Shown here: piece by piece, positions 1-64,000 of the stretch
Layout: each line of letters begins with the position of its first letter
Numbering within the stretch: position 1 is the stretch's first letter
Assembly (NCBI GenBank): GCA_965219875.1
Contig: CBDCOW010000003.1
Location: 1,002,458-1,066,457, forward strand
Direction of reading: 5' to 3'
DNA from: Dehalococcoidia bacterium
Lineage (GTDB): Bacteria > Chloroflexota > Dehalococcoidia > SHYB01
DNA length: 64,000 nucleotides
Program-made: the position numbers and the translations under genes
Notes under the pieces: model-generated
What the model saw: the letters and a program-made list of their open reading frames with translations, nothing else
Database searches by the model: none
What the model was told of the DNA's origin: nothing

Positions 1-342
1 CCGTTGTGATTCATCTGCATGAAGCACATGGCTCCGGCGTCCAGGATGGCCTTGGCGATGCGGCTATAAGGCTCGATCACCTCTTCTAGGTAGCCAAGCG
101 GACGCGTCGTCCCGCAGGACTTGTGTACCAGCGTCTGGCCCGTGATGACGAGGCCCCAGCCCCCCTTCGCCCGGTCGGCGTGATAGACCCCCGCCCGATC
201 GCTCAGCATGTTCCAGCGGCCGTAGCCCTCGGGGTCGAACCGGTAGAGGTCGTGGCTGTGGGAGGTCACCATCAGCCGGTTCTTGACCTCGACGTTGCCG
301 ATGGTCAACGGCTGAAAGAGGTGAGGAAATTCAGAAGGCATG
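1..342 (-). CDS. NADH:flavin oxidoreductase / old yellow enzyme family, N-terminal part (gene continues beyond window start)
   Basis: Reverse translation begins MPSEFPHLFQPLTIGNVEVKNRLMVTSHSH, which matches the OYE/2,4-dienoyl-CoA reductase N-terminal beta-strand motif. The ATG is at 342..340 and the gene is truncated by the window edge. Confidence 0.65.
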
Positions 343-469
343 GGCGTCGTTCACCAAGCCGGTCATAGGGAAACACTGCCTGTCGGTGGCAGCGAAGGCG
401 AGAGTATTTGAGGAGTACGGGCCTGTCAAGCAAGGTTTGTGTGCCCGCGAAGGTGAGGTGCGTCGCTTC

Positions 470-1381
470 TTACTGCTGGAGGTTGGGGTCCAGCTTGTCG
501 CGAATCCAGTCGCCCATCGTATTGAAGCTCAAGACGACGAGGAGGATCGCCAGGCCGGGGAAGACCGAGACCCACCAGGCGGTCTCGATGTATTGGCGGC
601 CCTGCGAGGCCATCGACCCCCAGGATGGGTCCGGCGGCGGTATACCCGCGCCGAGGAAGCTGAGCGACGACTCGGCCAGGATCGCCACGCCAAATTGCAA
701 GGTGAGCAACACAATAAACGTGTTCTTCACGTGCGGGAAAATGTGGTGGACGATGATTCGCACCGGTCCGGCCCCGGCCACGCGCGCCAGCCGAATGAAG
801 TCCCGGTTCATAACCGAGAGCGTCTCGCCGCGGATCATCCGAGCGTAGCCGGCCCATAGGTTCGCGGAAAGAGCGATGATTACCAGCGTGATCGACGGCC
901 GGTAGACGACCCCCAATACGAGCGCCAGCAAGATGATGGGTAAGGCGAGGACCGCGTCGGTCAGCCGCATCAGCACCGCCTCCACCGCGCCCCGGTAGTA
1001 CCCCGCGACCATGCCGAGAGCGAGTCCAACGAAGCCGGCGATGCCAACGGTGAGGACGGCGACGAGCAAGGAGAACCGGGCTCCCACGAGCAGGCGCACG
1101 AACACGTCGCGCCCTTGCTGGTCCGTGCCAAGGATGTGGACGTTCCAGAAGTCCCACGCCCACTCAGGGCCTTGCAGCCGCTCGCGAGGTTGGCCGACGA
1201 GCGGATCGAACGGCGATATGGCCTCGATGCTGAATGTTCCGACCACCATGATCAGCAGGATGAGTATCGCCCCTTCTGGGGCCAATCGCGGTCGCAGGCC
1301 CGACGCCGCGCCCACCGCGGTCCGCGCGAAGGGGCTCCGCCACGCCGAAGCGAGTCCGGCTGCGGCTCGCCGTCCCGTCAT
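470..1381 (-). CDS. ABC transporter permease, DppC/OppC-like (binding-protein-dependent transport inner membrane component)
   Basis: 303-aa ORF with a multi-TM profile. It carries the EAA-like loop (ARMIRGETLSVMNRDFIRLARVAG) and the DppC-type C-terminus. Its ATG at 1381..1379 overlaps the TGA of the upstream permease (ATGA). Confidence 0.9.
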   Translation of the reverse strand: MTGRRAAAGLASAWRSPFARTAVGAASGLRPRLAPEGAILILLIMVVGTFSIEAISPFDPLVGQPRERLQGPEWAWDFWNVHILGTDQQGRDVFVRLLVGARFSLLVAVLTVGIAGFVGLALGMVAGYYRGAVEAVLMRLTDAVLALPIILLALVLGVVYRPSITLVIIALSANLWAGYARMIRGETLSVMNRDFIRLARVAGAGPVRIIVHHIFPHVKNTFIVLLTLQFGVAILAESSLSFLGAGIPPPDPSWGSMASQGRQYIETAWWVSVFPGLAILLVVLSFNTMGDWIRDKLDPNLQQ

Positions 1382-2313
1382 CAGGTATACCTGATCCTCG
1401 GGTCGATCCAGCCGTACAGAAGATCGACCAAGAGGTTGAAGCCGATGACGATCGCCGCGCCAATCAGGATGGCGCCTTGCATCACCGGATAGTCGCGGCG
1501 GCCTAGGGCGTCGAACATCACCCGGCCGACCCCGGGCCAGGCGAAGACGACCTCAATGACGATGGCGCCGGTGACGAGAACGCCAAAGAAGAGGCCGCCG
1601 AACGTCACCACGGGTATCAGCGCGTTGCGCAGGGCGTGCTTCCAGAGCACGGTCCTCAGCGGCAGACCTTTGGCGCGGGCCAGCTTGATGTACTCGCTAT
1701 CAAGCACTTCGAGCATGCTCGAACGGGTCAGCCTCGTCATCCCCGCGACGACGAACAGGCCCATAACGCTGGCCGGCATGATGGCGTGCCGGATGCTGAA
1801 GAACCCCTCGCCCTTCCCCGCGACCGGCAGCAGTTCGAGATGCACGGCGAAGACGACGATCATGATGACGCCCAGCCACCAGGGCGGGACCACCTGACCG
1901 GTCAGGGCGACGATGCGGGCGAAGTGGTCGAACGCCGTGCCGCGCTTCACCGCCGCCAGAATCCCCAGCGGTACGCCGACGACGGCGGCGATGGCCATGG
2001 CGAAGGCGGCCAGTTTGGCCGAGTTGGCCAGCTTCGGCCAGATGAGCTCGCCCACGCCGTAGCCTCTTTGGACGATCGACTGGCCGAGATCGCCGCGGGC
2101 CAAGTCACCGAGGTAGTCGAAGTATTGGACGACGATGGGCCGGTCCAGGCCCAGCTGCTCCCGCTTCTCTTGGACCTGTTCCTGCGTCGCGTCTTGAGCG
2201 ACGAGTAGGACGGAGGGATCGCCGAGCACCCTGGCCAGCAGGAACACCGCGGTGACCACGATGAGCAGCGTGACCACCGACTGAACAGCCCGCTGAAGGA
2301 TGAACCCAGTCAT
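1381..2313 (-). CDS. ABC transporter permease, DppB/OppB-like
   Basis: The 622-aa track ORF is an artefact. The real protein starts at ATG 2313..2311 (MTGFILQRAVQSVVTLLIVV...) and has the EAA loop YIKLARAKGLPLRTVLWKHALRNAL and the DppB C-terminus YGWIDPRIRYT. It is translationally coupled to the DppC-like gene. Confidence 0.9.
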   Translation of the reverse strand: MTGFILQRAVQSVVTLLIVVTAVFLLARVLGDPSVLLVAQDATQEQVQEKREQLGLDRPIVVQYFDYLGDLARGDLGQSIVQRGYGVGELIWPKLANSAKLAAFAMAIAAVVGVPLGILAAVKRGTAFDHFARIVALTGQVVPPWWLGVIMIVVFAVHLELLPVAGKGEGFFSIRHAIMPASVMGLFVVAGMTRLTRSSMLEVLDSEYIKLARAKGLPLRTVLWKHALRNALIPVVTFGGLFFGVLVTGAIVIEVVFAWPGVGRVMFDALGRRDYPVMQGAILIGAAIVIGFNLLVDLLYGWIDPRIRYT

Positions 2314-2388
2314 GGGGGCGTAGTATACGGGGGGCCGCCTGGCCGCGCTTGCTTGAAGGCGAACTTCGCACCTATACTCCCGCCCATC

Positions 2389-3306
2389 ATGACATCCCTG
2401 CCCGGCATCTATTCGATGAGCGTGACTCCCTTCTCCGCCGACGGAGGGCTGGACGAGGACGCGCTTCGCTCCCACCTGCGCTATCAGGCCGCGGCCGGCG
2501 TCGGAGTCTATTTGGGGAGCTACGGGAGCGGCGAGGGGCACCTGCTGCGCGAGCGCGAAGTCGAGCGGATCTACGAAATCGCCGTGGAGGAACTGAAGGG
2601 CAAGGTCCCCCTCTTCGCCGCCGCCATCGGCTTCACCGAGACCGACTACATCATCCATCAGGCCAAACGCGCCGCGGCGATTGGCGTCGACGCCGTGCAG
2701 ATTCACCCACCGCGGCCCGGTACTCCGCTCCACCGTCCGACCCCTCCCGAGCTGGAGCGTTTCTACGACGATATCCTGAGCAGCGTGACCACACCGGTCC
2801 ACCTCTCGAACCAGACGGCGATGGTATCCAGCGAAGTGCCCGTGGCCTTCTTCGCCAAGCTCGTGGAAACGTATGACCACATCGAGATGATCAACAACAC
2901 GAGCCAGGACTTGAGCTATCTGGTGCGGCTCCTCGACGCTATCGGAGACAAGGCGCTCGTCAGTGTGGGAATGGTCACCCAACTGATCACCACGCTGGCG
3001 CTGGGAGGCCACGGCTCCCTGTGCTTCGAGCCCAACATAGCGCCGAGGCTCACCATGTCGGTGCTGGCGGCCTACCGGTCCGGCGACCACGCCCTTGCGC
3101 TGGAGCGGTTCGCGCATCTCCTCCGCCTCAACGAAATCCTCTCGAAATACCAGAACCCTCGGTCTCTCAAGGCCGCGCTCAGGGTGCTCGGGCTGCCCGG
3201 AGGCTTCCTGCGCCGGCCCTATCTGGACTTGGACGAGACGGCGCACCAAGACATCAGCGCGACGCTGGACCGGCTGCGGATCAAAGAGATCGAGGGGCTA
3301 GCGTAG
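2389..3306 (+). CDS. Dihydrodipicolinate synthase / N-acetylneuraminate lyase (DapA) family protein
   Basis: GIYSMSVTPFSADGGLDEDALRSHLRYQAAAGVGVYLGSYGSGEGHLL is the typical DapA-family N-terminus (TPF..DG.ID...L). ATG at 2389. The track ORF begins at a TTG at 2353. The gene lies opposite-strand between the permease and ATPase genes of one ABC locus. Confidence 0.8.
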   Translation: MTSLPGIYSMSVTPFSADGGLDEDALRSHLRYQAAAGVGVYLGSYGSGEGHLLREREVERIYEIAVEELKGKVPLFAAAIGFTETDYIIHQAKRAAAIGVDAVQIHPPRPGTPLHRPTPPELERFYDDILSSVTTPVHLSNQTAMVSSEVPVAFFAKLVETYDHIEMINNTSQDLSYLVRLLDAIGDKALVSVGMVTQLITTLALGGHGSLCFEPNIAPRLTMSVLAAYRSGDHALALERFAHLLRLNEILSKYQNPRSLKAALRVLGLPGGFLRRPYLDLDETAHQDISATLDRLRIKEIEGLA

Positions 3307-3332
3307 ACCCCTCCCTCGGAAGCGGCCCGGCG

Positions 3333-4343
3333 CTAGTACAGGTGGCAGGCGACCCGGTGGCCCGGCGCGGCCTCTTTCATGATGGGCTCCACCTCGGCGC
3401 AGATATCCATCACGTGCGGGCACCGCGTGCGGAAACGGCACCCTGAAGGCGGGCTGATGGGCGAGGGGACCTCCCCTTGCAGCACGATCCGCTCCCGGGG
3501 GCGGGCCGGATTGGCGCTCAAGGTCGCAGAGAGCAAGGCCCGGCTGTAGGGGTGCAAGGGGTTGTTGAAGAACTCCTCGCTCGGCGCCAGCTCGGCGAAC
3601 TTCCCCAGGTACATGATGGCGACCGTATCGCCCATATACCGGACCATGGAGAGGTCGTGCGAAATGACGAAGAAGGTCAGCCCAAGTTGAGCTTGCAGAT
3701 CTTTGAGCAGGTTGACGATCTGCGCGCGAATGGAAACGTCGAGGGCCGAGACCGGTTCGTCGAGCACCAGCATCTTCGGCGCGAGGCCCAGCGCGCGGGC
3801 GATCGCGATCCGCTGGCGTTGGCCGCCGCTGAACTCGTGCGGATAGCGCTCGGCGTGGACTGGCGACAACGTCACCTGCTCGAGTAGCGACGCCACCTTG
3901 TCGTTGACTTCTTGTTTCGAGAGGCGCTCGTTGATCACCAGAGGTTCGGCGATGATGCTCCCGACACGCAGCTTGGAGTTGAGCGAGCTCCAGGGGTCTT
4001 GGAACACGGCCTGGACGTTGCCCCGGTAAGCCCGCGTCTCCTCTCGGGTCAAGCTGTCGATTTCGGCGCCTTGCCAGCGGAGCATCCCGCCGGTAGGCCG
4101 TTCGAGCTTGAGGAGCAGGTTCGCCAGCGTCGTCTTGCCACAGCCGGACTCGCCCGCCAAGCAAAAGGTCTCGCCCTCGGTAATCTCGAAGTCGACGCCG
4201 TCGACGGCCTTCACCGTCCGCTTGCCGTAGGCGAACACGCCCCGGCCCACGGCGAAATGCTTCTTCACCCCCAGGGCCTCAACAAGCGGGGGTGCGGTCT
4301 GGCTGGGCGCTGGGCCTACCGCCTCTTGGACCTGCTGGGTCAC
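3333..4343 (-). CDS. ABC transporter ATP-binding protein, DppF/OppF-like
   Basis: Walker A GESGCGKTT, signature FSGGQRQRIAIARAL, Walker B LVLDEPVSALD, H-loop ISHDL, plus the C-terminal oligopeptide-ABC extension with CRFRTRCPHV. Proposed GTG start at 4343..4341, overlapping the upstream TGA (GTGA). The longer track ORF runs into the upstream gene. Confidence 0.85.
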   Translation of the reverse strand: MTQQVQEAVGPAPSQTAPPLVEALGVKKHFAVGRGVFAYGKRTVKAVDGVDFEITEGETFCLAGESGCGKTTLANLLLKLERPTGGMLRWQGAEIDSLTREETRAYRGNVQAVFQDPWSSLNSKLRVGSIIAEPLVINERLSKQEVNDKVASLLEQVTLSPVHAERYPHEFSGGQRQRIAIARALGLAPKMLVLDEPVSALDVSIRAQIVNLLKDLQAQLGLTFFVISHDLSMVRYMGDTVAIMYLGKFAELAPSEEFFNNPLHPYSRALLSATLSANPARPRERIVLQGEVPSPISPPSGCRFRTRCPHVMDICAEVEPIMKEAAPGHRVACHLY

Positions 4344-5317
4344 GCGGCGTGCTCCTCGGCCCGCCAGCACTTCGCCGTGCGCTTCTCGCCAACAGCGAAC
4401 TCCGCGGGGAATTCCTTCTCGCAACGATCGAAGACGTAGGGGCACCGCGGCGCGAAGTGACAACCCGGCAGCAGCTCGAAGGGCGACGGCGGCTGCCCCT
4501 CGATGGAAGGAAGCCGGTCGGGTTTCTCCTCGATGCTGGTGACCGACTTCAGCAGTGCCTCGGAGTAGGGATGCGCGGGGCCGGCGAAGACCTCGGGGAC
4601 CGGCCCATATTCGACGATTCGGCCCGAGTACATCACGGCAACGGTGTCGCACACGTTCGCGACGACGCCGAAGTCGTGGGTGATGAACAGAATCGCCAGG
4701 TCGAACTCTTTCTGGAGGTCTTGCAGGAGGTCCAGATATTGCGCCTGGATCGTCGGGTCGAGGGCCGAGGTTGGCTCGTCGGCGATGAGAATCTCGGGCG
4801 TGGGGGCGATGCCGATAGCCCCGACGACCCGCTGCCGCATGCCGCCGCTCAACTGATGCGGAAAGTACCGCGACGCCGCCTCGGCGTCGGGGATGTGGAC
4901 CCGCCGCAGCAACTCCAGCACCCGCTCCTTGACATTAACGCCCTGGCGGTCGTGCAGCCGCACCGTTTCGCCGACTTGGTCGTCGACGCGGAACACCGGG
5001 TTCAGCGAGGTCAGCGGGTCCTGCAGGATCATCGCGATGCGCCCGCCCCTGACCTGCTGCATCTCCTTTTCGGTCTTGCCGACCAAATCGTCGCCGTGCA
5101 GCTCGACGCGGCCGCTGGTGATCCGGCCCAGCGGAGGGAGCAGGCGCATGATCGAAAGGGCGGTCATGCTCTTTCCCGAGCCGGACTCGCCCACGATGCC
5201 GAGGGTCTCGCCGCGGTGGAGGTCGAAGTCGACGCCATCGACCGCACGCACCACCCCGCGCTTGGTGTGCAACTCGGTCCGCAGGTCACGCACCGAGAGG
5301 ACTACGTCCTGTTCGAT
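4340..5317 (-). CDS. ABC transporter ATP-binding protein, DppD/OppD-like (start codon uncertain)
   Basis: Walker A GESGSGKSMT, signature LSGGMRQRV, Walker B LIADEPTSALD, H-loop ITHDF and CHFAPRCPYV C-terminus. The homologous N-terminus is LIEQDVVLSVRDL. A strong AAGGAGG lies at 5332..5338 just upstream, but the only in-frame upstream ATG is far away at 5488, so the start may be non-canonical near 5317. Confidence 0.8.
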   Translation of the reverse strand: MEQDVVLSVRDLRTELHTKRGVVRAVDGVDFDLHRGETLGIVGESGSGKSMTALSIMRLLPPLGRITSGRVELHGDDLVGKTEKEMQQVRGGRIAMILQDPLTSLNPVFRVDDQVGETVRLHDRQGVNVKERVLELLRRVHIPDAEAASRYFPHQLSGGMRQRVVGAIGIAPTPEILIADEPTSALDPTIQAQYLDLLQDLQKEFDLAILFITHDFGVVANVCDTVAVMYSGRIVEYGPVPEVFAGPAHPYSEALLKSVTSIEEKPDRLPSIEGQPPSPFELLPGCHFAPRCPYVFDRCEKEFPAEFAVGEKRTAKCWRAEEHAA

Positions 5318-5418
5318 GAGCCTCCACCCTCCTTCAGGTTGGTCGGAGTATACCCCACCGTCGGCCCCAAGCCTGAACCCACTTCTATCAGGTTCACGGG
5401 TGGTAGAATTGATGGGCC

Positions 5419-5847
5419 ATGACGCCCCAAGCCCTCCCGGATACGGAGCTAAGCGCTGGACCTCGCGGCATGAAGGCCTTCCGGACAATCATGCTGGTTT
5501 TGGCCGTAGTCCAAGCCGCTTTCGCGGGACTCACCGCCATGGTGGGCGCGTTCGCGGACGGAGGAGATGTCTGGTCGCGGCTGTTGATCGTCCTGCTACA
5601 TCCGCTGAGCGCCGCCGCCTTGCTGGTGCTGGTGGTGTCGCCCCGACCCGCCGCCGCGTCGGCCTTCGGTGTCGCAGCACTGCTGACGGCGACGGTGACC
5701 GCCGACGTAGCCTTCGCTCTGCTGATCGCCCAAGGCGCCGTGAAGGGCGACTGGGGGCTTCCTCTGGCGTTCGCCGCGATTCCAGCCGTCGGTATCGCCT
5801 ACGCCCTGACCCTCACCCTGCTGCGGCCGCGGTCGAGCCCCCGCTAG
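5419..5847 (+). CDS. Hypothetical small membrane protein (4 predicted TM segments)
   Basis: 142-aa ORF, divergent from the ABC ATPase gene, with very hydrophobic Ala/Leu-rich helices. No recognisable domain. Could be a GC-artefact ORF. Alternative ATG at 5470. Confidence 0.35.
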   Translation: MTPQALPDTELSAGPRGMKAFRTIMLVLAVVQAAFAGLTAMVGAFADGGDVWSRLLIVLLHPLSAAALLVLVVSPRPAAASAFGVAALLTATVTADVAFALLIAQGAVKGDWGLPLAFAAIPAVGIAYALTLTLLRPRSSPR

Positions 5848-5874
5848 CCACTTCTCCAACCGGTGCGGGGAACG

Positions 5875-7251
5875 CTACCTAGGCTGCCTCGCCTTACGGG
5901 CGGTACGCCATGGCTTGCGTGTGAACCGGTGGCCTAGGCCCCGCTCGATCTCACGCCATTTCCGCTCTTCTTCCGGCGTGATGAACGTTACCGCCTCTCC
6001 GGAGCGGCCCATGCGGCCGGTCCGACCGATCCGGTGCGTGAAGAGTTGCTCCGAGTCCGGTAGGTCGTAGTTGATGACCTGGCTGATGCCCTCGACGTCC
6101 AAGCCGCGGGCAGCCACGTTCGTCGCCACCAGAATCGGCGCGGCGCCGGAACGGAAGTCCTTCATCACACGCTCACGCGCGGCCTGGCTGAGATTCCCTT
6201 GGAGCGCCCCGACCGGATAGCCCAATGCGTCGAGCTGCTTCGCCAGCTTCTTGACGCCGTGCTTGGTCCTGCCAAAGACGAGAATCGGCGCGCCGCCCCG
6301 TTGGCCCAACAGCGTTTGAAGGGCCTCTATCTTGTCGCTCTTCTGGATGGAGTAGACCAGGTGCTCCACCGTGGGGACCGCTTGCAGTCCTGCGTCTACT
6401 TCCACTGTTACGGGGTCGCGCAGGTACTTCGTGGCGGTCTTCGCCACCCACTCCGGCATGGTTGCCGAGAGGAGCGCCGTCTGCCGCCCGGCGGGCGTCC
6501 GGCTAAGGATGGCCTCGACGTCGTGGGCGAAACCTCTATCGAGCATCTCGTCCGCCTCGTCCAGGACAAGGAACCGCACCGAGCGCAGGTCTAGCGAGCC
6601 TCGCCGCAGATGGTCCAGCGTACGGCCCGGAGTGCCGATGATGATCTGGGCGCCGTTCCTGAGCGCCATGCTCTCGGGGCCCAACGACCGGCCGCCGTAC
6701 AGCAGTGCCACGCGCAGCCGCTGCGGTAGCGCCAAGGCATCCGTGACGCCGGCCACTTGAATGGCCAGCTCCCGGGTGGGCACGAGCACGAGCGCCTGGA
6801 CTCGCCGGACCGATGGGTCGCAGTGCTCCACCAAGGGCGCGGCGAAGGCCAGCGTCTTTCCGGACCCCGTGCGGGCCTGTCCTATCAAGTCGCGCCCCGC
6901 CAGGAGATGGGGGATGGACTCCTCTTGGATGGGCGTGGGATCCGATATGTTCATGCGGGAAATCGCCGCTCTCGTGCCGGCCTTCAGCGCCATGCCGGGG
7001 AACACGGAATCATCGGCGGCGGAGCTAACGGCGGCGGCTCCATTGGCGGTGGCAAACTTCCTGACGGGCTCATTGACCGCGGCGGCATGGCCGTTGCGGC
7101 GCATCTTGAAGCACGTGGGGCAGTACACCGGCCTACCTTGGCTTGGCCGGAAGGGGACAGTCGTAGAGGTGCCGCAGTCAGCGCAAGCGGCCAAGTGGCG
7201 CTGGGTGCGGATAAAGGGACGCGGGCGGGTCGATAGAGATTCCACTGGCAT
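5875..7251 (-). CDS. DEAD-box ATP-dependent RNA helicase with N-terminal CxxC...CxxC zinc-ribbon extension
   Basis: Q-motif and motif I (PTPIQ...AQARTGSGKT), DEAD (VLDEADEM), SAT, HRIGRTGR. The N-terminal 85 aa contain CADCG-x12-VPFRPSQGRPVYCPTC, a Cys4 zinc ribbon. Confidence 0.85.
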   Translation of the reverse strand: MPVESLSTRPRPFIRTQRHLAACADCGTSTTVPFRPSQGRPVYCPTCFKMRRNGHAAAVNEPVRKFATANGAAAVSSAADDSVFPGMALKAGTRAAISRMNISDPTPIQEESIPHLLAGRDLIGQARTGSGKTLAFAAPLVEHCDPSVRRVQALVLVPTRELAIQVAGVTDALALPQRLRVALLYGGRSLGPESMALRNGAQIIIGTPGRTLDHLRRGSLDLRSVRFLVLDEADEMLDRGFAHDVEAILSRTPAGRQTALLSATMPEWVAKTATKYLRDPVTVEVDAGLQAVPTVEHLVYSIQKSDKIEALQTLLGQRGGAPILVFGRTKHGVKKLAKQLDALGYPVGALQGNLSQAARERVMKDFRSGAAPILVATNVAARGLDVEGISQVINYDLPDSEQLFTHRIGRTGRMGRSGEAVTFITPEEERKWREIERGLGHRFTRKPWRTARKARQPR

Positions 7252-7302
7252 AGGGGGACGGTAACCTTAGTCGAAGGAGTGATGCAGCGGTTCAGAGGCG
7301 GT

Positions 7303-7341
7303 GCGAAAAACAAGAAAACGAGACGGATGATGATCCGTCTC
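7303..7341 (-). terminator. Putative intrinsic terminator / 5'-leader hairpin (9-bp perfect stem GAGACGGAT-gatg-ATCCGTCTC followed on the minus strand by GUUUUCUUGUUUUUCG)
   Basis: Perfect inverted repeat at 7320..7341 with a T-rich tract (minus-strand sense) at 7303..7319. It lies between the DM13 gene stop (7496) and the helicase start (7251). Confidence 0.4.
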
Positions 7342-7495
7342 GCTGCGTGAGTCTATGCCGCGCCAATCAACTGCATCCGCCACCATTCTAACAGACATGC
7401 CAAGGACATAGCAGCTTTCGCCGGCGGCACGGCACCATTGCTCAGCCGTCCAGCCCGGCGGCGGCCTGCAGCCGTCCTCGCCTAGCCCGGCCGGT

Positions 7496-8401
7496 TCAGG
7501 CAGATTGAAGGGTGGCGACACTGAAGACGACGGAGAAGGGCTTGCAGTAGATGACCACGCTATTGAAGACCGACACGTCCACGCCAGCAGGGATCACGTA
7601 GTTCTGGTTCCCCCGGTTGCCCTTCAGGTCTCCCAGATCGACGTACCCGCCCAACTTGACCTCGTCCGACCGGGTCGGGTCCTCGTGGGGCGACAAAATC
7701 ACGTGGAGAGCCGGGCCATTGGTCACGTCAAGGTTTTCCAGCCGGAGCAAGTGGCCGCCGCCGGGAGTGCTGAAGATGATTGCTTGACCACTCCCCCGGT
7801 GAAAGCTGTCGGCGTCTTTGAAGTTGCCCTGCTTCACCTTCCGGGCTTCGTCCTGTTGATTGACGTTCGCCATGATGACCGGCTCCATCATGCGGGCGCC
7901 CCGTTCTACCATCTCCATGTCGGCCGCGGCGCGGACCATCGTGAACCCTTCCGTCAGGGCGGCGTGGTCGTCGTCACTCATTACCGTGATAGAACTGCCG
8001 GACGCCAGCATCGCCCCGGCGTTTATGGCCGAGGCTCCGGGCATATCCTCCCTCATCACCGGGTCGTCAACCATCGCCATCCCGGCCATAGCTCCCTCTA
8101 CGTCGGCCCGTTCCATTCCCTCGGGCACCACGGCATTGAAGGCGAAGGGGAACTCTTCCTCCACGGTAACGTTGATGAATAACGGCGATCCAAGCGACCA
8201 GCCAACCCAAAGGGTAATAGCCAGCATTGGGACTGAAGCGATGCCGAAGGCCACGCGATTGCGCCAAATGACCTGATGCCAGCCGCGCCGATAGCCGAAG
8301 GCGAGGACTGCGGCGATAAACACCAAAGTGGCGGCCCCGATGAGCCAACGGTACTCGTAGAGGCTGGCGAACGTGCGTTCAACATCACCGATAGTCGACA
8401 T
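7496..8401 (-). CDS. Membrane-anchored DM13 (electron-transfer) domain protein with Met-rich linker
   Basis: N-terminal TM helices. A Met-rich segment (MAGMAMVDDPVMREDMPG...MVRAAADMEMVERGARMMEPVIM) follows. The C-terminal ~110 aa match the DM13 domain pattern (NFKDADSFHRGSGQAIIF...LRLENLDVTNGPALHVILS...KGNRGNQNYVIPAGVDVSVFNSVVIYCKPFSVVF). ATG at 8401 is preceded by GGAGGG. The track start at 8413 is a TTG. Confidence 0.7.
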   Translation of the reverse strand: MSTIGDVERTFASLYEYRWLIGAATLVFIAAVLAFGYRRGWHQVIWRNRVAFGIASVPMLAITLWVGWSLGSPLFINVTVEEEFPFAFNAVVPEGMERADVEGAMAGMAMVDDPVMREDMPGASAINAGAMLASGSSITVMSDDDHAALTEGFTMVRAAADMEMVERGARMMEPVIMANVNQQDEARKVKQGNFKDADSFHRGSGQAIIFSTPGGGHLLRLENLDVTNGPALHVILSPHEDPTRSDEVKLGGYVDLGDLKGNRGNQNYVIPAGVDVSVFNSVVIYCKPFSVVFSVATLQSA

Positions 8402-8546
8402 TGCACCCTCCAAGGATCCTCTGCTTTTCGAGCCCAGCCCAGTCCGGACCTGAGCACTAAGGTACTAGATTCTGCCCAGCTGGTGGACCCGAACTTGGTC
8501 AAGACCGGAGATAGGCGTGAGATCGCTAGGATGAATGTGGTCGACT

Positions 8547-9347
8547 CTAGCGGGCCTTCCACTCGGCGGGACGCTTTTCAGTGAACGCCAGCGGTCCTTC
8601 CTTGGCGTCCTCGGTTTGGCTGATCTGGGCGTAGATCATGTCGCCGAATTTCTGCGACTCTTCCATCGCCAGACGGCGCCAAAAGTGCATCATCTTCCTT
8701 GTCGCCTGGACCGCGAGCGGCGCGTTGGCGGCGATGGCGCCGGCGATTTCGATTGCCCGCGGCATCAGTCGGTCCGGTGCCGTGACCTCATGGACGAAGC
8801 CAATGCGGCGCGCTTCCTCCGCCGACATCGTCTCACCCGTCAGGGCGTAGTACATGGCCTCGCCGAAATGCGTCACCCTCGCAAAGTGATGAATGCCATA
8901 AATGGCAAGAATGCCACGCTTCACTTCGGGCAGGCCGAATGTCGCCTCCGTCGAGGCGATGCGGATGTCGCAGTCCATCGCCTCCTCCATACCGCCCCCG
9001 AGCGCAAGCCCATTGACCGCCGCGATGATGGGCTTGGGGCTTCGAGAGAAGATGCCCGGCCCCCGGGGCTGGCCCATGTCGGCGCGCTCCCGGCGTTCCC
9101 CGGACGAATCCTCCTCGGCGTCTTGATCGCGCTGGGCCATCTCCTTCAGGTCCGCTCCCGCGGAAAAGGCGCGGCCCGTGCCGGTCACGATGGCCACCCG
9201 CATACTGGGGTCCTCATCGAAGTCGTCCATGGCCTCCCGCCGCTCGGCGATCATCTGCCTCCCGAAGGCGTTGAGACGGTCGGGACGATTCATGGTGAAC
9301 AGCGCGTAGTGCTCGGCGTCACGCTTCTCGTAGATCCAGTACGGCAT
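8547..9347 (-). CDS. Enoyl-CoA hydratase/isomerase (crotonase) family protein
   Basis: HYALFTMNRPDRLNAF...VTGTGRAFSAGADLKE...IIAAVNGLALGGGMEEAMDCDIRIAS is the crotonase fold signature. Confidence 0.85.
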   Translation of the reverse strand: MPYWIYEKRDAEHYALFTMNRPDRLNAFGRQMIAERREAMDDFDEDPSMRVAIVTGTGRAFSAGADLKEMAQRDQDAEEDSSGERRERADMGQPRGPGIFSRSPKPIIAAVNGLALGGGMEEAMDCDIRIASTEATFGLPEVKRGILAIYGIHHFARVTHFGEAMYYALTGETMSAEEARRIGFVHEVTAPDRLMPRAIEIAGAIAANAPLAVQATRKMMHFWRRLAMEESQKFGDMIYAQISQTEDAKEGPLAFTEKRPAEWKAR

Positions 9348-9366
9348 AGATGGACTCCTCGCGGGG

Positions 9367-10077
9367 CTACTCGGACCGAACGCCCGCGGCCCTTTCGCGA
9401 TAGTGGCTGTCCAATTGACCGTGGACTTGGCTTACCCGGCCCAGCTCGGTCACCAGAGAATCAAGCTGGCCGCCGGGGATGGCCATCAACATCAAATCGT
9501 CCCCGACGGTTGTGTTGATCCGCATGCCGACGCAGCCGAAAGACTGCGACGGCCTGCCCTCAGTGAGGGCTATAGGAACCGCGGCGCAGCCCGGTCTGCC
9601 ATAGACGCCGGTGGGCGCCGCAGCCCAATTCATGAGCCCGCAGCTTTCCGCCACGACCATCGCCTGCCGGGGCGTAGCCCACACTAGCGCGAGATCAGGC
9701 TCGACGGGGAACCGGCTCAGCGGCCCATAGACGATCCCCGCGGACGCTAGGCCGTTCTTCGGTACCTTCTCCACTTCCTCTTCCCGTATGTAGGACGTAC
9801 CGCACATCATCCCCACGTCCTCCATCAGTCGCCCCATCGTCTCGTCGGGCAGTGGGAAGCCCATGACCATCGCACCAAGGGGGCAGTTAAAGTGATCGTC
9901 AGCGGCGGCGTAGAACACGTCGGTCTCAGCCTCATGCCAGAAGGCGCAGGTGGAGGGGACCGCCTTGCCAATCCGGGATACCCCTTCCGGCTGCCCTTGC
10001 ACGAACGCCAGTCCGATCACAGGCTTCGTCAGCGACAATGTACGTTCAATGAATCCGGCCGTTTCGCCGTGCTGCAT
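9367..10077 (-). CDS. DUF169-like protein (conserved Cys-containing, function unknown)
   Basis: 236-aa ORF co-oriented with the hydratase and acyl-CoA dehydrogenase. It has conserved Cys/His positions (CAFWHE, HFNCPLG, CGTSY) reminiscent of DUF169. The family assignment is from memory only. Confidence 0.55.
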   Translation of the reverse strand: MQHGETAGFIERTLSLTKPVIGLAFVQGQPEGVSRIGKAVPSTCAFWHEAETDVFYAAADDHFNCPLGAMVMGFPLPDETMGRLMEDVGMMCGTSYIREEEVEKVPKNGLASAGIVYGPLSRFPVEPDLALVWATPRQAMVVAESCGLMNWAAAPTGVYGRPGCAAVPIALTEGRPSQSFGCVGMRINTTVGDDLMLMAIPGGQLDSLVTELGRVSQVHGQLDSHYRERAAGVRSE

Positions 10078-10109
10078 CCTGGACCTCCTTGGAGAAACGA
10101 TGTTGAGGG

Positions 10110-11282
10110 TTAGCTCCTGGGAAGCCCCAGCCCTCGTGTCGCTATGATATTCCGTTGGATCTCAGACGTCCCGCCGTAGACCGTCAAGTACAGCGACCGG
10201 CGGTAGCCGCTCTCGATCCTCCCCTCGAGCGGCGCCCGTGGTTCGCCGCTCCCCATCTGGCCACGTAGTCCGAGCAAACGCATCCCCAGCAGGAAGAGAC
10301 GCTGCTCCAACTCCGTTCCAAGCAGCTTGACCACCGAGGCCTCCTGATTGGGAATCAAGCCCTGGCTCTGCTTCCACGCCACGTTGTAGCACATGAGACG
10401 GCAGGCCTGGATTTCCGCCGCCATCTCCGCGATTCGATGCCGAATGATCGCGTCGTCCCACGTCGCCCCACTCCCGTTTCCCATCGCGCGGTAGTAAGCC
10501 GTCAACTCCTCCAAGAAGCGCCTGGCCCGGGCCGGAACGCCGACGCCGGAGCGCTCGAAGTCAAGGGAAGCGGCGCCGACGTACCACCCCCGGTTCTTCT
10601 CCCCTACGAGGTTCTGCTTGGGGACGCGGACCTCGTCGAACGTGACGAGGCTCCGGGAGCCGTCGTACATCATGGGGAAGGTGCTGACGGAGATGCCTGG
10701 GCTGTCCATTTCCACGAGGAGGAAGCTGATGCCGCGGTGCTTCGGCGCATTGGGGTCGGTCCGGACCAGCATGAACATCCAATCGGCACCGTTGTGAGCC
10801 CCATTCCAGAGCTTGGCACCGGTGACCACGAAGTCGTCGCCATCCTCCACGGCGACGGTTTGCAGGGAGGCAAGGTCGGAGCCGGCGTCCGCCTCCGAGT
10901 AGCCCTGGGCCCAATCGATGTCCGCGTCGGCGATCTTGTTCAGAAAGAAAGCCTTCTGCTCGGGCGTTCCATGGATCATCAGGACGGGGGCCAGGATATT
11001 GACGCCCATCCCCGTCGCGGGGACGCGGTGATAGGCGGTCTCTTCGTTGAACACCAACTGGCGCATGTGCGGCGCGGCGCGGCCTCCATATTCCCGGGGC
11101 CACGCCATCGTCAGCCACCCTTGCTGCGCCAGTTTCTTCCGGAACTGGTGGATGAGGATGGCGTGCTCGGGCTCCTCGGCGTCTACGTCGAGCGCTCGCC
11201 AGTCCCAGGGAAGCTCGCGGTCGATGAACGCCGCAAGCTCCGCTCTGAACGCTTCGTCTTCGTGTGTGAAGAGAAACTCCAT
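10110..11282 (-). CDS. Acyl-CoA dehydrogenase
   Basis: Start ATG 11282..11280 (MEFLFTHEDEAFRAELAAFI...), the typical ACAD N-terminus. C-terminal YGGTSEIQRNIIA is the ACAD signature. The longer track ORF adds 21 aa of unlikely N-terminus. Confidence 0.9.
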   Translation of the reverse strand: MEFLFTHEDEAFRAELAAFIDRELPWDWRALDVDAEEPEHAILIHQFRKKLAQQGWLTMAWPREYGGRAAPHMRQLVFNEETAYHRVPATGMGVNILAPVLMIHGTPEQKAFFLNKIADADIDWAQGYSEADAGSDLASLQTVAVEDGDDFVVTGAKLWNGAHNGADWMFMLVRTDPNAPKHRGISFLLVEMDSPGISVSTFPMMYDGSRSLVTFDEVRVPKQNLVGEKNRGWYVGAASLDFERSGVGVPARARRFLEELTAYYRAMGNGSGATWDDAIIRHRIAEMAAEIQACRLMCYNVAWKQSQGLIPNQEASVVKLLGTELEQRLFLLGMRLLGLRGQMGSGEPRAPLEGRIESGYRRSLYLTVYGGTSEIQRNIIATRGLGLPRS

Positions 11283-11415
11283 GGTCCCGGTTCGGCGGAG
11301 AGATGGTTTCAGCAGGGGGCTGGCAGCGATTCTACACCGCGGCATGCCGCCACGTTGTTACCGCGCGGGCTGCGGGCTATACTCGGCTCATCAGGCAGCA
11401 GAGCGGCGAGGGAAC

Positions 11416-12522
11416 ATGAGCCTACGGGGCGCGGCCGCGATCGTCGGCATCGGCGAGCTTCCAACCAGAAGGGACTACCCCGGAAGGTCGGCGTATTCTC
11501 TTTGCATTGAGGCCGCGAAACTGGCCATCGACGATGCGGGACTGCGCCACCAAGATATCGACGGCCTCATCACCTCCGCCGAGGACTTCAGCCCGATTAC
11601 GCTGGCCGAACGTTTGGGGCTTCGTCCCACCTTCCTGGAAGGAAGCCACCTCATGGGGGCCAGCGGCGCCCAGTCGATCGGACTCGCCGCCATGGCCGTC
11701 AACGCGGGTCTCGCCAATTACGTGCTCTGCGCCTTCGGGGGCGGCAGGGATCCCGCCTTTGGGCGGGGCGGACACGGGTCCTCCACGAGTATCAGGACGG
11801 AATTCGAGAGTCCCTACGGGCCGGTCGTCGCGGCCAACGGCGTCTACGCGCTGCTCAAACAGCGGCACATGCACCAGTTCGGCTCGACGGACGAGCAGTT
11901 CGCCAAGGTCGCCGCCGACCAGCGGTTCAACGCCCTGACCAACGAGAACGCAGTGTTCCACGGCAAGCCCATCACGACCGGCGACGTGCTGAACTCCCCA
12001 ATGGTGTGCGACCCCTTGCATCTGTTGGAATGCGTTATGCCCTGCGCGGGAGCTTTCGCCTGTGTGGTGACTTCCGCGGAACGGGCTAGGGCGTTGCCCC
12101 ATCCGCCGGCGTTCGTCCTTGGGGTCGGGTCGCACTCGACACACGAGCTCATTTGGCAGAGTCCCGACATCACGACGACTCCCGTCGAGGTATCGGCCCG
12201 GAAGGCCTTCGAAATGGCCCGCTACGGCCCGGGGGATGTCCAGTTCGCCGAACTCTATGACTGATACACGGTCCTCGCGGCCGTGAGCCTCGAAGATGCC
12301 GGGTTCTGCGAGAAGGGTGAGGCCGGGGCCTTTTACGAGTCGACGGACACGACCTACAAGGGAAGCTTCCCGGTCAACACGGACGGCGGCCAGCTCTCGG
12401 GCGGCCAGCTCACCGGCATGGGCGGGGGGTTCCGGCAGGTCGTCGAAGGTGCGCGCCAGATCATGGGCCGTGGCGGCGAGCGCCAAGTGCCGAAAGCGGA
12501 CCTCTGCACGATAAACGGCTGA
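11416..12522 (+). CDS. SCP2-type (nsLTP/lipid-transfer-protein-like) thiolase, interrupted by an in-frame TGA at 12262..12264 (candidate selenocysteine codon, or nonsense/pseudogene)
   Basis: MSLRGAAAIVGIGELPTRRDYPGRSAYSLCIEAAKLAIDDAGL... ATG at 11416 after a GAGGG. The frame reads ...QFAELYD-TGA-YTVLAAVSLEDAGFCEKGEAGAFYES...PVNTDGGQLSGGQLTGMGGGFRQVVEGARQIMGRGGERQV. The TGA sits where SCP2-thiolases carry the Cys of the (H/Y)DCF loop. The 79 downstream codons stay in frame and family-typical. Confidence 0.75.
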
Positions 12523-12586
12523 GGCGGCGACGCGAGCGTGATGTTCACGCTCATGCTCGGATCGGAAGCAGCCGAGTAGGCCGTCG

Positions 12587-13006
12587 ATGAGCGAAGCCGG
12601 TTACTCCAAGCCCCTCCCGATACCCGCGGACCCCGAGCTGACCAGGCCCTTCTGGGAGGCGGCCAAGCGCCACGAGCTACTCATCCCGCGCTGCGGCGAG
12701 TGCGGTCGCTTCTTCTTCTACCCCAGGCACGCGTGTCCGAATTGCCTGTCGTCGGACTGGGAGTGGGCGCCGGTCAGCGGTCGAGGCCGCGTCTACAGCT
12801 TCACCTTGGTCCGCCGGCCCGCCGACCCATCTTTCGCGGGCGACGTGCCCTACGCCTACGCCGTCGTCGAGCTTGACGAGGGGCCTCGAATGGTAACCGG
12901 CATCGTCGACTGCCCGCTCGAGGCCATCGAGATCGACATGCCGGTCCAAGTCCGGTTCGACGACGTGACCCCCGAGTGGACGCTGGTGAAGTTCGCCCCC
13001 GCTTGA
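12587..13006 (+). CDS. DUF35 family Zn-ribbon/OB-fold protein (thiolase-associated)
   Basis: CGECGRFFFYPRHACPNCLS zinc ribbon followed by an OB fold. DUF35 proteins characteristically accompany SCP2-type thiolases. Confidence 0.8.
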   Translation: MSEAGYSKPLPIPADPELTRPFWEAAKRHELLIPRCGECGRFFFYPRHACPNCLSSDWEWAPVSGRGRVYSFTLVRRPADPSFAGDVPYAYAVVELDEGPRMVTGIVDCPLEAIEIDMPVQVRFDDVTPEWTLVKFAPA

Positions 13007-13011
13007 GCGCC

Positions 13012-14733
13012 TCACGCCCCTTCGCCGGGCGGGGTGATCGTAATCGCACCTTGGGCGGCAAGCCATTCGACCACGTCCGTGGCCACCCTGCGCTCGAAGC
13101 CGTCGAACGCGTGGTTGCAATGCTCGTACCAGCGTTGGACCACGGCCGGCGAGCGAGCGGCCGCGGCCTCCAGCTCGTGCATGCGGGCGCGGTCGTTGAA
13201 GTTGTCCTCGGAGCCGGACAGCAGCATGATCGGCACGTCGACCTCGGCGATCCTCTTCGAGTGCGCCGCGATGGTCTCGGGGGCCCACATCTCCAGCCAG
13301 CAGTCCGCCCGCATCACGATCTGCATCAAGGCGTTATAGGGATCGGGGTGCGGCCGCTCGGACCACTCGGCGATGACCTGATCGCCCCGGCCGGCCGCGA
13401 CGAGCTCTCGCGCCCGCTTCACCGTCGTGGCGTACTTCTCGTCGCCGAGGCCGCGGCGCATCCAGTCAGCGTGTTCGGCAGTCGGCGCCATGTGGACGTT
13501 CGCGACGACCAGCGGATTGTGGAACAGGGCTTGGTGCAGGGTGACGGAGATGCTGCCATTGCTGTGCCCGCTCGTGACGATGCGCTGGTAGCCGCGCGAG
13601 GCGAGCAATTCCACCCACGCGTCGATGTCCTCGGCGTCCATTCGCGGCGGGGCGGTCATGCGGCCCTCGGCACCGCTCCGCCGCAGCCCCACACTGAGCG
13701 TGGCTAGCCCGTGCTCCGCGTACACCGGCGCCAGCATGGCCGCGACGTTTCGGAACGGTATGGACCCGATGCCATGCACGTAGATGACGGCGCTATCCGT
13801 GGCGCGGCTTTCTTCCGGCATCCAGAGAAGACCTACCAGCGTCCGCCCGTCCTTGGCCTCGACGGTAACGACGTCAGTTTCGGGGGGCGGACCGGCCGGC
13901 GGCGGCACCAACCCGCGAGCCCACTGCGCCAGGGCCTCGCCGATGTCGGTCGCCGTCTCCGCTCGGACTGAGCGGACTTCACGGCTCACAGCGGCCCTCT
14001 GCGCGAGGGCTTCGGCCCACGCTGAGTCGCCTCCCGCCACCAGGATCGGAGCCATGATCGTCTCGACGGCCCGGCTGATCTTGGTGTCCGCGGCCTTGCC
14101 CCACCAACTGAGAAAGAGGCTGGAGGGCTGGAATATCTTCATCGTCACGCCGTCCGGGCCGGTGGGTTCGAGGTCGACGTACTCATGCAAGCCGACGCCA
14201 TAGCGCAGCGCTCGCGCCGCCGCCTCGAGACGTTCCTGGTAGCGCGCCGCGCCCAAGGCCTCCGAGAGCCAGTCGCCGAGATCATGCGCTGGCCGCACCA
14301 GCGCGATACCCTTCACACGAAGATCGGGCCGCCTCGCCGCGAAACGCGCCACGCTGAGGGCGCCGACCTCTTCCCCCACCAGAAAGACCTCGGTGAAGCC
14401 GAGCGTCGCCATATGGTCTAGGGCGAGCCCAAGATCGGCGCTGTCGTCTTCTGGACTCGCTACCGCCTGTCCCTCGAGGCCGCGCCGCCGCAGGGCGAAG
14501 CTCAGAAAGCCGTACCCTTGCGCGGCCAGAGCCGGCCCCAAGGCCCTAGGCAGGGGATCGGAGTGATAGCCGCCCCAACGGTGCGCGAAGAGGAACGCCG
14601 GGCCTCCCTGACCGCGCATTTGCCCACGCGGCAGGTAGAGCAAGCCATTGGCGATCGGGAACAGACGCGCCGTCGGAATGACCTCCCGGCTGTTCCAGAT
14701 GGTAATGGCTTGGACGGTGTAGGCGCCGGCCAT
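13012..14733 (-). CDS. Tandem double alpha/beta-hydrolase fold protein (C-terminal domain with GHSNG nucleophile elbow; N-terminal domain degenerate)
   Basis: Two repeated alpha/beta-hydrolase-like halves. The C-terminal half has VIYVHGIGS...SGHSNGS. The N-terminal half has VGEEVGA where GxSxG is expected. ATG 14733..14731 lies 2 nt after the amidase stop. Confidence 0.65.
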   Translation of the reverse strand: MAGAYTVQAITIWNSREVIPTARLFPIANGLLYLPRGQMRGQGGPAFLFAHRWGGYHSDPLPRALGPALAAQGYGFLSFALRRRGLEGQAVASPEDDSADLGLALDHMATLGFTEVFLVGEEVGALSVARFAARRPDLRVKGIALVRPAHDLGDWLSEALGAARYQERLEAAARALRYGVGLHEYVDLEPTGPDGVTMKIFQPSSLFLSWWGKAADTKISRAVETIMAPILVAGGDSAWAEALAQRAAVSREVRSVRAETATDIGEALAQWARGLVPPPAGPPPETDVVTVEAKDGRTLVGLLWMPEESRATDSAVIYVHGIGSIPFRNVAAMLAPVYAEHGLATLSVGLRRSGAEGRMTAPPRMDAEDIDAWVELLASRGYQRIVTSGHSNGSISVTLHQALFHNPLVVANVHMAPTAEHADWMRRGLGDEKYATTVKRARELVAAGRGDQVIAEWSERPHPDPYNALMQIVMRADCWLEMWAPETIAAHSKRIAEVDVPIMLLSGSEDNFNDRARMHELEAAAARSPAVVQRWYEHCNHAFDGFERRVATDVVEWLAAQGAITITPPGEGA

Positions 14734-14735
14734 GT

Positions 14736-16151
14736 CTAGTCGAGGCTGGGACGTATTGCCGCCCAGGGCCTGGCCTGCTCGAACGCGGCGGAGACCTGCA
14801 GGACTAGGGCATCGGCGCCTCTCGCTCCAACGATCTGCAGCCCAACGGGCAGGCCCTCCGGGGTGAACCCACACGGCACCGTCGCGGCCGGGTTACCGGC
14901 CAGGTTGAACGGGTAGGTGAACGGCGCGAAGCCGCGCCAGGGGTGCTCCATCGTCCTACCGCCGATCTCCTCGGGGAACTCGCCGTGCGGGAACGCCGTG
15001 GCGGCGAGCGTGGGCGTCAGAAGGATGTCGTACCGCTCGAACCAGTCGTCCATGCGGGCGGTAAATCCTTCGAGGCGGCCCATAGCCAGCGCATACTCCG
15101 CGCCCGTGACCGACTTGCCGGCGCCGACCCGGTCTTTGACGTAGTCGGTCAGTAGGTCACCCTGGGTCTCCAACACCGTCTCGTACATGGAGAAGAGCGC
15201 CGATATACCGATGGGCTCGTAGATGTCCCACGGGTCCTGGAAGGCAAACGGCGGCTCCTCGACCACCGCCCCCAGGCTCTCGAAGGCGCGCGCCGCATCT
15301 TCGGCGATTCGCGCGACTTCCTGGTCGACGGCGGCGTACCCCAAGTCCGGCGACCAGGCCATGACGAGCCCGTCGATGCGGTCGTGCAGGCCCGCCTGAT
15401 AGTTGGGCGGGCGTTGCCGCAGAGAGATGTTGTAGCGCCGGTCGTACCCGGCGATGACGCGGAGCAGGAGCGCCGAGTCCTCGACCGTGCGGGAGAGGGG
15501 CCCCTGCTGGCCGAAGGCGCTAAACACGGGCCGGGGTCCCGACGCCATGGGCACGAGCCCCCTCGAGGGTTTGTAGCCGAAGACGCCGCAGAAGGCGGCC
15601 GGGTTGCGGATAGAGCCGGCCATGTCGCCGCCAAGGGCCAGGGGCCCGAGGCCGGCGGCCACGGCCGTCGCAGCGCCGCCGCTGGACCCTCCCACCGTAC
15701 GCCCCACGTCCCACGGGTTGTTGCATGGGCCTCCCAGGCGGTTCTCCGTGGTGCTCCACGCCGCGAACTCGGGGGTGTTGGTCTTCCCCAGGATGATCGC
15801 CCCCGCCTGCTTGACGCGCTCCACCACGATGGCGTCCTGGGCGGGGACGTTGTTCTTGAACAGAAGGGAGCCCATCGTCGTGCGGATGCCCTTGGTGGCC
15901 GTCAGGTCTTTGAAGGAAAGCGGGACGCCGTGGAGCAGGCCGGTCGGTACCTCCCGCATGAGCGCGTCTTCGGCGGCCCGCGCGGCGGCAAGCGCCTCGT
16001 CGCCACAGACCGTGAGGTAGGCGTTCAGCTTGGGATTCAGCCGCTCGATGCGATCAAGGAGCGCCTGCACCGCCTCCACCGGCGAGACTTCCCTCGCGGC
16101 GATCATCTTTGCCAGCCGCACTGCGGAAACGAACGCGAACTCCGGCGCCAT
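14736..16151 (-). CDS. Amidase (amidase signature family, GatA-like)
   Basis: AS signature GGSSGGAATAVAAGLGPLALGGDMAGSIRNPAAFCGVFGYKPSRG. Start ATG 16151..16149 after AGGGAGGG. The 150-aa upstream part of the track ORF is low-complexity artefact. Confidence 0.9.
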   Translation of the reverse strand: MAPEFAFVSAVRLAKMIAAREVSPVEAVQALLDRIERLNPKLNAYLTVCGDEALAAARAAEDALMREVPTGLLHGVPLSFKDLTATKGIRTTMGSLLFKNNVPAQDAIVVERVKQAGAIILGKTNTPEFAAWSTTENRLGGPCNNPWDVGRTVGGSSGGAATAVAAGLGPLALGGDMAGSIRNPAAFCGVFGYKPSRGLVPMASGPRPVFSAFGQQGPLSRTVEDSALLLRVIAGYDRRYNISLRQRPPNYQAGLHDRIDGLVMAWSPDLGYAAVDQEVARIAEDAARAFESLGAVVEEPPFAFQDPWDIYEPIGISALFSMYETVLETQGDLLTDYVKDRVGAGKSVTGAEYALAMGRLEGFTARMDDWFERYDILLTPTLAATAFPHGEFPEEIGGRTMEHPWRGFAPFTYPFNLAGNPAATVPCGFTPEGLPVGLQIVGARGADALVLQVSAAFEQARPWAAIRPSLD

Positions 16152-16291
16152 GCTTCCCTCCCTGGACTCTTGTCCTGCCGCCGGTAGGCCCAACCGCAGC
16201 CCGGCTTGCGAATTCCGTTTGTGAAATCTATCGCAGACGTTGAATCTGATCGCCGAACTCTGGAAAAAATCCGTTATCCGTAGGCTTTCGC

Positions 16292-16347
16292 TTGACAACG
16301 GTTCGGGGGCTATGTTACTAGATGCGGGCAAGACCCACCGAACCGTT
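16292..16347 (+). promoter_or_regulatory. Candidate sigma70-like promoter (TTGACA 16292..16297, 17-nt spacer, TTACTA) flanked by a 9-bp perfect inverted repeat AACGGTTCG (16297..16305) / CGAACCGTT (16339..16347)
   Basis: Located in the divergent intergenic region between the amidase and the SBP gene. The inverted-repeat pair brackets the putative -10 region and is operator-like. Confidence 0.3.
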
Positions 16348-16421
16348 GCGAAAAACCGCTTCGCGCGCATGGGTGGCAGGCGTAGGTGCGCTAAAGCGCG
16401 CCCGCACTCAGGAGGCCGAAG

Positions 16422-18272
16422 ATGGCTCCCTCTATTTCCCGCAAATTGATGGTGATCCTCGCCGTAGGCATTGTCACCGCGCTTGTCGCGTCGGCATGCG
16501 GCGGGGCGCAAGGACCGCCTGGGCCAGCAGGGCCGGCGGGCGCTCAAGGGCCGGCGGGCGCCGAAGGACCGGCGGGCGCCGAAGGACCGGCGGGCGCTCA
16601 AGGACCGTCGGCGGGTGTGGCTCCGGCTCCCACGGCCATGCCGGCTCCGACGGCCGCTCCCACGGCCATGCCGGCTCCGACGGCCGCTCCCACGGCCATG
16701 CCGGCTCCGACGGCTACACCGGCTCCGCCTCCTCCGACGGAGGGACCCAGCATCAAGCGCGGCGGCTCGCTGATCCGCTCAGAGCGGAAGGACCCGCCGC
16801 ACCTCGACCCGCACGCCTCCGTCGCCGCCATCGACCTCTTCTACATCTCGCAACTCTACAGCACGCTGCTCATGAACCCCGCTGGAACGGAGCTCGTGTG
16901 CGACCTGTGCGAGACCTGGGAGTACGTGGGCGACGGCACCACCGCCGTATTCAATCTCAGGGAAGACCCCACCTTCGCCGATGGCTCGCCCGTTGAGGCG
17001 CAAGACGTGGTCTATAGCCTTAACAAGATGGTCGGACTGGTGCCTGATGAAGCTAAGTCCACCAAATGTGGAGCGATGAGCGTCTACCTGGCGGAGGACA
17101 ACCCCTTCGAGGCCCCCGACAGCCGGACGGTCGTCATCAACCTGGCCTTCTCAGCCGCCGCGTTCCCCAAGTTCATCGCCATGAACTTCTGCGGCGTCGT
17201 CCAGGACGGCACCCCCCGGGACGCCCTCAAGACCGAGGCGATGGGGAGCGGCGCTTTCGTGATCGGGCGGTGGGACACCGGAGCCGTGGTCGAGATGGAG
17301 GCCCGCGCCGACTTCTGGAAGGAGGGCTTCCCCTACCTGGACTCCTTCGTCATTCCGATCATCTCCGACACGACCGCCGCGACCGCCGCGGTGCTCACCG
17401 GACGGCTAGACCGGGCCCGGGTGAGCTCGAGCGCGGACCAGCGCTCGGAGTACGACAGGTTCGTGGCCGAGGGCAAAGGGGAGTGGCAACTGGAGCCGTG
17501 CAATTGCATCTGGGGCGTCGCCATGAACACGACGCGCCCGCCTTTCGACAACCAGATGCTCAGACAGGCGGTGAACCTCGCCCTCGACCGTGAAAGCCAC
17601 GACGCGATCGTGCGCAATGGGCAAGCGTCCGTGAGCCTCTACCAGCCAGGCTTGTGGCCCGGCGCCCGGACGGCGGACGAGATATGGAACAAGATTCCGG
17701 GATGGGCTACCGGAGACGCGAAGGAGGCGGAGCTCGAGCAGGCGAGACAGCTCGTGGCCGAAGCGGGCTATCCCGACGGTATCGACGTCACGATCCTGCA
17801 CAGCGGCTATTCAGCCTCGATCACGCGATGGGTCGAGTGGGTCTCCACGCAGCTGCCCAGAGTCGGAATCAACGTGACCGCGGACACCTACCCCGACCGG
17901 GCAAGCTTTTTCGAGCAGTTCAACAGCTTCGGGTTCGATATGGTCTATTTCGCGTGGGTGACGGGATTGCCCGAGCCGGACGTGTGGATCGGTCAGTTCT
18001 TCAGAAGCACCGGGAGTTCCAACATCACCGGCTTCAACGACCCCGTCATCGACGAGATGTTCGTGGAGCAGAGCTCGACGCTCGATCCGCAGAAGAGGAT
18101 CGAGCTCGTGACCCAGATCGAAGACAGGATTCTCGAGCAGATGCCCATCGCTCCGGCGTCGGACAGCTTCTCGAACTTCATCATGTGGAACCACTTCATG
18201 GGCTATGACAACGCCAACGGAGAGTTCTACCATGACCGGGCAGAGTGGCTCTACGATGGAAGGGTGCAGTAG
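16422..18272 (+). CDS. ABC transporter substrate-binding lipoprotein, family 5 (DppA/OppA-like) with collagen-like and Pro/Thr/Ala-rich linker
   Basis: Signal peptide with lipobox-like LVASAC. The mature domain matches SBP_bac_5. Residues 27-107 are low-complexity: GPPGPAGPAGAQGPAGAEGPAGAEGPAGAQGP followed by APTAMPAPTAAPTAMP... Confidence 0.9.
   Translation: MAPSISRKLMVILAVGIVTALVASACGGAQGPPGPAGPAGAQGPAGAEGPAGAEGPAGAQGPSAGVAPAPTAMPAPTAAPTAMPAPTAAPTAMPAPTATPAPPPPTEGPSIKRGGSLIRSERKDPPHLDPHASVAAIDLFYISQLYSTLLMNPAGTELVCDLCETWEYVGDGTTAVFNLREDPTFADGSPVEAQDVVYSLNKMVGLVPDEAKSTKCGAMSVYLAEDNPFEAPDSRTVVINLAFSAAAFPKFIAMNFCGVVQDGTPRDALKTEAMGSGAFVIGRWDTGAVVEMEARADFWKEGFPYLDSFVIPIISDTTAATAAVLTGRLDRARVSSSADQRSEYDRFVAEGKGEWQLEPCNCIWGVAMNTTRPPFDNQMLRQAVNLALDRESHDAIVRNGQASVSLYQPGLWPGARTADEIWNKIPGWATGDAKEAELEQARQLVAEAGYPDGIDVTILHSGYSASITRWVEWVSTQLPRVGINVTADTYPDRASFFEQFNSFGFDMVYFAWVTGLPEPDVWIGQFFRSTGSSNITGFNDPVIDEMFVEQSSTLDPQKRIELVTQIEDRILEQMPIAPASDSFSNFIMWNHFMGYDNANGEFYHDRAEWLYDGRVQ
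16500..16745 (+). repeat. Intragenic tandem repeats (18-nt GGACCGGCGGGCGCCGAA-type units, then three 30-nt units) encoding 11 Gly-X-Y triplets and a PT-rich linker
   Basis: Directly visible nucleotide periodicity inside the SBP gene. Confidence 0.8.
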
Positions 18273-18360
18273 CCCCCGGCCGCAAGCAGGCGTTTTCGCA
18301 AGACGACCCCTTGGAATGGCCCCCCGAAAAGGGGGGCCATTCGCTTAACCCCGGAGCCCG

Positions 18361-19344
18361 ATGAGCAACCCCCGGACCGCATTCTTCATACGCAGGATCC
18401 TGTTGGTGGTCCCTACGCTCCTGGGGGCGACGTTCCTGGTCTTCCTCCTCATGCGCGTCGTGCCGGGGGACGTCGCGTACCTGATCCTGCTCGGCCCCGC
18501 AGCCGACGTCGCCAGCGCGCGGGTCGATCCGGACGAGCTGGAACGGCTCCGCGAGCAGCTCGGGCTCAACCGCCATATCGTCGTGCAGTACCTCGACTGG
18601 CTCGGGGACGTCTCCAAGGCCAGCTTCGGAGAGTCCATAGCGACGGGGAGAGCCGTTACCGGCGAGATCGGCAAGGGACTGATCCTCTCCGCGCAGATAG
18701 CCATCATGTCCGTCGCCTTCGGCATCCTCATGGGAATCCCATTGGGCCTCGCCTCGGCCCTCAGGCCGAACAGCATCATCGACTTGATATCGCGCCTCTG
18801 GAGCATCACCTTCCTCTCCGTGCCGAACTTCTGGCTGGGGCTGCTGGTGTTGCTCATAGCGCAGCGGGTCTTCGACTGGTCGCCGCCGTTCGGGCGAAAC
18901 CTGCTGTGGGGCAACCCAGGGGACAACCTGTCCCAGACGGTCTTCCCCGCCCTCATCATCGGCACGTCGCTCATGGCGATCGTGGCGCGAATCTCACGCT
19001 CGTCGCTGCTCGAAGTCCTCGGCGAAGACTATATTCGGACCGCGAGAGCAAAGGGATTGTCGAACCCCACGGTGGTCGTTCGCCACGGGCTGAGAAACGC
19101 CCTGATACCCGTCGTGACCGTCATGAGCGTCAGCTTCGGCAACATCCTTGGCGGCACCGTCGTTATGGAGAACATCTTCGCCGTACCCGGACTTGGCAAG
19201 CTGCTCCTCGATTCCATCGAAGTACGGAACTATCCCGTTGTTCAGGGAATAGTCTTCTGCCTGGCCGGCGCATTCATCTTGATCAACCTAGTGGTGGACT
19301 TGATGTACGGCTGGCTTGACCCAAGGGTAAGCGTCCAATCGTAG
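18361..19344 (+). CDS. ABC transporter permease, DppB-like
   Basis: EAA loop YIRTARAKGLSNPTVVVRHGLRNAL and C-terminus YGWLDPRV. Starts 88 bp after the SBP gene. Confidence 0.9.
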   Translation: MSNPRTAFFIRRILLVVPTLLGATFLVFLLMRVVPGDVAYLILLGPAADVASARVDPDELERLREQLGLNRHIVVQYLDWLGDVSKASFGESIATGRAVTGEIGKGLILSAQIAIMSVAFGILMGIPLGLASALRPNSIIDLISRLWSITFLSVPNFWLGLLVLLIAQRVFDWSPPFGRNLLWGNPGDNLSQTVFPALIIGTSLMAIVARISRSSLLEVLGEDYIRTARAKGLSNPTVVVRHGLRNALIPVVTVMSVSFGNILGGTVVMENIFAVPGLGKLLLDSIEVRNYPVVQGIVFCLAGAFILINLVVDLMYGWLDPRVSVQS

Positions 19345-19357
19345 GGGTTGGTCTGTA

Positions 19358-20278
19358 GTGATACGGATCCCAAGAGAACGGTCGCCCAGCGGGTATGCGG
19401 CGGCCATCGCAACGTGGGCGCTCGACCGCGCGGTCCGCACGTGGCGGCTGGTGCGCCTGCATCCCATCGGCTTTATCGGCCTCTTTATGGTCGCACTCAT
19501 CGTGGTGCTGGCGATCGGCGCCGACATCTTCGCCTTCAGCGACCCCAATGAAGGGGACTTCCGCGTGCGCCTGCAGGGCCCCGGCCTGAACCACTGGTTT
19601 GGCACCGACGATCTGGGGCGCGACCAGTGGAGCAGGATGGTGCACGGAGCACGGCTCTCGGTGTTCGTGGGCTTCGCATCGGTGGGTTTCGGGACGCTCG
19701 TCGGACTCGCCTTGGGCGTCTCCGCGGGGTACATGGGTGGCCGGCTGGACAGCGTGAGCCAGCGGATCGTCGAGATCATGCTCTCCCTGCCCGATCTGCT
19801 CATGGCCTTGGTGCTGGTGGCGACGCTGGGAAGCGGCCCCGACAAGGTGGTCCTGGCCCTGGCCATCATCTTCATCCCCAGTACGGTCCGCGTCGTGCGG
19901 GGCACCGTCCTCTCGGCCAAGGAGAACATGTACGTGGAGGCCGCGCGGGCCCTGGGAGCCTCGCAGTTCCGCATCATGTTCCGCCACATCCTGCCCAACG
20001 TGACCGGGACATACCTCGTTCTCGCCAGCAGCTTCCTTGGGGTAGCAGTGCTCATCGAGGCAACCCTGAGCTTCCTGGGGCTCGGCGTTCCGCCGCCGCA
20101 TGCGTCCTGGGGGCGCATGCTCTCCGGCTACGCCAGCGACTTCGCCGTGACCGCTCCTTGGCTGGTAATCTTCCCAGGTCTTGCCATCTCGTGGCTGGTG
20201 ATCGGATTCAACCTCTTCGGCGACGCGCTGCGCGACATCTGGGACCCACGCCTGGGACGTGGCAGGCGGGAAGTCTGA
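19358..20278 (+). CDS. ABC transporter permease, DppC-like
   Basis: NHWFGTDDLGRDQWSRMVHGARLS is the typical DppC N-terminal periplasmic loop. EAA loop YVEAARALGASQFRIMFRHILPN. Confidence 0.9.
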   Translation: MIRIPRERSPSGYAAAIATWALDRAVRTWRLVRLHPIGFIGLFMVALIVVLAIGADIFAFSDPNEGDFRVRLQGPGLNHWFGTDDLGRDQWSRMVHGARLSVFVGFASVGFGTLVGLALGVSAGYMGGRLDSVSQRIVEIMLSLPDLLMALVLVATLGSGPDKVVLALAIIFIPSTVRVVRGTVLSAKENMYVEAARALGASQFRIMFRHILPNVTGTYLVLASSFLGVAVLIEATLSFLGLGVPPPHASWGRMLSGYASDFAVTAPWLVIFPGLAISWLVIGFNLFGDALRDIWDPRLGRGRREV

Positions 20279-20284
20279 CGGCCG

Positions 20285-20761
20285 ATGAGCGACACGACAC
20301 TCTCCGCGGTAGAGGCAAGGCTTGAACGCCACGGCGTGCGTCTGCCGCCGGCGCCCGAACCCGCCGCCAACTACGTCGAAGTCGTGGTCACGGGGAATCT
20401 GGCGTTCGTATCCGGCCATCTCGGCAGGAAAGCCGACGGTGCCAGGGTACCGGGGAGGCTGGGAGCCGACCTAGGCGTGGAGCAGGGTTACGACGCGGCG
20501 CGTCACGCGGCGTTGGCGGCGCTGGCGAGCCTGAAGGAGAGCTTGGGAAACCTCGATAGAGTCGTCCGCATCGTTCGTCTCCTCTGCGTTGTGAACTCGA
20601 CCCCCGAGTTCGCCGAGCAACACAAGGTGGCGAACGGCGCCTCCGATCTCTTCGTACAAGCCTTCGGCGAGTCCGGGCGGCATGCCCGGGCGGCGATCGG
20701 CGTCGCCGCCCTGCCGTTCGGGGCCTGCTGCGAAATCGAGCTCGTAGCCGAGGTCGCCTGA
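20285..20761 (+). CDS. RidA/YjgF/TdcF family protein
   Basis: LAFVSGHLG...PEFAEQHKVANGASDLF...ARAAIGVAALPFGACCEIELVAEV matches the RidA fold pattern. Confidence 0.8.
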   Translation: MSDTTLSAVEARLERHGVRLPPAPEPAANYVEVVVTGNLAFVSGHLGRKADGARVPGRLGADLGVEQGYDAARHAALAALASLKESLGNLDRVVRIVRLLCVVNSTPEFAEQHKVANGASDLFVQAFGESGRHARAAIGVAALPFGACCEIELVAEVA

Positions 20762-20804
20762 CCGGCAAGCCAATCTATCGAACGAGGTAAGGAGTGAAGA
20801 CACA

Positions 20805-21347
20805 ATGACGACCGATGCGAGGATCTACGGTACGTACAACTTCCAGTACCCGAGAATGACGGATGAGGAGGTCTGGGCCTTCCTGGAGACGCCGGAGGCG
20901 GAGGACGTCTACCTGGCCACCTGCGGGAACGACCACATACCGCATTGCACGACCATCTGGATCTACATCTATCAGGGTAAAATCTACTTCAACTGCTTCG
21001 CGAAGCCATTGAAGAAGAAGGTCCGCAACATCATGGAGAACCCTAACGTGTGCCTCACCGCGGCGGTGACGCCCAACGGCGACGGCAATCAGGTGTACGG
21101 GGCCGCCGTGACTGGCGTGGCGAAGATAGTCGACGACCCGGAACTCATCGCGGCGGTCCAGGCACACGTCAGGCGACGGGCCCAGGCCGCGCAGCAACAG
21201 GGGCTTCGCCCAAAGCCGACTTCTCCATGGGCCGACATCATGCGGGGGCAGGAGCACATGTGGGTCGAAATAACCCCGACAAAGATCCTGTCCTGGGACA
21301 AGCGAAAGCGGCCCCAGGTGCTGGAAGAAGCCAACCCGCGTGCATGA
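20805..21347 (+). CDS. Pyridoxamine 5'-phosphate oxidase-like (PPOX-class) FMN/F420-binding split-barrel protein
   Basis: WAFLETPEAEDVYLATCGNDHIPHCTTIWIYIYQGKIYFNCFAKPLKKKVRNIMENPNV. Paralogue of 23756..24277. Its TGA overlaps the ATG of the downstream CoA-transferase (ATGA). Confidence 0.7.
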   Translation: MTTDARIYGTYNFQYPRMTDEEVWAFLETPEAEDVYLATCGNDHIPHCTTIWIYIYQGKIYFNCFAKPLKKKVRNIMENPNVCLTAAVTPNGDGNQVYGAAVTGVAKIVDDPELIAAVQAHVRRRAQAAQQQGLRPKPTSPWADIMRGQEHMWVEITPTKILSWDKRKRPQVLEEANPRA

Positions 21348-23737
21348 CGATTCCGACTTCGCCTGAACGCCGGCCAGGGTCGGCCCTGGGGGATCTGCGG
21401 GTGCTGGAGCTTGGGGGCCCGATGGGCCAACACTGCGGCAAGCTCCTTGCCGACATGGGCGCGGACGTCGTCAAGATCGAACCCCCAAACGGCGACCCCG
21501 CCAGACGGACCGGCCCATTCGCCCGGGACGTTGAGGACCCCGAGGGAAGTCTCTACTTCCTGTACTTCAACACCAACAAGCGGAGCCTCGTTCTCGACCT
21601 CGCCTCCGCCGCCGACCGGGCGCGGTTGCGCCGTCTTGCCGGCACGGCCGACGTGGTGCTGGACAGCTTCCCTCCGGGGTTTCTGGACGAACAAGGCGTG
21701 GGCTATCGGAGCCTCTCGCGCGTCAACCCGGGACTCGTGATGACATCGATCACGCCGTTCGGCCTCACCGGCCCCTACCGGAGCTTCACTGGGTCCGACC
21801 TCGTGGCCCAGGCGATGGGCGGGCTCATGTACGTCCAAGGCGACGACGCCAAGCCGCCTTGTGCCGCCCCTTTCGACTTGGCCTACCAGCTTGCCTCCCG
21901 TCACGCCGCCTTCGCGACCCTCGCGGCCCTCCACGGGCGCCGGAGCACGGGCCGGGGGCGTCAGGTCGACGTTTCCTTGCAAGAAGTCGTGGCCCAACTC
22001 CTGTTCACCGTGGCGAAATACGCCTTCGACGGCCAGATCGTGCGGAGAGCCGGACGGCTCATCACCAATGCCCCACCGCCGAGCGGCTACTACTGTTGTA
22101 AGGACGGGCGGTGGGTCAGCGTTTCGGTGATCTTCCTCCGGCACTGGCAGACGCTGGCGCAGTGGATGGGGGACGAGGTGCTGAAAGAGTCCCTCTGGGA
22201 AGACCGCGCCTTCCGCTACGCCAACCAGGATCTCGTGATCGACGCCATGGAGGAATTCGTGGGCGGGTTCGCATTGGACGAATTCGTCGCCGCCGCGCAG
22301 GAACACGGGCTGTCCGCCGTCCCGATCAACACATTACGGGGCGTCGTCGAAAGCCCCAAGAACAGGGCCCGGGCCTGGTTCGCCGACAGCGTGCATCCCC
22401 GCCTCGGGCCGCACCGATTCCCCGGAGCGCCCTACAGGTTGAGCGAGACGCCGTGGCGGTTGCACCGTCCGGCGCCGCTCCTCGGACAGCACAGCCAAGA
22501 GATTCTGGCGGAGTTGCCGACACACCCCGTAGGCAAGCCGGAAAAGGCTCAGGGCACCAACCGGGCCCCGCTACATGACGTGCGCGTGCTGGACTTCACG
22601 AGAATGTGGGCGGGGCCCCTCGCCACCCGCTACCTCGCCGACCTTGGCGCGGAGGTCATCAAGATCGAGGTGGAGCACGCCCCCGACGAGGGGCGCACCG
22701 GGCAACCGCTGACGGCCACGGTGGGCGAGCTCAACCGCGGCAAGAGAAGCGTGACCGTGGACTTCAAGACCGCCGAAGGCATCGAGGTGCTGAAGGAGCT
22801 GGTCAGGCTTAGCGACGTGGTGATCGACAACTACCCGCCAGGGGTCCTCGAACGTCAAGCTCTCGGCTACCAAGCCCTCAAGCGGGTGAAGCCGGATATC
22901 ATCGTGGTCGGCATGCCAGGCTTCGGGTCGGATGGGCCGTATGCGAAGTACGTGGCGTTTGGCCAGGAGATGATGGCCGACTCCGGTCTCGCCCACCTTT
23001 GGGGCTATCCTGAGTCGCCCATAGAGTGCAGGGCCAAGGTGTACTACACCGACTTCGACGCCGCGGCCGCCGCAGCATGCGCCGTGATGACCGCCCTCGA
23101 ATGCCGGGACCGAACCGGCCTCGGACAATACGTCGAAGTCGACGGGTCGGAAGCGGCGACGGCCAACACCGGCGTGGGACTGCTCCACTTCCTCGTCAAC
23201 GGCGCGCAGCTCGAGCCCATGGGCAACCGCAACTTCGCCGCGGCTCCGCACGGCTGCTACCCCTGCCAAGGCGATGATCAGTGGTGCGTCATCGCCTGCT
23301 TCATCCAGCGGCACTGGGAGGCCCTCTGCGACGTGGCCGGCCACCCCTCCTGGGCCACGGACGCCCGCTTCGCGTCCCTGGAGGCCCGGCGGCTTCACCA
23401 AGACGCCTTGGACGAGCGCATCGGCGATTGGACGAAGGGCTACACGCCCTACCAGGTCATGCGAATGCTACAAAGAGCCGGCGTCCCCTCAGGCGTGGTG
23501 CAGTCCGGGGAGCAGCTCTACCACGACCACCACCTCCGTGCCCGGGGCTTCATCGCCGAAATCGAGCACGCCCAGCCCTGGGGCCGCATGGAGCATCCCC
23601 GCTCCCCGGTTCTTCTCGGCGCAATGGCGCCGCTCAGGGGCATGCCGGCAGTCGGCGAGCACAACCGCCACGTGCTGGCCGACCTGCTGGGACTCGGCGC
23701 GGACGAATTGACCACCGCCGCCAAGAGCGCATCGTAG
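21344..23737 (+). CDS. Tandem-fused family III CoA-transferase (two CaiB/BaiF-type domains in one 797-aa chain)
   Basis: Domain 1 has LRVLELGGPMGQHCGKLLADMGADVVKIEPPNGDP and domain 2 has VRVLDFTRMWAGPLATRYLADLGAEVIKIEVEHAPDEGR. Both carry the family-III N-terminal Rossmann signature, and each is followed by the Asp-containing middle region. ATG 21344 is the chosen start. The track ORF has a spurious 98-aa N-extension. Confidence 0.85.
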   Translation: MTIPTSPERRPGSALGDLRVLELGGPMGQHCGKLLADMGADVVKIEPPNGDPARRTGPFARDVEDPEGSLYFLYFNTNKRSLVLDLASAADRARLRRLAGTADVVLDSFPPGFLDEQGVGYRSLSRVNPGLVMTSITPFGLTGPYRSFTGSDLVAQAMGGLMYVQGDDAKPPCAAPFDLAYQLASRHAAFATLAALHGRRSTGRGRQVDVSLQEVVAQLLFTVAKYAFDGQIVRRAGRLITNAPPPSGYYCCKDGRWVSVSVIFLRHWQTLAQWMGDEVLKESLWEDRAFRYANQDLVIDAMEEFVGGFALDEFVAAAQEHGLSAVPINTLRGVVESPKNRARAWFADSVHPRLGPHRFPGAPYRLSETPWRLHRPAPLLGQHSQEILAELPTHPVGKPEKAQGTNRAPLHDVRVLDFTRMWAGPLATRYLADLGAEVIKIEVEHAPDEGRTGQPLTATVGELNRGKRSVTVDFKTAEGIEVLKELVRLSDVVIDNYPPGVLERQALGYQALKRVKPDIIVVGMPGFGSDGPYAKYVAFGQEMMADSGLAHLWGYPESPIECRAKVYYTDFDAAAAAACAVMTALECRDRTGLGQYVEVDGSEAATANTGVGLLHFLVNGAQLEPMGNRNFAAAPHGCYPCQGDDQWCVIACFIQRHWEALCDVAGHPSWATDARFASLEARRLHQDALDERIGDWTKGYTPYQVMRMLQRAGVPSGVVQSGEQLYHDHHLRARGFIAEIEHAQPWGRMEHPRSPVLLGAMAPLRGMPAVGEHNRHVLADLLGLGADELTTAAKSAS

Positions 23738-23755
23738 CGGGACGACCGCGCGGGG

Positions 23756-24277
23756 CTACTCCTTGTCCAGGAGCGTGACCCACTTTCGGCGGTCCCACGA
23801 GAAGACCTTCTCCGGCACTATCTCGAAGAACGCGTGCTCTGCCTTCACGTGCTCAGTCCTGAACTTGGCGCGGGTCTCCGCATGCCGTTCTTCGTCCCCC
23901 GACCTCACGTACTTCGCGAGGAAGTGGCGCTGGAACTCGTCGATCTCCTCCTGGCTTTCGATCACCCGCGCTTTGCCCAGGATGGTGACGCCGAACTGGT
24001 CGAAGCCGTCCATCTGATTGTCGGCAGTGCAGGACACCCACGGGAAGTTCAGAATGTCGCGCGTCTTCTTTCGCATCGGCTTCTTGTACGCCTTGAAGTA
24101 GATCTTCTGGTCCCGGCTGAAGAACCAGATGATGCTGTTGCTGGGCATCCCGTCCTTGCCGACCGTGGCCATGGCCATGGTGCGCACGGCGGGCGATTCG
24201 AGGAAGGCCCAGACATCCACGTCGTCCATCGGAAGGTATGGCTGCTTCTCGAATTGCTCCACCCATGATTCTCCCAT
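23756..24277 (-). CDS. PPOX-class FMN/F420-binding split-barrel protein (paralogue)
   Basis: VWAFLESPAVRTMAMATVGKDGMPSNSIIWFFSRDQKIYFKAYKKPMRKKTRDILNFPWV aligns with the 20805 paralogue. Confidence 0.7.
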   Translation of the reverse strand: MGESWVEQFEKQPYLPMDDVDVWAFLESPAVRTMAMATVGKDGMPSNSIIWFFSRDQKIYFKAYKKPMRKKTRDILNFPWVSCTADNQMDGFDQFGVTILGKARVIESQEEIDEFQRHFLAKYVRSGDEERHAETRAKFRTEHVKAEHAFFEIVPEKVFSWDRRKWVTLLDKE

Positions 24278-24355
24278 GGAACACCTCCCCTGGCTTCCGA
24301 CACCTATTTGGAAGGGGGCGCGTTTATTCGCGCTCTCCAGACGGCTGGTTCCCGT

Positions 24356-24745
24356 TCAGCCGATCACGGCGATGGCTTCGATCTCCAGGTTCAGTCCGGG
24401 CTCAGCGAGCGCGGCTACTTCCACCAGAGAGTTGGCCGGGTGCTGGCCGTCGAAGTACTGATCGTAGAGCGCGAGCTGATCGTCGGGAAGGGGCCACCAG
24501 TCGCCGATCTTGGTGACAAACGTGGTGATCTTCACGATGTCCGTTGGCTTCCCGCCCTCGGCCTCCACGATCCTGATCAGCTTGTCCAGCACTACTCGGA
24601 GTTGCTCGATTGCCGGCCCGCCCTCCGCTGGCGTCTTCATCGCGGTGCAGCCCGAGATGAAGAGCTGGTTACCGGCCCGTACCGCTCTGGCGTAGTTGGG
24701 GCCGGAGGGTGAGATGTCGGGATAGTCACGGCGCAGCTTGTCCAT
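24356..24745 (-). CDS. RidA family protein
   Basis: LFISGCTAM...PTDIVKITTFVTKIGDW...PANSLVEVAALAEPGLNLEIEAIAV. Confidence 0.8.
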   Translation of the reverse strand: MDKLRRDYPDISPSGPNYARAVRAGNQLFISGCTAMKTPAEGGPAIEQLRVVLDKLIRIVEAEGGKPTDIVKITTFVTKIGDWWPLPDDQLALYDQYFDGQHPANSLVEVAALAEPGLNLEIEAIAVIG

Positions 24746-24780
24746 CGAAGCCTCCTTCGACCTGTCCTTCGGCGCACGGA

Positions 24781-25554
24781 CTAAGGGGGATCAGGTGCCG
24801 CTCGCACCGGATTCTGGAGTACGCCGATGCCGGGAATCTCAACCTCGACGGTGTCGCCTGGTTTCAGCGCCGCCGTCGTCCCCGCCGTGCCCGTGAAGAT
24901 CACGTCGCCCGGCTCCAGCGTGACCGATTGGCTGATGAAGCTGACGATGGTCGCTACGTCGAAAACCATGTCGTGGGACTGACAATGTTGGACCTGTTCG
25001 CCATCGATTCTGCAGAAGATCTCAAAGGAAGCGGGGTCGAAGTTCGTTTCGACGACCGGCCCGATGGGACCGAACGTGTCCGCCGCCTTGGCCCGCCAGA
25101 AGTGGCGGTCGCGGTCCGGGCCCATCTGCCACTCACGGGCGCTGATATCGAGGCCGCAGGTGTAGCCGAGCACGTAGTCGAGCGCCGCCGACTGCTGGAC
25201 GCCCTTGCACCGCCGCCCCATGACGACGACTAACTCTGCTTCCTCGTCTACTCTTCCGGCCTCGGATGGGAGCAGCACCGCCTCTCCGGATCCGATGAAG
25301 CAGTTGGGGGTCTTGTAGAACGGCTCGGGGCGTTTCGGAGCGGCGCTGTCGCCCAGATGAGACCGGTAGTTCAGGCCGACGGCGAGGCCCTTCGTTGGCG
25401 CGCACGGAGCCAGGAGCCGGACGTCCCGCAAAGGCTGCGCGTCGCGGGAGACTTCGTATTCCTCGAACGGCGTCCCCGTCAGCCGTTTGACGACATCGCC
25501 TTCAACTAGGCCGTAGGACGTCTCTCCCTTTGCCGCATATCTGACGAACTTCAC
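24781..25554 (-). CDS. Fumarylacetoacetate hydrolase (FAH) family protein (HpcE/MhpD-like hydratase/decarboxylase)
   Basis: GLNYRSHLGD...PEPFYKTPNCFIGSGEAV...ELVVVMG...DISAREWQ...IFTGTAGTTAALKPGD is the FAH-fold signature. GTG start 25554..25552 overlaps the upstream gene TGA (GTGA). Confidence 0.85.
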   Translation of the reverse strand: MKFVRYAAKGETSYGLVEGDVVKRLTGTPFEEYEVSRDAQPLRDVRLLAPCAPTKGLAVGLNYRSHLGDSAAPKRPEPFYKTPNCFIGSGEAVLLPSEAGRVDEEAELVVVMGRRCKGVQQSAALDYVLGYTCGLDISAREWQMGPDRDRHFWRAKAADTFGPIGPVVETNFDPASFEIFCRIDGEQVQHCQSHDMVFDVATIVSFISQSVTLEPGDVIFTGTAGTTAALKPGDTVEVEIPGIGVLQNPVRAAPDPP

Positions 25555-26864
25555 GGGGCGCCGGCGGCGGTCCACTCGGCGACGCGAACGGGATCGGGCG
25601 GCTGCTTGACGCAACCGTAGGCGCCGCCGAGCCGTTGGAAGTCCCTGGACTTCTTGGCCAGATGCCGCCGGAAATGGATGACGGCAACGTCTAGCGTGCC
25701 CAGCTTCTGGGGAATGTCCATATTGATGGCGCCTTTGGCGAAGACCGGGAAGTCTTCCTTCTCATTCACCGCGATGAGCTGGTTGGGCAGGCGATAGGTG
25801 TAGTACCAAAGGTCCTCAAAGGCCTGGCCCAAGGGGGTCCGAGGGCGTTTCGAAATCGTGAACGACCAGACCCGGGTGTCCCATTCGTCCACCGGCACGC
25901 TCCAGCGCAGGTGGAGGGCTCCCACCGGGACGCGCACAATGGAGGGCAGTTGCACCGTGTGCTCGACACCGAATCCCATGTCCTTCCTTGGGGCTCGGGG
26001 TAATCGTCGCCACCACGTGTGGCGGGGCCACTTTCCCAGTCCGGGATATTCGTTCTGCCCGTACTCCACGTCCCGTTGGATGCACGCGACGTAGTTTTCG
26101 CCCTCGTCGATGATCCTAATGCCGTTGGTCACCACCGGTTTGGGGCGCAAAAACGGCAGCTTGTGGTCGATGAGGTGCCAGAACTTCGTCCTGCGGTGGA
26201 GGTAGAACTCGTGGTAGTCGATCCCCTGCCACGTAGGCTCCGTCCAGTTAGTCTCCCAACTCCGCACGCGGGCATGGCGCGTCGTGTTCAGACTGTCGTC
26301 AAGGAATTCCCAGGGAAGGTCGTCCTCCAAGGGGACCGGCGTAGTCATGCCCATCCAGATGAAGACGATCCCGTTGCGCTCGGCGGTGGGATAATTCTTG
26401 GCCCGCAGCTTGGGGGCCAGCGGCGAATTCACGCTCTCGATGAGGCCCGCGACGCACTGGCCCGTCTCGTCGAAGACGTACCCGTGGTAGGGGCACGTGA
26501 CGGTCCCCACGAAGTCGCACTCACCCAGCGAAAGGCGCGCACCGCGGTGCGGACACCAATCGGTCAACGCGACGACGTTGCCCTTGGCCCCCCGGAACAG
26601 GACGATGTCCTCGCCCAACATACGGACTTTGACCGGACGCTTCCGCCCGACCTTCGCGGCCCATACGCCCGGGTACCAGTACTCTCGAAAGCCTACCCTC
26701 GGGCAGTAGTCGAAGGGGCCTATCTGAGAGGCTCCGCGCGCCTCCTCCCCGCTCTGCCGCCACGAGGAGGTCGTTGAAGACTCCGGCCTTGCGCTCGTCG
26801 TCGCCATACCCAGCCCCCAGACCTCGGCGCTCGCCCGCGCCGAATTTGCCCTAGTGTAGCCCAT
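25551..26864 (-). CDS. Rieske [2Fe-2S] non-heme iron oxygenase alpha-subunit-like protein
   Basis: CPHRGARLSLGECDFVGTVTCPYHGYVF is the Rieske CxH-x17-CxxH motif. The downstream catalytic domain has conserved His/Asp. Alternative ATG at 26807. Confidence 0.8.
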   Translation of the reverse strand: MGYTRANSARASAEVWGLGMATTSARPESSTTSSWRQSGEEARGASQIGPFDYCPRVGFREYWYPGVWAAKVGRKRPVKVRMLGEDIVLFRGAKGNVVALTDWCPHRGARLSLGECDFVGTVTCPYHGYVFDETGQCVAGLIESVNSPLAPKLRAKNYPTAERNGIVFIWMGMTTPVPLEDDLPWEFLDDSLNTTRHARVRSWETNWTEPTWQGIDYHEFYLHRRTKFWHLIDHKLPFLRPKPVVTNGIRIIDEGENYVACIQRDVEYGQNEYPGLGKWPRHTWWRRLPRAPRKDMGFGVEHTVQLPSIVRVPVGALHLRWSVPVDEWDTRVWSFTISKRPRTPLGQAFEDLWYYTYRLPNQLIAVNEKEDFPVFAKGAINMDIPQKLGTLDVAVIHFRRHLAKKSRDFQRLGGAYGCVKQPPDPVRVAEWTAAGAP

Positions 26865-27246
26865 CCATCAACGCATGCCCTGCCGAATCTCGCAAGGCGC
26901 CGCCGCGCAGGCGACTGAAAAGAGCCCGGTGTCGCCGATCTGTTGACTACTGAGTTGGCCGTAGAACAGCAAGACCACTCTGGCACGCCGCCGACAGGGC
27001 TACCGGCCCATTCGGCGTCGAGGAACAACGCGGCCAAATCAAGCTATGGCATCGCGACCCCGGGCGCTGTCCGCAATTAAGCCGGACCGGAAGTGGTGGG
27101 CCGATGTGTACGATAGATGGCACTGTCTTCGAGATGTGGATTGGCAGTCTGTGAGCTTTCCCAAACACTTAGCTCGGGTATTTTGGTGGGATAGGGTTAG
27201 GCAACGGAAGTGAGGGCAACCTGTCTACCAGCTCAAATCCTATTTC

Positions 27247-27928
27247 CTAATCACCGTGGCTTCCCCAGTTTCGCCTTACCTCAATCATGCCTCCCAAACA
27301 CCGCTTCATCAATACGGCAATGCCCACCATGCACTGGATCCAATTGTCCACGTTCTTCTGGGTGACGCGGGGGATCTCGTAAGTGAGACCACGTAACGCA
27401 AACCCGATGCGTCCGCTTTGGCCATCTTCAGGCTCCGTCAGGTCGTCCACCAAACTAAAAACCTGCTGAGTGCCGAAATGCACGAAGGCATTCGACCAAT
27501 TGTAAAGAGCGACAACGTTCGCGTCAGGCCGTCCTGAATCGAGGCGGGCTTGCAACCTTTTCACCAAGTACCGCTCGCGCATTAGGTGGCCTGAAGCAGA
27601 CTTGAGCTTGAATTCGATCCCCAGCCACAATGCGTTGGGCAAACTCGTGGTGACCTCCTATGTACTCGTCGCTGGCTACGGCTATGAGAACATGCTCCAG
27701 CGTGGGCCTAATGAATAGAGTCGCAGCGTAGTGATTATCCTCGCGCACCATTTTTGCGAATGCGTCGATAAACGCGTTCGTCCGTTTGGCTAAGGCGGGA
27801 ACTACGAATTCACAGGCTCCACAAATCGCTCCGTCAGATGCTAGCCACCAATCCTTGTGGAGGATATTGATCGAATCTATCTCAGATTCGAGTTCCTTTA
27901 ATGTTTGCTCCAAACCTGGGAACTTCAT
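27247..27928 (-). CDS. Hypothetical protein(s) of AT-rich islet; two overlapping ORFs (27524..27928 and 27247..27642) that may be one frameshifted gene
   Basis: The upstream ORF ends in a low-complexity tail (RIVAGDRIQAQVCFRPPNARAVLG...) after EFAQ. The downstream ORF begins protein-like only 6 codons after an in-frame stop. No domain recognised. Confidence 0.35.
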
Positions 27929-28015
27929 TTCATCCTTTCACTCGGCTGACAGTCTGACCCTCGTTGACAGAAGGGAAGTGGGCCACTTGAACGTTGCCAT
28001 CTGGCTTATGTCCCG

Positions 28016-29008
28016 TTAAAGTGCCTTTGTCTCCTCTCTTTCCTTCCTACGGTAGTAGTAGGCCAATTGCTGGCAGCTTTTATCGCAGTACTTCTGCCGA
28101 CCGTGCATTGGCTCAAAATAACGTCCACAGCCAGCTCGCTCACAAAGCATCGCAGGACGGCTACGCCCCGAGAGTTCCAGCATGAAATGTGTGTAGAGCG
28201 AGCTCAATAGGCAGTCTGGAAAGAAGAAGATCTCACCTTTACGAAAGGGGAGCACGGCGGGACTGACGTGGCCCCTTAGGCTGCTGTTAACCTCTCGATG
28301 CACAAAGTAGCGGACTGGTTCTACGGGATCTCCATAATTCCAGCGTTCCAATAGCTCTACATCATTACCGTTCTCCTCGTGAGCTAGTACCCTCACTTCC
28401 GAGTGTCTCGTGCGGGTGGCCAGATCCTTGTCCCGGCGTAAGTAATCACGAAACTCGTCGGGGCGATGCCGCATGAATTGTGCGAGGTCGGGTCGGAGCT
28501 TTCCGTCTATGTCCACGAGATAGAGTCGAACCTGTTGCGGTGTGCCCTGTGACGTCCACTCGACCAATTGACTCAATTCCCTCCGGCCTCCCCGCATGAT
28601 GAACTCCCATAGGGAGACCAGTCGGGCCATGCGCTCGATCTCCTTCTTCCAGACCCCAACAGGCTCCCCGATTACCATTCGCTGGTCGCTCGAGCCTGAG
28701 TCCTCAAGCCATGACCCGTGACCCAGGAGCCCATATTTGTCGGCGAAGGCAACGATGGACTCGGCAATGGGCTTAGTCCGAGCAAACCGCCTGTGCAGAT
28801 TAGCAACGGCCAGTGGTGAGTACTGGCGCACGTACAGGCTGTCCGGTCTGACCAACCAGGGTCCGGCAGTATTCTTCCCAGTCCCCTTGTCATCAACTAC
28901 GACGAGTTCCTCACGCAAGCTGAAACCATCCTCAGGCACTCGGAGGAGAGCTGCAAATGGTCCTCGTGTCATTGCCCGGAATGGCTGTCGTTCTCCCTCT
29001 AGCGTCAT
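28016..29008 (-). CDS. Hypothetical protein with C-terminal Cys4 zinc ribbon (islet gene)
   Basis: 331 aa from ATG 29008. C-terminus LCERAGCGRYFEPMHGRQKYCDKSCQQLAYYYRRKERE. No recognisable catalytic domain. Lower GC than the genome background. Confidence 0.5.
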   Translation of the reverse strand: MTLEGERQPFRAMTRGPFAALLRVPEDGFSLREELVVVDDKGTGKNTAGPWLVRPDSLYVRQYSPLAVANLHRRFARTKPIAESIVAFADKYGLLGHGSWLEDSGSSDQRMVIGEPVGVWKKEIERMARLVSLWEFIMRGGRRELSQLVEWTSQGTPQQVRLYLVDIDGKLRPDLAQFMRHRPDEFRDYLRRDKDLATRTRHSEVRVLAHEENGNDVELLERWNYGDPVEPVRYFVHREVNSSLRGHVSPAVLPFRKGEIFFFPDCLLSSLYTHFMLELSGRSRPAMLCERAGCGRYFEPMHGRQKYCDKSCQQLAYYYRRKEREETKAL

Positions 29009-29129
29009 CTTTATCCTCCTAACAGAAGTTCGATGCAAACTAGATGTATATACTCTAACAATGTAGCTTTAAGCGCGTTATTATGATTATAACCATAGAA
29101 ACCATCAGTGAGAAAGGGGTAGTCGGATT

Positions 29130-29411
29130 ATGGGCACGAAAGTATCATTTGAAGCTCGGTCTATTCTGCAGGAGGCAGTTTGCGGAGATGGCCTAATCAG
29201 CTTCACTCGTACCTTTGGTGGACAGTCCATCGCCACGAATGGTAAGGCAATGATTCCAGATGAGAAACCGAGAACCATCGCTCAATGGATCGGTGGCCTT
29301 GAGGAACTAGCACGGCTTGGCTACATCAGGGACATCGGTTACAAGGGAGAGGCGTTTGAGGTTACAAGAGAAGGTTACGAAGCGGCAGATGAGATACTCG
29401 ATACTGTCTAG
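29130..29411 (+). CDS. Hypothetical small protein (islet gene)
   Basis: 93-aa ORF preceded by AAAGGGG 8 nt upstream. Divergent from 28016..29008 across an AT-rich promoter region. Confidence 0.4.
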   Translation: MGTKVSFEARSILQEAVCGDGLISFTRTFGGQSIATNGKAMIPDEKPRTIAQWIGGLEELARLGYIRDIGYKGEAFEVTREGYEAADEILDTV

Positions 29412-29600
29412 CTCCGTCTGATGGGGATTCGGCGATGCCTAATGGGCCCCTATTCTACGGACTGGCCTCCATAGCAGCTCATCCCGCAGGAGCATCCACT
29501 TTCGGGGCTCAAGGGAGAGTCTAACCTGAGGGAGGGAGACGTGGGAGTCCCAAGCCGCCATTACCTATGAGGAGAGACCGCAACCGGAGGAGAAGAGCAT

Positions 29601-29750
29601 ATGAACGAACGAACTGTTTACGAGTTCCCAGGCTCCGATCGCGAGTTAGAGATCGACTCAGATGTAGCATGGCACACTGGCCCTGGCCGAGGCCGGGTAC
29701 ATGTTTCCCCGGAGGCGGGGCAGGTGATCGTCCACCCAGGCCAAGGTTAG
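29601..29750 (+). CDS. Candidate small ORF (49 aa) with strong RBS, running into degenerate tandem repeats; an amber stop separates it from 24 further in-frame repeat codons (to 29825)
   Basis: GGAGGAGAAGAGCAT precedes the ATG. The peptide is MNERTVYEFPGSDRELEIDSDVAWHTGPGRGRVHVSPEAGQVIVHPGQG, then TAG, then VVVKSGQGQVVVTKDGPGQVIVQG. Confidence 0.25.
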   Translation: MNERTVYEFPGSDRELEIDSDVAWHTGPGRGRVHVSPEAGQVIVHPGQG

Positions 29751-29892
29751 GTAGTCGTCAAGTCGGGTCAGGGTCAAGTAGTCGTGACCAAGGACGGCCC
29801 AGGTCAAGTAATCGTCCAAGGCTGATGGGATGGTGTCCCAGCGATGGGCTCCGGTACCACCTACTGTCCACTATGTTAAGGAAATTCAAACC

Positions 29893-29968
29893 TGGTGGAC
29901 CCGAGGGGAGTCGAACCCCTGACCTCCTGAATGCAAATCAGGCGCTCTCCCAACTGAGCTACGGGCCC
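29893..29968 (-). tRNA. tRNA-Ala (anticodon UGC), CCA encoded
   Basis: Manual fold of the reverse complement: acceptor GGGCCCG/CGGGUCC with the G3:U70 Ala identity pair, D-arm GCUC-AGUUGGGA-GAGC, anticodon stem CCUGA with loop UUUGCAU, T-arm AGGGG-UUCGACU-CCCCU, 3' ACCA. 76 nt. Confidence 0.9.
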
Positions 29969-30012
29969 GCGTGCGAACGCGCCGGACGGTACGGCGTCTG
30001 GTGACGCGCTGC

Positions 30013-31200
30013 CTAGTTGACGCGTTGAAAGATACCGGCGCAGCCTTGGCCGCCGCCGACGCACATGGTGACCAGGGCGTATTCGCCGTCGATGCGGTCG
30101 AGTTCGTCCATGGCCTTAAGCGTCATGATGGCCCCCGTTGCGCCGACGGGGTGGCCGAGGGCGATGCCGCTGCCGTTGGGGTTCGTCTTCTCGATGTCGA
30201 GGCCGAGCTCTCGGATGCAATACGCGGCCTGGGCGGCGAAGGCCTCGTTCAACTCGATGACGTCGATGTCATCCAGCGTCATGCCGGTGCGCTTCAGGAC
30301 CTTGCGCACCGCGGGGACGGGGCCGATGCCCATGACCGAGGGATCGACGCCGGCGACGGCGCGCGCGATCCAGCGGAGGCGCGGCTTAAGGCCCAGCTCG
30401 TCGGCCTTCCGCTGCGACATCACCACCACCGCCGCCGCGCCGTCGTTGATGCCCGAAGCGTTGCCCGCCGTCACCGAGCCGCCCTCCTTGAAGGCCGGCC
30501 GCAGCGCGGCGAGCGCTTCGAGCGTGGTGCCGGGGCGGGGGTGCTCGTCGGTCTCGACGATCTTGGGGTCGGCCTTGCGTTGGGGCACGGCGACGGAGAC
30601 GATCGAGGGTTTGAAGCGTCCCTCCGCGATGGCGCGTCCGGCGCGCTGCTGGCTCATCACGGCCAGCTCGTCCTGCTCCTGGCGGGAGACCTCGAAGCGG
30701 CTCGCGACGTTCTCCGCCGTCACCCCCATATGGTAGTAGTTCACGGGGCAGTTCAGGCCGGCGATCAGGCCGTCCTTCACCGAAACGTCCCCCATGCGGA
30801 AGCCGTCCCACCGGGCCTGCTTGGGCATCAGATAGGGGGTCTGGCTCATGTTCTCGGCGCCGCCGGCGACGGCGATCTCCGCCTCGCCGGTCAAGATCAA
30901 CTGGGCCGCCATGTTGATCGACTCCAAGCCGGAGGAGCACCAGCGGTTGATGTTGATCGCCGGGACCTCTTCGGGGATCCCCGCGCGCAGCGCCGCCACG
31001 CGCGAAGTGTAGCCGTCGTCGTTCACCTGGAGCACGTTGCCGAGGACCACCTCGTCGACATCCTTGGGGTCGACGTTGGCGCGGCTGAGCGCCTCCTTCA
31101 TGGCGACGGCGCCGAGGTCGACCGCCGAGTAGTCTTTGAACGATCCGCCGAATCTGCCGATCGGGGTACGCGCGCCGCTGACGATAACCGGGTTGTCCAT
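30013..31200 (-). CDS. Acetyl-CoA C-acyltransferase (classical thiolase)
   Basis: VIVSGARTPIGRFGGS, NRWCSSGLESI (active Cys), NEAFAAQ, GHPVGATG, CVGGGQG are all the classical thiolase catalytic loops. Confidence 0.9.
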   Translation of the reverse strand: MDNPVIVSGARTPIGRFGGSFKDYSAVDLGAVAMKEALSRANVDPKDVDEVVLGNVLQVNDDGYTSRVAALRAGIPEEVPAININRWCSSGLESINMAAQLILTGEAEIAVAGGAENMSQTPYLMPKQARWDGFRMGDVSVKDGLIAGLNCPVNYYHMGVTAENVASRFEVSRQEQDELAVMSQQRAGRAIAEGRFKPSIVSVAVPQRKADPKIVETDEHPRPGTTLEALAALRPAFKEGGSVTAGNASGINDGAAAVVVMSQRKADELGLKPRLRWIARAVAGVDPSVMGIGPVPAVRKVLKRTGMTLDDIDVIELNEAFAAQAAYCIRELGLDIEKTNPNGSGIALGHPVGATGAIMTLKAMDELDRIDGEYALVTMCVGGGQGCAGIFQRVN

Positions 31201-31339
31201 GCCGTCTCCTGTGTGGCCTTCGATCCGTCGCCACTTCTGTAGGGGTCATTCTCTGGTAGGCGCATGGGGCTGTCAAGAAAGACCACGCCGCCGGTGGGGC
31301 GAATGGGGCCGGCGTCACCCCCTGTGCTACCATGAGCCC

Positions 31340-32752
31340 ATGGGACGCTCTCGAAGCGCCGAGCCCACCAAGGCCGGGAACGGCGCCCGCCCCGGCAACG
31401 GGTACCGGCGGCTGCCCAGCGTGGACGCCGTGGCGGGCGACCCCCGTCTCGAACAGGCCGTGTCCCGCTACTCGCGGCCCGCTGTCGTCGAAGCGGTACG
31501 CGGTCAGATCGAGCGGGCGCGGGCGCGCATCGCCGCCGGCGAGGCGCCGCCGTCGGAAGACGAGGTCATCGCCGGGGCCGAGGCCGCCCTCTCCCGCGAC
31601 CTCGAACCCTCGCTGCTCTCCGTCATCAACGCCACCGGCGTCGTGCTCCACACCAACCTAGGACGCGCGCCGTTGAGCGCAGAGGCGGCCGAGGCTGCCC
31701 GCCGCGCCGCCGCGGGCTACGGCAACCTCGAAATGGACCTCTCGGTGGGCGAGCGCGGGTCGCGCCACACCCACCTCGACGAGCTACTGCGCCGGATCAC
31801 CGGCGCCGAGGCCGGATTCGCGGTCAATAACAACGCCGCCGCCGTCATGCTCACGGTGCGCGCCGTCGCCCGCGGCAAGGAGGTCGTCGTCTCGCGCGGC
31901 GAGGCCGTCGAGGTCGGCGGCGGCTTCCGCATCCCCGACGTGCTCGCCCAGTCCGACGCCGCGCTGGTCGAGGTCGGGACTACGAACCGCACCTACGTGG
32001 GGGACTACGAGGACGCGGTGACGGAAGAGACCGCCGCCTTCCTCAAGGTTCATCGCAGCAACTTCAGGGTCACCGGCTTCACGCACGAGGCCGGCCTTGC
32101 CGAGCTTGCCGAAGCGGCGGCGCGCCGCGGCGTCCCCTTGCTCTACGACCTCGGCAGCGGCTGCCTGCTCGATAGCGCGGAATACGGCCTCGCCCACGAG
32201 CCGACGCCCGCCGAGGCGGTGCGCGAGGGGGCGGACGTCGTCATGTTCTCCGGCGACAAGCTGCTCGGCGGACCGCAGGCCGGCATCGTGGTCGGCAAGA
32301 GCCGCTACATCGACATTCTCAAGAAGCATCCACTCGTCCGCGCCATGCGGATCGACAAGGCGACGATGGCCGCCCTCCAGATGACGTTGCTGCACTATCT
32401 ACGCGGCGAGGCGGCGGAGAAGCTGCCCATCTGGCGAATGATCGCCGCGCTGCCCCCGGCCCTCGAACGGCGGGCCAAGCGTCTCGCCAAGGCCGCCGGG
32501 CCGGGCGCGGCGGTGCGCGACGGCGCGTCGGCCATCGGCGGCGGCACGCTCCCTGGGGAGGCGCTGCCCACGCGGGTAGTGGCGATTCCACCCGGCGGCA
32601 CCGGCGTCGAGGCCATGGCCGCGGCACTGCGCACAGGCTCACCGCCCATCGTGGCACGCATCGAGCGCGACGCCCTGATCGTCGATCCGCGCACCGTCCT
32701 CCCCGAGCAGGACCGGACCGTGGCCGAGGCCCTCGCCCGGCTCCGCGGCTAG
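31340..32752 (+). CDS. selA: L-seryl-tRNA(Sec) selenium transferase (selenocysteine synthase)
   Basis: VINATGVVLHTNLGRAPLS, GYGNLEMDLSVGERGSRH, VNNNAAAVMLT, EVVVSRGEAVEVGGGFRIPDV, LVEVGTTNRT, KVHRSNF and SGDKLLGGPQAGIVVG with the PLP-Lys match SelA motif for motif. Confidence 0.9.
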   Translation: MGRSRSAEPTKAGNGARPGNGYRRLPSVDAVAGDPRLEQAVSRYSRPAVVEAVRGQIERARARIAAGEAPPSEDEVIAGAEAALSRDLEPSLLSVINATGVVLHTNLGRAPLSAEAAEAARRAAAGYGNLEMDLSVGERGSRHTHLDELLRRITGAEAGFAVNNNAAAVMLTVRAVARGKEVVVSRGEAVEVGGGFRIPDVLAQSDAALVEVGTTNRTYVGDYEDAVTEETAAFLKVHRSNFRVTGFTHEAGLAELAEAAARRGVPLLYDLGSGCLLDSAEYGLAHEPTPAEAVREGADVVMFSGDKLLGGPQAGIVVGKSRYIDILKKHPLVRAMRIDKATMAALQMTLLHYLRGEAAEKLPIWRMIAALPPALERRAKRLAKAAGPGAAVRDGASAIGGGTLPGEALPTRVVAIPPGGTGVEAMAAALRTGSPPIVARIERDALIVDPRTVLPEQDRTVAEALARLRG

Positions 32753-32807
32753 GCTTGGCAAGGCTGAATACTCAAAAGGGCGCTCCCTCCAAACGCCCTC
32801 TCGTGCC

Positions 32808-32843
32808 TTGCTACAGATTCCTTAATAGGAATATAGTGTAGCC
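32808..32843 (+). promoter_or_regulatory. Promoter TTGCTA (32808..32813) - 18 nt - TATAGT (32832..32837) with embedded inverted repeat TTCCTTAATAGGAA; the -10 ends 6 nt before the toxin ATG (leaderless transcript likely)
   Basis: Near-consensus -35/-10 hexamers directly visible. The palindrome in the spacer is a typical TA-operon operator arrangement. Confidence 0.45.
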
Positions 32844-33207
32844 ATGCCCTGGGAGGTCGAGTACACAGACGAGTTTGGGCAGTGGTGGCTAGGGACTAGC
32901 GGAGGGACAACAGGATGCCGTGACCGCCAGGGTCGAACTGATGATGGAGCATGGCCCCAACCTGCCTTTTCCCTTCTCCTCGGGCATAGTGGGATCCCGC
33001 CACGGGGTGATGCGGGAACTTCGAGCGCAGAGCGGCGGCAGGCCCCTACGGGTCTTCTACGCCTTCGACCCTAGGAGAACGGCCATACTTCTCATCGGCG
33101 GCGACAAGACGGGCAACGACAGGTTCTACGAGGAGTACGTGCCGGTTGCCGACCACCTCTACGACGAGCATCTGGAGGAACTGCGCAGGGAGGGACTGAT
33201 CAAATGA
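32844..33207 (+). pseudogene. HigB/RelE-superfamily toxin (mycobacterial HigB2/3-like, COG4683-type) with a +1 frameshift around 32892..32894
   Basis: Frame A gives MPWEVEYTDEFGQWWLG and then garbage. Frame B resumes with GLAEGQQDAVTARVELMMEHGPNLPFPFSSGIVGSRHGVMRELRAQSGGRPLRVFYAFDPRRTAILLIGGDKTGNDRFYEEYVPVADHLYDEHL. Removing one G from the GGG run joins them into a full-length family-typical toxin. Confidence 0.6.
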
Positions 33208-33539
33208 GTGGACGTCATCCGTTCAGCGAGCTGACCAAAGACTTCACGCCAGAGCGCCGCCAGCGCATCGAGGCCTTGAAGGGCGAGATGCTCGCCGAAA
33301 TGCCGCTGCACGAGCTTCGCCGGGCCCGGGAGCTGACCCAACGGGACTTGGCGAACATGCTCAGGGTGAACCAGCCCGCCATTTCCAAGCTGGAGCAGCG
33401 GACCGACGTGTACGTCTCCAGCCTTCGCGCTTACATCGAGGCAGTGGGGGGAAAGCTGAAGATCGTCGCCGAGTTTCCCGAAGGTGAGGTCGCCATTACC
33501 AACTTCTCCGAAGTGGGTGAGGCCGAAGAAGCTTCCTGA
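33204..33539 (+). CDS. XRE-family HTH antitoxin (HigA-like)
   Basis: LTQRDLANMLRVNQPAISKLEQRTDVYVSSLRAYIEAVGGKLKI is a Cro/C1-type HTH. It overlaps the toxin stop by 4 nt. Confidence 0.75.
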   Translation: MSGRHPFSELTKDFTPERRQRIEALKGEMLAEMPLHELRRARELTQRDLANMLRVNQPAISKLEQRTDVYVSSLRAYIEAVGGKLKIVAEFPEGEVAITNFSEVGEAEEAS

Positions 33540-33612
33540 GGATCGGCGCTGAGACGCGAGGGTTGGGGTGGGAGCCTCTGCGCTGGGGTAGAATCTTGGC
33601 CGGGGGAGCAAC

Positions 33613-36000
33613 GTGGCCATTAGGAAGAAACGAGCGCCCCGGGGGCGCCTCAAGCGCCGGGCGCTCGAAGTCCTCGAATTCGACAAGGTGCGGGCGCGGC
33701 TCGCCCACGCCACGTCGTTTCCGCCGAGCCGCGAGCTCGCCGAGGCCATCGAGCCCTCGTACCTCCCCGCCGAGGTAGCGCGGCTTCAGGAAGAGACCCG
33801 CGAGAGCCTCCGGCTGCTCGACCTGCGCCCCTCGCTGTCGTTCGACGGCGCGGCGGACATCCGGGCCATGGCCCACGCGGGGGCGCTCGGCGGACAACTG
33901 AGCGGCCCCGAGCTACTGCGGGCCGCTGAGACGTTGGTGGTCATGCGCTCGGCAAGGGCGAACCTGACGCGGCTCGCCCGTGAGTTGCCGCTTCTCGCCG
34001 AGATCGCGTCGGGCCTCTGCGAATTCGACGACTTCGTGAAGACCGTCCGCGGCGCGCTCAGCCGGAGCGGCGAGGTGCTCGACGACGCGACCGAGCTACT
34101 GGCGCGGCTGCGCGCCGAGGAGCGCCAGGCCCAGGAGCGCATCCAGACGCGGCTCGAAGAGATCATCGCCTCGCCCGAAGGCCGGCGCGTGCTCCAAGAG
34201 GGGTTCGTCGCCATGCGCGGCGACCGCTTCGTGCTCGCGGTGAAGGCCGAATTCCGCGGCCAGTTCGAGGGGCTCATCCACGATATCTCGTCCACCGGCG
34301 CGACGGTATTCATGGAGCCGTTGACCGTCGTCGAGGCGGGGAACGCCTGGCGCGAGCTCAAGCTTGCCGCGGCCCGCGAGACCGAGCGCATCCTACGCAG
34401 TCTGACCGCGATGCTCGGCGAGCGGGAAGAGGCAATCGCCACTGGCGTCGAGCGGCTGGCCGCGCTGGACCTAGCGCTCGCCAAGGCACGCCTCGGACGG
34501 GAGATGCACGGCGCGGTCCCCGCGGCCCTCGACGACGACGGCGAGGAAGCGGTGCGCCTGATCGACGCGCGCCATCCGCTGCTCGGCGACGACGCCGTCC
34601 CCATGTCGCTGGAGATCGGCAAAACGTACCGAGCGCTCGTCATCTCGGGGCCGAACACCGGCGGGAAGACCGTCGCCCTGAAGACCGTCGGGCTGCTTGC
34701 GCTGATGGCGCAGGCCGGCCTGCCCATCCCCGCCGCAGGCGGCTCGGCATTCAAGGCGTTCGACGGCATCTACGCCGACATCGGCGATGAGCAGAGCATC
34801 GAGCAGTCGCTCTCTACGTTCAGCGCCCACATGGGGACGATCGTCGATATCCTCGGCGCGGCGACGGGGCGCTCGCTCGTGCTGCTCGATGAAGTCGGCG
34901 CGGGCACCGATCCTCAGGAGGGCGCCGCCCTCGGCAAGGCCATCCTCTCCACGCTCACCGAGCGGCGCGCCGTCACCGTGGTGACCACGCACCACAGCGA
35001 GATCAAGGGTTTCGCCAACGTGTCCGGCGGCGTGGAGAACGCCAACGTTGAGTTCGATCCGGTCACGCTGGCGCCGACCTTCCGGCTTGTCGTCGGCATA
35101 CCCGGCCGGAGCAACGCCCTCGCCATAGCCGAACGCCTGGGTCTTCCGCCCAAAGTGCTCGAAGTCGCCAGAAACTCGGTGGGGCAGAGCGCCGCCGAGG
35201 TCGAGATGCTGCTCGAAGACATCCAGCGGCGCCACGCCGAGGCGGAGCGGGAGCGCGCCGGCGCCGAGGCCGAACGGCGCGCGATCGAGTCGGAGCGGGC
35301 CGCCGTGGAGCAGCGGACCGAGGTGCTGGAGGCGGAGCACCGCCAGGCCCTGCTCGAACAGCGCGTCGAGGCGCAGGTGATGGCCGAGGAGATGAAGAGC
35401 CGCCTGCGCCACGCCGGGCGGCGCGTCAACGCACTGGTGAACGAAAAGGGCCGCGACGAGCTCGCCCGCCTCTCGACTGAGGTCAACGAGGTGCGGAAGA
35501 CACTGGGGACCGGGCCGTGGAAAGATGCCCGCCCGCCCGCCGCCGCCGAGGGCCTCAAGGCCGGCGACCTCGTCCGCGTGCGGGGCCTCGAACCCGTAGC
35601 CGAGGTACTCGGCGCCGGAGGCGACGGCCGCCTCCACGTACAGGCGGGACCGCTGCGGATCGAAGTCCCGCTGGACCGTATCGAGGGCAAGGTCGCCAGG
35701 CCAAAGACCGCGCCGCGCCCCGGCTACACCGTGGACGAGGGGGTGAAGCGCCGGGCCCGCGTCGGCGACGAGTTCTGGGTCCATGGGATGCGCGCGCAGC
35801 AGGCCGTCGAAGCCATCGACGAATATATCGAGAAGGCCGTGCTCGCCGAGCACCGCCGCGTGCGGATCATCCACGGGAAGGGCCGCGGCATCCTGCGCGA
35901 CGTCATCCACCACGCCCTCGACCGGCATCCCCTCGTGGGCATGTTCTACGACTCCGAGCCCGGCGATGGCGGCGAAGGCGTCACCATCGCCGAGCTGTAG
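33613..36000 (+). CDS. mutS2: Endonuclease MutS2 (MutS domain + C-terminal Smr domain)
   Basis: Walker A ISGPNTGGKT, LVLLDEVGAGTDPQEG, HH motif and coiled-coil region. C-terminal Smr with IIHGKGRGILR. GTG start 33613 preceded by GGGGGAG. Confidence 0.9.
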   Translation: MAIRKKRAPRGRLKRRALEVLEFDKVRARLAHATSFPPSRELAEAIEPSYLPAEVARLQEETRESLRLLDLRPSLSFDGAADIRAMAHAGALGGQLSGPELLRAAETLVVMRSARANLTRLARELPLLAEIASGLCEFDDFVKTVRGALSRSGEVLDDATELLARLRAEERQAQERIQTRLEEIIASPEGRRVLQEGFVAMRGDRFVLAVKAEFRGQFEGLIHDISSTGATVFMEPLTVVEAGNAWRELKLAAARETERILRSLTAMLGEREEAIATGVERLAALDLALAKARLGREMHGAVPAALDDDGEEAVRLIDARHPLLGDDAVPMSLEIGKTYRALVISGPNTGGKTVALKTVGLLALMAQAGLPIPAAGGSAFKAFDGIYADIGDEQSIEQSLSTFSAHMGTIVDILGAATGRSLVLLDEVGAGTDPQEGAALGKAILSTLTERRAVTVVTTHHSEIKGFANVSGGVENANVEFDPVTLAPTFRLVVGIPGRSNALAIAERLGLPPKVLEVARNSVGQSAAEVEMLLEDIQRRHAEAERERAGAEAERRAIESERAAVEQRTEVLEAEHRQALLEQRVEAQVMAEEMKSRLRHAGRRVNALVNEKGRDELARLSTEVNEVRKTLGTGPWKDARPPAAAEGLKAGDLVRVRGLEPVAEVLGAGGDGRLHVQAGPLRIEVPLDRIEGKVARPKTAPRPGYTVDEGVKRRARVGDEFWVHGMRAQQAVEAIDEYIEKAVLAEHRRVRIIHGKGRGILRDVIHHALDRHPLVGMFYDSEPGDGGEGVTIAEL

Positions 36001-36026
36001 CGCCTCCCTCCCCTCCGGGCCTCTTC

Positions 36027-36240
36027 TCCCCACGGAGACCCTTGCGTAACTCGCCCCTATCCGTCTTTCCCGCGAAAGCGGGAATCCATCCCTCCCGTAG
36101 GGGCGCCCCTGGTGGGCGCCCTCCCCTCTGACCTCTCCCCCTCTGGGGGAGATTTTAGAGAGGGCACGCGCCGCTAGGCGCGCGAGCGCCCGACAGGCGC
36201 TTCTCCCTCCTCGACCCGGTTACGCAAAGGTCTCCCCACG
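36027..36240 (+). repeat. MITE-like structured intergenic repeat bounded by 17-bp terminal inverted repeats GGAGACC(C)TTGCGTAAC ... GTTACGCAAAGGTCTCC
   Basis: The TIRs are directly visible at 36028..36045 and 36224..36240. The interior is a chain of GC-rich hairpins (CCCGCgaaaGCGGG, GGGCGCCCctggtGGGCGCCC, CCCCCtctGGGGG). Confidence 0.6.
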
Positions 36241-36341
36241 GGAGAGGGCAGGGTGGGGGGCCCCCTTTCGACCACCAAAGCCCCTCGAAGCCCATCCAAA
36301 AGACTGCTAGCATTGCGCAAGACTCGCGCGAGCAAAACGAC

Positions 36342-37748
36342 ATGCCCAACCGGCGAGCGTCATCAATGGGCGGCCAACGCGCCCTGATTCCCTCCGGCGG
36401 GCCCGGCGACGCCTTCGGGCCCCCGAGCGTCGACGCGCCTCTCGCCGCGCGGATGCGTCCGCGCACCCTCGACGAGCTCGCCGGTCAGAAGGACCTTGTC
36501 GGCGAAGGCCGCGTCCTGCGCAAGGCCATCGACGCCGACCGCCTCCCCTCGATGGTGCTGTGGGGCCCGCCAGGGACGGGCAAGACCACCCTGGCCCGCA
36601 TCATCGCCGGCATGACCGAATCTCACTTCGCGCCGGTGAGCGCCGTCTCCTCCGGGGTCGCCGACCTCCGCCGCATCATCGCCGAGGCCCAGGAGCGGAC
36701 GCGGGAGACCGGGCGGCGCACCGTCCTCTTCATCGACGAGATCCACCGCTTCAACAAGGCGCAGCAGGACGCGATCCTGCCCCACGTCGAAGAGGGAACG
36801 GTCACCTTCATCGGGGCCACCACGGAGAACCCATCGTTCGAGGTCATCTCGCCGCTGCTCTCGCGCGCCCGCGTCTTACCTCTCAAGGCGCTCGGCGAGG
36901 ATGACCTGCGGGCCATCGTCACCCGCGCGCTGAGCGACGAGGAGCGCGGCCTCGCCGCGCTTGGCGTGGGCATCGACGACGACGCCCTCGACTTCCTCGT
37001 CGCGCTCGGCAACGGCGACGCGAGGGTCACGCTGAACGCCCTCGAACTCGCGGCGCAGGCGACGGAGCCCGGCGACGGAGGGCGGCGCGTCATCCAACTG
37101 CCCACGCTGTACGAGGTCGCCCAGCGCCGCACCCTGCGCTACGACAAGGGCGGCGACGAGCACTACGACACCATCTCCGCCTTCATCAAGTCGATACGCG
37201 GCTCCGACCCCGACGCCGCCGTCTACTGGCTGGCGCGGATGCTGGAAGCGGGCGAGGACCCGCTCTTCGTGGCCCGCCGCATCGTGATCCTCGCCGCCGA
37301 GGACATCGGCCTCGCCGACCCCCAGGCCCTCAGCGTGGCCGTCGCCGCCCAGCAGGCGGTGAGCTTCATCGGCATGCCGGAGGGCTTCCTGCCTCTGTCC
37401 GAAGCCGCGCTCTACCTCGCCACGGCCCCGAAGAGCAACTCAGCGCTCACCGCCTACACCGCCGCCAAGGCGGAGGTCGAGGCGACGGCGAACCGCCCCG
37501 TGCCGCTGCACCTGCGCAACGCCGTGACCGGTCTCGGCCACGCCCTGGGCCATGGCAAGGGCTACCGCTACGCCCACGACTTCTCCGACCATCAAGTCGA
37601 CCAACAGCACCTGCCCGAAGAGCTCGCCGGGCGGCGCTTCTACAAGCCGGGAACACAGGGCTACGAGGCGGAGGTCGCCAAGCGCCTCGAATCATGGGGC
37701 AAAACCCCGCCACCCTCGGAGGAGCCCGACGAGCGGCTGCCCTGGTAA
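36342..37748 (+). CDS. rarA: Replication-associated recombination protein A (AAA+ ATPase RarA/MgsA)
   Basis: Walker [12 protein letters not shown], Walker [13 protein letters not shown], sensor GATTENP, C-terminal MgsA helical domains ([44 protein letters not shown]). Confidence 0.9.
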
Positions 37749-37780
37749 CCCGCCCCCTCCGGCCTCCCGCCCCCCTCTGG

Positions 37781-38458
37781 GGACCTTTGCACAACCGTCC
37801 GCGGGCAAGCATGGGTGGGGCCGGGAGGTCTTGCCTCTTCTCCCCACGGGAGAAGATTGAGATGAGGGGCCCCCTCGCAACCGCCACGGGTTATCGAAGT
37901 CCGCCACCCTCGCGGTCATTCACTCCGGTTACGCAAAGGTCTCCGCCAGAGGAGACCTTTGCACAACCGTCCGCGGGCAAGCATGGGTAGGGCCGGGAGG
38001 TCTTGCCTCTTCTCCCCACGGGAGAAGATTGAGATGAGGGGCCCCCTCGCAACCGCCACGGGTTATCGAAGTCCGCCACCCTCGCGGTCATTCACTCCGG
38101 TTACGCAAAGGTCTCCGCCAGAGGAGACCTTTGCACAACCGTCCGCGGCAAGCATGGGTGGGGCCGGGAGGTCTTGCCTCTTCTCCCCACGGGAGAAGAT
38201 TGAGATGAGGGGCCCCCTCGCAACCGCCACGGGTTATCGAAGTCCGCCACCCTCGCGGTCATTCACCCCGGTTACGCAAGGGTCTCCGCCAGAGGAGACC
38301 TTTGCACAACCGTCCGCGGCAAGCATGGGTGGGGCCGGGAGGTCTTGCCTCTTCTCCCCACGGGAGAAGATTGAGATGAGGGGCCCCCTCGCAACCGCCA
38401 CGGGTTATCGAAGTCCGCCACCCTCGCGGTCATTCACCCCGGTTACGCAAGGGTCTCG
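37781..38458 (+). repeat. Head-to-tail tandem array of ~4 copies of a 171-172-bp MITE-like unit (same TIR family)
   Basis: Unit starts at 37783, 37955, 38127 and 38298, more than 98% identical. Each junction forms a perfect 12-bp palindrome GCAAAGGTCTCC-gccaga-GGAGACCTTTGC. There is an internal 9-bp hairpin TCTTCTCCC-cac-GGGAGAAGA. Confidence 0.9.
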
Positions 38459-39028
38459 GTAAGAGCGATTCGCGACTCGCCCCTGACGCGCGGCCGACCC
38501 CCACGGCCAATATTGCGCGCCGATGATACTTGGCACACCTTGCCTCTCCGCCTCCCACCCCACGACATCGCCCCCTTCCCCATCCCCACCGCCGCCCCCT
38601 ACCATGTCCTTGCATGTCTTAGGCCTACTCAGCCACCGGCGCCGGCTCAGAGGGAAGAGCCGCGCCCCGTGGCGCGGAGCGGCGCCCTCCCTCCGGGAAC
38701 TCCTGCGCTCCTCCCAAGCGCGAGGAGTTTCAAGCGAGGCCGAGGCCGGCCTTGAAGCGGGCGCCCGAGGCCGCGGATGAGACCGCCGGACATGCCGGAG
38801 TTGCAACGTGACGTATGGGAAGATCGCTCGCTACCGTAACCTTTAGTCGAGCCCGCATGAGCGCCTCGCGGCGCGGCCATGCTCCCCATCCGGCACCGCC
38901 CAGCCCCGTGATCGGTAAAAGGTTACCCCCCTTGGCCCCCGTGCGCCCGTCGCCGCCCCCAACCGCGCAAACGAGGGTTGGGGTTGGGGCCGGGGCGGCG
39001 CCGTGCTAGACTCGCTCGCTGCAAGCCC

Positions 39029-39715
39029 ATGCCGAGGACCACGCTCTACGCAAGCCCCGCCGACGCCGTCGCCGACGTCCCCGACGGCGCCAGCATCATG
39101 ATCGCCGGCTTCGGCATGGCGGGGTATCCACAGGCCCTGGTGCTGGCGCTCCGCGACCGGGGCGTCAGGGACCTCACCATCATCTGCAATTCCTGCGGAG
39201 GGACGCGCGCCGACCGGCTCGACCCCGGCATCCTCATCAAGGCCGGCATGGTGCGGAAGGCGATCGTGTCGATCGGCGTCTTGCCCGGCAACTCCGCGCC
39301 CGAGGTCGAGGAGCAGTGGTCGAGGGGCACGCTCGAAATCGAGCTTTCGCCCCAGGGCACGCTTGCCGAGCGCATCCGGGCCGGCGGCGCGGGCATCGGC
39401 GGCTTCTACACCCCCGTGGGCGCGGGGACCGCCGTCGAGGAGGGCAAGGAGAAGCGGGCCATTGGCGGCGTGGAACACCTGCTCGAACTGCCGCTCCGCG
39501 CCGACTACGCCTTCGTCCAGGCGCACCGGGCCGACACGCTGGGCAACCTCGTCTTCCGCCGCACCTCCCGCAACTTCAACCCCATCATGGCGGCGGCCGC
39601 CGACGTCACCATCGCCGAGGTCGAGGCCATCGTCGACCCCGCCGAGATCGACCCCGAGCGCATCGGCGCCGCGGGAGTCTACGTCGACCGCGTCGTCCAG
39701 GCCGACCGCCCCTAG
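39029..39715 (+). CDS. 3-oxoacid CoA-transferase subunit A (ScoA/AtoD-like)
   Basis: IMIAGFGMAGYPQALVLALRDRGVRDLTIICNSCG...ELSPQGTLAERIRAGGAGIGGFYTPVGAGT is the subunit-A signature. ATG 39029. Confidence 0.85.
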   Translation: MPRTTLYASPADAVADVPDGASIMIAGFGMAGYPQALVLALRDRGVRDLTIICNSCGGTRADRLDPGILIKAGMVRKAIVSIGVLPGNSAPEVEEQWSRGTLEIELSPQGTLAERIRAGGAGIGGFYTPVGAGTAVEEGKEKRAIGGVEHLLELPLRADYAFVQAHRADTLGNLVFRRTSRNFNPIMAAAADVTIAEVEAIVDPAEIDPERIGAAGVYVDRVVQADRP

Positions 39716-40374
39716 AGCGACATCTCCGCGACCTCGTCGGCGACGAGCAGATCGGCGCCGGAGACGGCCTGGACTTCCTCCGGCGTCCAGCCCGGCGCGA
39801 CTTCCGCGATCTCCATGCCCCGCGGCGTCAGCCGCAGCACCGCCACGTCGGTGATCAGCACGTCGACGCAGGCGCGGCCCGTGAGCGGCAGCGAACAGGT
39901 CTCGACGACCTTCGGCCTCCCGTCGGACGTGGTATGCGTCATGGTGACGATGACCTTCTTGACCCCGACCACGAGGTCCATCGCGCCGCCCATGCCGCCG
40001 ACCCGGCCCGGTAGGGCCCAACTGGCAAGATCGCCGGCTTGCGACACTTGGAGCGCCCCCAGCACCGCCACGTCCACGCGCCCACCGCGGATCATCGCGA
40101 ACGACTCGGCGTGGTCGAGGAACGAGATGCCCGGCGCTAGCGTCACCGGCTGCCCCATCGCGTTGACGAGGTCCCAGTCGGCCTCCTCGGCGGTGGTGAT
40201 GGCCCCGTAGCCGACGACGCCGTTCTCCGCCTGGAACGTGATCTGCTTCCCTTCGGGGATGTAGTTGGCGGCGAGCGACGGTATCCCGAACCCGAGGTTG
40301 ACGCACATCCCGTCCTCGAGCTCCTTGGCGGCCCGCAGGGCCATCGATTCCTTGTCGAGCCGGAACTTCTCCAC
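39712..40374 (-). CDS. 3-oxoacid CoA-transferase subunit B (ScoB/AtoA-like)
   Basis: AAKELEDGMCVNLGFGIPSLAANYIPEG...QAENGVVGYG...GGMGGAMDLVVGVKKVIVTMTHT with the catalytic Glu region. GTG 40374 (alternative ATG 40344). It is convergent with subunit A, and the two 3' ends overlap by 4 nt. Confidence 0.85.
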   Translation of the reverse strand: MEKFRLDKESMALRAAKELEDGMCVNLGFGIPSLAANYIPEGKQITFQAENGVVGYGAITTAEEADWDLVNAMGQPVTLAPGISFLDHAESFAMIRGGRVDVAVLGALQVSQAGDLASWALPGRVGGMGGAMDLVVGVKKVIVTMTHTTSDGRPKVVETCSLPLTGRACVDVLITDVAVLRLTPRGMEIAEVAPGWTPEEVQAVSGADLLVADEVAEMSL

Positions 40375-40394
40375 TTTGCCACTCCACCGGCGGA

Positions 40395-40500
40395 GACTCT
40401 TGCGTAACCTGTCCGTGAGCGGGCGTCCACAAGGGGCGCCCCTACGGGAAGGGATGGATTCTCGCTTGCGCGGGAATGACGGATGCCCTGCGTTCCAAAG
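40395..40500 (+). repeat. Partial copy of the MITE-like element (TIR GGAGACTCTTGCGTAAC, then an interior matching the 36027 copy in inverted orientation)
   Basis: Sequence identity to 36045..36110 is visible in reverse complement. It sits in the divergent promoter region between scoB and the hydantoinase operon. Confidence 0.5.
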
Positions 40501-40562
40501 CTCTGCACAGATCCCCGGCGGGCTCATTCTACCCCAGCGGCGGTGCCTTTCCGCGGCCCCGA

Positions 40563-40592
40563 TTTCGCATAGCGCGGTGGGTGCGCTACAAT
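40563..40592 (+). promoter_or_regulatory. Candidate promoter TTTCGC - 18 nt - TACAAT upstream of the hydantoinase-like operon
   Basis: The -10 hexamer TACAAT (40587..40592) lies 50 nt upstream of ATG 40643. The -35 is weak. Confidence 0.3.
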
Positions 40593-40642
40593 AGCTGACG
40601 CCCGGCGGGGCGCTGCCTCAGGCTCCCCTGCCTCACCCAACC

Positions 40643-42658
40643 ATGGCGGCGCTGCGCTCCACAGACACCTACACCATCGACGTCGACATCGGCGGGACGT
40701 TCACGGACGGCGTTCTGAGCGATGGTGCGGGCGTCCGGTGGGCCAAGGTCGACACCACCCCCCACGACCTCACGGAGTGCTTCCTGCGCTGCGTCGAGGA
40801 GCTTGCCGCGCTCGCCGGCCTGGACACCGCCGCGCTCCTTGCCCGGTCGTCCGTCATCCGGCTGTCGAGCACCGTCGCGACGAACATGCTGCTCCAGCGG
40901 AACGGGCCCAAGCTGGGCATCATGGTGACCGAGGGCGAGGAGGCGGCGCTCACCGGGGGCGCGGCAGCCGAGCTTTTCGCCGGCATCGTCGATCCCGGCA
41001 TGGTCGCCGGCCTCCCCGAGGCCATGTCTCCGGCGGGCGAGGTCATGCGCGCGCTGGACGAAGCCAACGTCCGGCGGGCGATGGAGCGGTTGCTCGACGA
41101 CGGGGCCAGGGGCATCGTCGTCAGCTTCGACGGCGCTATCGCCAACCCTGCCCACGAGCTCCTGGCGCGCCGGGTCGTGAACGGTGAATACCCACGGCAC
41201 TATCTCGGCTCGGTGCATACCTGGCTGGGGGCCGAGCTCAGCAGTGGCGACGACCCGCTGCGCCGGAACACCGCCATCCTCAACGGCTACCTTCACCGCG
41301 GAGTAGCGACCTCGCTCTACAAGTCGGACGAGTTGCTGCGCCAACGCGGCTTCAAACGACCCCTGCTCGTGGCGCACTCGCGGAGCGGGACGGCGCGCGT
41401 CGCCAAAACCACCGCACTCAACACCTACAACTCCGGCCCCGTGGCCGGTCTCGTGGGCTGCGCCAGGCTCGCGAAGGACCTGTACGGCATCGAAGACCTC
41501 GTCTCCATCGACGTGGGCGGCACCAGCGTCGACATCGGCATCGTCGCCGGCGGCGAGGTGCCCTTCAGCGCCGAGCCCGCGGTCCACGGCATCGCCGTCG
41601 GGACCCCGATGATCGACGTCGAGCCGGTCGGCGGCGGCGGCGGCGGCATCGTGAAGGCCGACGGCGCTTCCGGCGACGTCAGCGTGGGGCCAGAGAGCGC
41701 CGGCGCCCTTCCGGGCCCCGCCTGCTACGGTCTCGGCGGCAACGACCCCACCCTCACCGACGCCGACGTGATCCTGGGCTACATCAACCCCGAGTTCTTC
41801 CTCGGTGGCAAGCGCGCCCTCGACGCGGAGCGCGCCCGCAACGTCTATCAGCGGCGCGTCGCCCGTAGGCTGAACGTCCCCCTCGAAGAGGCCGCCGACC
41901 GCGCCGCGCGTCAAGCCGAGCGCGACGTGGCGGAGCGTCTCGCCGCCGCCCTCGACGCCCGCGGCCTCGACCCCGCCGGCGTCACCATGTTCGCCTTCGG
42001 CGGCGGTGGCGGCCTACGCTGCTGCGGCTACGCCGAGGCGGTGGGCATCCGCAAGATCATCGTCTTCCCCTTCGCCGGCGTGGCCAGCGCCATGGGCGCC
42101 TCTTTCATGGACGTGGCCCACTTCTACGATGCCCCCGTGAACGCCGACCTCGACGGGCCCGACGCCGTGACGCGCTACAACCAGACCATTGCCGGCCTGC
42201 AAGCGCGGGCGGCGCGCGACATGCTCGGCGAGGGCTTTGCCGAGAACGAGATAGCGTTCGAGGCCGAGGCGGTGATCGAGGCGGGCGCCGAGCGGCGAAC
42301 CGTCCCGGCTCCCGTCGAAGTCCAATCGCCGGACGAGCTCCGCGACGGAGCGCCGTCACCCGGTCTGAAACTGCGCTCGGTGACGCTCCGCGCGGCCTGC
42401 AGTACGCCGCGCGTCGCCATCGAGCGCCGCAAGCTCAGTGGGCGCAGTCCCAAGGCGGCGTTGAAAGGCGAGCGTGAAGTCTATCGGAACGGCGCATTCA
42501 CCCCGTCGAAGGTCTACGCCGCCGACCGGCTGAAGCCGGGGAACGCCGTCGAGGGTCCCGCGATCGTCGAGGCCGCCGACAGCACCGTCGTCGCGCCCGC
42601 CGGCTGGACCTACACCGTCGACGCCTTCGGCAACGGTGTGCTGGAGCGGGCATCGTGA
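40643..42658 (+). CDS. Hydantoinase A / oxoprolinase (HyuA) family ATPase subunit, copy 1 (acetone/acetophenone carboxylase beta-like)
   Basis: N-terminal TIDVDIGGTFTDGVL and the second ATPase motif LVSIDVGGTSVDIGIV match the Hydantoinase_A/ASKHA fold. Confidence 0.9.
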   Translation: MAALRSTDTYTIDVDIGGTFTDGVLSDGAGVRWAKVDTTPHDLTECFLRCVEELAALAGLDTAALLARSSVIRLSSTVATNMLLQRNGPKLGIMVTEGEEAALTGGAAAELFAGIVDPGMVAGLPEAMSPAGEVMRALDEANVRRAMERLLDDGARGIVVSFDGAIANPAHELLARRVVNGEYPRHYLGSVHTWLGAELSSGDDPLRRNTAILNGYLHRGVATSLYKSDELLRQRGFKRPLLVAHSRSGTARVAKTTALNTYNSGPVAGLVGCARLAKDLYGIEDLVSIDVGGTSVDIGIVAGGEVPFSAEPAVHGIAVGTPMIDVEPVGGGGGGIVKADGASGDVSVGPESAGALPGPACYGLGGNDPTLTDADVILGYINPEFFLGGKRALDAERARNVYQRRVARRLNVPLEEAADRAARQAERDVAERLAAALDARGLDPAGVTMFAFGGGGGLRCCGYAEAVGIRKIIVFPFAGVASAMGASFMDVAHFYDAPVNADLDGPDAVTRYNQTIAGLQARAARDMLGEGFAENEIAFEAEAVIEAGAERRTVPAPVEVQSPDELRDGAPSPGLKLRSVTLRAACSTPRVAIERRKLSGRSPKAALKGEREVYRNGAFTPSKVYAADRLKPGNAVEGPAIVEAADSTVVAPAGWTYTVDAFGNGVLERAS

Positions 42659-43011
42659 AGGTCCGCATCACCGAATATCTCGACATCGACCTCGAACGGG
42701 AGCAGTGGACCTGCAACCGCTGCGACCGCGAACTCGGTCCGGCGCGCGAGAACTACAAGGAGTTCATGCTCGTCTACCAGCGCGACCCCAAGACGGTGCA
42801 CCACCCCCATCTCGACCCGAAGGAGCACCGCTACACGATGAGCTCCGACAAGGAGTGGGTGGGCATCCTCGAGTTCTACTGCCCCGGCTGCGCCGCGATG
42901 GTCGAGGTCGAATACCTGCCCCCCGGCCATCCGGTCACGCGGGACATCGAGCTCGACATCGACGCGCTGAAGCACAAGCACCTCGGCGGAGAGGGCGGCG
43001 CGGCGTCGTGA
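42655..43011 (+). CDS. Small Cys4 zinc-binding subunit, acetone-carboxylase gamma (AcxC)-like
   Basis: 118 aa with CNRCDRE...CPGCAAM. Translationally coupled on both sides (ATGA at 42655, GTGA at 43008) between two HyuA-like genes. The gamma-subunit assignment is from memory. Confidence 0.55.
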   Translation: MKVRITEYLDIDLEREQWTCNRCDRELGPARENYKEFMLVYQRDPKTVHHPHLDPKEHRYTMSSDKEWVGILEFYCPGCAAMVEVEYLPPGHPVTRDIELDIDALKHKHLGGEGGAAS

Positions 43012-45140
43012 GCTTAACCATCGACATCGACATCGGCGGTACGTTCACCGACTGCGTGCTCGTCGGGCCGCGGGGCATCATGCGCAGCAAGACCCCCACG
43101 ACGGCCTACGACCTGAGCGTCGGCTTCCGCCGCGGCATCGAAGACCTCGCCCTGCAGGTCGACCTTTCCTCTGAAGAGCTGATCGAGCAGTCGAACGTCA
43201 TCCGTTACTCGACGACGAGCGGACTTAACACGCTGCTGCAGCGCACCGGCCCCAAGCTGGGACTCATCACTACCACCGGCCACGAGCACGTCCTCATCAT
43301 CGGACGGTCGCGGCAGTGGGCCGACGGCCTGCCCGTGCAGGAGCGGCGCCTGCTCCACAAGGCGATGAAGCCCGAGCCGCTGATCACGCTCGACATGACC
43401 GTCGGCATACGCGAGCGCATCGACATGAACGGGAACGTGATAGTCCCGATCGACCGCGAGGACGTCCGCCGGAAGGTGCAGCACCTCGTCGATCAGGGCG
43501 CGCAGGGCTTCATTGTCTCCCTGCTGTGGTCCTTCCGGAACCCCGAGCACGAGCGCACGGTGCGCGAGGTCATCGAGGAGGAGTACCCCGGCTACTACCT
43601 CGGCGCGATGCCGATCATCCTCTCCAGCGACGTGCAGCCCAAGCGCCATGAGTACCCTCGGACGAACGTCGCCGTGCTCAGCGGCTACCTCCACCGCGAC
43701 ATGAGCGAGCAGCTCTCCCTGCTCACCGAGCAACTGCGCGACTACGGCTACCGCAAGCCGCTCTATCTGCTGAACAACATCGGCGGCGTCACCAAGGTCC
43801 CCCGCACCCGCGCCATCGACACCTTCGGCGCGGGCCCCGTTGCCGGCCTGATGGCCGGCGCCCACCTCTCGCGCATCTACGACCTGCCCCGCGTCCTCGT
43901 GACCGACATGGGCGGAACCAGCTTCGACTACGGCATGGTCATCGACGGCCAATGCCAGTCCTACGTCGATTGGCCCGTCATCGACCGCTGGGCCACCGAG
44001 AACACCATGCTCGAGGTGAGCTCCATCGGCGCGGGCGGCGGCTCGGTGGCGTGGGTCAACGAGGCCTTGGGCGGCAGATTCGAAGTCGGCCCCAAGAGCG
44101 CCGGATCGAACCCCGGCCCGGCCTGCTACGACCTCGGCGGCGACGAGCCCACGGTCGCCGACGCCGACGTCGTCCTCGGCTTCCTCAACCCCGACAACTT
44201 CCTCGGCGGCAGAATGTCCCTTAACCGCGAGAAGGCGGTGCAGGCGATGGAGCACCTCGGCAAGCCCCTCGGGGCCTCGCCCGAGGAGGCGGCGGCGATG
44301 GTCAAGGAGATCATCGACGCGAAGATGGGCAACATCATCGTCAAGGAGATCTCGCTCAAGGGCCACGCCGCCGGCGACTTCGTCCTCTTCGCCTACGGCG
44401 GCGCGGGGCCGACGCATTGCGCCGGCTACAACGAGCTGCTCAAGGCGCCCAAGATCATGACCTTCCCCCACGCCAGCGTCTTCTGCGCGCTCGGCGGCGC
44501 GATCATGGACTTCCGGCAGCGCTACGAGGCGTCCCGCCAGGTGACGATGTTCGACCCCGCGAACTCGGACCCCTATCTGGAAGACGTCGACGATTTCAAC
44601 CGCGCCGTCGGCGCCCTCCGCTCCATAGCTATCCAGGACGTGCGCGGCGAGGGCTTCGAGCCGGAGCAGGCGGTCTTCGAGCTCGAAATGGACATGTCCT
44701 ACGCCCGGCAGCACAACGTGATGCGGGTGCGCTCACCGGTCGTCACGCTGGAATCGGCGGACGACGTGCGCGCCATCTGCGACGCCTACACCCGGACCTA
44801 CGTCAACCGCTACACGGAGGCGGCGCTGGAGCCGGGCTCGCCCATCATCATTCACAACTTCTACCTCTTCGCCACCGCGCCGCTAGAGAAGCCGCGTCTG
44901 CCCACCTACCCGCCCGCCGGCGAGGATCCCGGCGCCGCGCATCTCGGCGAGCGCCAGGTCTACTGGCCCGACGCCAAGGGCCGACTGGCGACGAGCATCT
45001 ACGACGCCGACCGGCTCGCACCGGGGAACCTGGTGCGCGGCCCTGCCATCGTCGAGGCGCCGGACACCACCGTCGTCATCCCCCACGAGATGACCTACAG
45101 CCTCGACGAATATCTCACCGGAATCCTGGAGCAGCGCTAA
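43008..45140 (+). CDS. Hydantoinase A (HyuA) family ATPase subunit, copy 2
   Basis: VSLTIDIDIGGTFTDCVL...VLVTDMGGTSFDYGMV. GTG start overlapping the upstream TGA. Confidence 0.85.
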   Translation: MSLTIDIDIGGTFTDCVLVGPRGIMRSKTPTTAYDLSVGFRRGIEDLALQVDLSSEELIEQSNVIRYSTTSGLNTLLQRTGPKLGLITTTGHEHVLIIGRSRQWADGLPVQERRLLHKAMKPEPLITLDMTVGIRERIDMNGNVIVPIDREDVRRKVQHLVDQGAQGFIVSLLWSFRNPEHERTVREVIEEEYPGYYLGAMPIILSSDVQPKRHEYPRTNVAVLSGYLHRDMSEQLSLLTEQLRDYGYRKPLYLLNNIGGVTKVPRTRAIDTFGAGPVAGLMAGAHLSRIYDLPRVLVTDMGGTSFDYGMVIDGQCQSYVDWPVIDRWATENTMLEVSSIGAGGGSVAWVNEALGGRFEVGPKSAGSNPGPACYDLGGDEPTVADADVVLGFLNPDNFLGGRMSLNREKAVQAMEHLGKPLGASPEEAAAMVKEIIDAKMGNIIVKEISLKGHAAGDFVLFAYGGAGPTHCAGYNELLKAPKIMTFPHASVFCALGGAIMDFRQRYEASRQVTMFDPANSDPYLEDVDDFNRAVGALRSIAIQDVRGEGFEPEQAVFELEMDMSYARQHNVMRVRSPVVTLESADDVRAICDAYTRTYVNRYTEAALEPGSPIIIHNFYLFATAPLEKPRLPTYPPAGEDPGAAHLGERQVYWPDAKGRLATSIYDADRLAPGNLVRGPAIVEAPDTTVVIPHEMTYSLDEYLTGILEQR

Positions 45141-45145
45141 CAGCC

Positions 45146-47209
45146 ATGCCGGTAGACCGCGACGTCCTCGACCAAATCGGACTCGAACCCGCCACCCAAG
45201 CGGAGCTTGACGCCGCCGCCGCCATCTCCCCGAGCGAGTTCTCCGTCTATATGACGCGCATGGAACTGCTCTGCGAGGAGATGAAGCAGAACCTCGTCAA
45301 CATGGGCTTCGCCCCGCACCTTGAGCTTTCCGACTGCATCGTGCCGATCTTCTCGGCGAAGGGCGACCTCGTGCTCGGCTCCGGCGGCACCTATCTTCAC
45401 GCCGCGACGGGCGCCATCCCCGTCAAGTACATGCTCAAGCACTTCGCCGACGACCCCTCCGTGGGGATTCGAGACGGCGACCTCTTCCTCTGCAACGAGC
45501 CGATCTACGGCGGTATTCACCTTCCCGACTTCATCACCTTCATTCCCATCTTCTTCGAAGGCGAGATCATCGCGTGGGGCGCGGCCTGCAACCACGAGCC
45601 CGAGGTCGGCGGCGGCGAGCCGGGAGGCTACACGCCGGCGGCGCGGTCGAGGTTCGAGGAAGGGCTCCACGTGACGCCGGTGAAGATCGCCGAGAACTTC
45701 ACCCTCAAGAACGACGTCGCGGAGATGATGGCCTTCATGGTCCGGGACGAGCGCATGTTCATGGGCGACATGCGCGCCCGCATGGCCACGTGCATGAAGC
45801 TGCGCGAGCGCATCATCGAGCTGTGCGAAGAGAAGGGCAAGGACTTCGTCGTCGGGCTCATCCGCAAGGTGCTCGACACGGTTTCCGACTCCGCCAAGGA
45901 GCGCGTCCGCTCCATGAACGACGGCGTCTACCGCACCGCCTACTTCTTCGACACCATCGGCGGCATCGAGCACGCCCTCAACGTGGCGCACATCGCGATC
46001 GAGAAGAAGGACGACACCATCACCGTCGACTTGACCGGCACGTCGCCGCCCACGGGCACGGCGATGAACGCGAAGCCCCACATGGTCAGGGCCCTGCTCG
46101 CGGCGGACCTGATGCAGTACTTCTTTTCCGACCTGCCGGTCAGCGCCGCCGTCCTCCAGCCGCTGAAAATCATCGCGCCGGAGAACACCTGGGCCAACCC
46201 GCCCGACGAGGACGCGATCTCCACCAATCTCCGCCTCCTCGGTCCGGTCACCAACTACATGCACACCTGCTTCGTGAAGATGATGTTCGATAGCCCCTAC
46301 CGCGACTACATCATCACCCCCATCGGCACCGGGGGCGGCCAGGGCCACTTCCAGGCCGGCGGACGCGACCAGTACGGGCGCGTCTTCGGCTACACCCGCA
46401 TCGAGGTCTCCAACGCCTCGGGCAACGGCGCCACCGTGGAGCGCGACGGCATGGACGCCGGCGTCTTCTGGTACGCCGGCTTCGGTGACTCCCGCGACAT
46501 CGAGTGGGTCGAGACCCGCTACCCCTACCTCGCGCTCTTCCGGACCCTCATGACCGACCAGGCCGGCTACGGCAAGTACCGCGGCGGCGACGGCGTGGGC
46601 ATCACCTACATCGTCCACGGCGCTTCCTCGCCGCTCCGCATCATCCACGCCAACAGCATGACCCAGTTCTCGGCGGAGCCCGGCATCATGGGCGGCTACG
46701 CCGGCGGCAACGCACCGTTCCTCGAAATCCGGGGGACGCCGTGGCGCGAGCTCTTCCACGACCCCAGCGTCACGTTGCCGCGCACCTTCCACGACATGCT
46801 CGACGCCCAAGACCTAATCCCCTCGTACCCCACCCAGATCAGCTTCACCGAGCTGTTCGCCAACGGCGACGCCGTCGGCTCCGTGGGGCACTCCGCCGGC
46901 GGCTACGGCGACCCTCTCGAACGGGACCTCGAGGCCGTCGCGATCGACGTCAAGCAGGGCATCTGCTCCGAGTGGACGGCGCGGCAGGTCTATCACGTCG
47001 CCTTCGACGAGGTCACCGGCTTGGTGGACGAGAAGAAGACCGCCCGCCTGCGCGCCGCCGAGCGCGCCGCCCGCCTGAAGCGCGGCAAGCCTTACCACGA
47101 GTTCCTGAAGGGCTGGGAGAAAAAGCAGCCGCCCCAGGAATACATGCACCGGTACGGCCCCTGGCCGTGGGCCGTGACCGGCGCCCCGCCCGCCGACGGC
47201 GCCCCGTAG
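45146..47209 (+). CDS. Hydantoinase B / oxoprolinase (HyuB) family catalytic subunit (acetone carboxylase alpha-like)
   Basis: 687 aa at Hydantoinase_B length with conserved blocks (DLFLCNEPIYGGIHLPD, GGYAGGNAPF). ATG 45146 lies 5 nt after the upstream TAA. Confidence 0.9.
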   Translation: MPVDRDVLDQIGLEPATQAELDAAAAISPSEFSVYMTRMELLCEEMKQNLVNMGFAPHLELSDCIVPIFSAKGDLVLGSGGTYLHAATGAIPVKYMLKHFADDPSVGIRDGDLFLCNEPIYGGIHLPDFITFIPIFFEGEIIAWGAACNHEPEVGGGEPGGYTPAARSRFEEGLHVTPVKIAENFTLKNDVAEMMAFMVRDERMFMGDMRARMATCMKLRERIIELCEEKGKDFVVGLIRKVLDTVSDSAKERVRSMNDGVYRTAYFFDTIGGIEHALNVAHIAIEKKDDTITVDLTGTSPPTGTAMNAKPHMVRALLAADLMQYFFSDLPVSAAVLQPLKIIAPENTWANPPDEDAISTNLRLLGPVTNYMHTCFVKMMFDSPYRDYIITPIGTGGGQGHFQAGGRDQYGRVFGYTRIEVSNASGNGATVERDGMDAGVFWYAGFGDSRDIEWVETRYPYLALFRTLMTDQAGYGKYRGGDGVGITYIVHGASSPLRIIHANSMTQFSAEPGIMGGYAGGNAPFLEIRGTPWRELFHDPSVTLPRTFHDMLDAQDLIPSYPTQISFTELFANGDAVGSVGHSAGGYGDPLERDLEAVAIDVKQGICSEWTARQVYHVAFDEVTGLVDEKKTARLRAAERAARLKRGKPYHEFLKGWEKKQPPQEYMHRYGPWPWAVTGAPPADGAP

Positions 47210-47211
47210 CC

Positions 47212-48159
47212 GTGCCCACGTCCCGCGAGCGGTTCCGCGCCGTGTTCGACGGCAAAGCCGACCGCCCCCCGTTCATCCCGCTCATGGCCGCCGCCGCGGC
47301 GCGCCTGATGCAAGCGCCGCTCCGCGACGCCTACGGCTACCCGGCGGTTATGGCGAAGACGCTGCGGGACTGCCAAGCCCTCTTCGGCTACGACGCCGTC
47401 GTCGTCTTCCCCGACCTCACGCTCGGCGCGGAGGCCCTGGGCTGCACACTGGAGTGGCCTGACGACGGCCCGCCGGTCGTCGCCCAAAGCCTCGCCTCGT
47501 TCGAGGCGCTCGACGCGCTGACCGTGGGGAGCATGGCCGCCGGCGGACGGATGCCGGCGGCGCTCGACGCGGCCGGCCAGCTTGTCGAGACCATTGGGCG
47601 CGGATGCGCGGTCCTCGGCGCGGTCACCGGCCCCGTTACCCTGGCCCGGCTCGCCTTCTCATCGCCGTCTTTTCTCGAAGGAGCGGACGGCACCCGCGCC
47701 ATTGAGCGGCTCGCCGCGGAAAGCCTGACCGTGGCACGGGCCTTCTTCGAGCGGCGCGTCGACGGCGTGGTCGTGCTCGAGCCCGATTTGGCCGAAGCGC
47801 CGCCCGCCGTCCACGACGCATTCACCAAGGCCTTCCGCACCATCCACAACCTGGCACAGTTCTACGACGGCCGCCTACTCCTCGCGGCGCGCGGCCCCGC
47901 GCCCATCGCCGCATCCCTCGACGCCGACGGCCTGAGCCTCGGCGGCTTGGACTTGGGGACACAGGTCGCGGGGGCGAAGCGCGGGCAGGCGCGTGGCGCC
48001 CTTATCTCAGCCGACGCGTGGAGCGACAACCTCGAAGAGACCGTCCGCACCATCGCCGACGATGCCGACGGCAGCCTCTACCTCACCACCGACGGCGAGG
48101 TCCCCCACGACACCCCCGCCGACAGCCTCCACGACGTCATGGACGCCCTCGAAGGGTGA
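47212..48159 (+). CDS. Uroporphyrinogen-decarboxylase (URO-D) superfamily protein (MtaA/CmuA-like fold), coupled to the hydantoinase operon
   Basis: N-terminus SRERFRAVFDGKADRPPFIPLMAAAAARLMQ (ERF..A..G...DR.P) is typical of URO-D/methylcobamide-methyltransferase-like proteins. GTG 47212 lies 2 nt after the HyuB stop. Confidence 0.6.
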   Translation: MPTSRERFRAVFDGKADRPPFIPLMAAAAARLMQAPLRDAYGYPAVMAKTLRDCQALFGYDAVVVFPDLTLGAEALGCTLEWPDDGPPVVAQSLASFEALDALTVGSMAAGGRMPAALDAAGQLVETIGRGCAVLGAVTGPVTLARLAFSSPSFLEGADGTRAIERLAAESLTVARAFFERRVDGVVVLEPDLAEAPPAVHDAFTKAFRTIHNLAQFYDGRLLLAARGPAPIAASLDADGLSLGGLDLGTQVAGAKRGQARGALISADAWSDNLEETVRTIADDADGSLYLTTDGEVPHDTPADSLHDVMDALEG

Positions 48160-48169
48160 CCACCGCCGG

Positions 48170-48300
48170 ATGTATCGCTATATGAAACCTCGCCGGAGCC
48201 TCCCGTCGGGGCGCTCCTCGTGGGCGCCCTCTCCTCCGGCCCCCTCTCCCGCCGGGAGAGGGTTGGGGTGAGGGCGGGGGGTGGCGGGGCGCGCCAAGGT
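48170..48300 (+). repeat. GC-rich structured intergenic repeat (related hairpin modules GGGCGCCC and CCCTCTCCC-gcc-GGGAGAGGG; no family TIR)
   Basis: Shares hairpin modules with the MITE-like family but lacks GGAGACCTTTGCGTAAC. It precedes a sharp drop in GC. Confidence 0.4.
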
Positions 48301-48333
48301 AGACGAAGCGCGCCCATTCATGAAAGCCAGCTA

Positions 48334-48837
48334 GTGGATGCTGTTCTGGTGAAAAACGCCGATCGGATGATGACGATCGCCAACCTGTTGGAGGATGGCG
48401 TCGAGCTAGGTTTCGCAGATGGGCGAAGGGGCCTCGTCCCCTTCGCCGACATTCCCGAGATCAAGGAACGCGCGGGCTTGGCCGGCCTTGAGTTGCCCAA
48501 CCCCTACGAGATGGTCCTCACAACGGCCCAAGGCGAGCGCATCGAGATTCCCTGGGACTTCGCCCGCCACTACTGTGACGAGTCCTACAGGCCAACCGTC
48601 GAGGCGCTCGCCATGCGGGGAAGACAGACGCTTGGCGAACGCATCCGCCATTTCAGGGAGACAGCCGAGCTAACTCAGGATGCCCTTGCCCGCTCAGCGG
48701 CTATCGGACGGGTCACTCTCGTTCGGATCGAGCATGGGGAACAGTCCCCTAGATTCAAGACGCTGACCGCAATCGCCCAAGCCCTAGGACGACCCGTCCA
48801 AGACTTGCTCTTAGAAGAAGGTCTCCATGTCCGTTAG
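48334..48837 (+). CDS. Transcriptional regulator: DUF2442-like N-domain + C-terminal XRE-family HTH
   Basis: C-terminus LGERIRHFRETAELTQDALARSAAIGRVTLVRIEHGEQSPRFKTLTAIAQALG is a Cro/C1 HTH. GTG 48334 or ATG 48367. It lies in a low-GC segment. Confidence 0.55.
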   Translation: MDAVLVKNADRMMTIANLLEDGVELGFADGRRGLVPFADIPEIKERAGLAGLELPNPYEMVLTTAQGERIEIPWDFARHYCDESYRPTVEALAMRGRQTLGERIRHFRETAELTQDALARSAAIGRVTLVRIEHGEQSPRFKTLTAIAQALGRPVQDLLLEEGLHVR

Positions 48838-49471
48838 TCAAACCCTCATCGTGTTTGACCATGACGGCACATTGGTGGACTCTTCTAGGATTCTCTATCA
48901 GGCCTACCGGCATGTAGCGGAGGTGTATGGACTACCAACACCCCTCTACTCGGACGTGACTAGTTCCATCGGTTGCGATGATCAGTTCACCCTTCTTTTC
49001 GGATCCAATAGACCTGAGTACGTCGACACATTCCTCGACTTCTATTACGCCCACCATCTCAGCTTAGTAAGACCGTTCGATGGAATTGCCACCCTTCTCA
49101 ATGATCTCCGCAAAGGAGGATACAAGTTGGGTGTGGTGTCAAATAAATTGAGGAAGGCAGGGTTGGCCGAGTTGCGTGAGTGCGGCTTGTCATCCTATTT
49201 CGACAAGACCATTTACAGAGAAGATGTGGACCGAGGAAAGCCGGATCCGGAGGGAATTCACCTGCTTCACGAGCAACTCGGTGTCCAGCCTCCAAACGTT
49301 GTACTCGTAGGGGACACGGAGGTCGACGTGCAGTGCGCTAAGAACGCAGGCATCAGAAGCATCGCTGCTCTCTGGGGCTATGGCGACAAGTTGCGGCTCG
49401 CCTCTCTGCGCCCTGACGCGTCAAGTCGCTCGCCTGCTGATGTCAGCAGAGCCTTGGCGGCACTGTTCTAG
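48827..49471 (+). CDS. HAD-superfamily hydrolase (phosphoglycolate-phosphatase-like)
   Basis: Motif I VFDHDGTLVDS, motif II VVSNK, motif III/IV K...GDTEVDVQCAKNAG. About 52% GC versus ~68% in flanking DNA. Confidence 0.8.
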   Translation: MSVSQTLIVFDHDGTLVDSSRILYQAYRHVAEVYGLPTPLYSDVTSSIGCDDQFTLLFGSNRPEYVDTFLDFYYAHHLSLVRPFDGIATLLNDLRKGGYKLGVVSNKLRKAGLAELRECGLSSYFDKTIYREDVDRGKPDPEGIHLLHEQLGVQPPNVVLVGDTEVDVQCAKNAGIRSIAALWGYGDKLRLASLRPDASSRSPADVSRALAALF

Positions 49472-49506
49472 GCGCTCACCTAGCCAACCGAGAGCGTAGA
49501 CCGCGC

Positions 49507-50718
49507 CTACACGATCATGATGTCGCGGGTGAGGGTGCCCGACAGGTCGACCGGGGCGTCCTTCTTGATGAGATAGGTGTCTTCGAGCTGCATGCCGCCG
49601 AAGCCCATCTCGAAGAAGGGCGACTCGAAGTTGATCGTCATGTCCTCTTCGAGGGTGAAGTCGCCGTGGGGGTACCAGCACCACTGCTCGTAGAGCTCGA
49701 GGCCGATCACGTGGAACATGCAGAGGCCCTTGCCGGTGACGTAGTCCGGGCAGCCGTTCTTCTGGATTGCCTCGACGGCGATGCGGCAGACCTCCGAGGC
49801 GCTGGCGCCGGGGCGCATGGCCTCCATCGCCGCCTCGCGGCCCACGAGCATGGCCTGGTAGTACTGCTTGGCCTTGGCACTCGGCTCCCCAATTGAGCAT
49901 GTCCGGCCCAGGTCGGTCCAGTAGCGCTCATACGTCCCCTCGAAGTCGAAGCGAATGAGGTCGCCGGGCTGAATCTGGTAGCTCTCGTAGTCCTGGCGCT
50001 GGAAGAGGGCCATGCCCATCCTCCCCACGCCGCTGATGCGCGAGGGCACGCTCCGCATCGCGTTCTCCTTGGCCAGGCGAATGTCGTGTTGGATGAGCGC
50101 CTCGTTGAACGGCGCACCCTCTCGCAGGGCGATCACCACGTCCTCGATGCCGCGGAGGTTTGCCTCGTTCGCCTTGCGGATGATCTCGATCTCGTGCGCC
50201 GACTTCACCGAGCGGATGTGGCGGAAGGTCTGAATCACGTCCACGTAGCTGCCCGTGAAGGCGCCCGTGCGTTCGAGCTGCTGCGCCACACGCACGTCGT
50301 CGAAGCCCAAGTAGGCGTTGGTGAGGCCCAAGTCGGAGATCGTGTCGCCCAACGCCTCCATCCGGTCTTCGTAGTTCTTCTTGCGGCCCTCCTCGAACGC
50401 GGCGAGGTAGCGCTCTTCCGCGGGCATCGGCTTGTAGTCGGAGGTCGGCGGCACGGGCTCGACCTCGCGCCCCACCGTCCGCAGCGCCGGCTTGAAGTCG
50501 GGGTCGCGCCACACGAAGGGCAGCTCGTGATTAGCGATGATCAGTGTGATTTCGCCCGCCTCGTCGCTGGGGACGATGGCGAACGGCCCGCCGCCCCACA
50601 GGTGTGCGTCAGAGCCCCAGCCCGCCGCGTAGTTGAAGTTCGGCCCCCCGCTCAGGACGGCGGCTTCGACGCCGAGCTCCTGTAGGTGGCTGGCGGTGCG
50701 CTCTCGGTTTATCAGCAT
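49507..50718 (-). CDS. M24 family metallopeptidase (creatinase/Xaa-Pro aminopeptidase-like)
   Basis: Creatinase_N-like N-domain plus pita-bread domain with metal ligands (DLIRFDFEG..., HVIGLELYE, EEDMTINFESPF). Confidence 0.85.
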   Translation of the reverse strand: MLINRERTASHLQELGVEAAVLSGGPNFNYAAGWGSDAHLWGGGPFAIVPSDEAGEITLIIANHELPFVWRDPDFKPALRTVGREVEPVPPTSDYKPMPAEERYLAAFEEGRKKNYEDRMEALGDTISDLGLTNAYLGFDDVRVAQQLERTGAFTGSYVDVIQTFRHIRSVKSAHEIEIIRKANEANLRGIEDVVIALREGAPFNEALIQHDIRLAKENAMRSVPSRISGVGRMGMALFQRQDYESYQIQPGDLIRFDFEGTYERYWTDLGRTCSIGEPSAKAKQYYQAMLVGREAAMEAMRPGASASEVCRIAVEAIQKNGCPDYVTGKGLCMFHVIGLELYEQWCWYPHGDFTLEEDMTINFESPFFEMGFGGMQLEDTYLIKKDAPVDLSGTLTRDIMIV

Positions 50719-50752
50719 GGTTTCCTCCTGTACGGACTTATGCGGGCGCGGG

Positions 50753-52162
50753 CTATGAGGGAATCGCGACGACGTCGATTTCCAGTTGCAATTCTGGGTA
50801 GGGACCGATCTCGTCGGCCCCGATCACCGTCGTCGGCGGTATCTTGCCGTCGTAGATGACCCTAGCGACGCGCTCCAGGGCGGCGAGCTTCGATACGTCG
50901 ACCAGGTAGAGCACCTGATGCACCACCCTCGATATATCCGATCCCGCCTCTTTCAGCAGCCTCTGGTAGGTGCGGTAGATGTGCCATGCCTGGCACATCA
51001 TCGTTTCCGATTCAGGGTCGTCGTAGTGCGCCAGGCCCATGAGCTTGCCGTGGTCGCGCAGTTGGTCGAACGTCACGATGGGGAAGTTTGCCTGGTCGCG
51101 CCCCGAGTAGCCGGTGAGGAAGATGAGCGGCCCTGCCTGCTGCGTCATCGGGATCGGCCCGCTGACGATCTCGGGGTAGGTCTTGCCGACCTTCTCCCAC
51201 TCGCCGCCGGGGACGACGGCCACCGAGTCCATCACCCCCATCGCGTCGGGGTCGCCGCTCAGACGCCCCGCGCCCATGGTGAAGCCGGTGATCGTGGGCG
51301 CCGTTCCCGGGTCCGGGTTGTCGAACGCGTAGAGCGGTACGAAGACGCCGACGTCCACCATCCCCACGCTGGTGCAGAGGTTGTAGCGCAGCATGTCGGT
51401 CAACGACGCGCCCTGGCTCTCAAGCAGCCGCTTTGAGTTGGAGCGGACCAACGCCATCTGCGCCTTGAATGCTTCGAGCGACACGTCGATGTGGTAGCTG
51501 CCGCTCGTCAGGAACGCGGACCCTTCGTCGTTCACTTCGGCGAGCCGGGTGGGCACTCGGCCCGTCTCCGGGTCCACGCCGTAGAGCCCGGAGGTGAAGA
51601 GCAGGTCGCCGACGCGGACCCCCTGCGGGTACGGAGGGCAGACCTTTTCGAGTCCAGGCACGTGCACCGCGGTAGTGGTCAGGCCGCCTTCCTCCGGCAC
51701 GATCGCGACGACCTCGACGATGATGCGGTAGTCGTCGTGGTAGCCGTTGTCGGTCATGCGAGCGATGGTCGTCGCCGGCTTCTCGCCGGGGAAGAAGGAC
51801 TGCATCACCCGCTCGGCGTTGCGGATGTCGCGCCAGTCGGTGAGGTACAGCCGCTGCCGGACGACGTGTTCGAGCGACGAGCCCTGCGATTCCAGGATGT
51901 GCGACAGGTTCTGGTAGACCTGCCACGTCTGGGCGTTGATCGGGCCCTCGCGCCCGTCGCCGTGGACGCCCCACGACCGGAGCCCCTCGATCGCGTCCTC
52001 GGGGAGATCGGGGAGCTTCCGGATGACCTTGCCTGTCTCCGGGTTCCGGGGCGTCTGCCCCGAGAGAAAGAGAAACTGCCCGGCTCGGGTCCCGGTAGGG
52101 GCTGCGCCCAAACTCTCAAGCTCGGCGGGGAACCAGAAGTCTTGACGGTCCAAGATACGCAC
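50753..52162 (-). CDS. Triple tandem RidA/YjgF-domain fusion protein (single-chain pseudo-trimer)
   Basis: Three successive ~150-aa RidA-like modules: LFLSGQTP...LYLTDWRDI; LLFTSGLYGVDPETG...YNLCTSVGM; LIFLTGYSGRD...YLVDVSKLAA...TTVIGADEIGP. Confidence 0.7.
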   Translation of the reverse strand: MRILDRQDFWFPAELESLGAAPTGTRAGQFLFLSGQTPRNPETGKVIRKLPDLPEDAIEGLRSWGVHGDGREGPINAQTWQVYQNLSHILESQGSSLEHVVRQRLYLTDWRDIRNAERVMQSFFPGEKPATTIARMTDNGYHDDYRIIVEVVAIVPEEGGLTTTAVHVPGLEKVCPPYPQGVRVGDLLFTSGLYGVDPETGRVPTRLAEVNDEGSAFLTSGSYHIDVSLEAFKAQMALVRSNSKRLLESQGASLTDMLRYNLCTSVGMVDVGVFVPLYAFDNPDPGTAPTITGFTMGAGRLSGDPDAMGVMDSVAVVPGGEWEKVGKTYPEIVSGPIPMTQQAGPLIFLTGYSGRDQANFPIVTFDQLRDHGKLMGLAHYDDPESETMMCQAWHIYRTYQRLLKEAGSDISRVVHQVLYLVDVSKLAALERVARVIYDGKIPPTTVIGADEIGPYPELQLEIDVVAIPS

Positions 52163-52267
52163 CTCGATGTCAGATGACGGCGCGGCCCTCCGGCTCCTCG
52201 GCCCAAGGCGGCGTCCGACGGGAGGATAACATACCGGCTCCAGCCTCAGGGCGGGTGGCGCCGCGGA

Positions 52268-53134
52268 CTAGCGAAGGAACGGCAGGATCACGTCCGCGAT
52301 GCGCCGGGGCTCGAACTCGATCACCTCGGCGCCGGTGTCCTCCAGCGTCGCCAGCGCGCCGTCGCCGAGCCGCTCCACGACCGCCGCGCCCTGCCTCCCC
52401 AGGTGCGCCTCGTCCGCCTTCGCCAGCTCGATCACCAGCGTCGGATTCGGAATGCGCCGCACCGCCTCGCCGAAGTCGAACGAGAAGTTGGCCTCGTAGA
52501 GCGGGCCCAGGCCGGCGCGGGCCTGGAGGAAGTCGATGGCGCGGGCTTCGAGCACCCCCAGCGTCTCGGCTGAAAGCCCCCGCGACGACATCGCGCGTTC
52601 GTGCCACCAGATGCCGGTCAGATTGGTGAAGCCCGCGGCCCAGTCGGCGAGCAGCCCCGCCGCCTCCGATTCGGCTTCCGCGGTGAAGTACCGGTCGACG
52701 ATGGCGTGGATGGCGGCGTCGCGGGCCTCTTTCGTCACGACGATGCTATGCGTCTCGCCGCACAAGACCAGCTTCGCGACGCGGTCGGGCCATCCCGCGG
52801 CGAGCGCGGCCCCGATCTTGTTTCCCGTATGCACCCCGAAGACGTGCGCCCGCTCGATCCCGACCACGTCGAGGAAGCCGGTAACGCTGCGCGCCAGATC
52901 GTGCATCGTCACCGCAGGCGGCAACGGATTGGAGCCGCCCGACCCCAGCGTGTCGAGCGCCAAGACCCGGCGCTCCTCGGCCAGCAGGGGCATGAGACCC
53001 GCGTAGACTCGCGACGACCGGGGGCTGGCGTGGAGCAGCACGAGCGGCGTGGTGTCCCCACCGCCTTCCTCGGCGTAGTGCATCTCTCCCATCGGTGTCG
53101 CCGCGTAGGCGTGCTTCAACGGCGTGCTCCTCAA
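52268..53134 (-). CDS. Alpha/beta-hydrolase fold protein (unusual H-T-G at the nucleophile-elbow position)
   Basis: LVLLHASPRSSRVY...VFGVHTGNKIG. Paralogue of 58057..58908. Confidence 0.75.
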   Translation of the reverse strand: MRSTPLKHAYAATPMGEMHYAEEGGGDTTPLVLLHASPRSSRVYAGLMPLLAEERRVLALDTLGSGGSNPLPPAVTMHDLARSVTGFLDVVGIERAHVFGVHTGNKIGAALAAGWPDRVAKLVLCGETHSIVVTKEARDAAIHAIVDRYFTAEAESEAAGLLADWAAGFTNLTGIWWHERAMSSRGLSAETLGVLEARAIDFLQARAGLGPLYEANFSFDFGEAVRRIPNPTLVIELAKADEAHLGRQGAAVVERLGDGALATLEDTGAEVIEFEPRRIADVILPFLR

Positions 53135-53181
53135 CCGGCCGCCTCAACTGCTTTGGCGGAATGTCCCGTGCCGCGACGATG

Positions 53182-53505
53182 CTACGAAGTTGGGATTAGG
53201 CTTCTGACGCGCTGTCCGCCGATAGCGACTACGCCCTCTGCGTTCAGGCCGCCGATCGCGACAACCCCGATCGCGTTGATTCCGCCAATCGCGACGACGC
53301 CCATCGCGTTGACCCCGCCGATCGCAACCAGTCCCATGGCATTCACGGGGGAGAACGTCACCAACCCCATCGCGTTGACCACGCTGAGCGCGACAAGACC
53401 GACCGCGTTGAAGGTACTCGCTGCCACGGCTCCGACCGCGTTGGTGCCCACCGCGACAATCCCAATCGCATTCTTGCCCCTGACGACTAAGTCCTGCGTT
53501 TGCAT
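53182..53505 (-). CDS. Small repeat protein: eight tandem 11-residue repeats x-N-A-x-G-x-V-A-I-G-G (33-nt DNA repeats)
   Basis: ATG 53505 preceded by GGAGGG 5 nt upstream. Protein KNAIGIVAVGT NAVGAVAAST FNAVGLVALSV VNAMGLVTFSP VNAMGLVAIGG VNAMGVVAIGG INAIGVVAIGG LNAEGVVAIGG. The opposite strand also translates repetitively (PPIATTPIAL...), so strand choice rests on the RBS and ATG. Confidence 0.45.
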   Translation of the reverse strand: MQTQDLVVRGKNAIGIVAVGTNAVGAVAASTFNAVGLVALSVVNAMGLVTFSPVNAMGLVAIGGVNAMGVVAIGGINAIGVVAIGGLNAEGVVAIGGQRVRSLIPTS

Positions 53506-53599
53506 GGTCCCTCCATGGCGCTAGCGGCCAATCTTATGCGAGGCCCGGCGACCCAGGCCGGGCGCAATGGTAGCACCTCGGGCCACGATCGAGCAGCTG

Positions 53600-54280
53600 C
53601 TATAGCCCCAAGATGCTCCGCACTTCGGTCACGCGGTCAATGACGTGGTCCGGGGGCCGCAGACCCGCCGGGTAATCCCGGCGCCGCCTGATCCAGGCGG
53701 CCTGCATGCCGAAGCGTTTGGCCCCGTCGACGTCGGCCGTTGGGTTGTCGCCAACAAACAGGGCTCGTTCCGGAGCCGTGAGTCCGGCCGCTCGGAGCGC
53801 ATCCCGGAATATCCTCTGGTCGGGTTTCTCATAGCCGGCCTCTTCGGAGACGATGATGAACGGCGCGAGCCGGTCGAGGCCCGCCCCCCTGCATTTGCCG
53901 CGCTGCCGACTCGTATCGCCATTCGTGACAATGCCCCAGGGCATCCCACGCTCGGTGAGTTCAGCGAGCATGGCGTTGACCTCCGCATCCGGCCTCGCGA
54001 GGTGGTCCATCGCCGAGCCGTACCACGCCGCCACCGATTCGTCATCCAAGCCGGTGTTGGGCCACTCGTTGAGCCATCGCCTGCGCGTCGCTTGGCGGGC
54101 TCCGTAGCCGTCCTCGTCCCAGAGGACCATCAACTCGACCGCCTCGTTCCGCGTCACGGAATGCCCGGCGGCGAGGTACTCGTCGTAGAAGGCCTCCGCC
54201 ACACTCTGGAACAAGGCCTCCCTATCGAGGAGGGTGTTGTCGAGGTCGAAGATCACGGCTTCGACCGGGGTCGCGTCCAA
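53600..54280 (-). CDS. HAD-superfamily hydrolase
   Basis: IFDLDNTLLD (motif I), VTNGD (II), K...GDNPTADVDGAKRFG (III/IV). Confidence 0.8.
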   Translation of the reverse strand: MDATPVEAVIFDLDNTLLDREALFQSVAEAFYDEYLAAGHSVTRNEAVELMVLWDEDGYGARQATRRRWLNEWPNTGLDDESVAAWYGSAMDHLARPDAEVNAMLAELTERGMPWGIVTNGDTSRQRGKCRGAGLDRLAPFIIVSEEAGYEKPDQRIFRDALRAAGLTAPERALFVGDNPTADVDGAKRFGMQAAWIRRRRDYPAGLRPPDHVIDRVTEVRSILGL

Positions 54281-54309
54281 CGTCGGCTTCAGTCCTTTCG
54301 CCGCGGCGC

Positions 54310-56082
54310 TTACCGCGTCCCCGGTGGGGCGACGCTGACCGTGATGATTTCGGTCCCGTGGAACTGTTGGTGCCGCACCGACGAGGCGTAGCGCCGTAGC
54401 AGCCGGAGTGAGATTTCGTGCTCCATCGGTGTCTCTTCGTCGTGCTGCTGCAGCTGCCGGATCCGGTCTTCCAGGTTCCCCTCTTCGCTGTCTCCGCCGA
54501 TGAACTCCATCTCAGCCACCGGGCCCTCGCTCGCCGCCAGCACGATCAGCCGCCGTCCCCCCTCCTCGTCGGCCTCCTCTTCCTCCTCTGCATCGAGGTC
54601 GAGACTCAAGTCCAGCGGGGCTAGCGTCAAGAGCGTCTCTTCGGCGACCGCGCTCAGCCGGTCCTTCATCGCGGAGTCCCAGCCCCTGCTGAGGGCGAAC
54701 TCCTCGACGAAAGCGTTGAGGTCCGGCAAGACGCTGCTGTCCAGCCGCGACTCGAAACGCATGCGGCGGGGCTGGGAAAGCTCCAGGAAGAGAATCATCG
54801 CGATCACGGCGATTCCCCCAGTCGTGATGCCGCTCTGGAGCAGGCCCTGCCATACCGCACCGAGGCTTGGCAGAGTGAACAGTTTGAACTGGAACGCCGC
54901 GCCGATCCAGAAAGCGACGCCCGCGGCGACGACCTTCTGCTTGTTCTGCTCGGTGTTAACAACCGTCTGCATTCCTGCCACCATGAGCGTTCCCGTCACC
55001 AGGATCAGGTAGCCGGTCATGACCGGCCCCGGAATGGTGCTGAGCAGTCCCGACACCTTCGGCACAAACGCCAGCGCGATGAAGATCGTTCCGATAATGT
55101 AGCCGACCCGCCGGGAGGCGACCCCGGTGATTTGCGTGAACGAAACAATCCCCGGATTGATCGCGGTCGGGACCGCGCCCGCGACGCCGGCAAAGAGGTT
55201 GGCGGCGCCGGACCCCGAGATCGCGCCTTGCACCTCACGAAAGTCGACCGCCCGGTCCTCACGCCGCGCCACCCGCTGGAGCGCGATAGCCTCGCCGTTG
55301 GCCTGAATGGAGTTGATCACGCCGAGGAACAAGAAGGCGGGGAGCAGCGTCCAGAAAGCGGTGCTGAAGTCGAGGGCTAGCCCCGGCGATTCGTTGGGCA
55401 GGCCAATCCAGGGGGCGTCGATCACCCGCTGGGCGTCGTAGATGCCGAAGGCCGCCGCGACGCCACAGCCAGCGACGATGCCGATCACCGGCGCCCAGAG
55501 GCGCCACACCGGCGAGCCGCGAAGGGTGAGGGCGCCGACGATGACCAGCGTCGTCAGCGCGGTCAAGGGCGCCGCCGTCGGCTCCTCCAGCGACGCCTCG
55601 TCCAAGAGACCGAATACGACGGAGGCCAGGGTGATCGAGAGGATCATCATCACCGTTCCGCCGACAGTCGGGGTGACGATGCGCCGCAAGATGAACAGCC
55701 ACCGGGAAATGATGAGTTGGACGATTGCGGCGGCCAGGATCAGGGTGGTCAGCGTCGCCGGCCCTCCGTCCACCAGCGCCGTGATACAGAACGGGATGGA
55801 GAACGCGGCGGTGAAGAATGGGAGAACGGTGGCGGCCCCAATCGGTCCCAGCCGGCGGACCTGCACCAAGGTAGCCGCGCCGACGACGAGCAGCGAGGCG
55901 AAGACCATCCACACCAGGTAGGACTCGCCCCTCCCCGATGCGTTGGCGACGATCACGGGTGTGATCAGCAGGGTGGCGGAGGCGATGAGGCTGAACTGCA
56001 GGCCCAGCCCCAAGGAGAGGAGCCAAGGCGCGTTCTCGTTCGCCTCGTACCGGGGATTCTCAGAAGCCGGCGCAGCGGTCAC
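54310..56082 (-). CDS. NCS2-family nucleobase:cation symporter (xanthine/uracil permease-like) with ~170-aa acidic cytoplasmic C-terminal extension
   Basis: 12-14 TM profile with NCS2-like TM1 (GLQFSLIASATLLITPVI) and a GxxxQ-containing core. The C-terminal tail has a DLDAEEEEEADEEGG acidic run. GTG start. Confidence 0.7.
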   Translation of the reverse strand: MTAAPASENPRYEANENAPWLLSLGLGLQFSLIASATLLITPVIVANASGRGESYLVWMVFASLLVVGAATLVQVRRLGPIGAATVLPFFTAAFSIPFCITALVDGGPATLTTLILAAAIVQLIISRWLFILRRIVTPTVGGTVMMILSITLASVVFGLLDEASLEEPTAAPLTALTTLVIVGALTLRGSPVWRLWAPVIGIVAGCGVAAAFGIYDAQRVIDAPWIGLPNESPGLALDFSTAFWTLLPAFLFLGVINSIQANGEAIALQRVARREDRAVDFREVQGAISGSGAANLFAGVAGAVPTAINPGIVSFTQITGVASRRVGYIIGTIFIALAFVPKVSGLLSTIPGPVMTGYLILVTGTLMVAGMQTVVNTEQNKQKVVAAGVAFWIGAAFQFKLFTLPSLGAVWQGLLQSGITTGGIAVIAMILFLELSQPRRMRFESRLDSSVLPDLNAFVEEFALSRGWDSAMKDRLSAVAEETLLTLAPLDLSLDLDAEEEEEADEEGGRRLIVLAASEGPVAEMEFIGGDSEEGNLEDRIRQLQQHDEETPMEHEISLRLLRRYASSVRHQQFHGTEIITVSVAPPGTR

Positions 56083-56099
56083 GATGGCCTCCCGAAGGC

Positions 56100-56138
56100 A
56101 CGCCGCCGATTATACTGTCCCCGCCATGGCCGACGCGC
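56100..56138 (+). repeat. 39-bp direct repeat copy 1 (ACGCCGCCGATTATACTGTCCCCGCCATGGCCGACGCGC)
   Basis: Identical to 56277..56315. Contains a TATACT -10-like hexamer and the first five codons (MADA.) of the dehalogenase gene. Confidence 0.7.
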
Positions 56139-56276
56139 TTGGCCGTCGATGAATGCGACAGTGTGCAAAAAAACACCCGCCCAGGGACATGGCCGAAACC
56201 ACGATCCAGCGGGCGGGGAGGAAGTCAACTCACCCTAGCATTCGAGGAGCGCTGCGGCAAGATCACTCCTCGGGGT

Positions 56277-56315
56277 ACGCCGCCGATTATACTGTCCCCG
56301 CCATGGCCGACGCGC
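56277..56315 (+). repeat. 39-bp direct repeat copy 2 (contains dehalogenase start codon)
   Basis: Perfect identity to copy 1, 177 bp downstream. Confidence 0.7.
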
Positions 56316-57214
56316 CGCCCGACGCGATCTCCGCCGACTTCCCGTTCGAGTCCCGTTATGCGGCCGTCGACGGAGTGCGCCTGCACTACGTCGATGAAGG
56401 TTCGGGGCCGCCGGTGCTCTTCCTCCACGGCAGTCCGACGTGGTCGTACATCTGGCGCAACGTCATCCCGCACCTCTCCTCCCGCTTCCGCTGCGTGGCC
56501 CTTGACCTAGCCGGGATGGGGATGTCGGAGAAGCCCGATATCGAGTACCGGTTCTTCGACCACGCCCGCTACGTCGAAGGCTTCATCGCCTCCCTCGGCC
56601 TGCGCGATCTCGTCCTGGTCATGCACGACTGGGGCTCCAAGCTCGGCTTCCACTACGCGCGGCGGCACGAGCCCAACGTGCGGGCCGCGGCGCTGCTCGG
56701 CTCGATGTTTATGCCCATAGCCTCGTGGAACGACATCCCCGACGACTTCCGCGAGACCCTGCGGGCGTGGCGCGGCGACGCCGGTTGGGAGATGATCGTC
56801 CAGCGCAACGTCTTCTTCGAGAATGTCCTGCCGTCGGGAGTCGTGCGGACGCTGACCGAAGAAGAGCTTCGCCGCTATCGCGCCCCCTACGCCGACGAAG
56901 CGGCGCGGCGGGTCTTGTGGCAATGGCCCCGCGAGATACCCATCGAGGGCGAACCCGCCGACACCGCGGCCGCCATGACCGCGGTCAACGACTGGCTCCA
57001 CGCAACCCGTACCCCCATGCTGCTGTTCCACGCGACGCCGGGCGGGCTGGGTCAAGCTCCGATGGTCGAATGGCTGCGGTCGAACGTGGCGAACATCGAG
57101 ACGGTGCACCTCGGCGAAGGGGTGCACTTCCTCCAAGAGGACCACCCTCACCGCATCGGACGCGAGTTCTCCCGCTGGCTCGCCGCCCTCGACCTTTCGC
57201 CCAACGGCCCCTAA
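56303..57214 (+). CDS. Haloalkane dehalogenase family alpha/beta-hydrolase
   Basis: HGSPTWSYIWRN (HGNPTSSYLWRN-type), nucleophile elbow MHDWGS and cap-domain Trp are haloalkane dehalogenase hallmarks. Confidence 0.8.
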   Translation: MADAPPDAISADFPFESRYAAVDGVRLHYVDEGSGPPVLFLHGSPTWSYIWRNVIPHLSSRFRCVALDLAGMGMSEKPDIEYRFFDHARYVEGFIASLGLRDLVLVMHDWGSKLGFHYARRHEPNVRAAALLGSMFMPIASWNDIPDDFRETLRAWRGDAGWEMIVQRNVFFENVLPSGVVRTLTEEELRRYRAPYADEAARRVLWQWPREIPIEGEPADTAAAMTAVNDWLHATRTPMLLFHATPGGLGQAPMVEWLRSNVANIETVHLGEGVHFLQEDHPHRIGREFSRWLAALDLSPNGP

Positions 57215-57250
57215 GCTAGAGCGGGCCGCGCCCTCACCCAACATGGAGGC

Positions 57251-58060
57251 ATGATGAGCTACGAGACCGTCCTTCTCGAAAAGACCGATCACCTGGCGAC
57301 GCTGACCCTCAACCGGCCCGGCCGGCTCAACGCGCTCAACGACACCATGTTCGAAGAGCTGATCGACGCCCTCGACAACGTGGCCAAGGACGACGACGTG
57401 CGTGCCATGATCCTGACCGGGGCCGGCCGCGCCTTCTGCGCCTCGGCGGACGTGAAGGAAGAGCCCCAGGGCGGCGACCGCTTCTTCAGCAAGAAGACCT
57501 TCTCCGAAATCTACGAGCACATCCGCAAGTACCCGCAGCAGGTCACCCTCGGCATCCACCACATGCCCAAGCCCACCATCGCGGCGGTGAATGGGCTGGC
57601 CATCGGCGACGGCTTCGACTTCGTCCTCGCCTGCGACATCCGCATCGGCTGCGAGCACACGCGGTTCATGAACGCCTTTCTCCAGATGGGCCTGATTTCC
57701 AATACGGGGACGTCGTGGTTCCTGCCCCGCACCGTCGGCATCAACAAGGCGTTCGAGCTCCTCTACACCGCCGACTGGCTGGAGGCGGAGGATGCCCTCA
57801 ACGCCGGCGTGCTCAACCGCCTGGTCCCCGCCGACAAGCTCTTGGAGGAGGCGACAGCGCTGGCCCGCCGCATCCTCGAACGCCCGCCCGTCCCGAACAA
57901 GCTCATCAAGCCGCTCGTCTTTCGGGGGCTCAACGAGAGCCTCGACGCGCATCTCCTCAGCGCGGCGGAGGTCGAGGTGCTGACCCTGTCGACGGAGGAC
58001 CACAAGGAGGCCCTGGGGGCCTTCCTGAACAAGCGCCAGCCGAAGTTCCGGGGCCGCTAG
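57251..58060 (+). CDS. Enoyl-CoA hydratase/isomerase family protein
   Basis: ATLTLNRPGRLNAL...ILTGAGRAFCASADVKE...IAAVNGLAIGDGFDFVLACDIRI. Confidence 0.85.
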   Translation: MMSYETVLLEKTDHLATLTLNRPGRLNALNDTMFEELIDALDNVAKDDDVRAMILTGAGRAFCASADVKEEPQGGDRFFSKKTFSEIYEHIRKYPQQVTLGIHHMPKPTIAAVNGLAIGDGFDFVLACDIRIGCEHTRFMNAFLQMGLISNTGTSWFLPRTVGINKAFELLYTADWLEAEDALNAGVLNRLVPADKLLEEATALARRILERPPVPNKLIKPLVFRGLNESLDAHLLSAAEVEVLTLSTEDHKEALGAFLNKRQPKFRGR

Positions 58061-58908
58061 CCGGCGCGGATGAAGCCGGAGATCGTCTCCGCCAGGTCGG
58101 CGGCGAGCCACTCCGCGGCGTTGTGGTCGCTCTGCGGCATCTCCAACACCGAGCAGTCGGGAAGGTAGTCCTTCGCGATGGCGGCCCGCTTGCAGAAGAC
58201 GGGCTCGGTGTGGCTATCGACCTGGACGAAGAGCATCGGCGCCTTGATGAGGGACAGGCGCGACTGCCAGTCGTAGGTGAAGACGACCTCGTAGATACGG
58301 GGCGCGTTCTCCCCGATCTGCGCGATGTCGAGCATAGCCAGACGCAGGAACTCCCGCTCCTCGTCCGATAGGTCCGGCGAGGGCGTGACGCCGGTGTTGA
58401 ACCACTTGTTCATCACCTGGCTGTAGGCCCAGGCCCACTGCCGCTGAAAGTGCGAGCCGTCCGGTGCCGCCTCGACGAGCTTGCGCGTCTTGGGGACGGC
58501 CCAGTTGAACGCCGTCTCCCGCTCCTCGCCCCGCTCGGTGAACGTGTAGCCCATGACCACGAGGCGCCGCATCCGGTCGGGCCACGAGGCCGCGACCTCG
58601 CCCGCCACCAGCGAGCCGGTATGGCAGCCGAAGAAGTCGCTGGACTCGAGGCCGAGCGCGTCCATGACGTGGACCACGTTCCGCGCCAGGTCTTGGAGAT
58701 CGAATGCCTCCGCCGGCAGCGGGCCCGAGCTCCCGGACCCCAGCATGTCGAGGGCAAAGACGCGATGATGCTCGGCAAGCAAGGGAGTCATCGCAAGGAA
58801 CTCGCGCGAAGAGCGCGGGTTCTGATGCAACAAGATCAGCGGTTCGCCGTCGCCGGCGGTGATGTAGTGAATCTGTCCCTCGGGGGTGCTGGCGTAGCCA
58901 TGTTCCAT
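58057..58908 (-). CDS. Alpha/beta-hydrolase fold protein (paralogue of 52268..53134; H-T-G elbow)
   Basis: LILLHQNPRSSREF...FFGCHTGSLVAG. ATG 58908 after GGAG. The upstream 22 codons of the track ORF are unlikely. Confidence 0.75.
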   Translation of the reverse strand: MEHGYASTPEGQIHYITAGDGEPLILLHQNPRSSREFLAMTPLLAEHHRVFALDMLGSGSSGPLPAEAFDLQDLARNVVHVMDALGLESSDFFGCHTGSLVAGEVAASWPDRMRRLVVMGYTFTERGEERETAFNWAVPKTRKLVEAAPDGSHFQRQWAWAYSQVMNKWFNTGVTPSPDLSDEEREFLRLAMLDIAQIGENAPRIYEVVFTYDWQSRLSLIKAPMLFVQVDSHTEPVFCKRAAIAKDYLPDCSVLEMPQSDHNAAEWLAADLAETISGFIRAG

Positions 58909-58912
58909 CGTG

Positions 58913-59917
58913 CTACTCCGTCGCGCCGTCCATGGCGTCGATGATCGATTGAATGTACCGGTCCTCGTCATACCCCTCGCGCGGCGGGAAGGGGTAGAGG
59001 ATAGGCAGATCCACGCCGGCGGCGCGAAACTCCTCGACGCGCTCCTTGGTGCGGTCGTAGCCCGCCGCTACGGGAAGCTGATCGAGCATGTCCTCGGTCA
59101 CGAAGGAGGCCGCCGCGCGCGAGTCGCCGCGCTCCCAGGCCTCCTTGAAGCCCGCCGCCTGTTCGCGATAGCCAAGCTCCTCGTAGTGGTTCCGGTACCG
59201 GTCCAGCCAAGCATAGAAGGCGATCGCGTCGATGATGTCGCTCCGGGCCTGTGCCTCGTCGCGGTCCGGTACGCACATGATGAAGGAGCCCACGTCGATC
59301 TCCGACGGATCGCGGCCGGCCTCGCGAGCCCCCTCGGCGATGGCCTCGCGGATGCGGCCCACGTGGTCCTTGTCCGCGAGGTGGAGGATGACGCCGTCGG
59401 CGATCCGCCCCGCGATGCGGGCCATGTAGGTCCCGACGACGCCCATGTATATCGGCACGTCGAAGGGGGCGCCCTCCGCCTGGATGCGCAGCCCGTCGAC
59501 GCCGCACGCCTTGCCGCGATAGGTAACCGACTCGCCGGTGAGGAGCCGCCGCACGATCTCCACGTACTCCCGCGTCCGCGTGATGGGCTTGTCGTACGGT
59601 ATCTGGTGGACCACCTCGATCAGCCGCTGATGGCTGCTGCCGATCCCGAGGGTGAAACGCCCGCCGCTGACGTGGTGCAGCGTCGCCGCGCCCAGCCCCA
59701 CCAGTCCGGGCGACCGGGTGAAGGCGCTGATGACGGCGGTACCGAGCCTGACGCCCTCGGTCCGCACGGCGACCGCCGAGAGGTAAGTGAAGGCGTCCCA
59801 GTCCTGCCCCTCGTGGAACCAGCAGATCTCCAGGCCGCGGTCGTTGGCGGCGCGAACGACCTCGACCATGCGGTCAACGGGGAGCGGTGCGTCGATTTGG
59901 AGTCCAAGTCTCGGCAT
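58913..59917 (-). CDS. LLM-class (luciferase-like) flavin/F420-dependent oxidoreductase
   Basis: TIM-barrel LLM pattern (LGLQIDAP...EICWFHEG...LGTAVISAFTRSP...FTLGIGSSHQ). Confidence 0.85.
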   Translation of the reverse strand: MPRLGLQIDAPLPVDRMVEVVRAANDRGLEICWFHEGQDWDAFTYLSAVAVRTEGVRLGTAVISAFTRSPGLVGLGAATLHHVSGGRFTLGIGSSHQRLIEVVHQIPYDKPITRTREYVEIVRRLLTGESVTYRGKACGVDGLRIQAEGAPFDVPIYMGVVGTYMARIAGRIADGVILHLADKDHVGRIREAIAEGAREAGRDPSEIDVGSFIMCVPDRDEAQARSDIIDAIAFYAWLDRYRNHYEELGYREQAAGFKEAWERGDSRAAASFVTEDMLDQLPVAAGYDRTKERVEEFRAAGVDLPILYPFPPREGYDEDRYIQSIIDAMDGATE

Positions 59918-59919
59918 GA

Positions 59920-60825
59920 TTAGAAAACCGCGATGGGGTTGAGCGGCGAGCCCGTGCCCCCCACGACGTTGAGCGGGGCCGCGGTCAGCATGAACTCGTA
60001 GCGGCCCTCCTCCTCGCAGGCCTGGGCGAGGGGTTCGAGCAGGCAGCTATCGAGCAGCACAATACCGAAGGTGAAGAGAGCGGTGTGCGGTGTGTTGTCG
60101 CGTGTCCCGTATTCGTTGGGGAAGGCGTCGTGCATGTCCCAGGCGAGGACGGCGACGTCGCGCTCGCGGAGGAACTTGTTGCACGAAGCGCCGAGTCCGG
60201 GCCGGCTCCCCTCCGTCCTGTACGCGCCCCCGGCCCCGCGCCCCGAGTAGACCACCACCGCGTCGCCGGGCCCGACCTCCAGGCCGAGCTGCTCGACGAT
60301 TTCGTCGAGCTCCCAGTTGAGCACGGGGGTATCCGGCGTGACGCAGGGGACGCCGCGGTACTTGGGCACGTTGAGGAAGACGCCGCGGGTGAGGATGCCT
60401 TCCGACCAAGCCTCGATGCCGCCGGAGGTCGCGCCCCGCGTGGTGATCATCTTGTCGGGGTCGACGCCGTCCCAGCCGCCCCCTTCGACGTCCCAGAGGT
60501 GGCAGAGCGCGTCGACGTGGGTGGTGGAGACGGTGTGATAGTCGGTGCCGTAGAAGTCGCAGGCCTCGCCCCGCAGGCCGCGGTCGATGGTGTAGGTGTA
60601 GTGAAGGGCGGGGCGCTCATTGTCGGGGCCCGCCACGGTGGGAAAGACCTGACTGAGTGAGACCTGCCGCCCCTTCTTCACCAGGCTCGCGGCCTGGACG
60701 ACCTTCTCCGGCGTCACCAAGTTCATCGTGCCCTTGGCGCCGTTCTCGCCCCACCGGCCCCAGTTCCGGCCCTCGTTCATTAGCTTTTCGAGCTCCGCTT
60801 CGGTGGGCAGTCGGGGGTCTGGCAT
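59920..60825 (-). CDS. Cyclase-family protein (kynurenine-formamidase-like metal hydrolase)
   Basis: HVDALCHLWD matches the cyclase-family HxGTHxDAxxH metal-binding motif region. Confidence 0.75.
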   Translation of the reverse strand: MPDPRLPTEAELEKLMNEGRNWGRWGENGAKGTMNLVTPEKVVQAASLVKKGRQVSLSQVFPTVAGPDNERPALHYTYTIDRGLRGEACDFYGTDYHTVSTTHVDALCHLWDVEGGGWDGVDPDKMITTRGATSGGIEAWSEGILTRGVFLNVPKYRGVPCVTPDTPVLNWELDEIVEQLGLEVGPGDAVVVYSGRGAGGAYRTEGSRPGLGASCNKFLRERDVAVLAWDMHDAFPNEYGTRDNTPHTALFTFGIVLLDSCLLEPLAQACEEEGRYEFMLTAAPLNVVGGTGSPLNPIAVF

Positions 60826-60867
60826 CGCTTCGCTCTCCTTGGGCCGCTTGGCCGCCGTAGGTTGGGG

Positions 60868-62019
60868 TTAGTCGCTGGACAGCAACTCAGGGCCGTCGGC
60901 CCGCACCAGGAGTTGGTCGCCCCAGATGCCGCAGGAGCCGGTCTCGGCCTGGATCAGCAGCGGGTGCATGACCATGTAGGCGTTCTCGGGAATGACGGTG
61001 TCGTCGGTGGCGGTGATGCTGAAGCCTTCGCCAATCGTCATGCCGAGACCGTGACCGAACCGGACGCCCGAATAGTCGAACCCATAGCTCTGGGCCACGG
61101 CCAAGCCCGCGGCGTAGAGCTCCTTGGGCGTGACGCCCGGCCTCACCAGCGTAAGCATCTTCTCGTGGGCCGCCTTGGCGGCGTCCCGTATGCGGAGCTT
61201 CTCGGCGCTCGTCCCGCCGACGGCGGCAGTGCGGCAGACCTGTCCGTAGTAGCCCTCGTAGCGCGCGTTGACTTCGAGCGCCACGATATCGTCGTCCTCG
61301 AACACTAGGTCGTGGCGCTGATGGCCCCAGACCCAAGGCTCGCCCGCGCTCATGTAGAGGCCTACGAGCTCGGCCCCGGCCATCCGCGCGGCATGCTCGC
61401 AGAGCGCCACCGCGTCGGCTTGGCGCACCCCCGGCTTCGCCGCCTCCAAGAAGGCGTCCATGCCGACCTTCGACACCCGCGCCGCCTCCCGGATATAGGG
61501 CTCCTCGGCCGCCGACCGTGCCAGCGCCGCCTTGTGCACCAGGCCGGAGACGTCCACTAGCTCGGCCCGCGGCAGCGCCCGCCGCAGCCCGTCGATCGTG
61601 GTGTAGGGAAGGAAGCGCATGCCGTCGATGCCGAGCTTGCCCTCGGAGAAGCCGCCCTCCGCCAACGCCTCCGCGATAGAGGCATCCCAGTCGCGGGGCG
61701 AGCCCGAGCCCACGTTGGCCTTCACGTTGGGGACCGGCGAGCGCCGCCGCGCCAGCCCCACCTGGCAGTTGGCGAACCCGCTGCCGATGACCAAGGTGGG
61801 GTCGGCGTCGAGGGTGTCCACCAGTACCGACAGCAGCGCCGAGTCGACGACGTTGAAGAAGTTGGTCAGATAGCGGACCGTGCCGCCCTCGACGATGCTG
61901 TCGGAATCGACGACGACCAGGGCGGAAAGTCCTCGGGCCCGCGCGGCCGCGCGGGCGTTTTCGATGCGGCGCGAGAGCTCCTGAGCGTCGAATGGTGTGT
62001 GCGTGGCGTTGACCATCAT
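60868..62019 (-). CDS. M24 family metallopeptidase (Xaa-Pro dipeptidase/creatinase-like)
   Basis: Pita-bread C-domain with DIVALEVNARYEGYYGQ, HGLGMTIGE, VMHPLL metal-ligand blocks. Confidence 0.85.
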   Translation of the reverse strand: MMVNATHTPFDAQELSRRIENARAAARARGLSALVVVDSDSIVEGGTVRYLTNFFNVVDSALLSVLVDTLDADPTLVIGSGFANCQVGLARRRSPVPNVKANVGSGSPRDWDASIAEALAEGGFSEGKLGIDGMRFLPYTTIDGLRRALPRAELVDVSGLVHKAALARSAAEEPYIREAARVSKVGMDAFLEAAKPGVRQADAVALCEHAARMAGAELVGLYMSAGEPWVWGHQRHDLVFEDDDIVALEVNARYEGYYGQVCRTAAVGGTSAEKLRIRDAAKAAHEKMLTLVRPGVTPKELYAAGLAVAQSYGFDYSGVRFGHGLGMTIGEGFSITATDDTVIPENAYMVMHPLLIQAETGSCGIWGDQLLVRADGPELLSSD

Positions 62020-62040
62020 TGCTGCTCCTGCGAAACGTCG

Positions 62041-63258
62041 CTAGCCGATCCAGGGCCGGCCCGCGTTCAGGCGCATCTCGATTTCCCGTCCGATGGAGAG
62101 GTTGAGCACCTTGTGACCGCCCTCGCCGTGCTGAATGCCGATGGCGTCCCGCACCAGCTTCTCGATGGGCACCCCACGGATCACGCCGTAGCCGCCGAAC
62201 AGGTCGAGCGAGTGCAGCGCGATCTTCAGCGCGGTCTCGGCACAGAAGACGCGGTTGGCCTTCAGGAGGTTGCGGTCGATCTCCTCCCCGTGACTCACCA
62301 TCCACGCCGCGCGCCAGATCAGGCTCCGCGCCGCCTGCAGCGAGGTGTACATCTCCGCTATGGAATGCGCCACCGCCTGGTGCTGGATGATGTTCTTGCC
62401 GCCCTGACGCCGCCCGTTGGCGTGGTTGACCCCGGCGTCGAGCGCCGCCCGCGCCAGCGCCACGAGGTGCGCCGGGACTTCGATGTTCCCCGCGGCCTGA
62501 TACCGGCCCAGCTCCGGCGGCAGGTAGGCCTCGCGGCCCCCAAGCAGGTTCGCCGCGGGAATCCTGGCGTCGTCGAAGAACAGCTCGGCCTGGTGGTAGG
62601 CGCGCCACCCGATCTTGTCGTGGACCGTGCCCACCCGGACGCCGGGCGTCCCCTTCTCGACGATGAGGTAGCTGACCCCCTCCGAGGCGCGGACGCTGGG
62701 GTCGGTGCGCACCCGGGGAATCCAGACCGAGGCGTTGTCGACGTGCGACCCCCACTGCTTCACCCCGTTGACGACATAGTGGTCGCCGTCGCGGATCGCG
62801 GTGGTCATGATCCCCTCGCCGGCGGGCGCGTCGTAGTAGCCCATCACGTCGGCCCCTACGTTGGGCTCGGTGACGGGGAAGGAGAGAAGGAAGTCGTCCT
62901 CGTCGCGGTAGCGGGGAAGGTAGCGCTCTTTCTGGTCCTCCGTGCCCGCGACGAAGAGCAGCGGGGCGATCTTCCAGTTCTGCGAGAAGATCTTGGAGCA
63001 GCTCACGTCCTCGTACGCCAATTCGTCGATGACGATGAGCTGGGAGAGCGCATCGGCGCCGACGCCGCCCCATTCGGTGGGGAGGGTCAACGTCCGCAGG
63101 CCGAGCTGCGAGCCTTTTTTGATCAGGTCCCAGGGGAAGTTGTCGGCGACCTCGCCTTGGTCCATCGCCATGGCGACGGGGCGGATCTCGTTGCGGGCGA
63201 AGTCGCGCGCCAGCCGTTGGAGGGCGCGCTGCTCCTCGGTCAGGTCGAATTCGAGCAT
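62041..63258 (-). CDS. Acyl-CoA dehydrogenase
   Basis: MLEFDLTEEQRALQRLARDFARNEI N-terminus and GGYGVIRGVPIEKLVRDA C-terminal signature. ATG 63258. The longer track ORF runs into a repeat element. Confidence 0.9.
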   Translation of the reverse strand: MLEFDLTEEQRALQRLARDFARNEIRPVAMAMDQGEVADNFPWDLIKKGSQLGLRTLTLPTEWGGVGADALSQLIVIDELAYEDVSCSKIFSQNWKIAPLLFVAGTEDQKERYLPRYRDEDDFLLSFPVTEPNVGADVMGYYDAPAGEGIMTTAIRDGDHYVVNGVKQWGSHVDNASVWIPRVRTDPSVRASEGVSYLIVEKGTPGVRVGTVHDKIGWRAYHQAELFFDDARIPAANLLGGREAYLPPELGRYQAAGNIEVPAHLVALARAALDAGVNHANGRRQGGKNIIQHQAVAHSIAEMYTSLQAARSLIWRAAWMVSHGEEIDRNLLKANRVFCAETALKIALHSLDLFGGYGVIRGVPIEKLVRDAIGIQHGEGGHKVLNLSIGREIEMRLNAGRPWIG

Positions 63259-63306
63259 AGCGCGCCATAGTGTACACGCTCCCGCGACGAGCGGGGCCTC
63301 CCCCTC

Positions 63307-63475
63307 CCCAAGGAGACCTTTGCGTAACTGGGACTTGACCACACGGGTGGCGGTCTTCGATAGGGTGTGGCGGTTGCGAGGGGGCCCCTCATCTCAATCT
63401 TCTCCCGGGGGGAGAAGAGGCAAGACCTCCCGGCTCCACCCATCTCAGCCCTCGGACGGGTCAACGTAAGGGTCT
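63307..63475 (-). repeat. Inverted single copy of the 172-bp MITE-like unit with both TIRs
   Basis: 63340..63440 is the reverse complement of the array-unit core (CGAGGGGGCCCCTCATCTCAATCTTCTCCC...). TIRs AGGAGACCTTTGCGTAAC and GTCAACGTAAGGGTCTCC at the ends. Confidence 0.7.
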
Positions 63476-63568
63476 CCAAAGGAGCGAAAACACTCCCCTC
63501 TGATACAATGGCTTACAAACCAGGGACGCCGGAAGCCGCCGGCGTCCCTTTCGAGCGCACACCGCCCC

Positions 63569-64000
63569 ATGCCGCCGACGTACGAACCGCGCGCCATAGA
63601 AGAGAAGTGGCGCCGCCGCTGGGACGACGACCGGCTCTACCACGCCCCCGACGACGACGCGCGTCCCAAGTGGTACGCGCTGACGATGTACCCCTACCCG
63701 TCGGGCGACCTGCACATCGGGCACTGGTACAGCTACGCCCCCCACGACGCCTACACCCGCTTCATGCGGATGCGGGGACGCAACGTTATGTCGCCCATGG
63801 GCTTCGACGCCTTCGGGCTGCCCGCCGAGAACGCGGCGATCAAGCACGGCGCGCACCCCCTCCAGTGGACGATGGGGAACATCGAGCGGATGCGCGGCCA
63901 GCTCCGCACGATGGGGACCACTTTCGATTGGGACCGCGAAATCGTCTGCTGCCTGCCCGAGTACTACCGCTGGAACCAGTGGTTCTTTCTGAAGTTCTAT
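63569..64000 (+). CDS. leuS: Leucyl-tRNA synthetase, N-terminal part (continues beyond window)
   Basis: [21 protein letters not shown] (HIGH motif) and [17 protein letters not shown] are the LeuS N-terminal signature. Confidence 0.9.

Follow-up and report, generated by a model that had tools for sequence, protein, structure and literature searches.

The 64-kb window analyzed here (the whole stretch of DNA under study, 64,000 nucleotides from a Dehalococcoidia bacterium of the Chloroflexota) contains, at positions 11416-12579, a gene that probably encodes a single full-length protein of 387 residues, in which two in-frame UGA codons are both read as selenocysteine (Sec) through the SelB/SECIS route and which has an active site of the Sal-type aldolase kind. 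We put the probability of this reading at roughly 0.8. It rests on comparative sequence evidence, and both the incorporation of selenium and the enzymatic function are inferred. The gene and its two UGA codons are located as follows.

11416-12579, plus strand: thiolase-fold (Sal/SCP2-thiolase-like) gene of 387 residues with two in-frame UGA codons (candidate Sec283 and Sec369); stop codon TAG at 12577-12579.
12262-12264, plus strand: UGA no. 1 (motif Y281-D282-U283-Y284), candidate Sec283; same column as CtSal Cys304 and the HDCF-loop Cys of SCP2 thiolases.
12520-12522, plus strand: UGA no. 2 (motif I-N-G-U-G-G), candidate Sec369; two residues ahead of the Gly aligned with the CtSal oxyanion-hole Gly391.

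The open reading frame starts at ATG 11416 and reads ...QFAELYD-TGA(12262-12264)-YTVLAAVSLEDAGFCEKGEAG... uninterrupted and in register. After the second in-frame TGA come 18 further conserved codons, GGDASVMFTLMLGSEAAE, that end at the TAG, and homologues with a sense codon at this second site run on likewise, as VNG-[N/C/S]-GG.AS.M..LVLGS..L. The Pfam domain Thiolase_C_1 (PF22691) matches residues 238-382 of the read-through protein and covers both TGAs, and the last core beta-strand also extends across them. A first-pass annotation, made from the sequence alone, had reported the in-frame TGA at 12262-12264, which is real and recurs in relatives. However, it had ended the gene at 12522 with 12520-12522 as the stop, and had counted 79 conserved codons after the first TGA, neither of which held. 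The supposed stop is the second in-frame TGA, a candidate Sec codon that was overlooked and is the more widespread of the two, and 85 codons follow the first TGA, 79 being the count from an internal GTG.

Both TGAs are found at identical codons in an independent assembly (L010) whose protein is 97% identical, and also in relatives that are only 53-72% identical and show many synonymous changes around them. At the first site (residue 283), 24 distinct relative gene copies have TGA and 14 have TGC or TGT. In all 24 of the TGA copies the second site (residue 369) is TGA as well, and approximately 35 Chloroflexota/Dehalococcoidia/SAR202 copies bear TGA at site 2. Alignment with homologues confirms that the first TGA falls in the column of the conserved Cys of the (H/Y)DC(F/Y) loop, as had been claimed in the first-pass annotation, and that both TGA and TGC/TGT occupy this column. 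Values of dN/dS are ~0.04-0.20 for the segment that separates the two TGAs and ~0.14-0.45 for the tail of 18 codons, and translation beyond each TGA is therefore under purifying selection.

One alternative is that the gene is a pseudogene, that it carries a recent nonsense mutation, or that there is a sequencing or assembly error at 12262-12264. In its favor, TGA is one base from TGC or TGT, and gene callers split or truncate the gene at the TGAs. Nevertheless, the two TGAs recur in at least 24 distinct gene copies, in independent assemblies and at 53-97% identity; selection downstream of each TGA is purifying; hairpins with compensatory changes follow the TGAs; and the database cluster of the 282-residue fragment (P0001) alone has 42 member sequences. 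A systematic assembly artifact shared by all of these is excluded by the synonymous divergence around the TGAs. We consider this alternative all but ruled out.

Another possibility is that the TGAs are real stops. Translation would then yield only the N-terminal 282 residues or, where a relative has Cys at site 1, a protein of 368 residues without its last strand, and the conservation downstream would reflect separately translated pieces or a function of the RNA. Database annotation follows this reading: of the best 120 database clusters, 104 are called as ending in "...VNG" and 4 as ending in "...YD". In addition, a GTG at 12283 could restart a 79-residue open reading frame. However, the Thiolase_C_1 domain and the last core strand cross both TGAs, homologues with Cys, Asn or Ser at the TGA positions are continuous, the 18-codon tail is conserved as amino acids, and all relatives preserve the frame across both TGAs, so that neither restart codons nor ribosome-binding sites have to be invoked. 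It is therefore very improbable that the TGAs terminate translation.

The residues that replace the candidate Sec are not the same at the two sites. Within the clade, non-TGA codons at site 1 are TGC or TGT, plus one GCA; homologues at a greater distance carry C, S or A. At site 2, Asn is the usual residue in place of Sec, Thr, Ser and His also occur, and Cys is rare (seen once, in P0060). Asn as the main alternative is atypical for a Sec site, and the expectation of Cys homologues is only weakly met there. Sec and Cys states at site 1 are interleaved on the tree, which requires at least five switches. Sec at site 2 always occurs with Cys or Sec at site 1, in 103 of the 104 database clusters with a readable site 1 and in every locus compared, and Sec has been lost from both sites in two loci (L037 and L033). 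The tree suggests an order of events in which a Cys/Asn ancestor gave rise to Cys/Sec and then to Sec/Sec, with repeated reversals.

Decoding of UGA as Sec in bacteria would call for a SECIS hairpin shortly downstream of each codon. Single-sequence folds of the 66-69 nt after each TGA gave a significant z-score only for hairpin 2 of the window (-2.29), and those at site 1 were no better than shuffled sequence. Given this result at site 1, we turned to comparative tests, which with RNAalifold support two elements.

12270-12298, plus strand: SECIS-like hairpin 1 (comparative pairing, RNAalifold).
12534-12552, plus strand: SECIS-like hairpin 2 (comparative pairing, RNAalifold).

The upper stem of hairpin 1, UCGCGGC / GCCUCGA (12275-12281 with 12287-12293), starts 10 nt past UGA no. 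1 and is capped by the apical loop CGUGA (12282-12286), with a short lower stem on the flanks. Pairing is seen in 83% of cells, compared with 35-48% when the partners are slid, with one clear compensation (G-C to C-G), and the same helix is predicted by RNAalifold, although the consensus energy is only -3.16 kcal/mol. The pairs are formed in 84% of cases in TGA genes and 58% in Cys-codon genes (p=8e-7). Hairpin 1 is nevertheless modest, with a 1x1 mismatch in most sequences. Hairpin 2 has a 7-bp stem, GAGCGUG / CACGCUC, with the loop AUGUU, and starts exactly 11 nt past UGA no. 2; 98.8% of cells are paired, compared with 17-62% when slid, two pairs are compensated, and RNAalifold gives -12.25 kcal/mol. 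In other subclades this hairpin is kept with its register shifted. Folding downstream of the TGA is more stable than in non-TGA homologues at both site 1 (p=1e-5) and site 2 (p=4e-9), but it is important to point out that these comparisons of TGA with non-TGA genes are not corrected for phylogeny or GC content. Spacings of 10-11 nt are typical of SelB-dependent SECIS elements such as that of E. coli fdhF. Rfam searches at gathering and at lenient thresholds gave no SECIS or tRNA-Sec match and matched neither hairpin; the lone weak hit, GRIK4_3p_UTR (E=0.74), is noise. In these comparisons the hairpins go with UGA and are missing from the Cys-codon and Asn-codon homologues. The element that a Sec reading would need after 12264 is thus seen comparatively but not in single-sequence folds.

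Both hairpins lie inside coding sequence and appear to shape the protein, in that S-V-M-C-T-L becomes S-E-M-C-S-L where the hairpin register shifts.

Part of the machinery for Sec synthesis is encoded in the same window.

31136-32752, plus strand: selA, L-seryl-tRNA(Sec) selenium transferase (TIGR00474 match).

The first-pass annotation had placed selA at 31340-32752, and its presence is confirmed by a TIGR00474 score of 541.7 bits against a cut-off of 267.9. The match covers residues 90-534 of the open reading frame, and the real start is probably near 31340-31400. To our knowledge, selA serves only to make Sec-tRNA(Sec). Pfam and NCBIfam scans of open reading frames around selA and elsewhere found no selB or selD in the 64-kb window, nor was selC (tRNA-Sec) found there, ARAGORN returning only a tRNA-Ala and Rfam nothing; these searches did not cover the rest of the genome. 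Of the 43 other predicted genes in the window, 11 end in TGA, among them the DUF35 gene directly downstream, which bears out the earlier statement that TGA is otherwise a normal stop. A scan of third-position GC, which is noisy, revealed no other gene with an in-frame TGA in the window; the two credible same-frame pairs of open reading frames that it gave are ordinary adjacent genes.

These data bear on a further alternative, that the TGAs are read through but not as Sec, with Trp, Cys, Gly or Arg inserted by a near-cognate or suppressor tRNA or following a change of code in the lineage. The absence of selB, selC and selD from the window and the prevalence of Asn among site 2 homologues could be taken to favor it. 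Against this, TGA is in regular use as a stop, the genome is 66% GC, unlike known UGA-reassigning lineages, selA is present, the hairpins lie at 10-11 nt spacing, and Cys is the only frequent alternative at site 1. We therefore regard read-through by another amino acid as very unlikely. The first-pass annotation had left open whether the first TGA represents Sec, a very recent nonsense mutation or a sequencing error, and of these Sec is strongly favored, because the codon lies in a conserved-Cys column, is shared with relatives of 53-72% identity, has repeatedly been exchanged with Cys, is linked to a hairpin, and occurs alongside selA. The presence of both TGAs in relatives, together with purifying selection, the hairpins, the use of TGA as a stop and selA, argues against sequencing error, a pseudogene and a recoded genome.

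As to what the protein does, the closest solved structure by sequence is 9MYR (E=8e-80), which is that of CtSal, the bile-acid side-chain retro-aldolase of Comamonas testosteroni, complexed with the Shy DUF35 domain (Rolfe et al., JBC 2025, PMC12329534). CtSal is also the best fold match (TM 0.86, for which a model of homologue P0078 was used). The position of the thiolase nucleophile (CxS) is Gly81 (G-A-S-G) in the window protein and Gly at 90 of 90 homologous loci, the column of the GHP-loop His (oxyanion hole I) is Gln331, and the acid/base Cys column of the HDCF loop is U283. Gly81, Gln326 and Gln331 are invariant or nearly invariant in the family. U369 lies in a C-terminal loop matching the CxG region, where hand alignments give both registers, thiolase Cys378 or Gly380. 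The CxS, NEAF and GHP correspondences were confirmed with hhalign against a classical thiolase in the window, in an alignment that ends before the C-terminal loop. With Gly in the nucleophile position the protein does not qualify as a true thiolase, and Gly81 and Gln331 rule out EC 2.3.1.9 and 2.3.1.16, including the SCP2 type. The SCP2-type thiolase assignment of the first-pass annotation was therefore only partly correct: membership of the thiolase superfamily and the loop Cys column held, thiolase in the strict sense did not.

The active site instead matches that of CtSal, which likewise has Gly (Gly89) at the thiolase nucleophile position. Its Y-D-C-Y motif, with the catalytic Tyr302 and Cys304, aligns with Y281 and U283; Gln347 and Gln352 align with Q326 and Q331; and the oxyanion-hole Gly391 aligns with G371. 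The C304A, C304S and C304H variants of CtSal are inactive (PMC12329534). CtSal depends on a DUF35 partner and acts after a dehydrogenase and a hydratase in its pathway; genes for all three kinds of protein lie near the window gene. The differences are that the window protein has a predicted Sec for the catalytic Cys and a second at CtSal Thr389; that its DUF35 partner is free-standing with a canonical C4 zinc ribbon, whereas that of CtSal is a C3H1 C-terminal domain of a hydratase; and that identity is only ~37-45%, the host belongs to the Chloroflexota, and the gene lies outside any steroid-degradation cluster, leaving the substrate unknown. Therefore, the protein is likely Sal-like in mechanism without being an orthologue of Sal, with retro-aldol activity inferred from sequence.

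Two other groups share the fold. Ltp2-ChsH2(DUF35), the steroid C3 side-chain aldolase of Thermomonospora curvata (PDB 6OK1), has a thiolase fold without the nucleophile Cys; its catalytic Tyr294, in YDxF, corresponds to Y281, and its DUF35 partner carries a C4 zinc ribbon as in the window. However, the motif of Ltp2 is YDHF, with His, and Tyr344 is a second catalytic residue; an Ltp2-type steroid aldolase is ruled out by Sec or Cys for that His and Gln331 for Tyr344. The SCP2-type thiolases (Leishmania, Trypanosoma, zebrafish SCPx) and the SCP2-thiolase-like TbSLP have an HDCF or YDCF loop in place of NEAF, with the acid/base Cys in the U283 column, but the true SCP2 thiolases keep the CxS nucleophile Cys where the window protein has Gly81. 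No SCP2-type thiolase is known to us to contain Sec.

The genes around the Sec gene include the following.

12587-13006, plus strand: DUF35 partner protein with a C4 zinc ribbon (zf-ChsH2) and an OB fold (OB_ChsH2_C), from domain matches.
10110-11345, minus strand: acyl-CoA dehydrogenase, transcribed divergently from the Sec gene.
9367-10077, minus strand: DUF169 protein, between the hydratase and the dehydrogenase, role unknown (domain match).
8547-9347, minus strand: enoyl-CoA hydratase of the crotonase family (domain match).

The DUF35 gene lies 8 nt downstream of the Sec gene, and the same order is seen in the four neighborhoods inspected. Its zinc pattern is C-x2-C-x10-C-x2-C (CGEC...CPNC), and the Cys3His1 zinc finger of the Shy type is not present in it. 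The DUF35 protein is the expected scaffold subunit, and a physical complex, though inferred, is likely. The hydratase and dehydrogenase could supply a 3-hydroxyacyl-CoA together, the actual substrate being unknown. No steroid-catabolism context was found around the gene.

In the mechanism that we propose, both UGAs would be decoded as Sec by the ordinary SelB/SECIS route, each from a 19-nt hairpin 10-11 nt on with GU in the apical loop, and the protein would pair with the DUF35 zinc-ribbon/OB-fold partner encoded directly downstream. The aldolase site would consist of the dyad of Tyr281 and residue 283 in Y-D-(C/U)-Y, with Gln326 and Gln331 and with Gly at the nucleophile position. The adjoining dehydrogenase and hydratase would make the 3-hydroxyacyl-CoA, Tyr281 would take the proton from its beta-hydroxyl, and the C-C bond would break. 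Sec283, in the role of Cys304, would serve as the chalcogen acid/base and protonate the acyl-CoA enolate. Selenols are already ionized at neutral pH, and this would be in keeping with the proton relay, started by a thiolate, that has been proposed for CtSal. Since Sec at site 2 always accompanies Cys or Sec at site 1, Sec369, in the neighboring C-terminal active-site loop (N-G-U-G-G), seems to act jointly with residue 283, although its exact role is not established. A selenol, with a pKa of about 5, is a poor general acid, and it is possible that the simple picture of Sec in the place of Cys304 is wrong.

A different chemistry is conceivable. In one form the enzyme would be a "seleno-thiolase" in which the nucleophile has moved to Sec369, the acyl-enzyme is a selenoester and residue 283 is the acid/base; in another, residues 283 and 369 would form a Se-S or Se-Se redox or regulatory switch. 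Thiolases classically need two Cys, and a selenolate is an excellent nucleophile. In support, Sec at site 2 depends on Cys or Sec at site 1 and has been lost at both sites together in L037 and L033, Sec for Asn or Thr at site 2 is a reactive group gained and not a Cys upgraded, and residue 369 is in the loop bearing the oxyanion-hole Gly. On the other hand, the 3-hydroxyacyl-CoA dehydrogenase that the thiolytic route needs is not encoded next to the Sec gene, either in the window or in the four neighborhoods inspected, and Tyr281, Gln326 and Gln331 of the aldolase-type site are kept. A bolder reading remains possible, in which this is the first selenoenzyme of the thiolase superfamily, very abundant in Dehalococcoidia and SAR202, and the two Sec are a working chalcogen pair, Sec369 being either the relocated nucleophile or the partner of residue 283 in a catalytic Se-Se/Se-S cycle; the geometry between 283 and 369 is inferred. 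If so, organisms believed to break down recalcitrant organic matter would depend directly on selenium to cleave C-C bonds in acyl-CoA esters. The Sal-type reading remains the one that we prefer.

Known bacterial selenoproteins with Sec for a catalytic Cys include SelD, peroxiredoxin, thioredoxin and GrdA/GrdB, and few families have two Sec. With these the window gene would share an in-frame UGA, a hairpin ~11 nt downstream, Cys homologues and dependence on selA, the last by inference. Redox proteins with a UxxC or CxxU motif make up most of the known families; in contrast, the window protein would have a Sec pair 86 residues apart in two active-site loops, is a predicted acyl-CoA C-C cleaver, and has one Sec that stands for Asn or Thr and not Cys. 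The first-pass annotation had considered a Sec-containing thiolase to be undescribed. This held within the open-access literature searched, where we found no report of one, and in a 2026 inventory of 119 prokaryotic selenoprotein families, which has no thiolase-fold family; the present family is missing both from that table and from NCBIfam.

If the main reading is true, a large two-Sec family is added to the prokaryotic selenoproteome, outside the usual thioredoxin-fold and redox set. It would also point to a systematic annotation error, in which more than 100 database clusters, named "thiolase family protein" or "acetyl-CoA acetyltransferase", stop short at a Sec codon. A single enzyme clade would offer natural variants, Sec and Cys at site 1 and Sec and Asn at site 2, with which to study the contribution of selenium to a C-C lyase site of the acid/base or nucleophilic type. 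Finally, the availability of selenium would be tied to acyl-CoA catabolism in the Dehalococcoidia and SAR202 of soil, groundwater and ocean.

The open reading frame begins with an ATG at 11416, preceded by a GAGGGA ribosome-binding site, and reads from MSLRG... to ...QFAELYD, at which point it meets an in-frame TGA and then continues in the same frame with YTVLAAVSLEDAGFCEKGEAG.... A second in-frame TGA follows ...ADLCTING, and beyond this are 18 more in-frame codons, GGDASVMFTLMLGSEAAE, and a real stop, TAG, at 12577-12579. In the read-through product, residues 238-382 match Pfam Thiolase_C_1. Because the second TGA is in frame and this domain covers both, the gene is 11416-12579 and contains two in-frame TGAs:

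12262-12264, + strand: TGA no. 1 (site 1, candidate selenocysteine U283), in the reading of the open reading frame
12520-12522, + strand: TGA no. 2 (site 2, candidate selenocysteine U369), in frame with 18 codons beyond

The first-pass annotation had reported the TGA at 12262-12264, which is confirmed. It had also counted 79 codons after that TGA and placed the gene end at 12520-12522, neither of which held: the count is 85, and the supposed stop is the second in-frame TGA.

A search across 5.8 billion proteins identified four clusters whose sequences terminate precisely at ...FAE[LF]YD (one shares 97% identity with the window protein, the other three 70-71%), and many further clusters that end exactly at ...VNG. 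Of the best 120 clusters, 104 stop at VNG, 4 at YD and approximately 10 have a sense codon at site 2, from which we infer that members of this family are systematically truncated at the selenocysteine (Sec) codons in public annotation. The truncated products are named "thiolase family protein" or "acetyl-CoA acetyltransferase". DNA was read for five of these clusters. Two relatives at 70-71% identity (L001 and L004) have TGA at both sites, whereas L006 and L009 have a Cys codon at site 1 and yet TGA at site 2, and in every cluster whose DNA was read the frame runs on through GG.(A/G)S.M..L.LG... to a real stop. Scanning one genome for each species yielded 80 loci, each of which was aligned to the window protein. 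Among Chloroflexota/Dehalococcoidia/SAR202 copies of no less than 53% identity, only three depart from TGA at site 2, each with AAC instead; at site 1, 24 distinct copies carry TGA, 14 carry TGC/TGT and a single copy carries GCA. TGA is absent from both sites in homologues under 47% identity (Binatia, Syntrophomonadaceae, Proteobacteria and Actinobacteria); their site 1 residue is C, S or A, and site 2 is mostly N (also T, H or S). A two-Sec copy at 67% identity (L012, CAWIVX010000002.1) comes from a metagenome-assembled genome labelled 'uncultured Actinomycetota', which could reflect a binning or taxonomy error, or a family that reaches past Chloroflexota.

Such TGAs could conceivably arise by sequencing error, by recent nonsense mutation or in a recoded genome. 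Relative to five relatives, dN/dS is approximately 0.04-0.20 between the TGAs and 0.14-0.45 in the 18-codon tail. TGA is an ordinary stop elsewhere in the window, as the first reading had it, where it ends 11 of 43 predicted genes at an overall GC content of 66%, including the DUF35 gene directly downstream. Given this together with the recurrence of the TGAs, all three explanations are all but excluded. No other gene with an in-frame TGA was found in the window. Two other coding pairs separated by a same-frame TGA were rejected as possible selenoproteins, being ordinary adjacent genes with natural termini: 19358-20278 and 20285-20761 (+), an ABC permease and then a RidA-like gene, and 24356-24745 and 23756-24277 (-), a RidA-like gene followed by a PNPOx-like protein, the latter labelled by eye only.

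Each TGA is followed by a hairpin:

12275-12293, + strand: hairpin 1, UCG(N)GGC-CGUGA-GCCUCGA, 10 nt after UGA no. 1, with a short lower stem outside
12534-12552, + strand: hairpin 2, GAGCGUG-AUGUU-CACGCUC, beginning exactly 11 nt after UGA no. 2

The spacing of 10-11 nt, the 19-nt hairpin (7-pair stem, 5-nt loop) and the apical GU resemble the minimal SECIS of E. coli fdhF. For hairpin 2, in 14 sequences sharing its register, 98.8% of cells pair versus 17-62% with the partners slid, compensatory G-C to C-G changes occur at two pairs, and RNAalifold recovers the helix at -12.25 kcal/mol. Other subclades have a hairpin of similar size shifted by 2-6 nt (for example, GCGAGC-GAAAUGU-GCUCGC and GGUG-U-CCA-GUA-UGG-C-CACC), and each register goes with a distinct post-Sec peptide, such as S-E-M-C-S-L or V-S-S-M-A-T-L. 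Approximately 10-30 nt past TGA no. 2 in L016-L026, S-V-M-C-T-L becomes S-E-M-C-S-L as the hairpin (GCGAGC...GCUCGC) shifts 2 nt upstream; these substitutions appear to have been driven by retention of RNA pairing. Support for hairpin 1 is weaker, with 83% of cells pairing versus 35-48% with the partners slid, one G-C to C-G change in the L035-L037 paralogues, and a core found by RNAalifold at only -3.16 kcal/mol. Within the same clade, 84% of its pairs form in TGA genes versus 58% in Cys-codon genes (p=8e-7), and post-TGA folding is more stable than in non-TGA homologues at site 1 (p=1e-5) and site 2 (p=4e-9); neither phylogeny nor GC content was corrected for in these tests. Rfam searches gave no match to either hairpin.

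The window encodes selA, as previously claimed (TIGR00474, 541.7 bits against a cut-off of 267.9), and no tRNA-Sec, selB or selD was found within these 64 kb, the rest of the genome not being covered. Collectively, both UGAs are likely selenocysteine codons (probability approximately 0.8). The evidence is comparative; selenium incorporation has not been shown, and only selA of the machinery has been seen.

Cys/Asn or Cys/Sec (site 1/site 2) is the state of the outgroups and of the basal branches in a neighbour-joining tree, and Cys/Sec members (L006, L016, L024, L028-L032 and L042) are interleaved among Sec/Sec clades. Sec at site 1 always occurs with Sec at site 2, Sec at site 2 always occurs with Cys or Sec at site 1, and both reversions of site 2 to Asn lack Sec at site 1 (L037 Ala/Asn, L033 Cys/Asn). 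From these linked states and joint losses we infer that residues 283 and 369 work together, although no distance between them was measured. Tandem paralogues are found in several Dehalococcoidia: L034 (3865/5239), L035 (2086/3844), L036 (2083/3844) and L037 (3545/5305). The L037 paralogue without either Sec neighbours a copy that retains both.

Among solved structures, 9MYR is the nearest in sequence (E=8e-80), followed by 4U4E (Sphaerobacter "putative thiolase") and 6OK1 (the steroid aldolase Ltp2), and 9MYR is also the best fold match (TM 0.86) to an AlphaFold model of homologue P0078 (pLDDT 86). This structure is CtSal, a retro-aldolase of bile-acid side chains in complex with a DUF35 domain, with a catalytic dyad of Tyr302 and Cys304 in Y-D-C-Y; C304A, C304S and C304H are inactive, Gly89 occupies the thiolase-nucleophile position, Gln347 and Gln352 possibly stabilise the Cys304 thiolate, and Gln161 and Gly391 form the oxyanion hole (PMC12329534). 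The window protein has Y281-D282-U283-Y284, G81, Q326, Q331 and G371 at Y-D-C-Y, Gly89, Gln347, Gln352 and Gly391, respectively, and site 1 is therefore the column of an experimentally essential catalytic Cys. A strict thiolase is ruled out because Gly fills the nucleophile position (in 90 of 90 loci) and Gln takes the place of the GHP His; an Ltp2-type aldolase is ruled out because both the YDHF His and Tyr344 are absent. No NCBIfam model reaches its cut-off on the two-Sec protein (best 300 bits against 421). A Sal-like aldolase of thiolase fold that carries two selenocysteines is likely the better description of the protein, its activity and type of substrate being inferred by analogy. Among the checks suggested by the first-pass annotation, alignment places the TGA at the conserved Cys, folding shows a hairpin downstream of TGA no. 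1, and homologues carry TGA or TGC/TGT at this column. Its placement of site 1 at the Cys of HDCF, the loop found instead of NEAF in SCP2-type thiolases, held, and its Sec reading is supported, but its "Sec-thiolase" label failed.

The genes surrounding the two-Sec gene are as follows:

12587-13006, + strand: free-standing DUF35 gene, 8 nt past the stop, with a C-x2-C-x10-C-x2-C zinc ribbon and OB fold
10110-11345, - strand: acyl-CoA dehydrogenase, divergent from the two-Sec gene
9367-10077, - strand: DUF169 protein, between the dehydrogenase and the hydratase, also divergent
8547-9347, - strand: enoyl-CoA hydratase, also divergent

In relatives, the two-Sec and DUF35 pair lies amid CoA-transferases, hydratases, luciferase-like monooxygenases, Rieske oxygenases and amidohydrolases. 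In none of the relative neighbourhoods inspected does a 3-hydroxyacyl-CoA dehydrogenase adjoin the two-Sec gene, and we therefore infer that the context fits dehydrogenase, hydratase, then retro-aldolase better than beta-oxidative thiolysis. Just past the hydratase is a DM13 'electron transfer' domain protein (7496-8413, -). Elsewhere, an 895-residue open reading frame (21050-23737, +) contains two fused family III CoA-transferase (CoA_transf_3) modules, and hydantoinase/oxoprolinase A and B subunits (40643-42658 and 44417-47209, +) are separated by approximately 1.7 kb, the 930-residue B subunit having an unmatched N-terminal extension of approximately 270 residues; in L008 and L009, too, the Sec gene has hydantoinase B genes upstream of it. 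A classical BktB-type thiolase (30013-31200, -) adjoins tRNA-Ala (29893-29968), on the strand opposite to selA and approximately 140 nt upstream of it. This thiolase falls just under the cut-off of NF006552 (541 bits against 565), passes TIGR01930, and shows the nucleophile Cys, NEAF and GHP motifs when aligned with the two-Sec protein, providing an in-genome contrast to it.

The most likely route would be a Sal-like retro-aldol cleavage of a 3-hydroxyacyl-CoA, for which substrate and activity are untested. Tyr281 would act as the base, Sec283 would be the chalcogen partner in the dyad and protonate the enolate, and Sec369 may supply a second reactive group from a neighbouring loop, its exact role not being shown. 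In the C-terminal loop of the active site, U369 aligns with CtSal Thr389, which precedes the oxyanion-hole Gly391 by two residues; the register of U369 against the thiolase C378-x-G380 motif is not fixed by the alignment. The main functional rival, which remains possible, is that Sec369 restores the nucleophile (a "seleno-thiolase") or pairs with residue 283 as a Se-S or Se-Se couple. The Sal-like aldolase is the reading that we prefer.

None of the 119 prokaryotic selenoprotein families and subfamilies in a 2026 review is a thiolase, aldolase or SCP2-like family, the BSepDB, GOS and Olavius symbiont papers mention no such selenoprotein, and a full-text search of open-access literature for selenocysteine or selenoprotein together with thiolase returned nothing relevant. 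Within the literature searched, this is likely an undescribed selenoprotein family. Selenocysteine insertion is itself a known process; what is unusual here is that the family has this fold, belongs to an enzyme class outside redox chemistry and carries two Sec residues far from each other, of which one stands in place of Asn or Thr.

Follow-up and report, generated by a model that had tools for sequence, protein, structure and literature searches.

A solitary selA gene and a candidate thiolase-fold selenoprotein gene in a Dehalococcoidia genome

We describe a 64-kb stretch of a Dehalococcoidia contig (the window), which encodes the selenocysteine synthase SelA and, 19 kb away, a thiolase-like gene (11416-12579) containing two in-frame TGA codons. 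The best explanation of these features, and one that we consider likely, is that SelA is functional, that its partner sel genes are located apart from it, that UGA is most likely read as selenocysteine (Sec), and that the thiolase-like gene is a client of this system. The host belongs to the Dehalococcoidia (Chloroflexota) and is high in GC; selB, selC, and selD are presumably encoded elsewhere in its genome, and the thiolase-like gene would be the one candidate client in the window, with the UGAs at codons 283 and 369 read as Sec. The initial annotation had taken the presence of selA to mean that the organism is Sec-competent. That view gains from the N-terminal domain of SelA and from the conserved TGAs in 11416-12579 but stops short of proof; on the basis of the protein features, the phylogenetic context, and the recoding signal within the window, we regard Sec competence of the host as highly probable.

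The selA gene and its product

The selA gene (L-seryl-tRNA(Sec) selenium transferase; coordinates 31340-32752, forward strand) starts at an ATG codon, ends at a TAG stop (32750-32752), and encodes a protein of 470 amino acids. This protein scores 542.4 bits against the NCBIfam selA equivalog model TIGR00474, twice the cut-off of 267.9 bits, with a match that spans positions 1-454 of the 455 in the profile. The Pfam SelA model (PF03841) matches with 443 bits over positions 1-366 of 367, and the Se-cys_synth_N domain (PF12390) is complete, with all 40 profile positions (1-40) aligned to residues 22-61 (31403-31522, forward strand; 40 bits). The PLP-binding lysine is K307 (codon at 32258-32260, forward strand) within FSGDKLLGGPQAG, and aligns with K285 of the Aquifex aeolicus enzyme (PDB 3W1H). 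The location and PLP-lysine motif in the initial annotation are thus exact and its description of the product as an unambiguous SelA stands; it had also allowed that this might be a truncated or inactive paralogue without the PLP lysine, but the protein is full length and K307 is retained. Two other identities for the product were rejected, DgaE (TIGR01437, 83 bits against a cut-off of 385) and MJ0158 (TIGR03576, 30 bits against a cut-off of 304). Judged by its sequence, the product is a genuine, intact, and ordinary SelA of an already known kind.

The best structure match is A. aeolicus SelA (3W1H; E=1e-106), and E. coli SelA (PDB 8UZW, 463 residues) matches with E=1e-99; both alignments are full length, and the window protein differs from both enzymes in having a 21-residue low-complexity extension at its N-terminus. 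Using the residue roles given for A. aeolicus SelA by Cravedi et al. 2015 (PMC4607533), the alignment with 3W1H shows that the residues that bind or position selenophosphate are kept, with R109, R142, R334, R337, and D306 of the window protein corresponding to R86, R119, R312, R315, and D284. The PLP contacts S217 and S282 (A. aeolicus numbering) are also kept, the latter as S304. At the dimer-dimer interface R174, T191, T192, and D199 are present and the region 218-224 is not deleted, although Y220 of the A. aeolicus protein is replaced by Arg. Given its homology to SelA of A. aeolicus and of E. coli, the window SelA would be a PLP-dependent homodecamer in which the N-terminal domain binds Ser-tRNA(Sec), and would exchange the seryl hydroxyl for selenium from selenophosphate to yield Sec-tRNA(Sec).

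The presence of selA does not always signify Sec decoding, as the gene has outlived loss of the Sec trait in Helicobacter pylori (HP1513) and in some Frankia (PMC4607533). The window gene could similarly be an orphan or relic, in a host that has lost Sec decoding and in which the protein has some other PLP-dependent function, although we consider this very improbable. The orphan SelA HP1513 and the SelA-like enzymes DgaE and MJ0158 share with the window protein a common PLP-dependent fold and an absence of linkage to other sel genes, but they lack the N-terminal domain, which is responsible for tRNA(Sec) binding and is lost in orphan SelA proteins, whereas main-lineage SelA proteins that have it occur in Sec-decoding organisms (PMC4607533). 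Because the window protein retains PF12390 the orphan interpretation is weakened, and the retention of R174, T191, T192, and D199 also argues against it.

Exact matches to the SelA and antitoxin proteins of the window are absent from the assembly index, but related contigs were reached through the neighboring thiolase and the DUF35 protein. The SelA encoded on a 5.37-Mb ENA contig (L001) is 97% identical and its gene is called at the same 470 amino acids, and the closest GTDB species representative is the Dehalococcoidia MAG chromosome OZ242299.1 (L005), with 87-88% identity. Nei-Gojobori dN/dS for selA is 0.19 relative to L001 and 0.16 relative to L005 (for which dS is 0.42), and the protein belongs to a 90%-identity cluster of 49 SelA proteins, encoded on contigs of up to 5.37 Mb. 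Selection on the gene is purifying throughout a genus that is well sampled. Ratios of 0.16-0.19 are not enough to distinguish a Sec-linked selA from an orphan one; the values reported by Cravedi et al. are 0.24 in the H. pylori lineage, where selection is relaxed, and 0.02-0.08 in the others (PMC4607533).

The other components of the Sec machinery

As the initial annotation had reported, selB, selC, and selD are missing from the window. When SelB and SelD from E. coli and from Dehalococcoidia were used as tblastn queries, nothing better than noise was obtained within the 64 kb (best E=0.18), ARAGORN and Rfam (the latter run with gathering scores and with a limit of E<=1) reported a tRNA-Ala alone and no tRNA-Sec, and no other sel genes were found within 30 kb on either side of selA. 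An 8/4 form of tRNA-Sec has been reported for Chloroflexi. Searches with SelB from L026 and then with the Tepidiformaceae protein P0146 did not place SelB on the known contigs of the genus among the best 120 matches listed per search, a scope that makes this absence uninformative; the 120 matches listed in each form a tight clade of Tepidiformaceae-like SelB. An orphan selA would fit with the solitary position of the gene and with these SelB results, and there is a precedent in the gastric Helicobacter, where linkage of the sel genes was lost before the Sec trait itself (PMC4607533).

Against this, a solitary selA is the usual arrangement in the Chloroflexota. We recovered 80 genome loci with the window SelA, 16 of which are from Chloroflexota, and selB, selD, and tRNA-Sec are all present within 10 kb of selA in just one of these (L026); the lack of an adjoining selB is thus not unusual. 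The arrangement differs from that in E. coli, where selA is beside selB, and from that in the Firmicutes among the 80 loci, which have the classical selD-selA-selB cluster from which the window selA stands apart. The conserved in-frame TGAs of 11416-12579, which need a decoding system, also count against an orphan SelA, and we favor a functional SelA with its partners encoded elsewhere. The use of Sec by Dehalococcoidia is well documented, and two of the largest selenoproteomes that BSepDB lists for bacteria are those of Dehalococcoidia genomes, with 49 and 46 selenoprotein genes (PMC13326102). Taken alone, the selA gene reported here would add one more uncultured lineage that probably uses selenocysteine to a class known for its selenoprotein-rich genomes.

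A thiolase-like gene with two in-frame TGA codons

The candidate selenoprotein gene (11416-12579, forward strand) is related to the Sal, Ltp2, and SCP2-thiolase proteins, and matches PF22691 and NF004811. The first in-frame TGA (TGA#1; codon 283, 12262-12264, forward strand) is within the sequence FAELYD-U-YTVL, at the position of the Cys in the YDC/HDCF catalytic motif, and translation through it gives FAELYD-U-YTVLAAVSLEDAGF. The second (TGA#2; codon 369, 12520-12522, forward strand) is within CTING-U-GGDASVMFTLMLGSEAAE (ADLCTING-U-GGDASVMFTLMLGSEAAE when read from slightly further upstream), after which the frame closes with TAG at 12577-12579. The read-through product matches the family models from end to end (NF004811, residues 2-385) and has a C-terminus typical of the family. 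The gene is followed by a DUF35 partner gene (12587-13006, forward strand) with zf-ChsH2 and OB_ChsH2_C domains (PF12172 and PF01796), and the same gene pair is present at L087, L169, L171, and L174.

The initial annotation had connected selA to an interrupted thiolase at its flank. The flanking thiolase gene (30013-31200) is intact, however, with a product of 395 amino acids, and the interrupted gene is a different one, 11416-12579, which has two TGAs rather than one. We therefore read the connection between selA and the thiolase as a functional one, to a gene 19 kb upstream, and not as physical adjacency.

One concern is that the thiolase-like gene is simply a pseudogene in decay, or a product of faulty assembly, such that there is no evidence of recoding in the window, and a frameshift in the Gp49 toxin gene relative to L001 shows that either decay or sequence errors are present in the window. 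The comparisons with homologues effectively refute such an origin for the TGAs. Both TGAs are present in L087, an independent short-read assembly in which the sequence is identical, and TGA#1 is also a TGA in the more distant L089 (66% identical) and L169 (71%). TGA#2 is a TGA in all nine independent homologous DNA sequences, which are 54-71% identical to the window gene (L089, L090, L091, L092, two gene copies in L093, L169, L171, and L172). The true stops of the homologous genes are always TAA or TAG, whereas the in-frame stop codon is always TGA, and no frameshifts were seen. The 85 codons between TGA#1 and TGA#2 have dN/dS values of 0.04-0.17 (with dS saturated), and in the 18 codons beyond TGA#2 dN/dS is 0.26 and the differences at the three codon positions number 94, 80, and 202. 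These low ratios and the bias towards third positions indicate that the stretches past both TGAs are translated. A common end point is also evident in public gene calls, in which the protein ends at TGA#2, immediately after [VI][NH]G, in 105 of the 120 nearest protein clusters, or 106 if P0094, which ends in ILNG, is included.

TGA is otherwise used conventionally in the window, where it is the ordinary stop codon of nine of the 24 confidently predicted genes, so the recoding would be site-specific, and we reject the idea that TGA is globally reassigned. When all in-frame TGAs of the window were scanned by codon usage, no further selenoprotein candidates emerged. Two conserved in-frame TGAs with translated sequence downstream provide evidence of Sec decoding that is independent of selA, and if the host is likely to decode Sec then annotation of this genome and those of its relatives should not treat in-frame TGAs as stops or as marks of pseudogenes, which matters most for the thiolase-like gene.

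The two sites differ in the residues that replace the TGA in homologues. Of the 120 nearest clusters, 113 have Cys at site 1, three have a called stop, and four have Pro, Gly, or Asn, whereas the full-length homologues have Asn (six), Cys (one), Ser (one), or Val (one) at site 2. The prevalence of Asn over Cys at site 2 is atypical for a Sec site.

A SECIS-like hairpin and the identity of the inserted residue

A potential hairpin (GAGCGUG-AUGUU-CACGCUC; 12534-12552, forward strand) with a 7 bp stem and a 5-nt loop starts 11 nt after TGA#2. Over eight sequences, 85.7% of the cells are paired, and three pairs are compensatory, one of them in L171 (G-C to C-G) and two in L092 (U-A to A-U; G-C to A-U). 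Shuffled sequences reached the observed hairpin measures in 11-38 of 500 cases and slid registers are 20-54% paired, again with eight sequences. The two L093 copies have the hairpin in a shifted register. Two homologues without the TGA served as controls; L173, with Ser at site 2, has a weak hairpin only, and L174, with Cys, has a strong one. We regard 12534-12552 as a possible SECIS-like element, for which the controls are mixed and the statistics on eight sequences are only suggestive. No convincing hairpin common to all three sequences was found after TGA#1, the 69 nt that follow TGA#1 in the window form a fold no more stable than those of shuffled sequences (z=0.16), and there is no SECIS match in Rfam.

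The contig of L169 contains a second gene of this type, a split AhpC/Prx-like gene with a TGA at the position of the peroxidatic Cys. This TGA is followed by a hairpin with the same geometry, starting at nt 13 and with a 7 bp stem and the loop GGUAC. Sec at the peroxidatic Cys of a peroxiredoxin-like protein is a known kind of selenoprotein.

The UGAs might alternatively be decoded as something other than Sec, either as Cys through the selC* system, with a tRNA(Sec)-like tRNA(Cys) that has a UCA anticodon, or by near-cognate read-through, in which case selA would be irrelevant to them. Some bacteria do have selC* tRNA(Cys)UCA systems (Mukai et al., PMC5389517), the 113 of 120 homologue clusters with Cys at site 1 suggest that Cys would work there, and at site 2 Asn, Ser, Val, and Cys are all acceptable. 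However, selC* has been reported in Firmicutes, Thermodesulfobacteria, Nitrospirae, and Proteobacteria but not in Chloroflexi, and is always accompanied by a complete Sec apparatus (PMC5389517). The full selA gene in the window and the shared hairpin geometry at the Prx-like UGA of L169, where the position is that of the peroxidatic Cys, further argue against non-Sec decoding, and we consider it very improbable. Insertion of Sec is the interpretation that we follow below.

Predicted function of the thiolase-like protein

The canonical nucleophilic Cys of thiolases is replaced by Gly across the whole of the wider family, and the sequence at this position in the window protein is GASG. The closest structures are 9MYR (a "nonspecific lipid-transfer protein"), the thiolase 4U4E, and the Ltp2 aldolase 6OK1. 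In alignments with known enzymes, the Tyr of Y-D-U pairs with the catalytic Tyr294 of Ltp2 (6OK1), and U283 pairs with the HDCF Cys of the Trypanosoma brucei SCP2-thiolase (4BI9), the same position being Ala in 4BIA. CtSal, a bile-acid aldolase with a DUF35 partner, has the catalytic pair Tyr302 and Cys304 in a Y-x-C arrangement (PMC12329534), and TGA#1 corresponds in position to Cys304 with the same Y-x-C spacing.

The nearest relatives of the candidate selenoprotein are thus CtSal, TcLtp2 (6OK1), and the SCP2-thiolase (4BI9), and CtSal and TcLtp2 resemble it further in being partnered with DUF35 proteins. The difference is that the catalytic Cys codon is TGA in the window gene and in at least three other lineages, and that most members of the window-gene clade have a further TGA at a position of the C-terminal GxGG loop that is Asn, Thr, or Ser in relatives. 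This loop presumably places Sec369 in the lining of the thiolase active site. By analogy with these enzymes, we infer that the protein catalyzes a Sal-like retro-aldol or a thiolase-type acyl-CoA reaction, with Sec283 replacing the catalytic Cys.

A fuller interpretation, in which our confidence is only slightly better than even, is that selA serves an undescribed family of DUF35-partnered, thiolase-fold selenoproteins. The members of this family would lack the thiolase nucleophile, would probably be Sal-like acyl-CoA retro-aldolases, and would be widespread in the Dehalococcoidia. Most would have Sec in the C-terminal GxGG loop at the position of Asn, Thr, or Ser in relatives, and in a few lineages, including that of the window, a second Sec would replace the catalytic Cys of Y-D-C. 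If the UGAs do encode Sec, then a common acyl-CoA enzyme of Dehalococcoidia would carry selenium in its active site, and one of its two sites would be unusual in that relatives have Asn in place of Cys. The public gene calls end the gene at TGA#2 in the great majority of the clusters noted above and at TGA#1 in three.

The thiolase-like gene may represent a previously undescribed selenoprotein family. Neither "thiolase" nor "acyltransferase" occurs in the main text of a 2026 review of prokaryotic selenoproteomes, "thiolase" is absent from the texts describing deep-Sep and BSepDB (the BSepDB supplementary files could still list the family), and full-text searches found no paper that pairs selenocysteine with a thiolase fold.

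The neighborhood of selA

The genes flanking selA are a thiolase and a toxin-antitoxin module (32844-33539, forward strand), in agreement with the initial annotation. The thiolase gene (30013-31200, reverse strand) is divergent from selA and encodes a BktB-like acetyl-CoA C-acyltransferase, the 395 residues of which are uninterrupted, with full-length Thiolase_N and Thiolase_C domains and a score of 478 bits against TIGR01930; an identical protein is encoded on the 5.37-Mb contig. No second thiolase in the window was matched by tblastn with this protein. The 11416-12579 gene is too distant to be detected in this way, and surfaced in the scan for in-frame TGAs. The sole tRNA gene in the window, a tRNA-Ala(UGC) gene (29893-29968, reverse strand; identified by ARAGORN and by Rfam RF00005 with 70.6 bits), lies next to the thiolase gene, and no convincing att-type direct repeats were found around the insertion beside the tRNA gene.

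On the 3' side of selA is the Gp49/HigB-type toxin gene (32844-33207, forward strand), which is frameshifted by one extra base such that PF05973 matches the 3' frame. Relative to L001, in which the toxin is an intact protein of 120 amino acids, the difference is a 1-nt insertion. The toxin gene is followed by a gene for an HTH_37 (HigA-like) antitoxin (33204-33539, forward strand; PF13744, E=7e-11), and then by MutS2 and MgsA/RarA genes.

In-frame TGA codons in a thiolase-like and an AhpC/Prx-like gene

A thiolase-like gene on the forward strand (11416–12579), followed by its partner DUF35 gene (12587–13006), contains two in-frame TGA codons, at 12262–12264 (site 1) and 12520–12522 (site 2). 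Both are kept as TGA in homologues of 54–71% identity, and comparison with homologues shows coding-type constraint 3′ of each of them. Site 1 corresponds to the catalytic cysteine position of the YDC/HDCF motif, and at site 2 asparagine predominates in relatives; gene calls in the public collection stop at site 2 in 105 of the 120 nearest homologue clusters listed. The DUF35-partnered thiolase-like gene possibly represents an undescribed selenoprotein family.

One contig of another lineage (ENA ERZ25766727 ctg361017) carries both a double-TGA thiolase-like gene and an AhpC/Prx-like gene (1–439, reverse strand) that is itself split by a TGA. This TGA occupies the peroxidatic cysteine position (FFTSPGGGN*TRMALGY), and 9 nt past it there is a hairpin with a 7-bp stem and a 5-nt loop (GGUAC).

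Apparent insertions, repeats and a toxin-antitoxin pair

Immediately 3′ of a tRNA-Ala gene is a 2.96 kb stretch (26934–29892) with a GC content of 55–59%, compared with 65–70% in its surroundings, containing ORFs at 27247–27928, 28016–29038 (340 aa) and 29130–29411. It is absent from L001, a close relative with a 97%-identical SelA, and looks like a small island integrated beside the tRNA gene; a search for direct repeats flanking it gave no convincing case.

A Gp49/HigB-type toxin gene (32844–33207, forward strand) has one more T, near 32890, than that of L001 (97.6% identical), where the gene is intact and encodes 120 aa; the window copy is therefore frameshifted, through decay of the toxin or through an error in the sequence. 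The antitoxin gene (33204–33539) is intact.

The interval that separates mgsA from the gene after it contains 3.9 copies of a 171-bp unit, 99% identical to one another (37782–38457); L001 has one copy. A related copy is present elsewhere in the window, at 63313–63459. An Rfam search gave no credible match, and ARAGORN calls no tRNA in the window repeat; in the Dehalococcoidia chromosome OZ242299.1, it reports part of the unit as an odd 76-nt tRNA-Leu(CAG) (7942–8017).

Stop codon usage

The 24 confident genes in the window (GC 66–70%) terminate with TAG (12), TGA (9) or TAA (3); TAG is usually rarer than this in high-GC bacteria.

Follow-up and report, generated by a model that had tools for sequence, protein, structure and literature searches.

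Short repeats in a Dehalococcoidia genome are probably MITEs of a Chloroflexota IS5-family element found in hairpin loops

The window, by which we mean the whole 64-kb stretch of Dehalococcoidia DNA analysed here, contains short repeats between mutS2 and rarA, rarA and scoA, scoB and hyuA, and acd and leuS. They are bounded by a 17-nt terminal repeat, GGAGACCTTTGCGTAAC, which has 12 matches in the window, on both strands, when at most three mismatches are allowed. Only 0.07 matches are expected from shuffles, and none of the 100 shuffles reached 12, which shows that the repeat family announced by the original prediction is real. The elements with these ends measure 115-202 bp in the window, and they are listed here with a remnant and a mosaic repeat.

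36034-36235, strand not assigned: element A, a 202-bp MITE with ends GGAGACCCTTGCGTAAC and GTTACGCAAAGGTCTCC
36236-36295, plus strand: remnant of a B-type or triplex-motif element, host of the A insertion
37779-38458, plus strand: array of four head-to-tail complete B-type MITE units, each with both terminal repeats
40392-40506, strand not assigned: element C, about 115 bp long, a MITE whose left end is good and whose right end, GTTCCAAAGCTCTGC, is degenerate
48199-48290, plus strand: mosaic repeat without terminal repeats (direct-repeat family D20)
63312-63477, minus strand: element D, one B-type MITE of 166 bp that lies between acd and a class I tRNA synthetase gene, in the opposite orientation to the array

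The four loci with terminal repeats are those of the original prediction, with limits redrawn as above. All copies are intergenic, as it claimed, but its placement of them in divergent or convergent promoter zones needs correction: only scoB/hyuA and acd/leuS are divergent pairs, whereas mutS2->rarA and rarA->scoA are co-directional. The elements have the form expected of MITEs, short and non-coding with terminal inverted repeats, and no Pfam domain matches the sole open reading frame that runs through the array (37959-38462). Element A is flanked by a 4-bp target duplication, CCAC, at 36030-36033 and 36236-36239, and its interior holds an NTS-like hairpin at 36062-36089 and a triplex-type motif at 36133-36163. 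Its host, the remnant, consists of a right arm GGGAGAGGG, then CAGGGTGGGGGG, then a tail, and was recognised by a B-core profile match at 36231-36295 (nhmmer), by direct-repeat family D6 and by comparison with the relatives L122 and L124 (L numbers denote loci from other genomes). In L124, a complete B-type MITE lies in the same loop as element A, with the same CCAC duplication. Element C carries an NTS-like hairpin in its minus strand (40454-40481), and inside it the sequence runs as the reverse complement of A's left interior (inverted repeats I9 and I12), which bears out the inversion noted in the original prediction; element D has 87-91% complementarity to the array units. No clean target duplication was found for the array as a whole, nor for C and D, where the case is ambiguous. 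The mosaic repeat joins a module common to A and C (48199-48241) to a canonical BoxC/TM-type triplex motif (48242-48273), which reads CCCTCTCCC-GCC-GGGAGAGGG-TTG-GGGTGAGG, and is an unoccupied site of the target type described below.

The exact 17-mer occurs at 117 loci of the genome collection, 107 of them labelled Chloroflexota or Dehalococcoidia; this raw count is near chance (about 140 expected in 596 Gb), and the signal lies in the taxon enrichment and in the partner repeats. The motif extends to about a hundred loci from Chloroflexota MAGs and is not a peculiarity of the window. We identified 82 innermost pairs of terminal repeats, five of them in the window and another in the relative locus L124, and the short non-coding forms with these ends range from 101 to 410 bp, most often 123-124 bp. 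As in MITEs, the copies are many and dispersed, at four loci of the window and across the Chloroflexota collection, and their presence is polymorphic: the orthologous spacer between scoB and hyuA is free of element C in L122, L123 and L124, so that C is an insertion polymorphism. Some insertions are nested and abutted (L067, L021), and abutted ends also occur in L126.

The original prediction called for a transposase with matching ends, and one was found in other Chloroflexota genomes. There, the same 17-nt termini bound elements of 1.16-1.22 kb (1160-1222 bp) encoding an IS5-family DDE transposase, the autonomous partner that MITEs are expected to have. The full-length elements lie at L004 (OZ252105.1), L027, L029, L084, L103, L106 (JAJDVX01) and L108, and OZ242025.1, OZ244806.1 and OZ251500.1 each hold the full-length element as well as MITEs. 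A partner gene of the IS5 family in the source genome would be expected between termini GGAGACCTTTGCRTAAC. The transposase scores 306 bits against the NCBIfam model of the IS5 family (NF033581, cutoff 140) and matches the Pfam domains DDE_Tnp_1 (PF01609, 1.3e-30) and DUF772 (PF05598, 1e-26). These matches place the parent in the IS5 family, with a single DDE_Tnp_1-type transposase and an InsH-like N-terminal domain. Elements of the IS5 group are near 1.2 kb long, with ends of some 16 bp and a 4-bp duplication, a geometry that these full-length elements share, and this insertion sequence is widespread in Chloroflexota, in the class Dehalococcoidia according to MAG labels.

The likeness to IS5-group elements, such as IS5 of E. 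coli, includes the length of about 1.2 kb, the lone transposase gene whose product has DUF772 and DDE_Tnp_1 and measures about 330-350 aa, the short terminal inverted repeats starting GGA and the 4-bp duplication of many copies. The short forms keep only the ends, as do MITE derivatives of IS5. On the other hand, identity to IS5-family transposases annotated on plasmids reaches at most 44%, and the duplication is of 3 or 4 bp according to the site (among full-length elements, 4 bp in L004, L106 and L027, 3 bp in L108 and L029). The targets also differ: IS5 uses the tetranucleotide YTAR, whereas the elements described here use hairpin loops. Full-length and short elements have only about 19 nt per end in common, so that it does not follow that the MITEs descend from the parent by internal deletion.

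The shared termini, the duplications and the polymorphism support the proposal that a MITE-like family is mobilised in trans by one transposase. We put at about 0.8 the probability that the repeats are MITEs of a Chloroflexota IS5-family element, moved in trans, and that the array arose by local amplification. A transposase encoded elsewhere in the genome would bind the terminal repeats and move the short elements; none is encoded within the 64-kb window.

Exact 4-bp direct repeats flank 26 of the 82 pairs, against 1 of 246 displaced controls, and further pairs have 3-bp repeats, so that the target-site duplication expected of MITEs is present in element A and across the family. In 49/82 pairs, against 2/246 controls, the arms on either side pair at no fewer than 6 of 8 positions. 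Both full-length and short elements occupy the loops of GC-rich hairpins, which belong to two described classes. The first is the NTS/dRS3 (Ssn-related) hairpin, ATTCCCGC-N4-GCGGGAAT, and the second the BoxC/TM intrastrand triplex motif, CCCTCTCCC-N3-4-GGGAGAGGG-N-GGGTGAGGG. By strict criteria, a complete triplex motif surrounds the insertion at 17 of 83 sites, and an NTS-like hairpin does so at 19. The length of the duplication differs between the classes, being 4 bp at 18 of 20 NTS-type sites, and 3 bp at 13 and 4 bp at 6 of 23 triplex-type sites. The transposase might choose its targets by the shape of the hairpin or by its symmetric arms, which would explain why the duplication usually equals the loop.

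Hairpins of the same classes are also carried inside the elements, one or the other being present in 57 of 87 short elements, and an NTS-like site in 25 of the 39 forms of 123 bp. The 28-nt NTS sequence CGTCATTCCCGCGMAVGCGGGAATCYRG, with up to three mismatches, has 99 sites in 0.9 Mb of loci (0 in shuffles) and two matches in the window, with two mismatches each, at 36062-36089 in A and 40454-40481 in C. The internal module of A and C thus has the form of an NTS/dRS3 repeat (CGTCATTCCCGCGMAVGCGGGAATCYRG; ATTCCC(N8)GGGAAT). A pattern consisting of a pyrimidine arm, a complementary purine arm and a third block mirroring the purine arm (T allowed for A) was found in each B unit, in A, in D and, alone, at 48242, with 112 occurrences in the loci and 0 in shuffles; the internal module of the B units accordingly resembles the BoxC/TM motif in its sequence. 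The carriage of such hairpins by most MITEs accounts for both mixed interiors and nested insertions. The original prediction read the heterogeneous interiors as several subfamilies served by one transposase; the single transposase is supported, but the interiors are mainly cargo of two known hairpin classes and not simply subfamilies. The elements carry these modules and would exchange them through recombination, giving the mixed interiors.

Such mixtures of NTS/dRS3-type and BoxC-type hairpins, reshuffled among close relatives, might also suggest a mosaic like those of REP/BIME or NIME sequences, in which the terminal repeat is merely another palindrome. Its builder would then be recombination, or an enzyme that recognises hairpins (a Y1 transposase of the RAYT type or a nuclease of the Ssn type), and not an IS5-type transposase. 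Hairpin modules that lack terminal repeats do commonly form tandem arrays (L074, L085, L041, L110), and NIMEs are arrays of dRS3 repeats and 30-160-bp units (PMC3898611). We nevertheless regard this as very unlikely, since the same termini bound intact IS5-family elements and precise 3-4-bp duplications adjoin the ends; in addition, a crude pattern search, which is a weak test, saw no gene for a GIY-YIG (Ssn-like) protein in the window or any of the loci, and no Y1 gene was seen there or in the ORF tables of the relatives. REP and BIME sequences proper are palindromes of 20-40 bp, linked to Y1 transposases and devoid of duplications, whereas we found terminal repeats, duplications and an IS5-type partner.

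The array between rarA and scoA has the structure first described. Its units, of 165-166 bp each, lie at 37779-37944 (u1), 37951-38116 (u2), 38123-38287 (u3) and 38294-38458 (u4), separated by a 6-nt spacer, GCCAGA, at 37945-50, 38117-22 and 38288-93. Tandem Repeats Finder reports 3.9 copies of period 171 at 37782-38457 with 99% matches, which agrees with the predicted fourfold array of more than 98% identity; the units are 98-99% alike and closer to each other than to any other copy. The predicted palindrome at the abutted ends was also confirmed: its 12-bp stem is perfect and closes a loop of 6 nt, and as DNA it folds with -17.8 kcal/mol (z = -5.9). So was a perfect 9-bp internal hairpin, TCTTCTCCC/GGGAGAAGA, in all units. 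This hairpin is part of a triplex-type motif, TCTTCTCCC-CAC-GGGAGAAGA-TTG-AGATGAGG, present once per unit. The intervening segments of 130 nt are 98-99% identical rather than unique spacers, and a CRISPR array was therefore rejected. A mis-expanded repeat in the assembly is hardly credible, even though an exact look-up of the window's RarA protein, tried with two start codons, gave no record in the collection. Differences are private and consistent (u1 and u2 have GCGGGC, CACTCC and CAAAGG, where u3 and u4 have GCGGC, CACCCC and CAAGGG), they come with a 1-nt difference in length, which is atypical of polishing or of collapse and expansion, and similar arrays occur in independent assemblies. 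One of these, in L074, has a period of 171 nt, a match that we treat as coincidence because other arrays span periods of 61-127 nt.

Stable folding on both strands (z = -3.6 and -3.1) might instead point to a structured non-coding RNA gene in tandem, with the terminal repeats as closing stem. The B core is 94% identical in the genome of another species (L088), and one stem shows, in the alignment, paired changes between D and the units. Yet there is no Rfam match at the gathering threshold or at E <= 1, and among 14 B-core copies RNAalifold gives double changes in only 3 of 26 predicted pairs, with a covariation term of -0.43 kcal/mol. A scan of 35900-39100 found no promoter-like or terminator-like sites, the copies occur in both orientations and are missing from close relatives, and the internal motif fits a purine-type DNA triplex, which RNA is unable to form (PMC4666352). 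With neither a curated family nor convincing covariation behind it, the possibility of a conserved RNA gene, raised along with the original prediction, is very remote. At most, the array adds strong hairpins to any transcript reading through from rarA, and it is probably a by-product without function.

The array is specific to this lineage. In L126, the rarA-scoA site has one degenerate B element with the same GGGGACC start as u1; L124 and L122 have remnants, and L123 and L127 have no repeat, the intergenic spacers of L123, of 62 bp and 84 bp, being repeat-free. Local amplification of a resident copy is the most likely origin, and is supported by this single ortholog in L126. A first dimer junction would have formed, followed by local amplification of the resident B element in this lineage. 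The likely route would be unequal recombination or replication slippage between units, aided by the strong hairpin at the junction. Repeats made of hairpin modules are often amplified in tandem in these genomes, which argues for amplification. Some observations go against it: the left boundary of the repeated unit is exactly at the end of the terminal repeat, which is rare for random duplication breakpoints, and u2-u4 start with GGAGACC, in contrast to the GGGGACC of u1 and of the L126 ortholog, which does not fit simple copying of u1. The 6-nt spacer also counts against it, since it has neither the length of the 3-4-bp duplications nor the sequence of the left flank, and only a partial likeness to the right flank.

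Alternatively, the array may have grown by transposition, B copies inserting into the loop of the junction hairpin and duplicating all its 6 nt, which would leave the same GCCAGA spacer at every junction. Several facts fit: the unit boundary coincides with the terminal-repeat end, the junction hairpin is very stable, and the duplication is usually as long as the loop (4 bp where the loop has 4 nt, 3 bp where it has 3 nt). In L126, a hairpin formed by CTCTCC, the last letters of a right end, a loop CGCT and an arm GGGAGAGGG took a second MITE, giving abutted ends with the 4-nt spacer CGCT, which overlaps the target duplication. However, a 6-bp duplication is seen nowhere in the family, and it would be unusual for a DDE transposase to have a stagger ranging between 3 and 6 bp. 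GCCAGA, unlike the 3-4-bp duplications in length, does not match the left flank and shares just 4 of 6 letters with the right one. At its left end u1 reads GGGGACC, and GGTCTCG, the right end of u4, is followed by GTAAGA. The loop rule is not strict either, since element A has a 4-bp duplication at a 3-nt loop. Finally, abutted ends are very rare in a metagenome scan, which gave four loci, too few for any inference on spacer length: two are unrelated hairpins, one comes from a low-GC organism and has a spacer of 7 nt, and one is no more than a palindrome around a spacer of 6 nt. Growth by transposition thus seems unlikely, if less so than the other alternatives above, and we favour local amplification.

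Insertion in palindromic repeats has precedents. IS1397 and ISKpn1 (IS3 family) and the other REP-targeting insertion sequences are similarly specific for intergenic palindromes; such targeting was reported for the IS3, IS110, IS4, IS256 and IS5 families, and ISNm1106 (IS5 family) prefers REP-containing spacers (Tobes and Pareja 2006, PMC1525189). Here, by contrast, an IS5-family element of Chloroflexota targets NTS/dRS3- and BoxC/TM-type hairpins, inserts precisely in the loop and has MITEs that carry copies of the target. The Correia elements of Neisseria are also MITEs of 100-155 bp with terminal repeats, for which mobilisation by the IS5-family IS1106 was suggested, but their terminal repeat sequence is different and their duplication is TA. 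In NIMEs, the palindrome ATTCCC(N8)GGGAAT forms intergenic arrays with units of 30-160 bp (PMC3898611). The dRS3 palindrome is here both cargo and target, and the array units are, unlike those of NIMEs, complete MITEs with both ends and the same interior in all four.

The two hairpin classes are widespread and only partly understood. The NTS motif, matched inside A and C, has been tied to a small GIY-YIG single-strand nuclease, and how its copies accumulate was left open (Nat Commun 2025, PMC11893778). Here it is tied to an IS5-type element instead, with no nuclease gene seen in our crude search. BoxC, PIT and TM motifs have a pyrimidine arm, a purine arm and a mirror third block, in the layout CCCTCTCCC-loop-GGGAGAGGG-loop-GGGTGAGGG, of which every B unit, A and D have variants. 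These motifs are associated with rearranged loci, their origin was called unclear, and no adjoining mobility functions were found (Holder et al. 2015, PMC4666352). In contrast, the motif described here is specifically targeted by an insertion sequence and by its MITEs, which also carry it inside. What is new is that the insertions lie in the loops of two described hairpin classes and that most MITEs carry such a hairpin inside.

For annotation, our results allow the recognition of a large repeat family in uncultured genomes of the class Dehalococcoidia, and they show the rarA-scoA spacer to be hypervariable, so that it might help to mark strains. More broadly, precise insertion into both motifs, and their carriage, provide a concrete and testable route for their spread and local instability. 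It is possible, though we hold the idea only tentatively and think the odds are against it, that this IS5-family lineage targets DNA by its shape, using NTS/dRS3 and BoxC loops, with a duplication set by the loop and MITEs carrying the same motifs. If this is true, the MITEs would be the missing vehicle that spreads both classes of motifs, seeding further insertions, nested mosaics and arrays, which would explain why such motifs mark unstable loci.

The 17-nt terminal repeat GGAGACCTTTGCGTAAC has 12 matches with up to three mismatches in the window, against an average of 0.07 in the shuffled window (none of 100 shuffles reached 12), and Tandem Repeats Finder reports a single array at 37782-38457 (period 171, 3.9 copies, 99% matches). 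The repeat family and fourfold array of the original prediction are thus real, and its loci hold, although their exact positions were a few bases off.

Elements bounded by the terminal repeat and hairpin modules inside them (window coordinates; the four loci delimited by reading the sequence)
36034-36235: element A, 202 bp
36062-36089: NTS-like site in A
36133-36163: triplex-type motif in A
37779-38458: array of four B-type units (u1-u4) of 165-166 bp, both ends in each, GCCAGA joints
40392-40506: element C, left end good, right end degenerate
40454-40481: NTS-like site in C
63312-63477: element D, B-type unit in the orientation opposite to the array, 87-91% complementary to its units

The interior of C matches the left interior of A in reverse complement. 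As had been predicted, the abutted ends at the array junctions fold into a perfect hairpin (12-bp stem, 6-nt loop). The elements had also been placed in divergent or convergent promoter zones, which is correct for scoB/hyuA and acd/tRNA-synthetase, the only divergent gene pairs at element sites, but not for mutS2 and rarA or rarA and scoA, which are co-directional. Elsewhere in the window, tandem repeats at 16499-16726 (18, 30 and 54 nt) and 53215-53412 (33 nt) have the appearance of coding repeats, and a tract at 26000-30000 with a G+C content of 0.55-0.59 (0.63-0.70 elsewhere), adjoining a tRNA gene (29896-29968), may be an island.

The short elements show the behaviour of transposed DNA. 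Among the loci listed from the genome collection, we found 89 terminal-repeat pairs spaced 101-410 bp apart, 39 of them measuring 122-125 bp. The target-site duplications that the original prediction proposed to look for are present: an identical 4-bp direct repeat abuts the ends in 26 of 82 innermost pairs, against 1/246 in control flanks shifted by 20-40 nt, and about 15 further pairs have a 3-bp repeat. Three relatives (RarA 90-97% identical) lack element C in their orthologous scoB-hyuA spacers, and one relative's locus (L123) has spacers of 84 and 62 bp devoid of repeats where the window carries A and the array.

Our scan of the collection (one genome per species, 596 Gb) found the exact 17-mer in at least 117 stretches, but about 140 matches are expected by chance, and this count therefore means little by itself. 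The family signal rests instead on taxon labels and partner repeats: 107 of the 117 loci listed are labelled Chloroflexota, Chloroflexi or Dehalococcoidia, so the motif is not confined to the window, and, among the matches listed, most of these loci have an inverted partner repeat nearby, compared with only 1 of 10 from other phyla. At least seven loci contain elements of 1160-1222 bp between the same terminal repeats, with a single ORF of about 330-350 aa that has the domains DUF772 and DDE_Tnp_1 and scores 306 bits against the NCBIfam IS5-family model NF033581 (cutoff 140). These transposases share 56-71% identity with one another and no more than 44% with annotated IS5-family transposases from plasmids. 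Full-length and short elements have only about 19 nt per end in common, and coexist in three or more genomes (OZ242025.1, OZ244806.1 and OZ251500.1). The search for a transposase with matching ends thus succeeded in other genomes, and found no transposase gene of any kind in the 64-kb window. Judging from these sequences, the putative parent is an IS5-family element, identified in other genomes only. The repeats form a MITE family that is new but of a known kind, and their original interpretation was essentially right. At L103 (4171-5330), an IS30-family transposase gene (HTH_38 and rve) between ends resembling the MITE terminal repeats is probably an IS30 element inserted in a MITE.

Other readings of the array fared less well. 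The B unit folds well on both strands, as is expected of any element that has terminal repeats. It has no Rfam match at the gathering threshold or at E <= 1, double changes affect only 3 of 26 predicted pairs across 14 B-core copies, and a scan of the array region found no promoter-like or terminator-like sites; these results make an RNA gene very unlikely. A CRISPR array is excluded because the interiors between the junction palindromes are identical. The private differences between units are consistent, and the array is thus probably not an assembly artefact.

In 49 of 82 pairs (2/246 in controls), at least six of the eight bases just outside the duplication are complementary between the left and right flanks, and two hairpin types cover almost all of these sites. 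The first, ATTCCCGC-N4-GCGGGAAT, fits the Neisseria dRS3 pattern ATTCCC(N8)GGGAAT (PMC3898611) and, with its flanks, the 28-nt NTS or Ssn-related motif CGTCATTCCCGCGMAVGCGGGAATCYRG (PMC11893778); the fetched loci have 99 NTS sites with up to three mismatches, and shuffles none. The second, CCCTCTCCC-N3-4-GGGAGAGGG followed by GGGTGAGGG, corresponds to the BoxC/PIT/TM intrastrand triplex motif described by Holder et al. (PMC4666352); a pattern search gave 112 occurrences of it in the loci, compared with none in shuffled sequence. Under strict criteria, a complete triplex motif surrounds 17 of 83 sites and an NTS-like hairpin 19 of 83. The duplication usually has the length of the loop, since NTS-type sites (loops of 4 nt) have 4 bp in 18/20 cases and triplex-type sites (loops mostly of 3 nt) have 3 bp in 13/23 and 4 bp in 6/23; element A, with a CCAC duplication at a 3-nt loop, is an exception. 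Both kinds of target also occur among full-length elements (L027 versus L004, L106 and L108). Targeting of palindromic repeats by insertion sequences is already documented for the IS3, IS110, IS4, IS256 and IS5 families (PMC1525189), and insertion into hairpin loops is therefore a new example here rather than a new principle. A mosaic repeat lacking terminal repeats (window 48199-48290), made of a module common to A and C and a canonical triplex motif (CCCTCTCCC-GCC-GGGAGAGGG-TTG-GGGTGAGG), looks like an unoccupied target site.

The interiors of the short elements consist of these same modules. An NTS-type or triplex-type hairpin lies inside 57 of 87, and an NTS-like site adjoins one end in 25 of the 39 123-bp forms; interiors do differ between common ends, as had been noted, mainly through this hairpin cargo and not simply as subfamilies. 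The 9-bp hairpin first described is present and corresponds to the first two blocks of a triplex-type motif, TCTTCTCCC-CAC-GGGAGAAGA-TTG-AGATGAGG, found in every B unit and in D with its third block altered in step with the arms. Because cargo hairpins are also targets, nested insertions are frequent (L067, L021, L080, and A itself, within the loop of a B-type remnant). In a 97% relative (L124, 46-214), the loop occupied by A in the window holds a complete B-type MITE with an identical CCAC duplication, reflecting either independent insertions at a hot spot or an interior swapped by recombination, and L122 has this same MITE with a deletion between two hairpin copies. Modules are thus reshuffled among relatives a few percent apart. 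Tandem repeats of 33-34 nt, each comprising one terminal repeat and half an NTS hairpin (L020 7272-7400, L102 3903-4030, L114 6101-6185), are probably the product of slippage between the half-hairpin of a MITE and that of its flank.

The rarA-scoA spacer is hypervariable across the lineage. Two relatives (L123 and L127) lack any element with these ends in this spacer; two others (L124 and L122) carry a B-core remnant lacking ends and a different 166-bp MITE, interrupted in L122 by an IS481-family element (7620-8900). L126 has, directly after rarA, a single long and degenerate B element with the unusual start GGGGACC that is also that of u1, and GCGATTCGCGACTCGCCC, right of the window array, matches a segment within it. 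This comparison argues that the array derives from a resident element amplified in this lineage rather than from four old insertions. The mutS2-rarA and rarA-scoA spacers draw other insertion sequences in relatives (IS481-family, IS1595-family), including an IS1595-family gene (L125 2855-3823) carried by a 3.2-kb mutS2-rarA insert, and unrelated rarA-scoA tandem repeats of 59, 34 and 28 nt occur at L125 5903-6155 and L127 2650-3050 and 3338-3425.

As to how the array grew, we give the larger share to recombination or slippage over self-insertion. Its units are 98-99% alike, closer to one another than to any other copy, and their differences separate u1 and u2 from u3 and u4, a pattern consistent with stepwise unequal exchange. 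Tandem arrays of hairpin-module repeats are common in these genomes (171 nt x 3.8 in L074, 86 nt x 5.0 in L085, 72 nt x 5.5 in L041, 95 nt x 3.5 in L110, 127 nt x 2.7 in L088). The 759-bp element at L088 172-930 has a single terminal-repeat pair around five tandem B cores without internal ends; at 94%, their identity to the window unit is high between different species, and recent horizontal spread may be the cause. The array of another Dehalococcoidia MAG (L074 5309-5950, 98% alike) lacks IS5-type ends and has a triplex-type hairpin in its unit and, at the junction, an NTS-like one; its 171-nt period is probably a coincidence, because the periods of arrays elsewhere are 61-127 nt. Local amplification does not account for the first junction, where the repeated unit begins exactly at the terminal-repeat end, the 6-nt spacer GCCAGA matches neither the left flank nor the 3-4-bp duplication length, and u2-u4 start with GGAGACC, not GGGGACC. 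Transposition of the MITE into the 6-nt loop of its own junction hairpin would account for the identical spacers, and L126 does have a second MITE within a hairpin of the resident right end and the old target arm, with abutted ends 4 nt apart; yet this requires a 6-bp duplication seen nowhere else in the family, and we consider it unlikely.

Overall, the link of the IS5-family element and its MITEs to two widespread hairpin repeat classes is an association, not yet a mechanism. Its value lies in tying a mobile element to two classes of repeats that lack an account of their spread.
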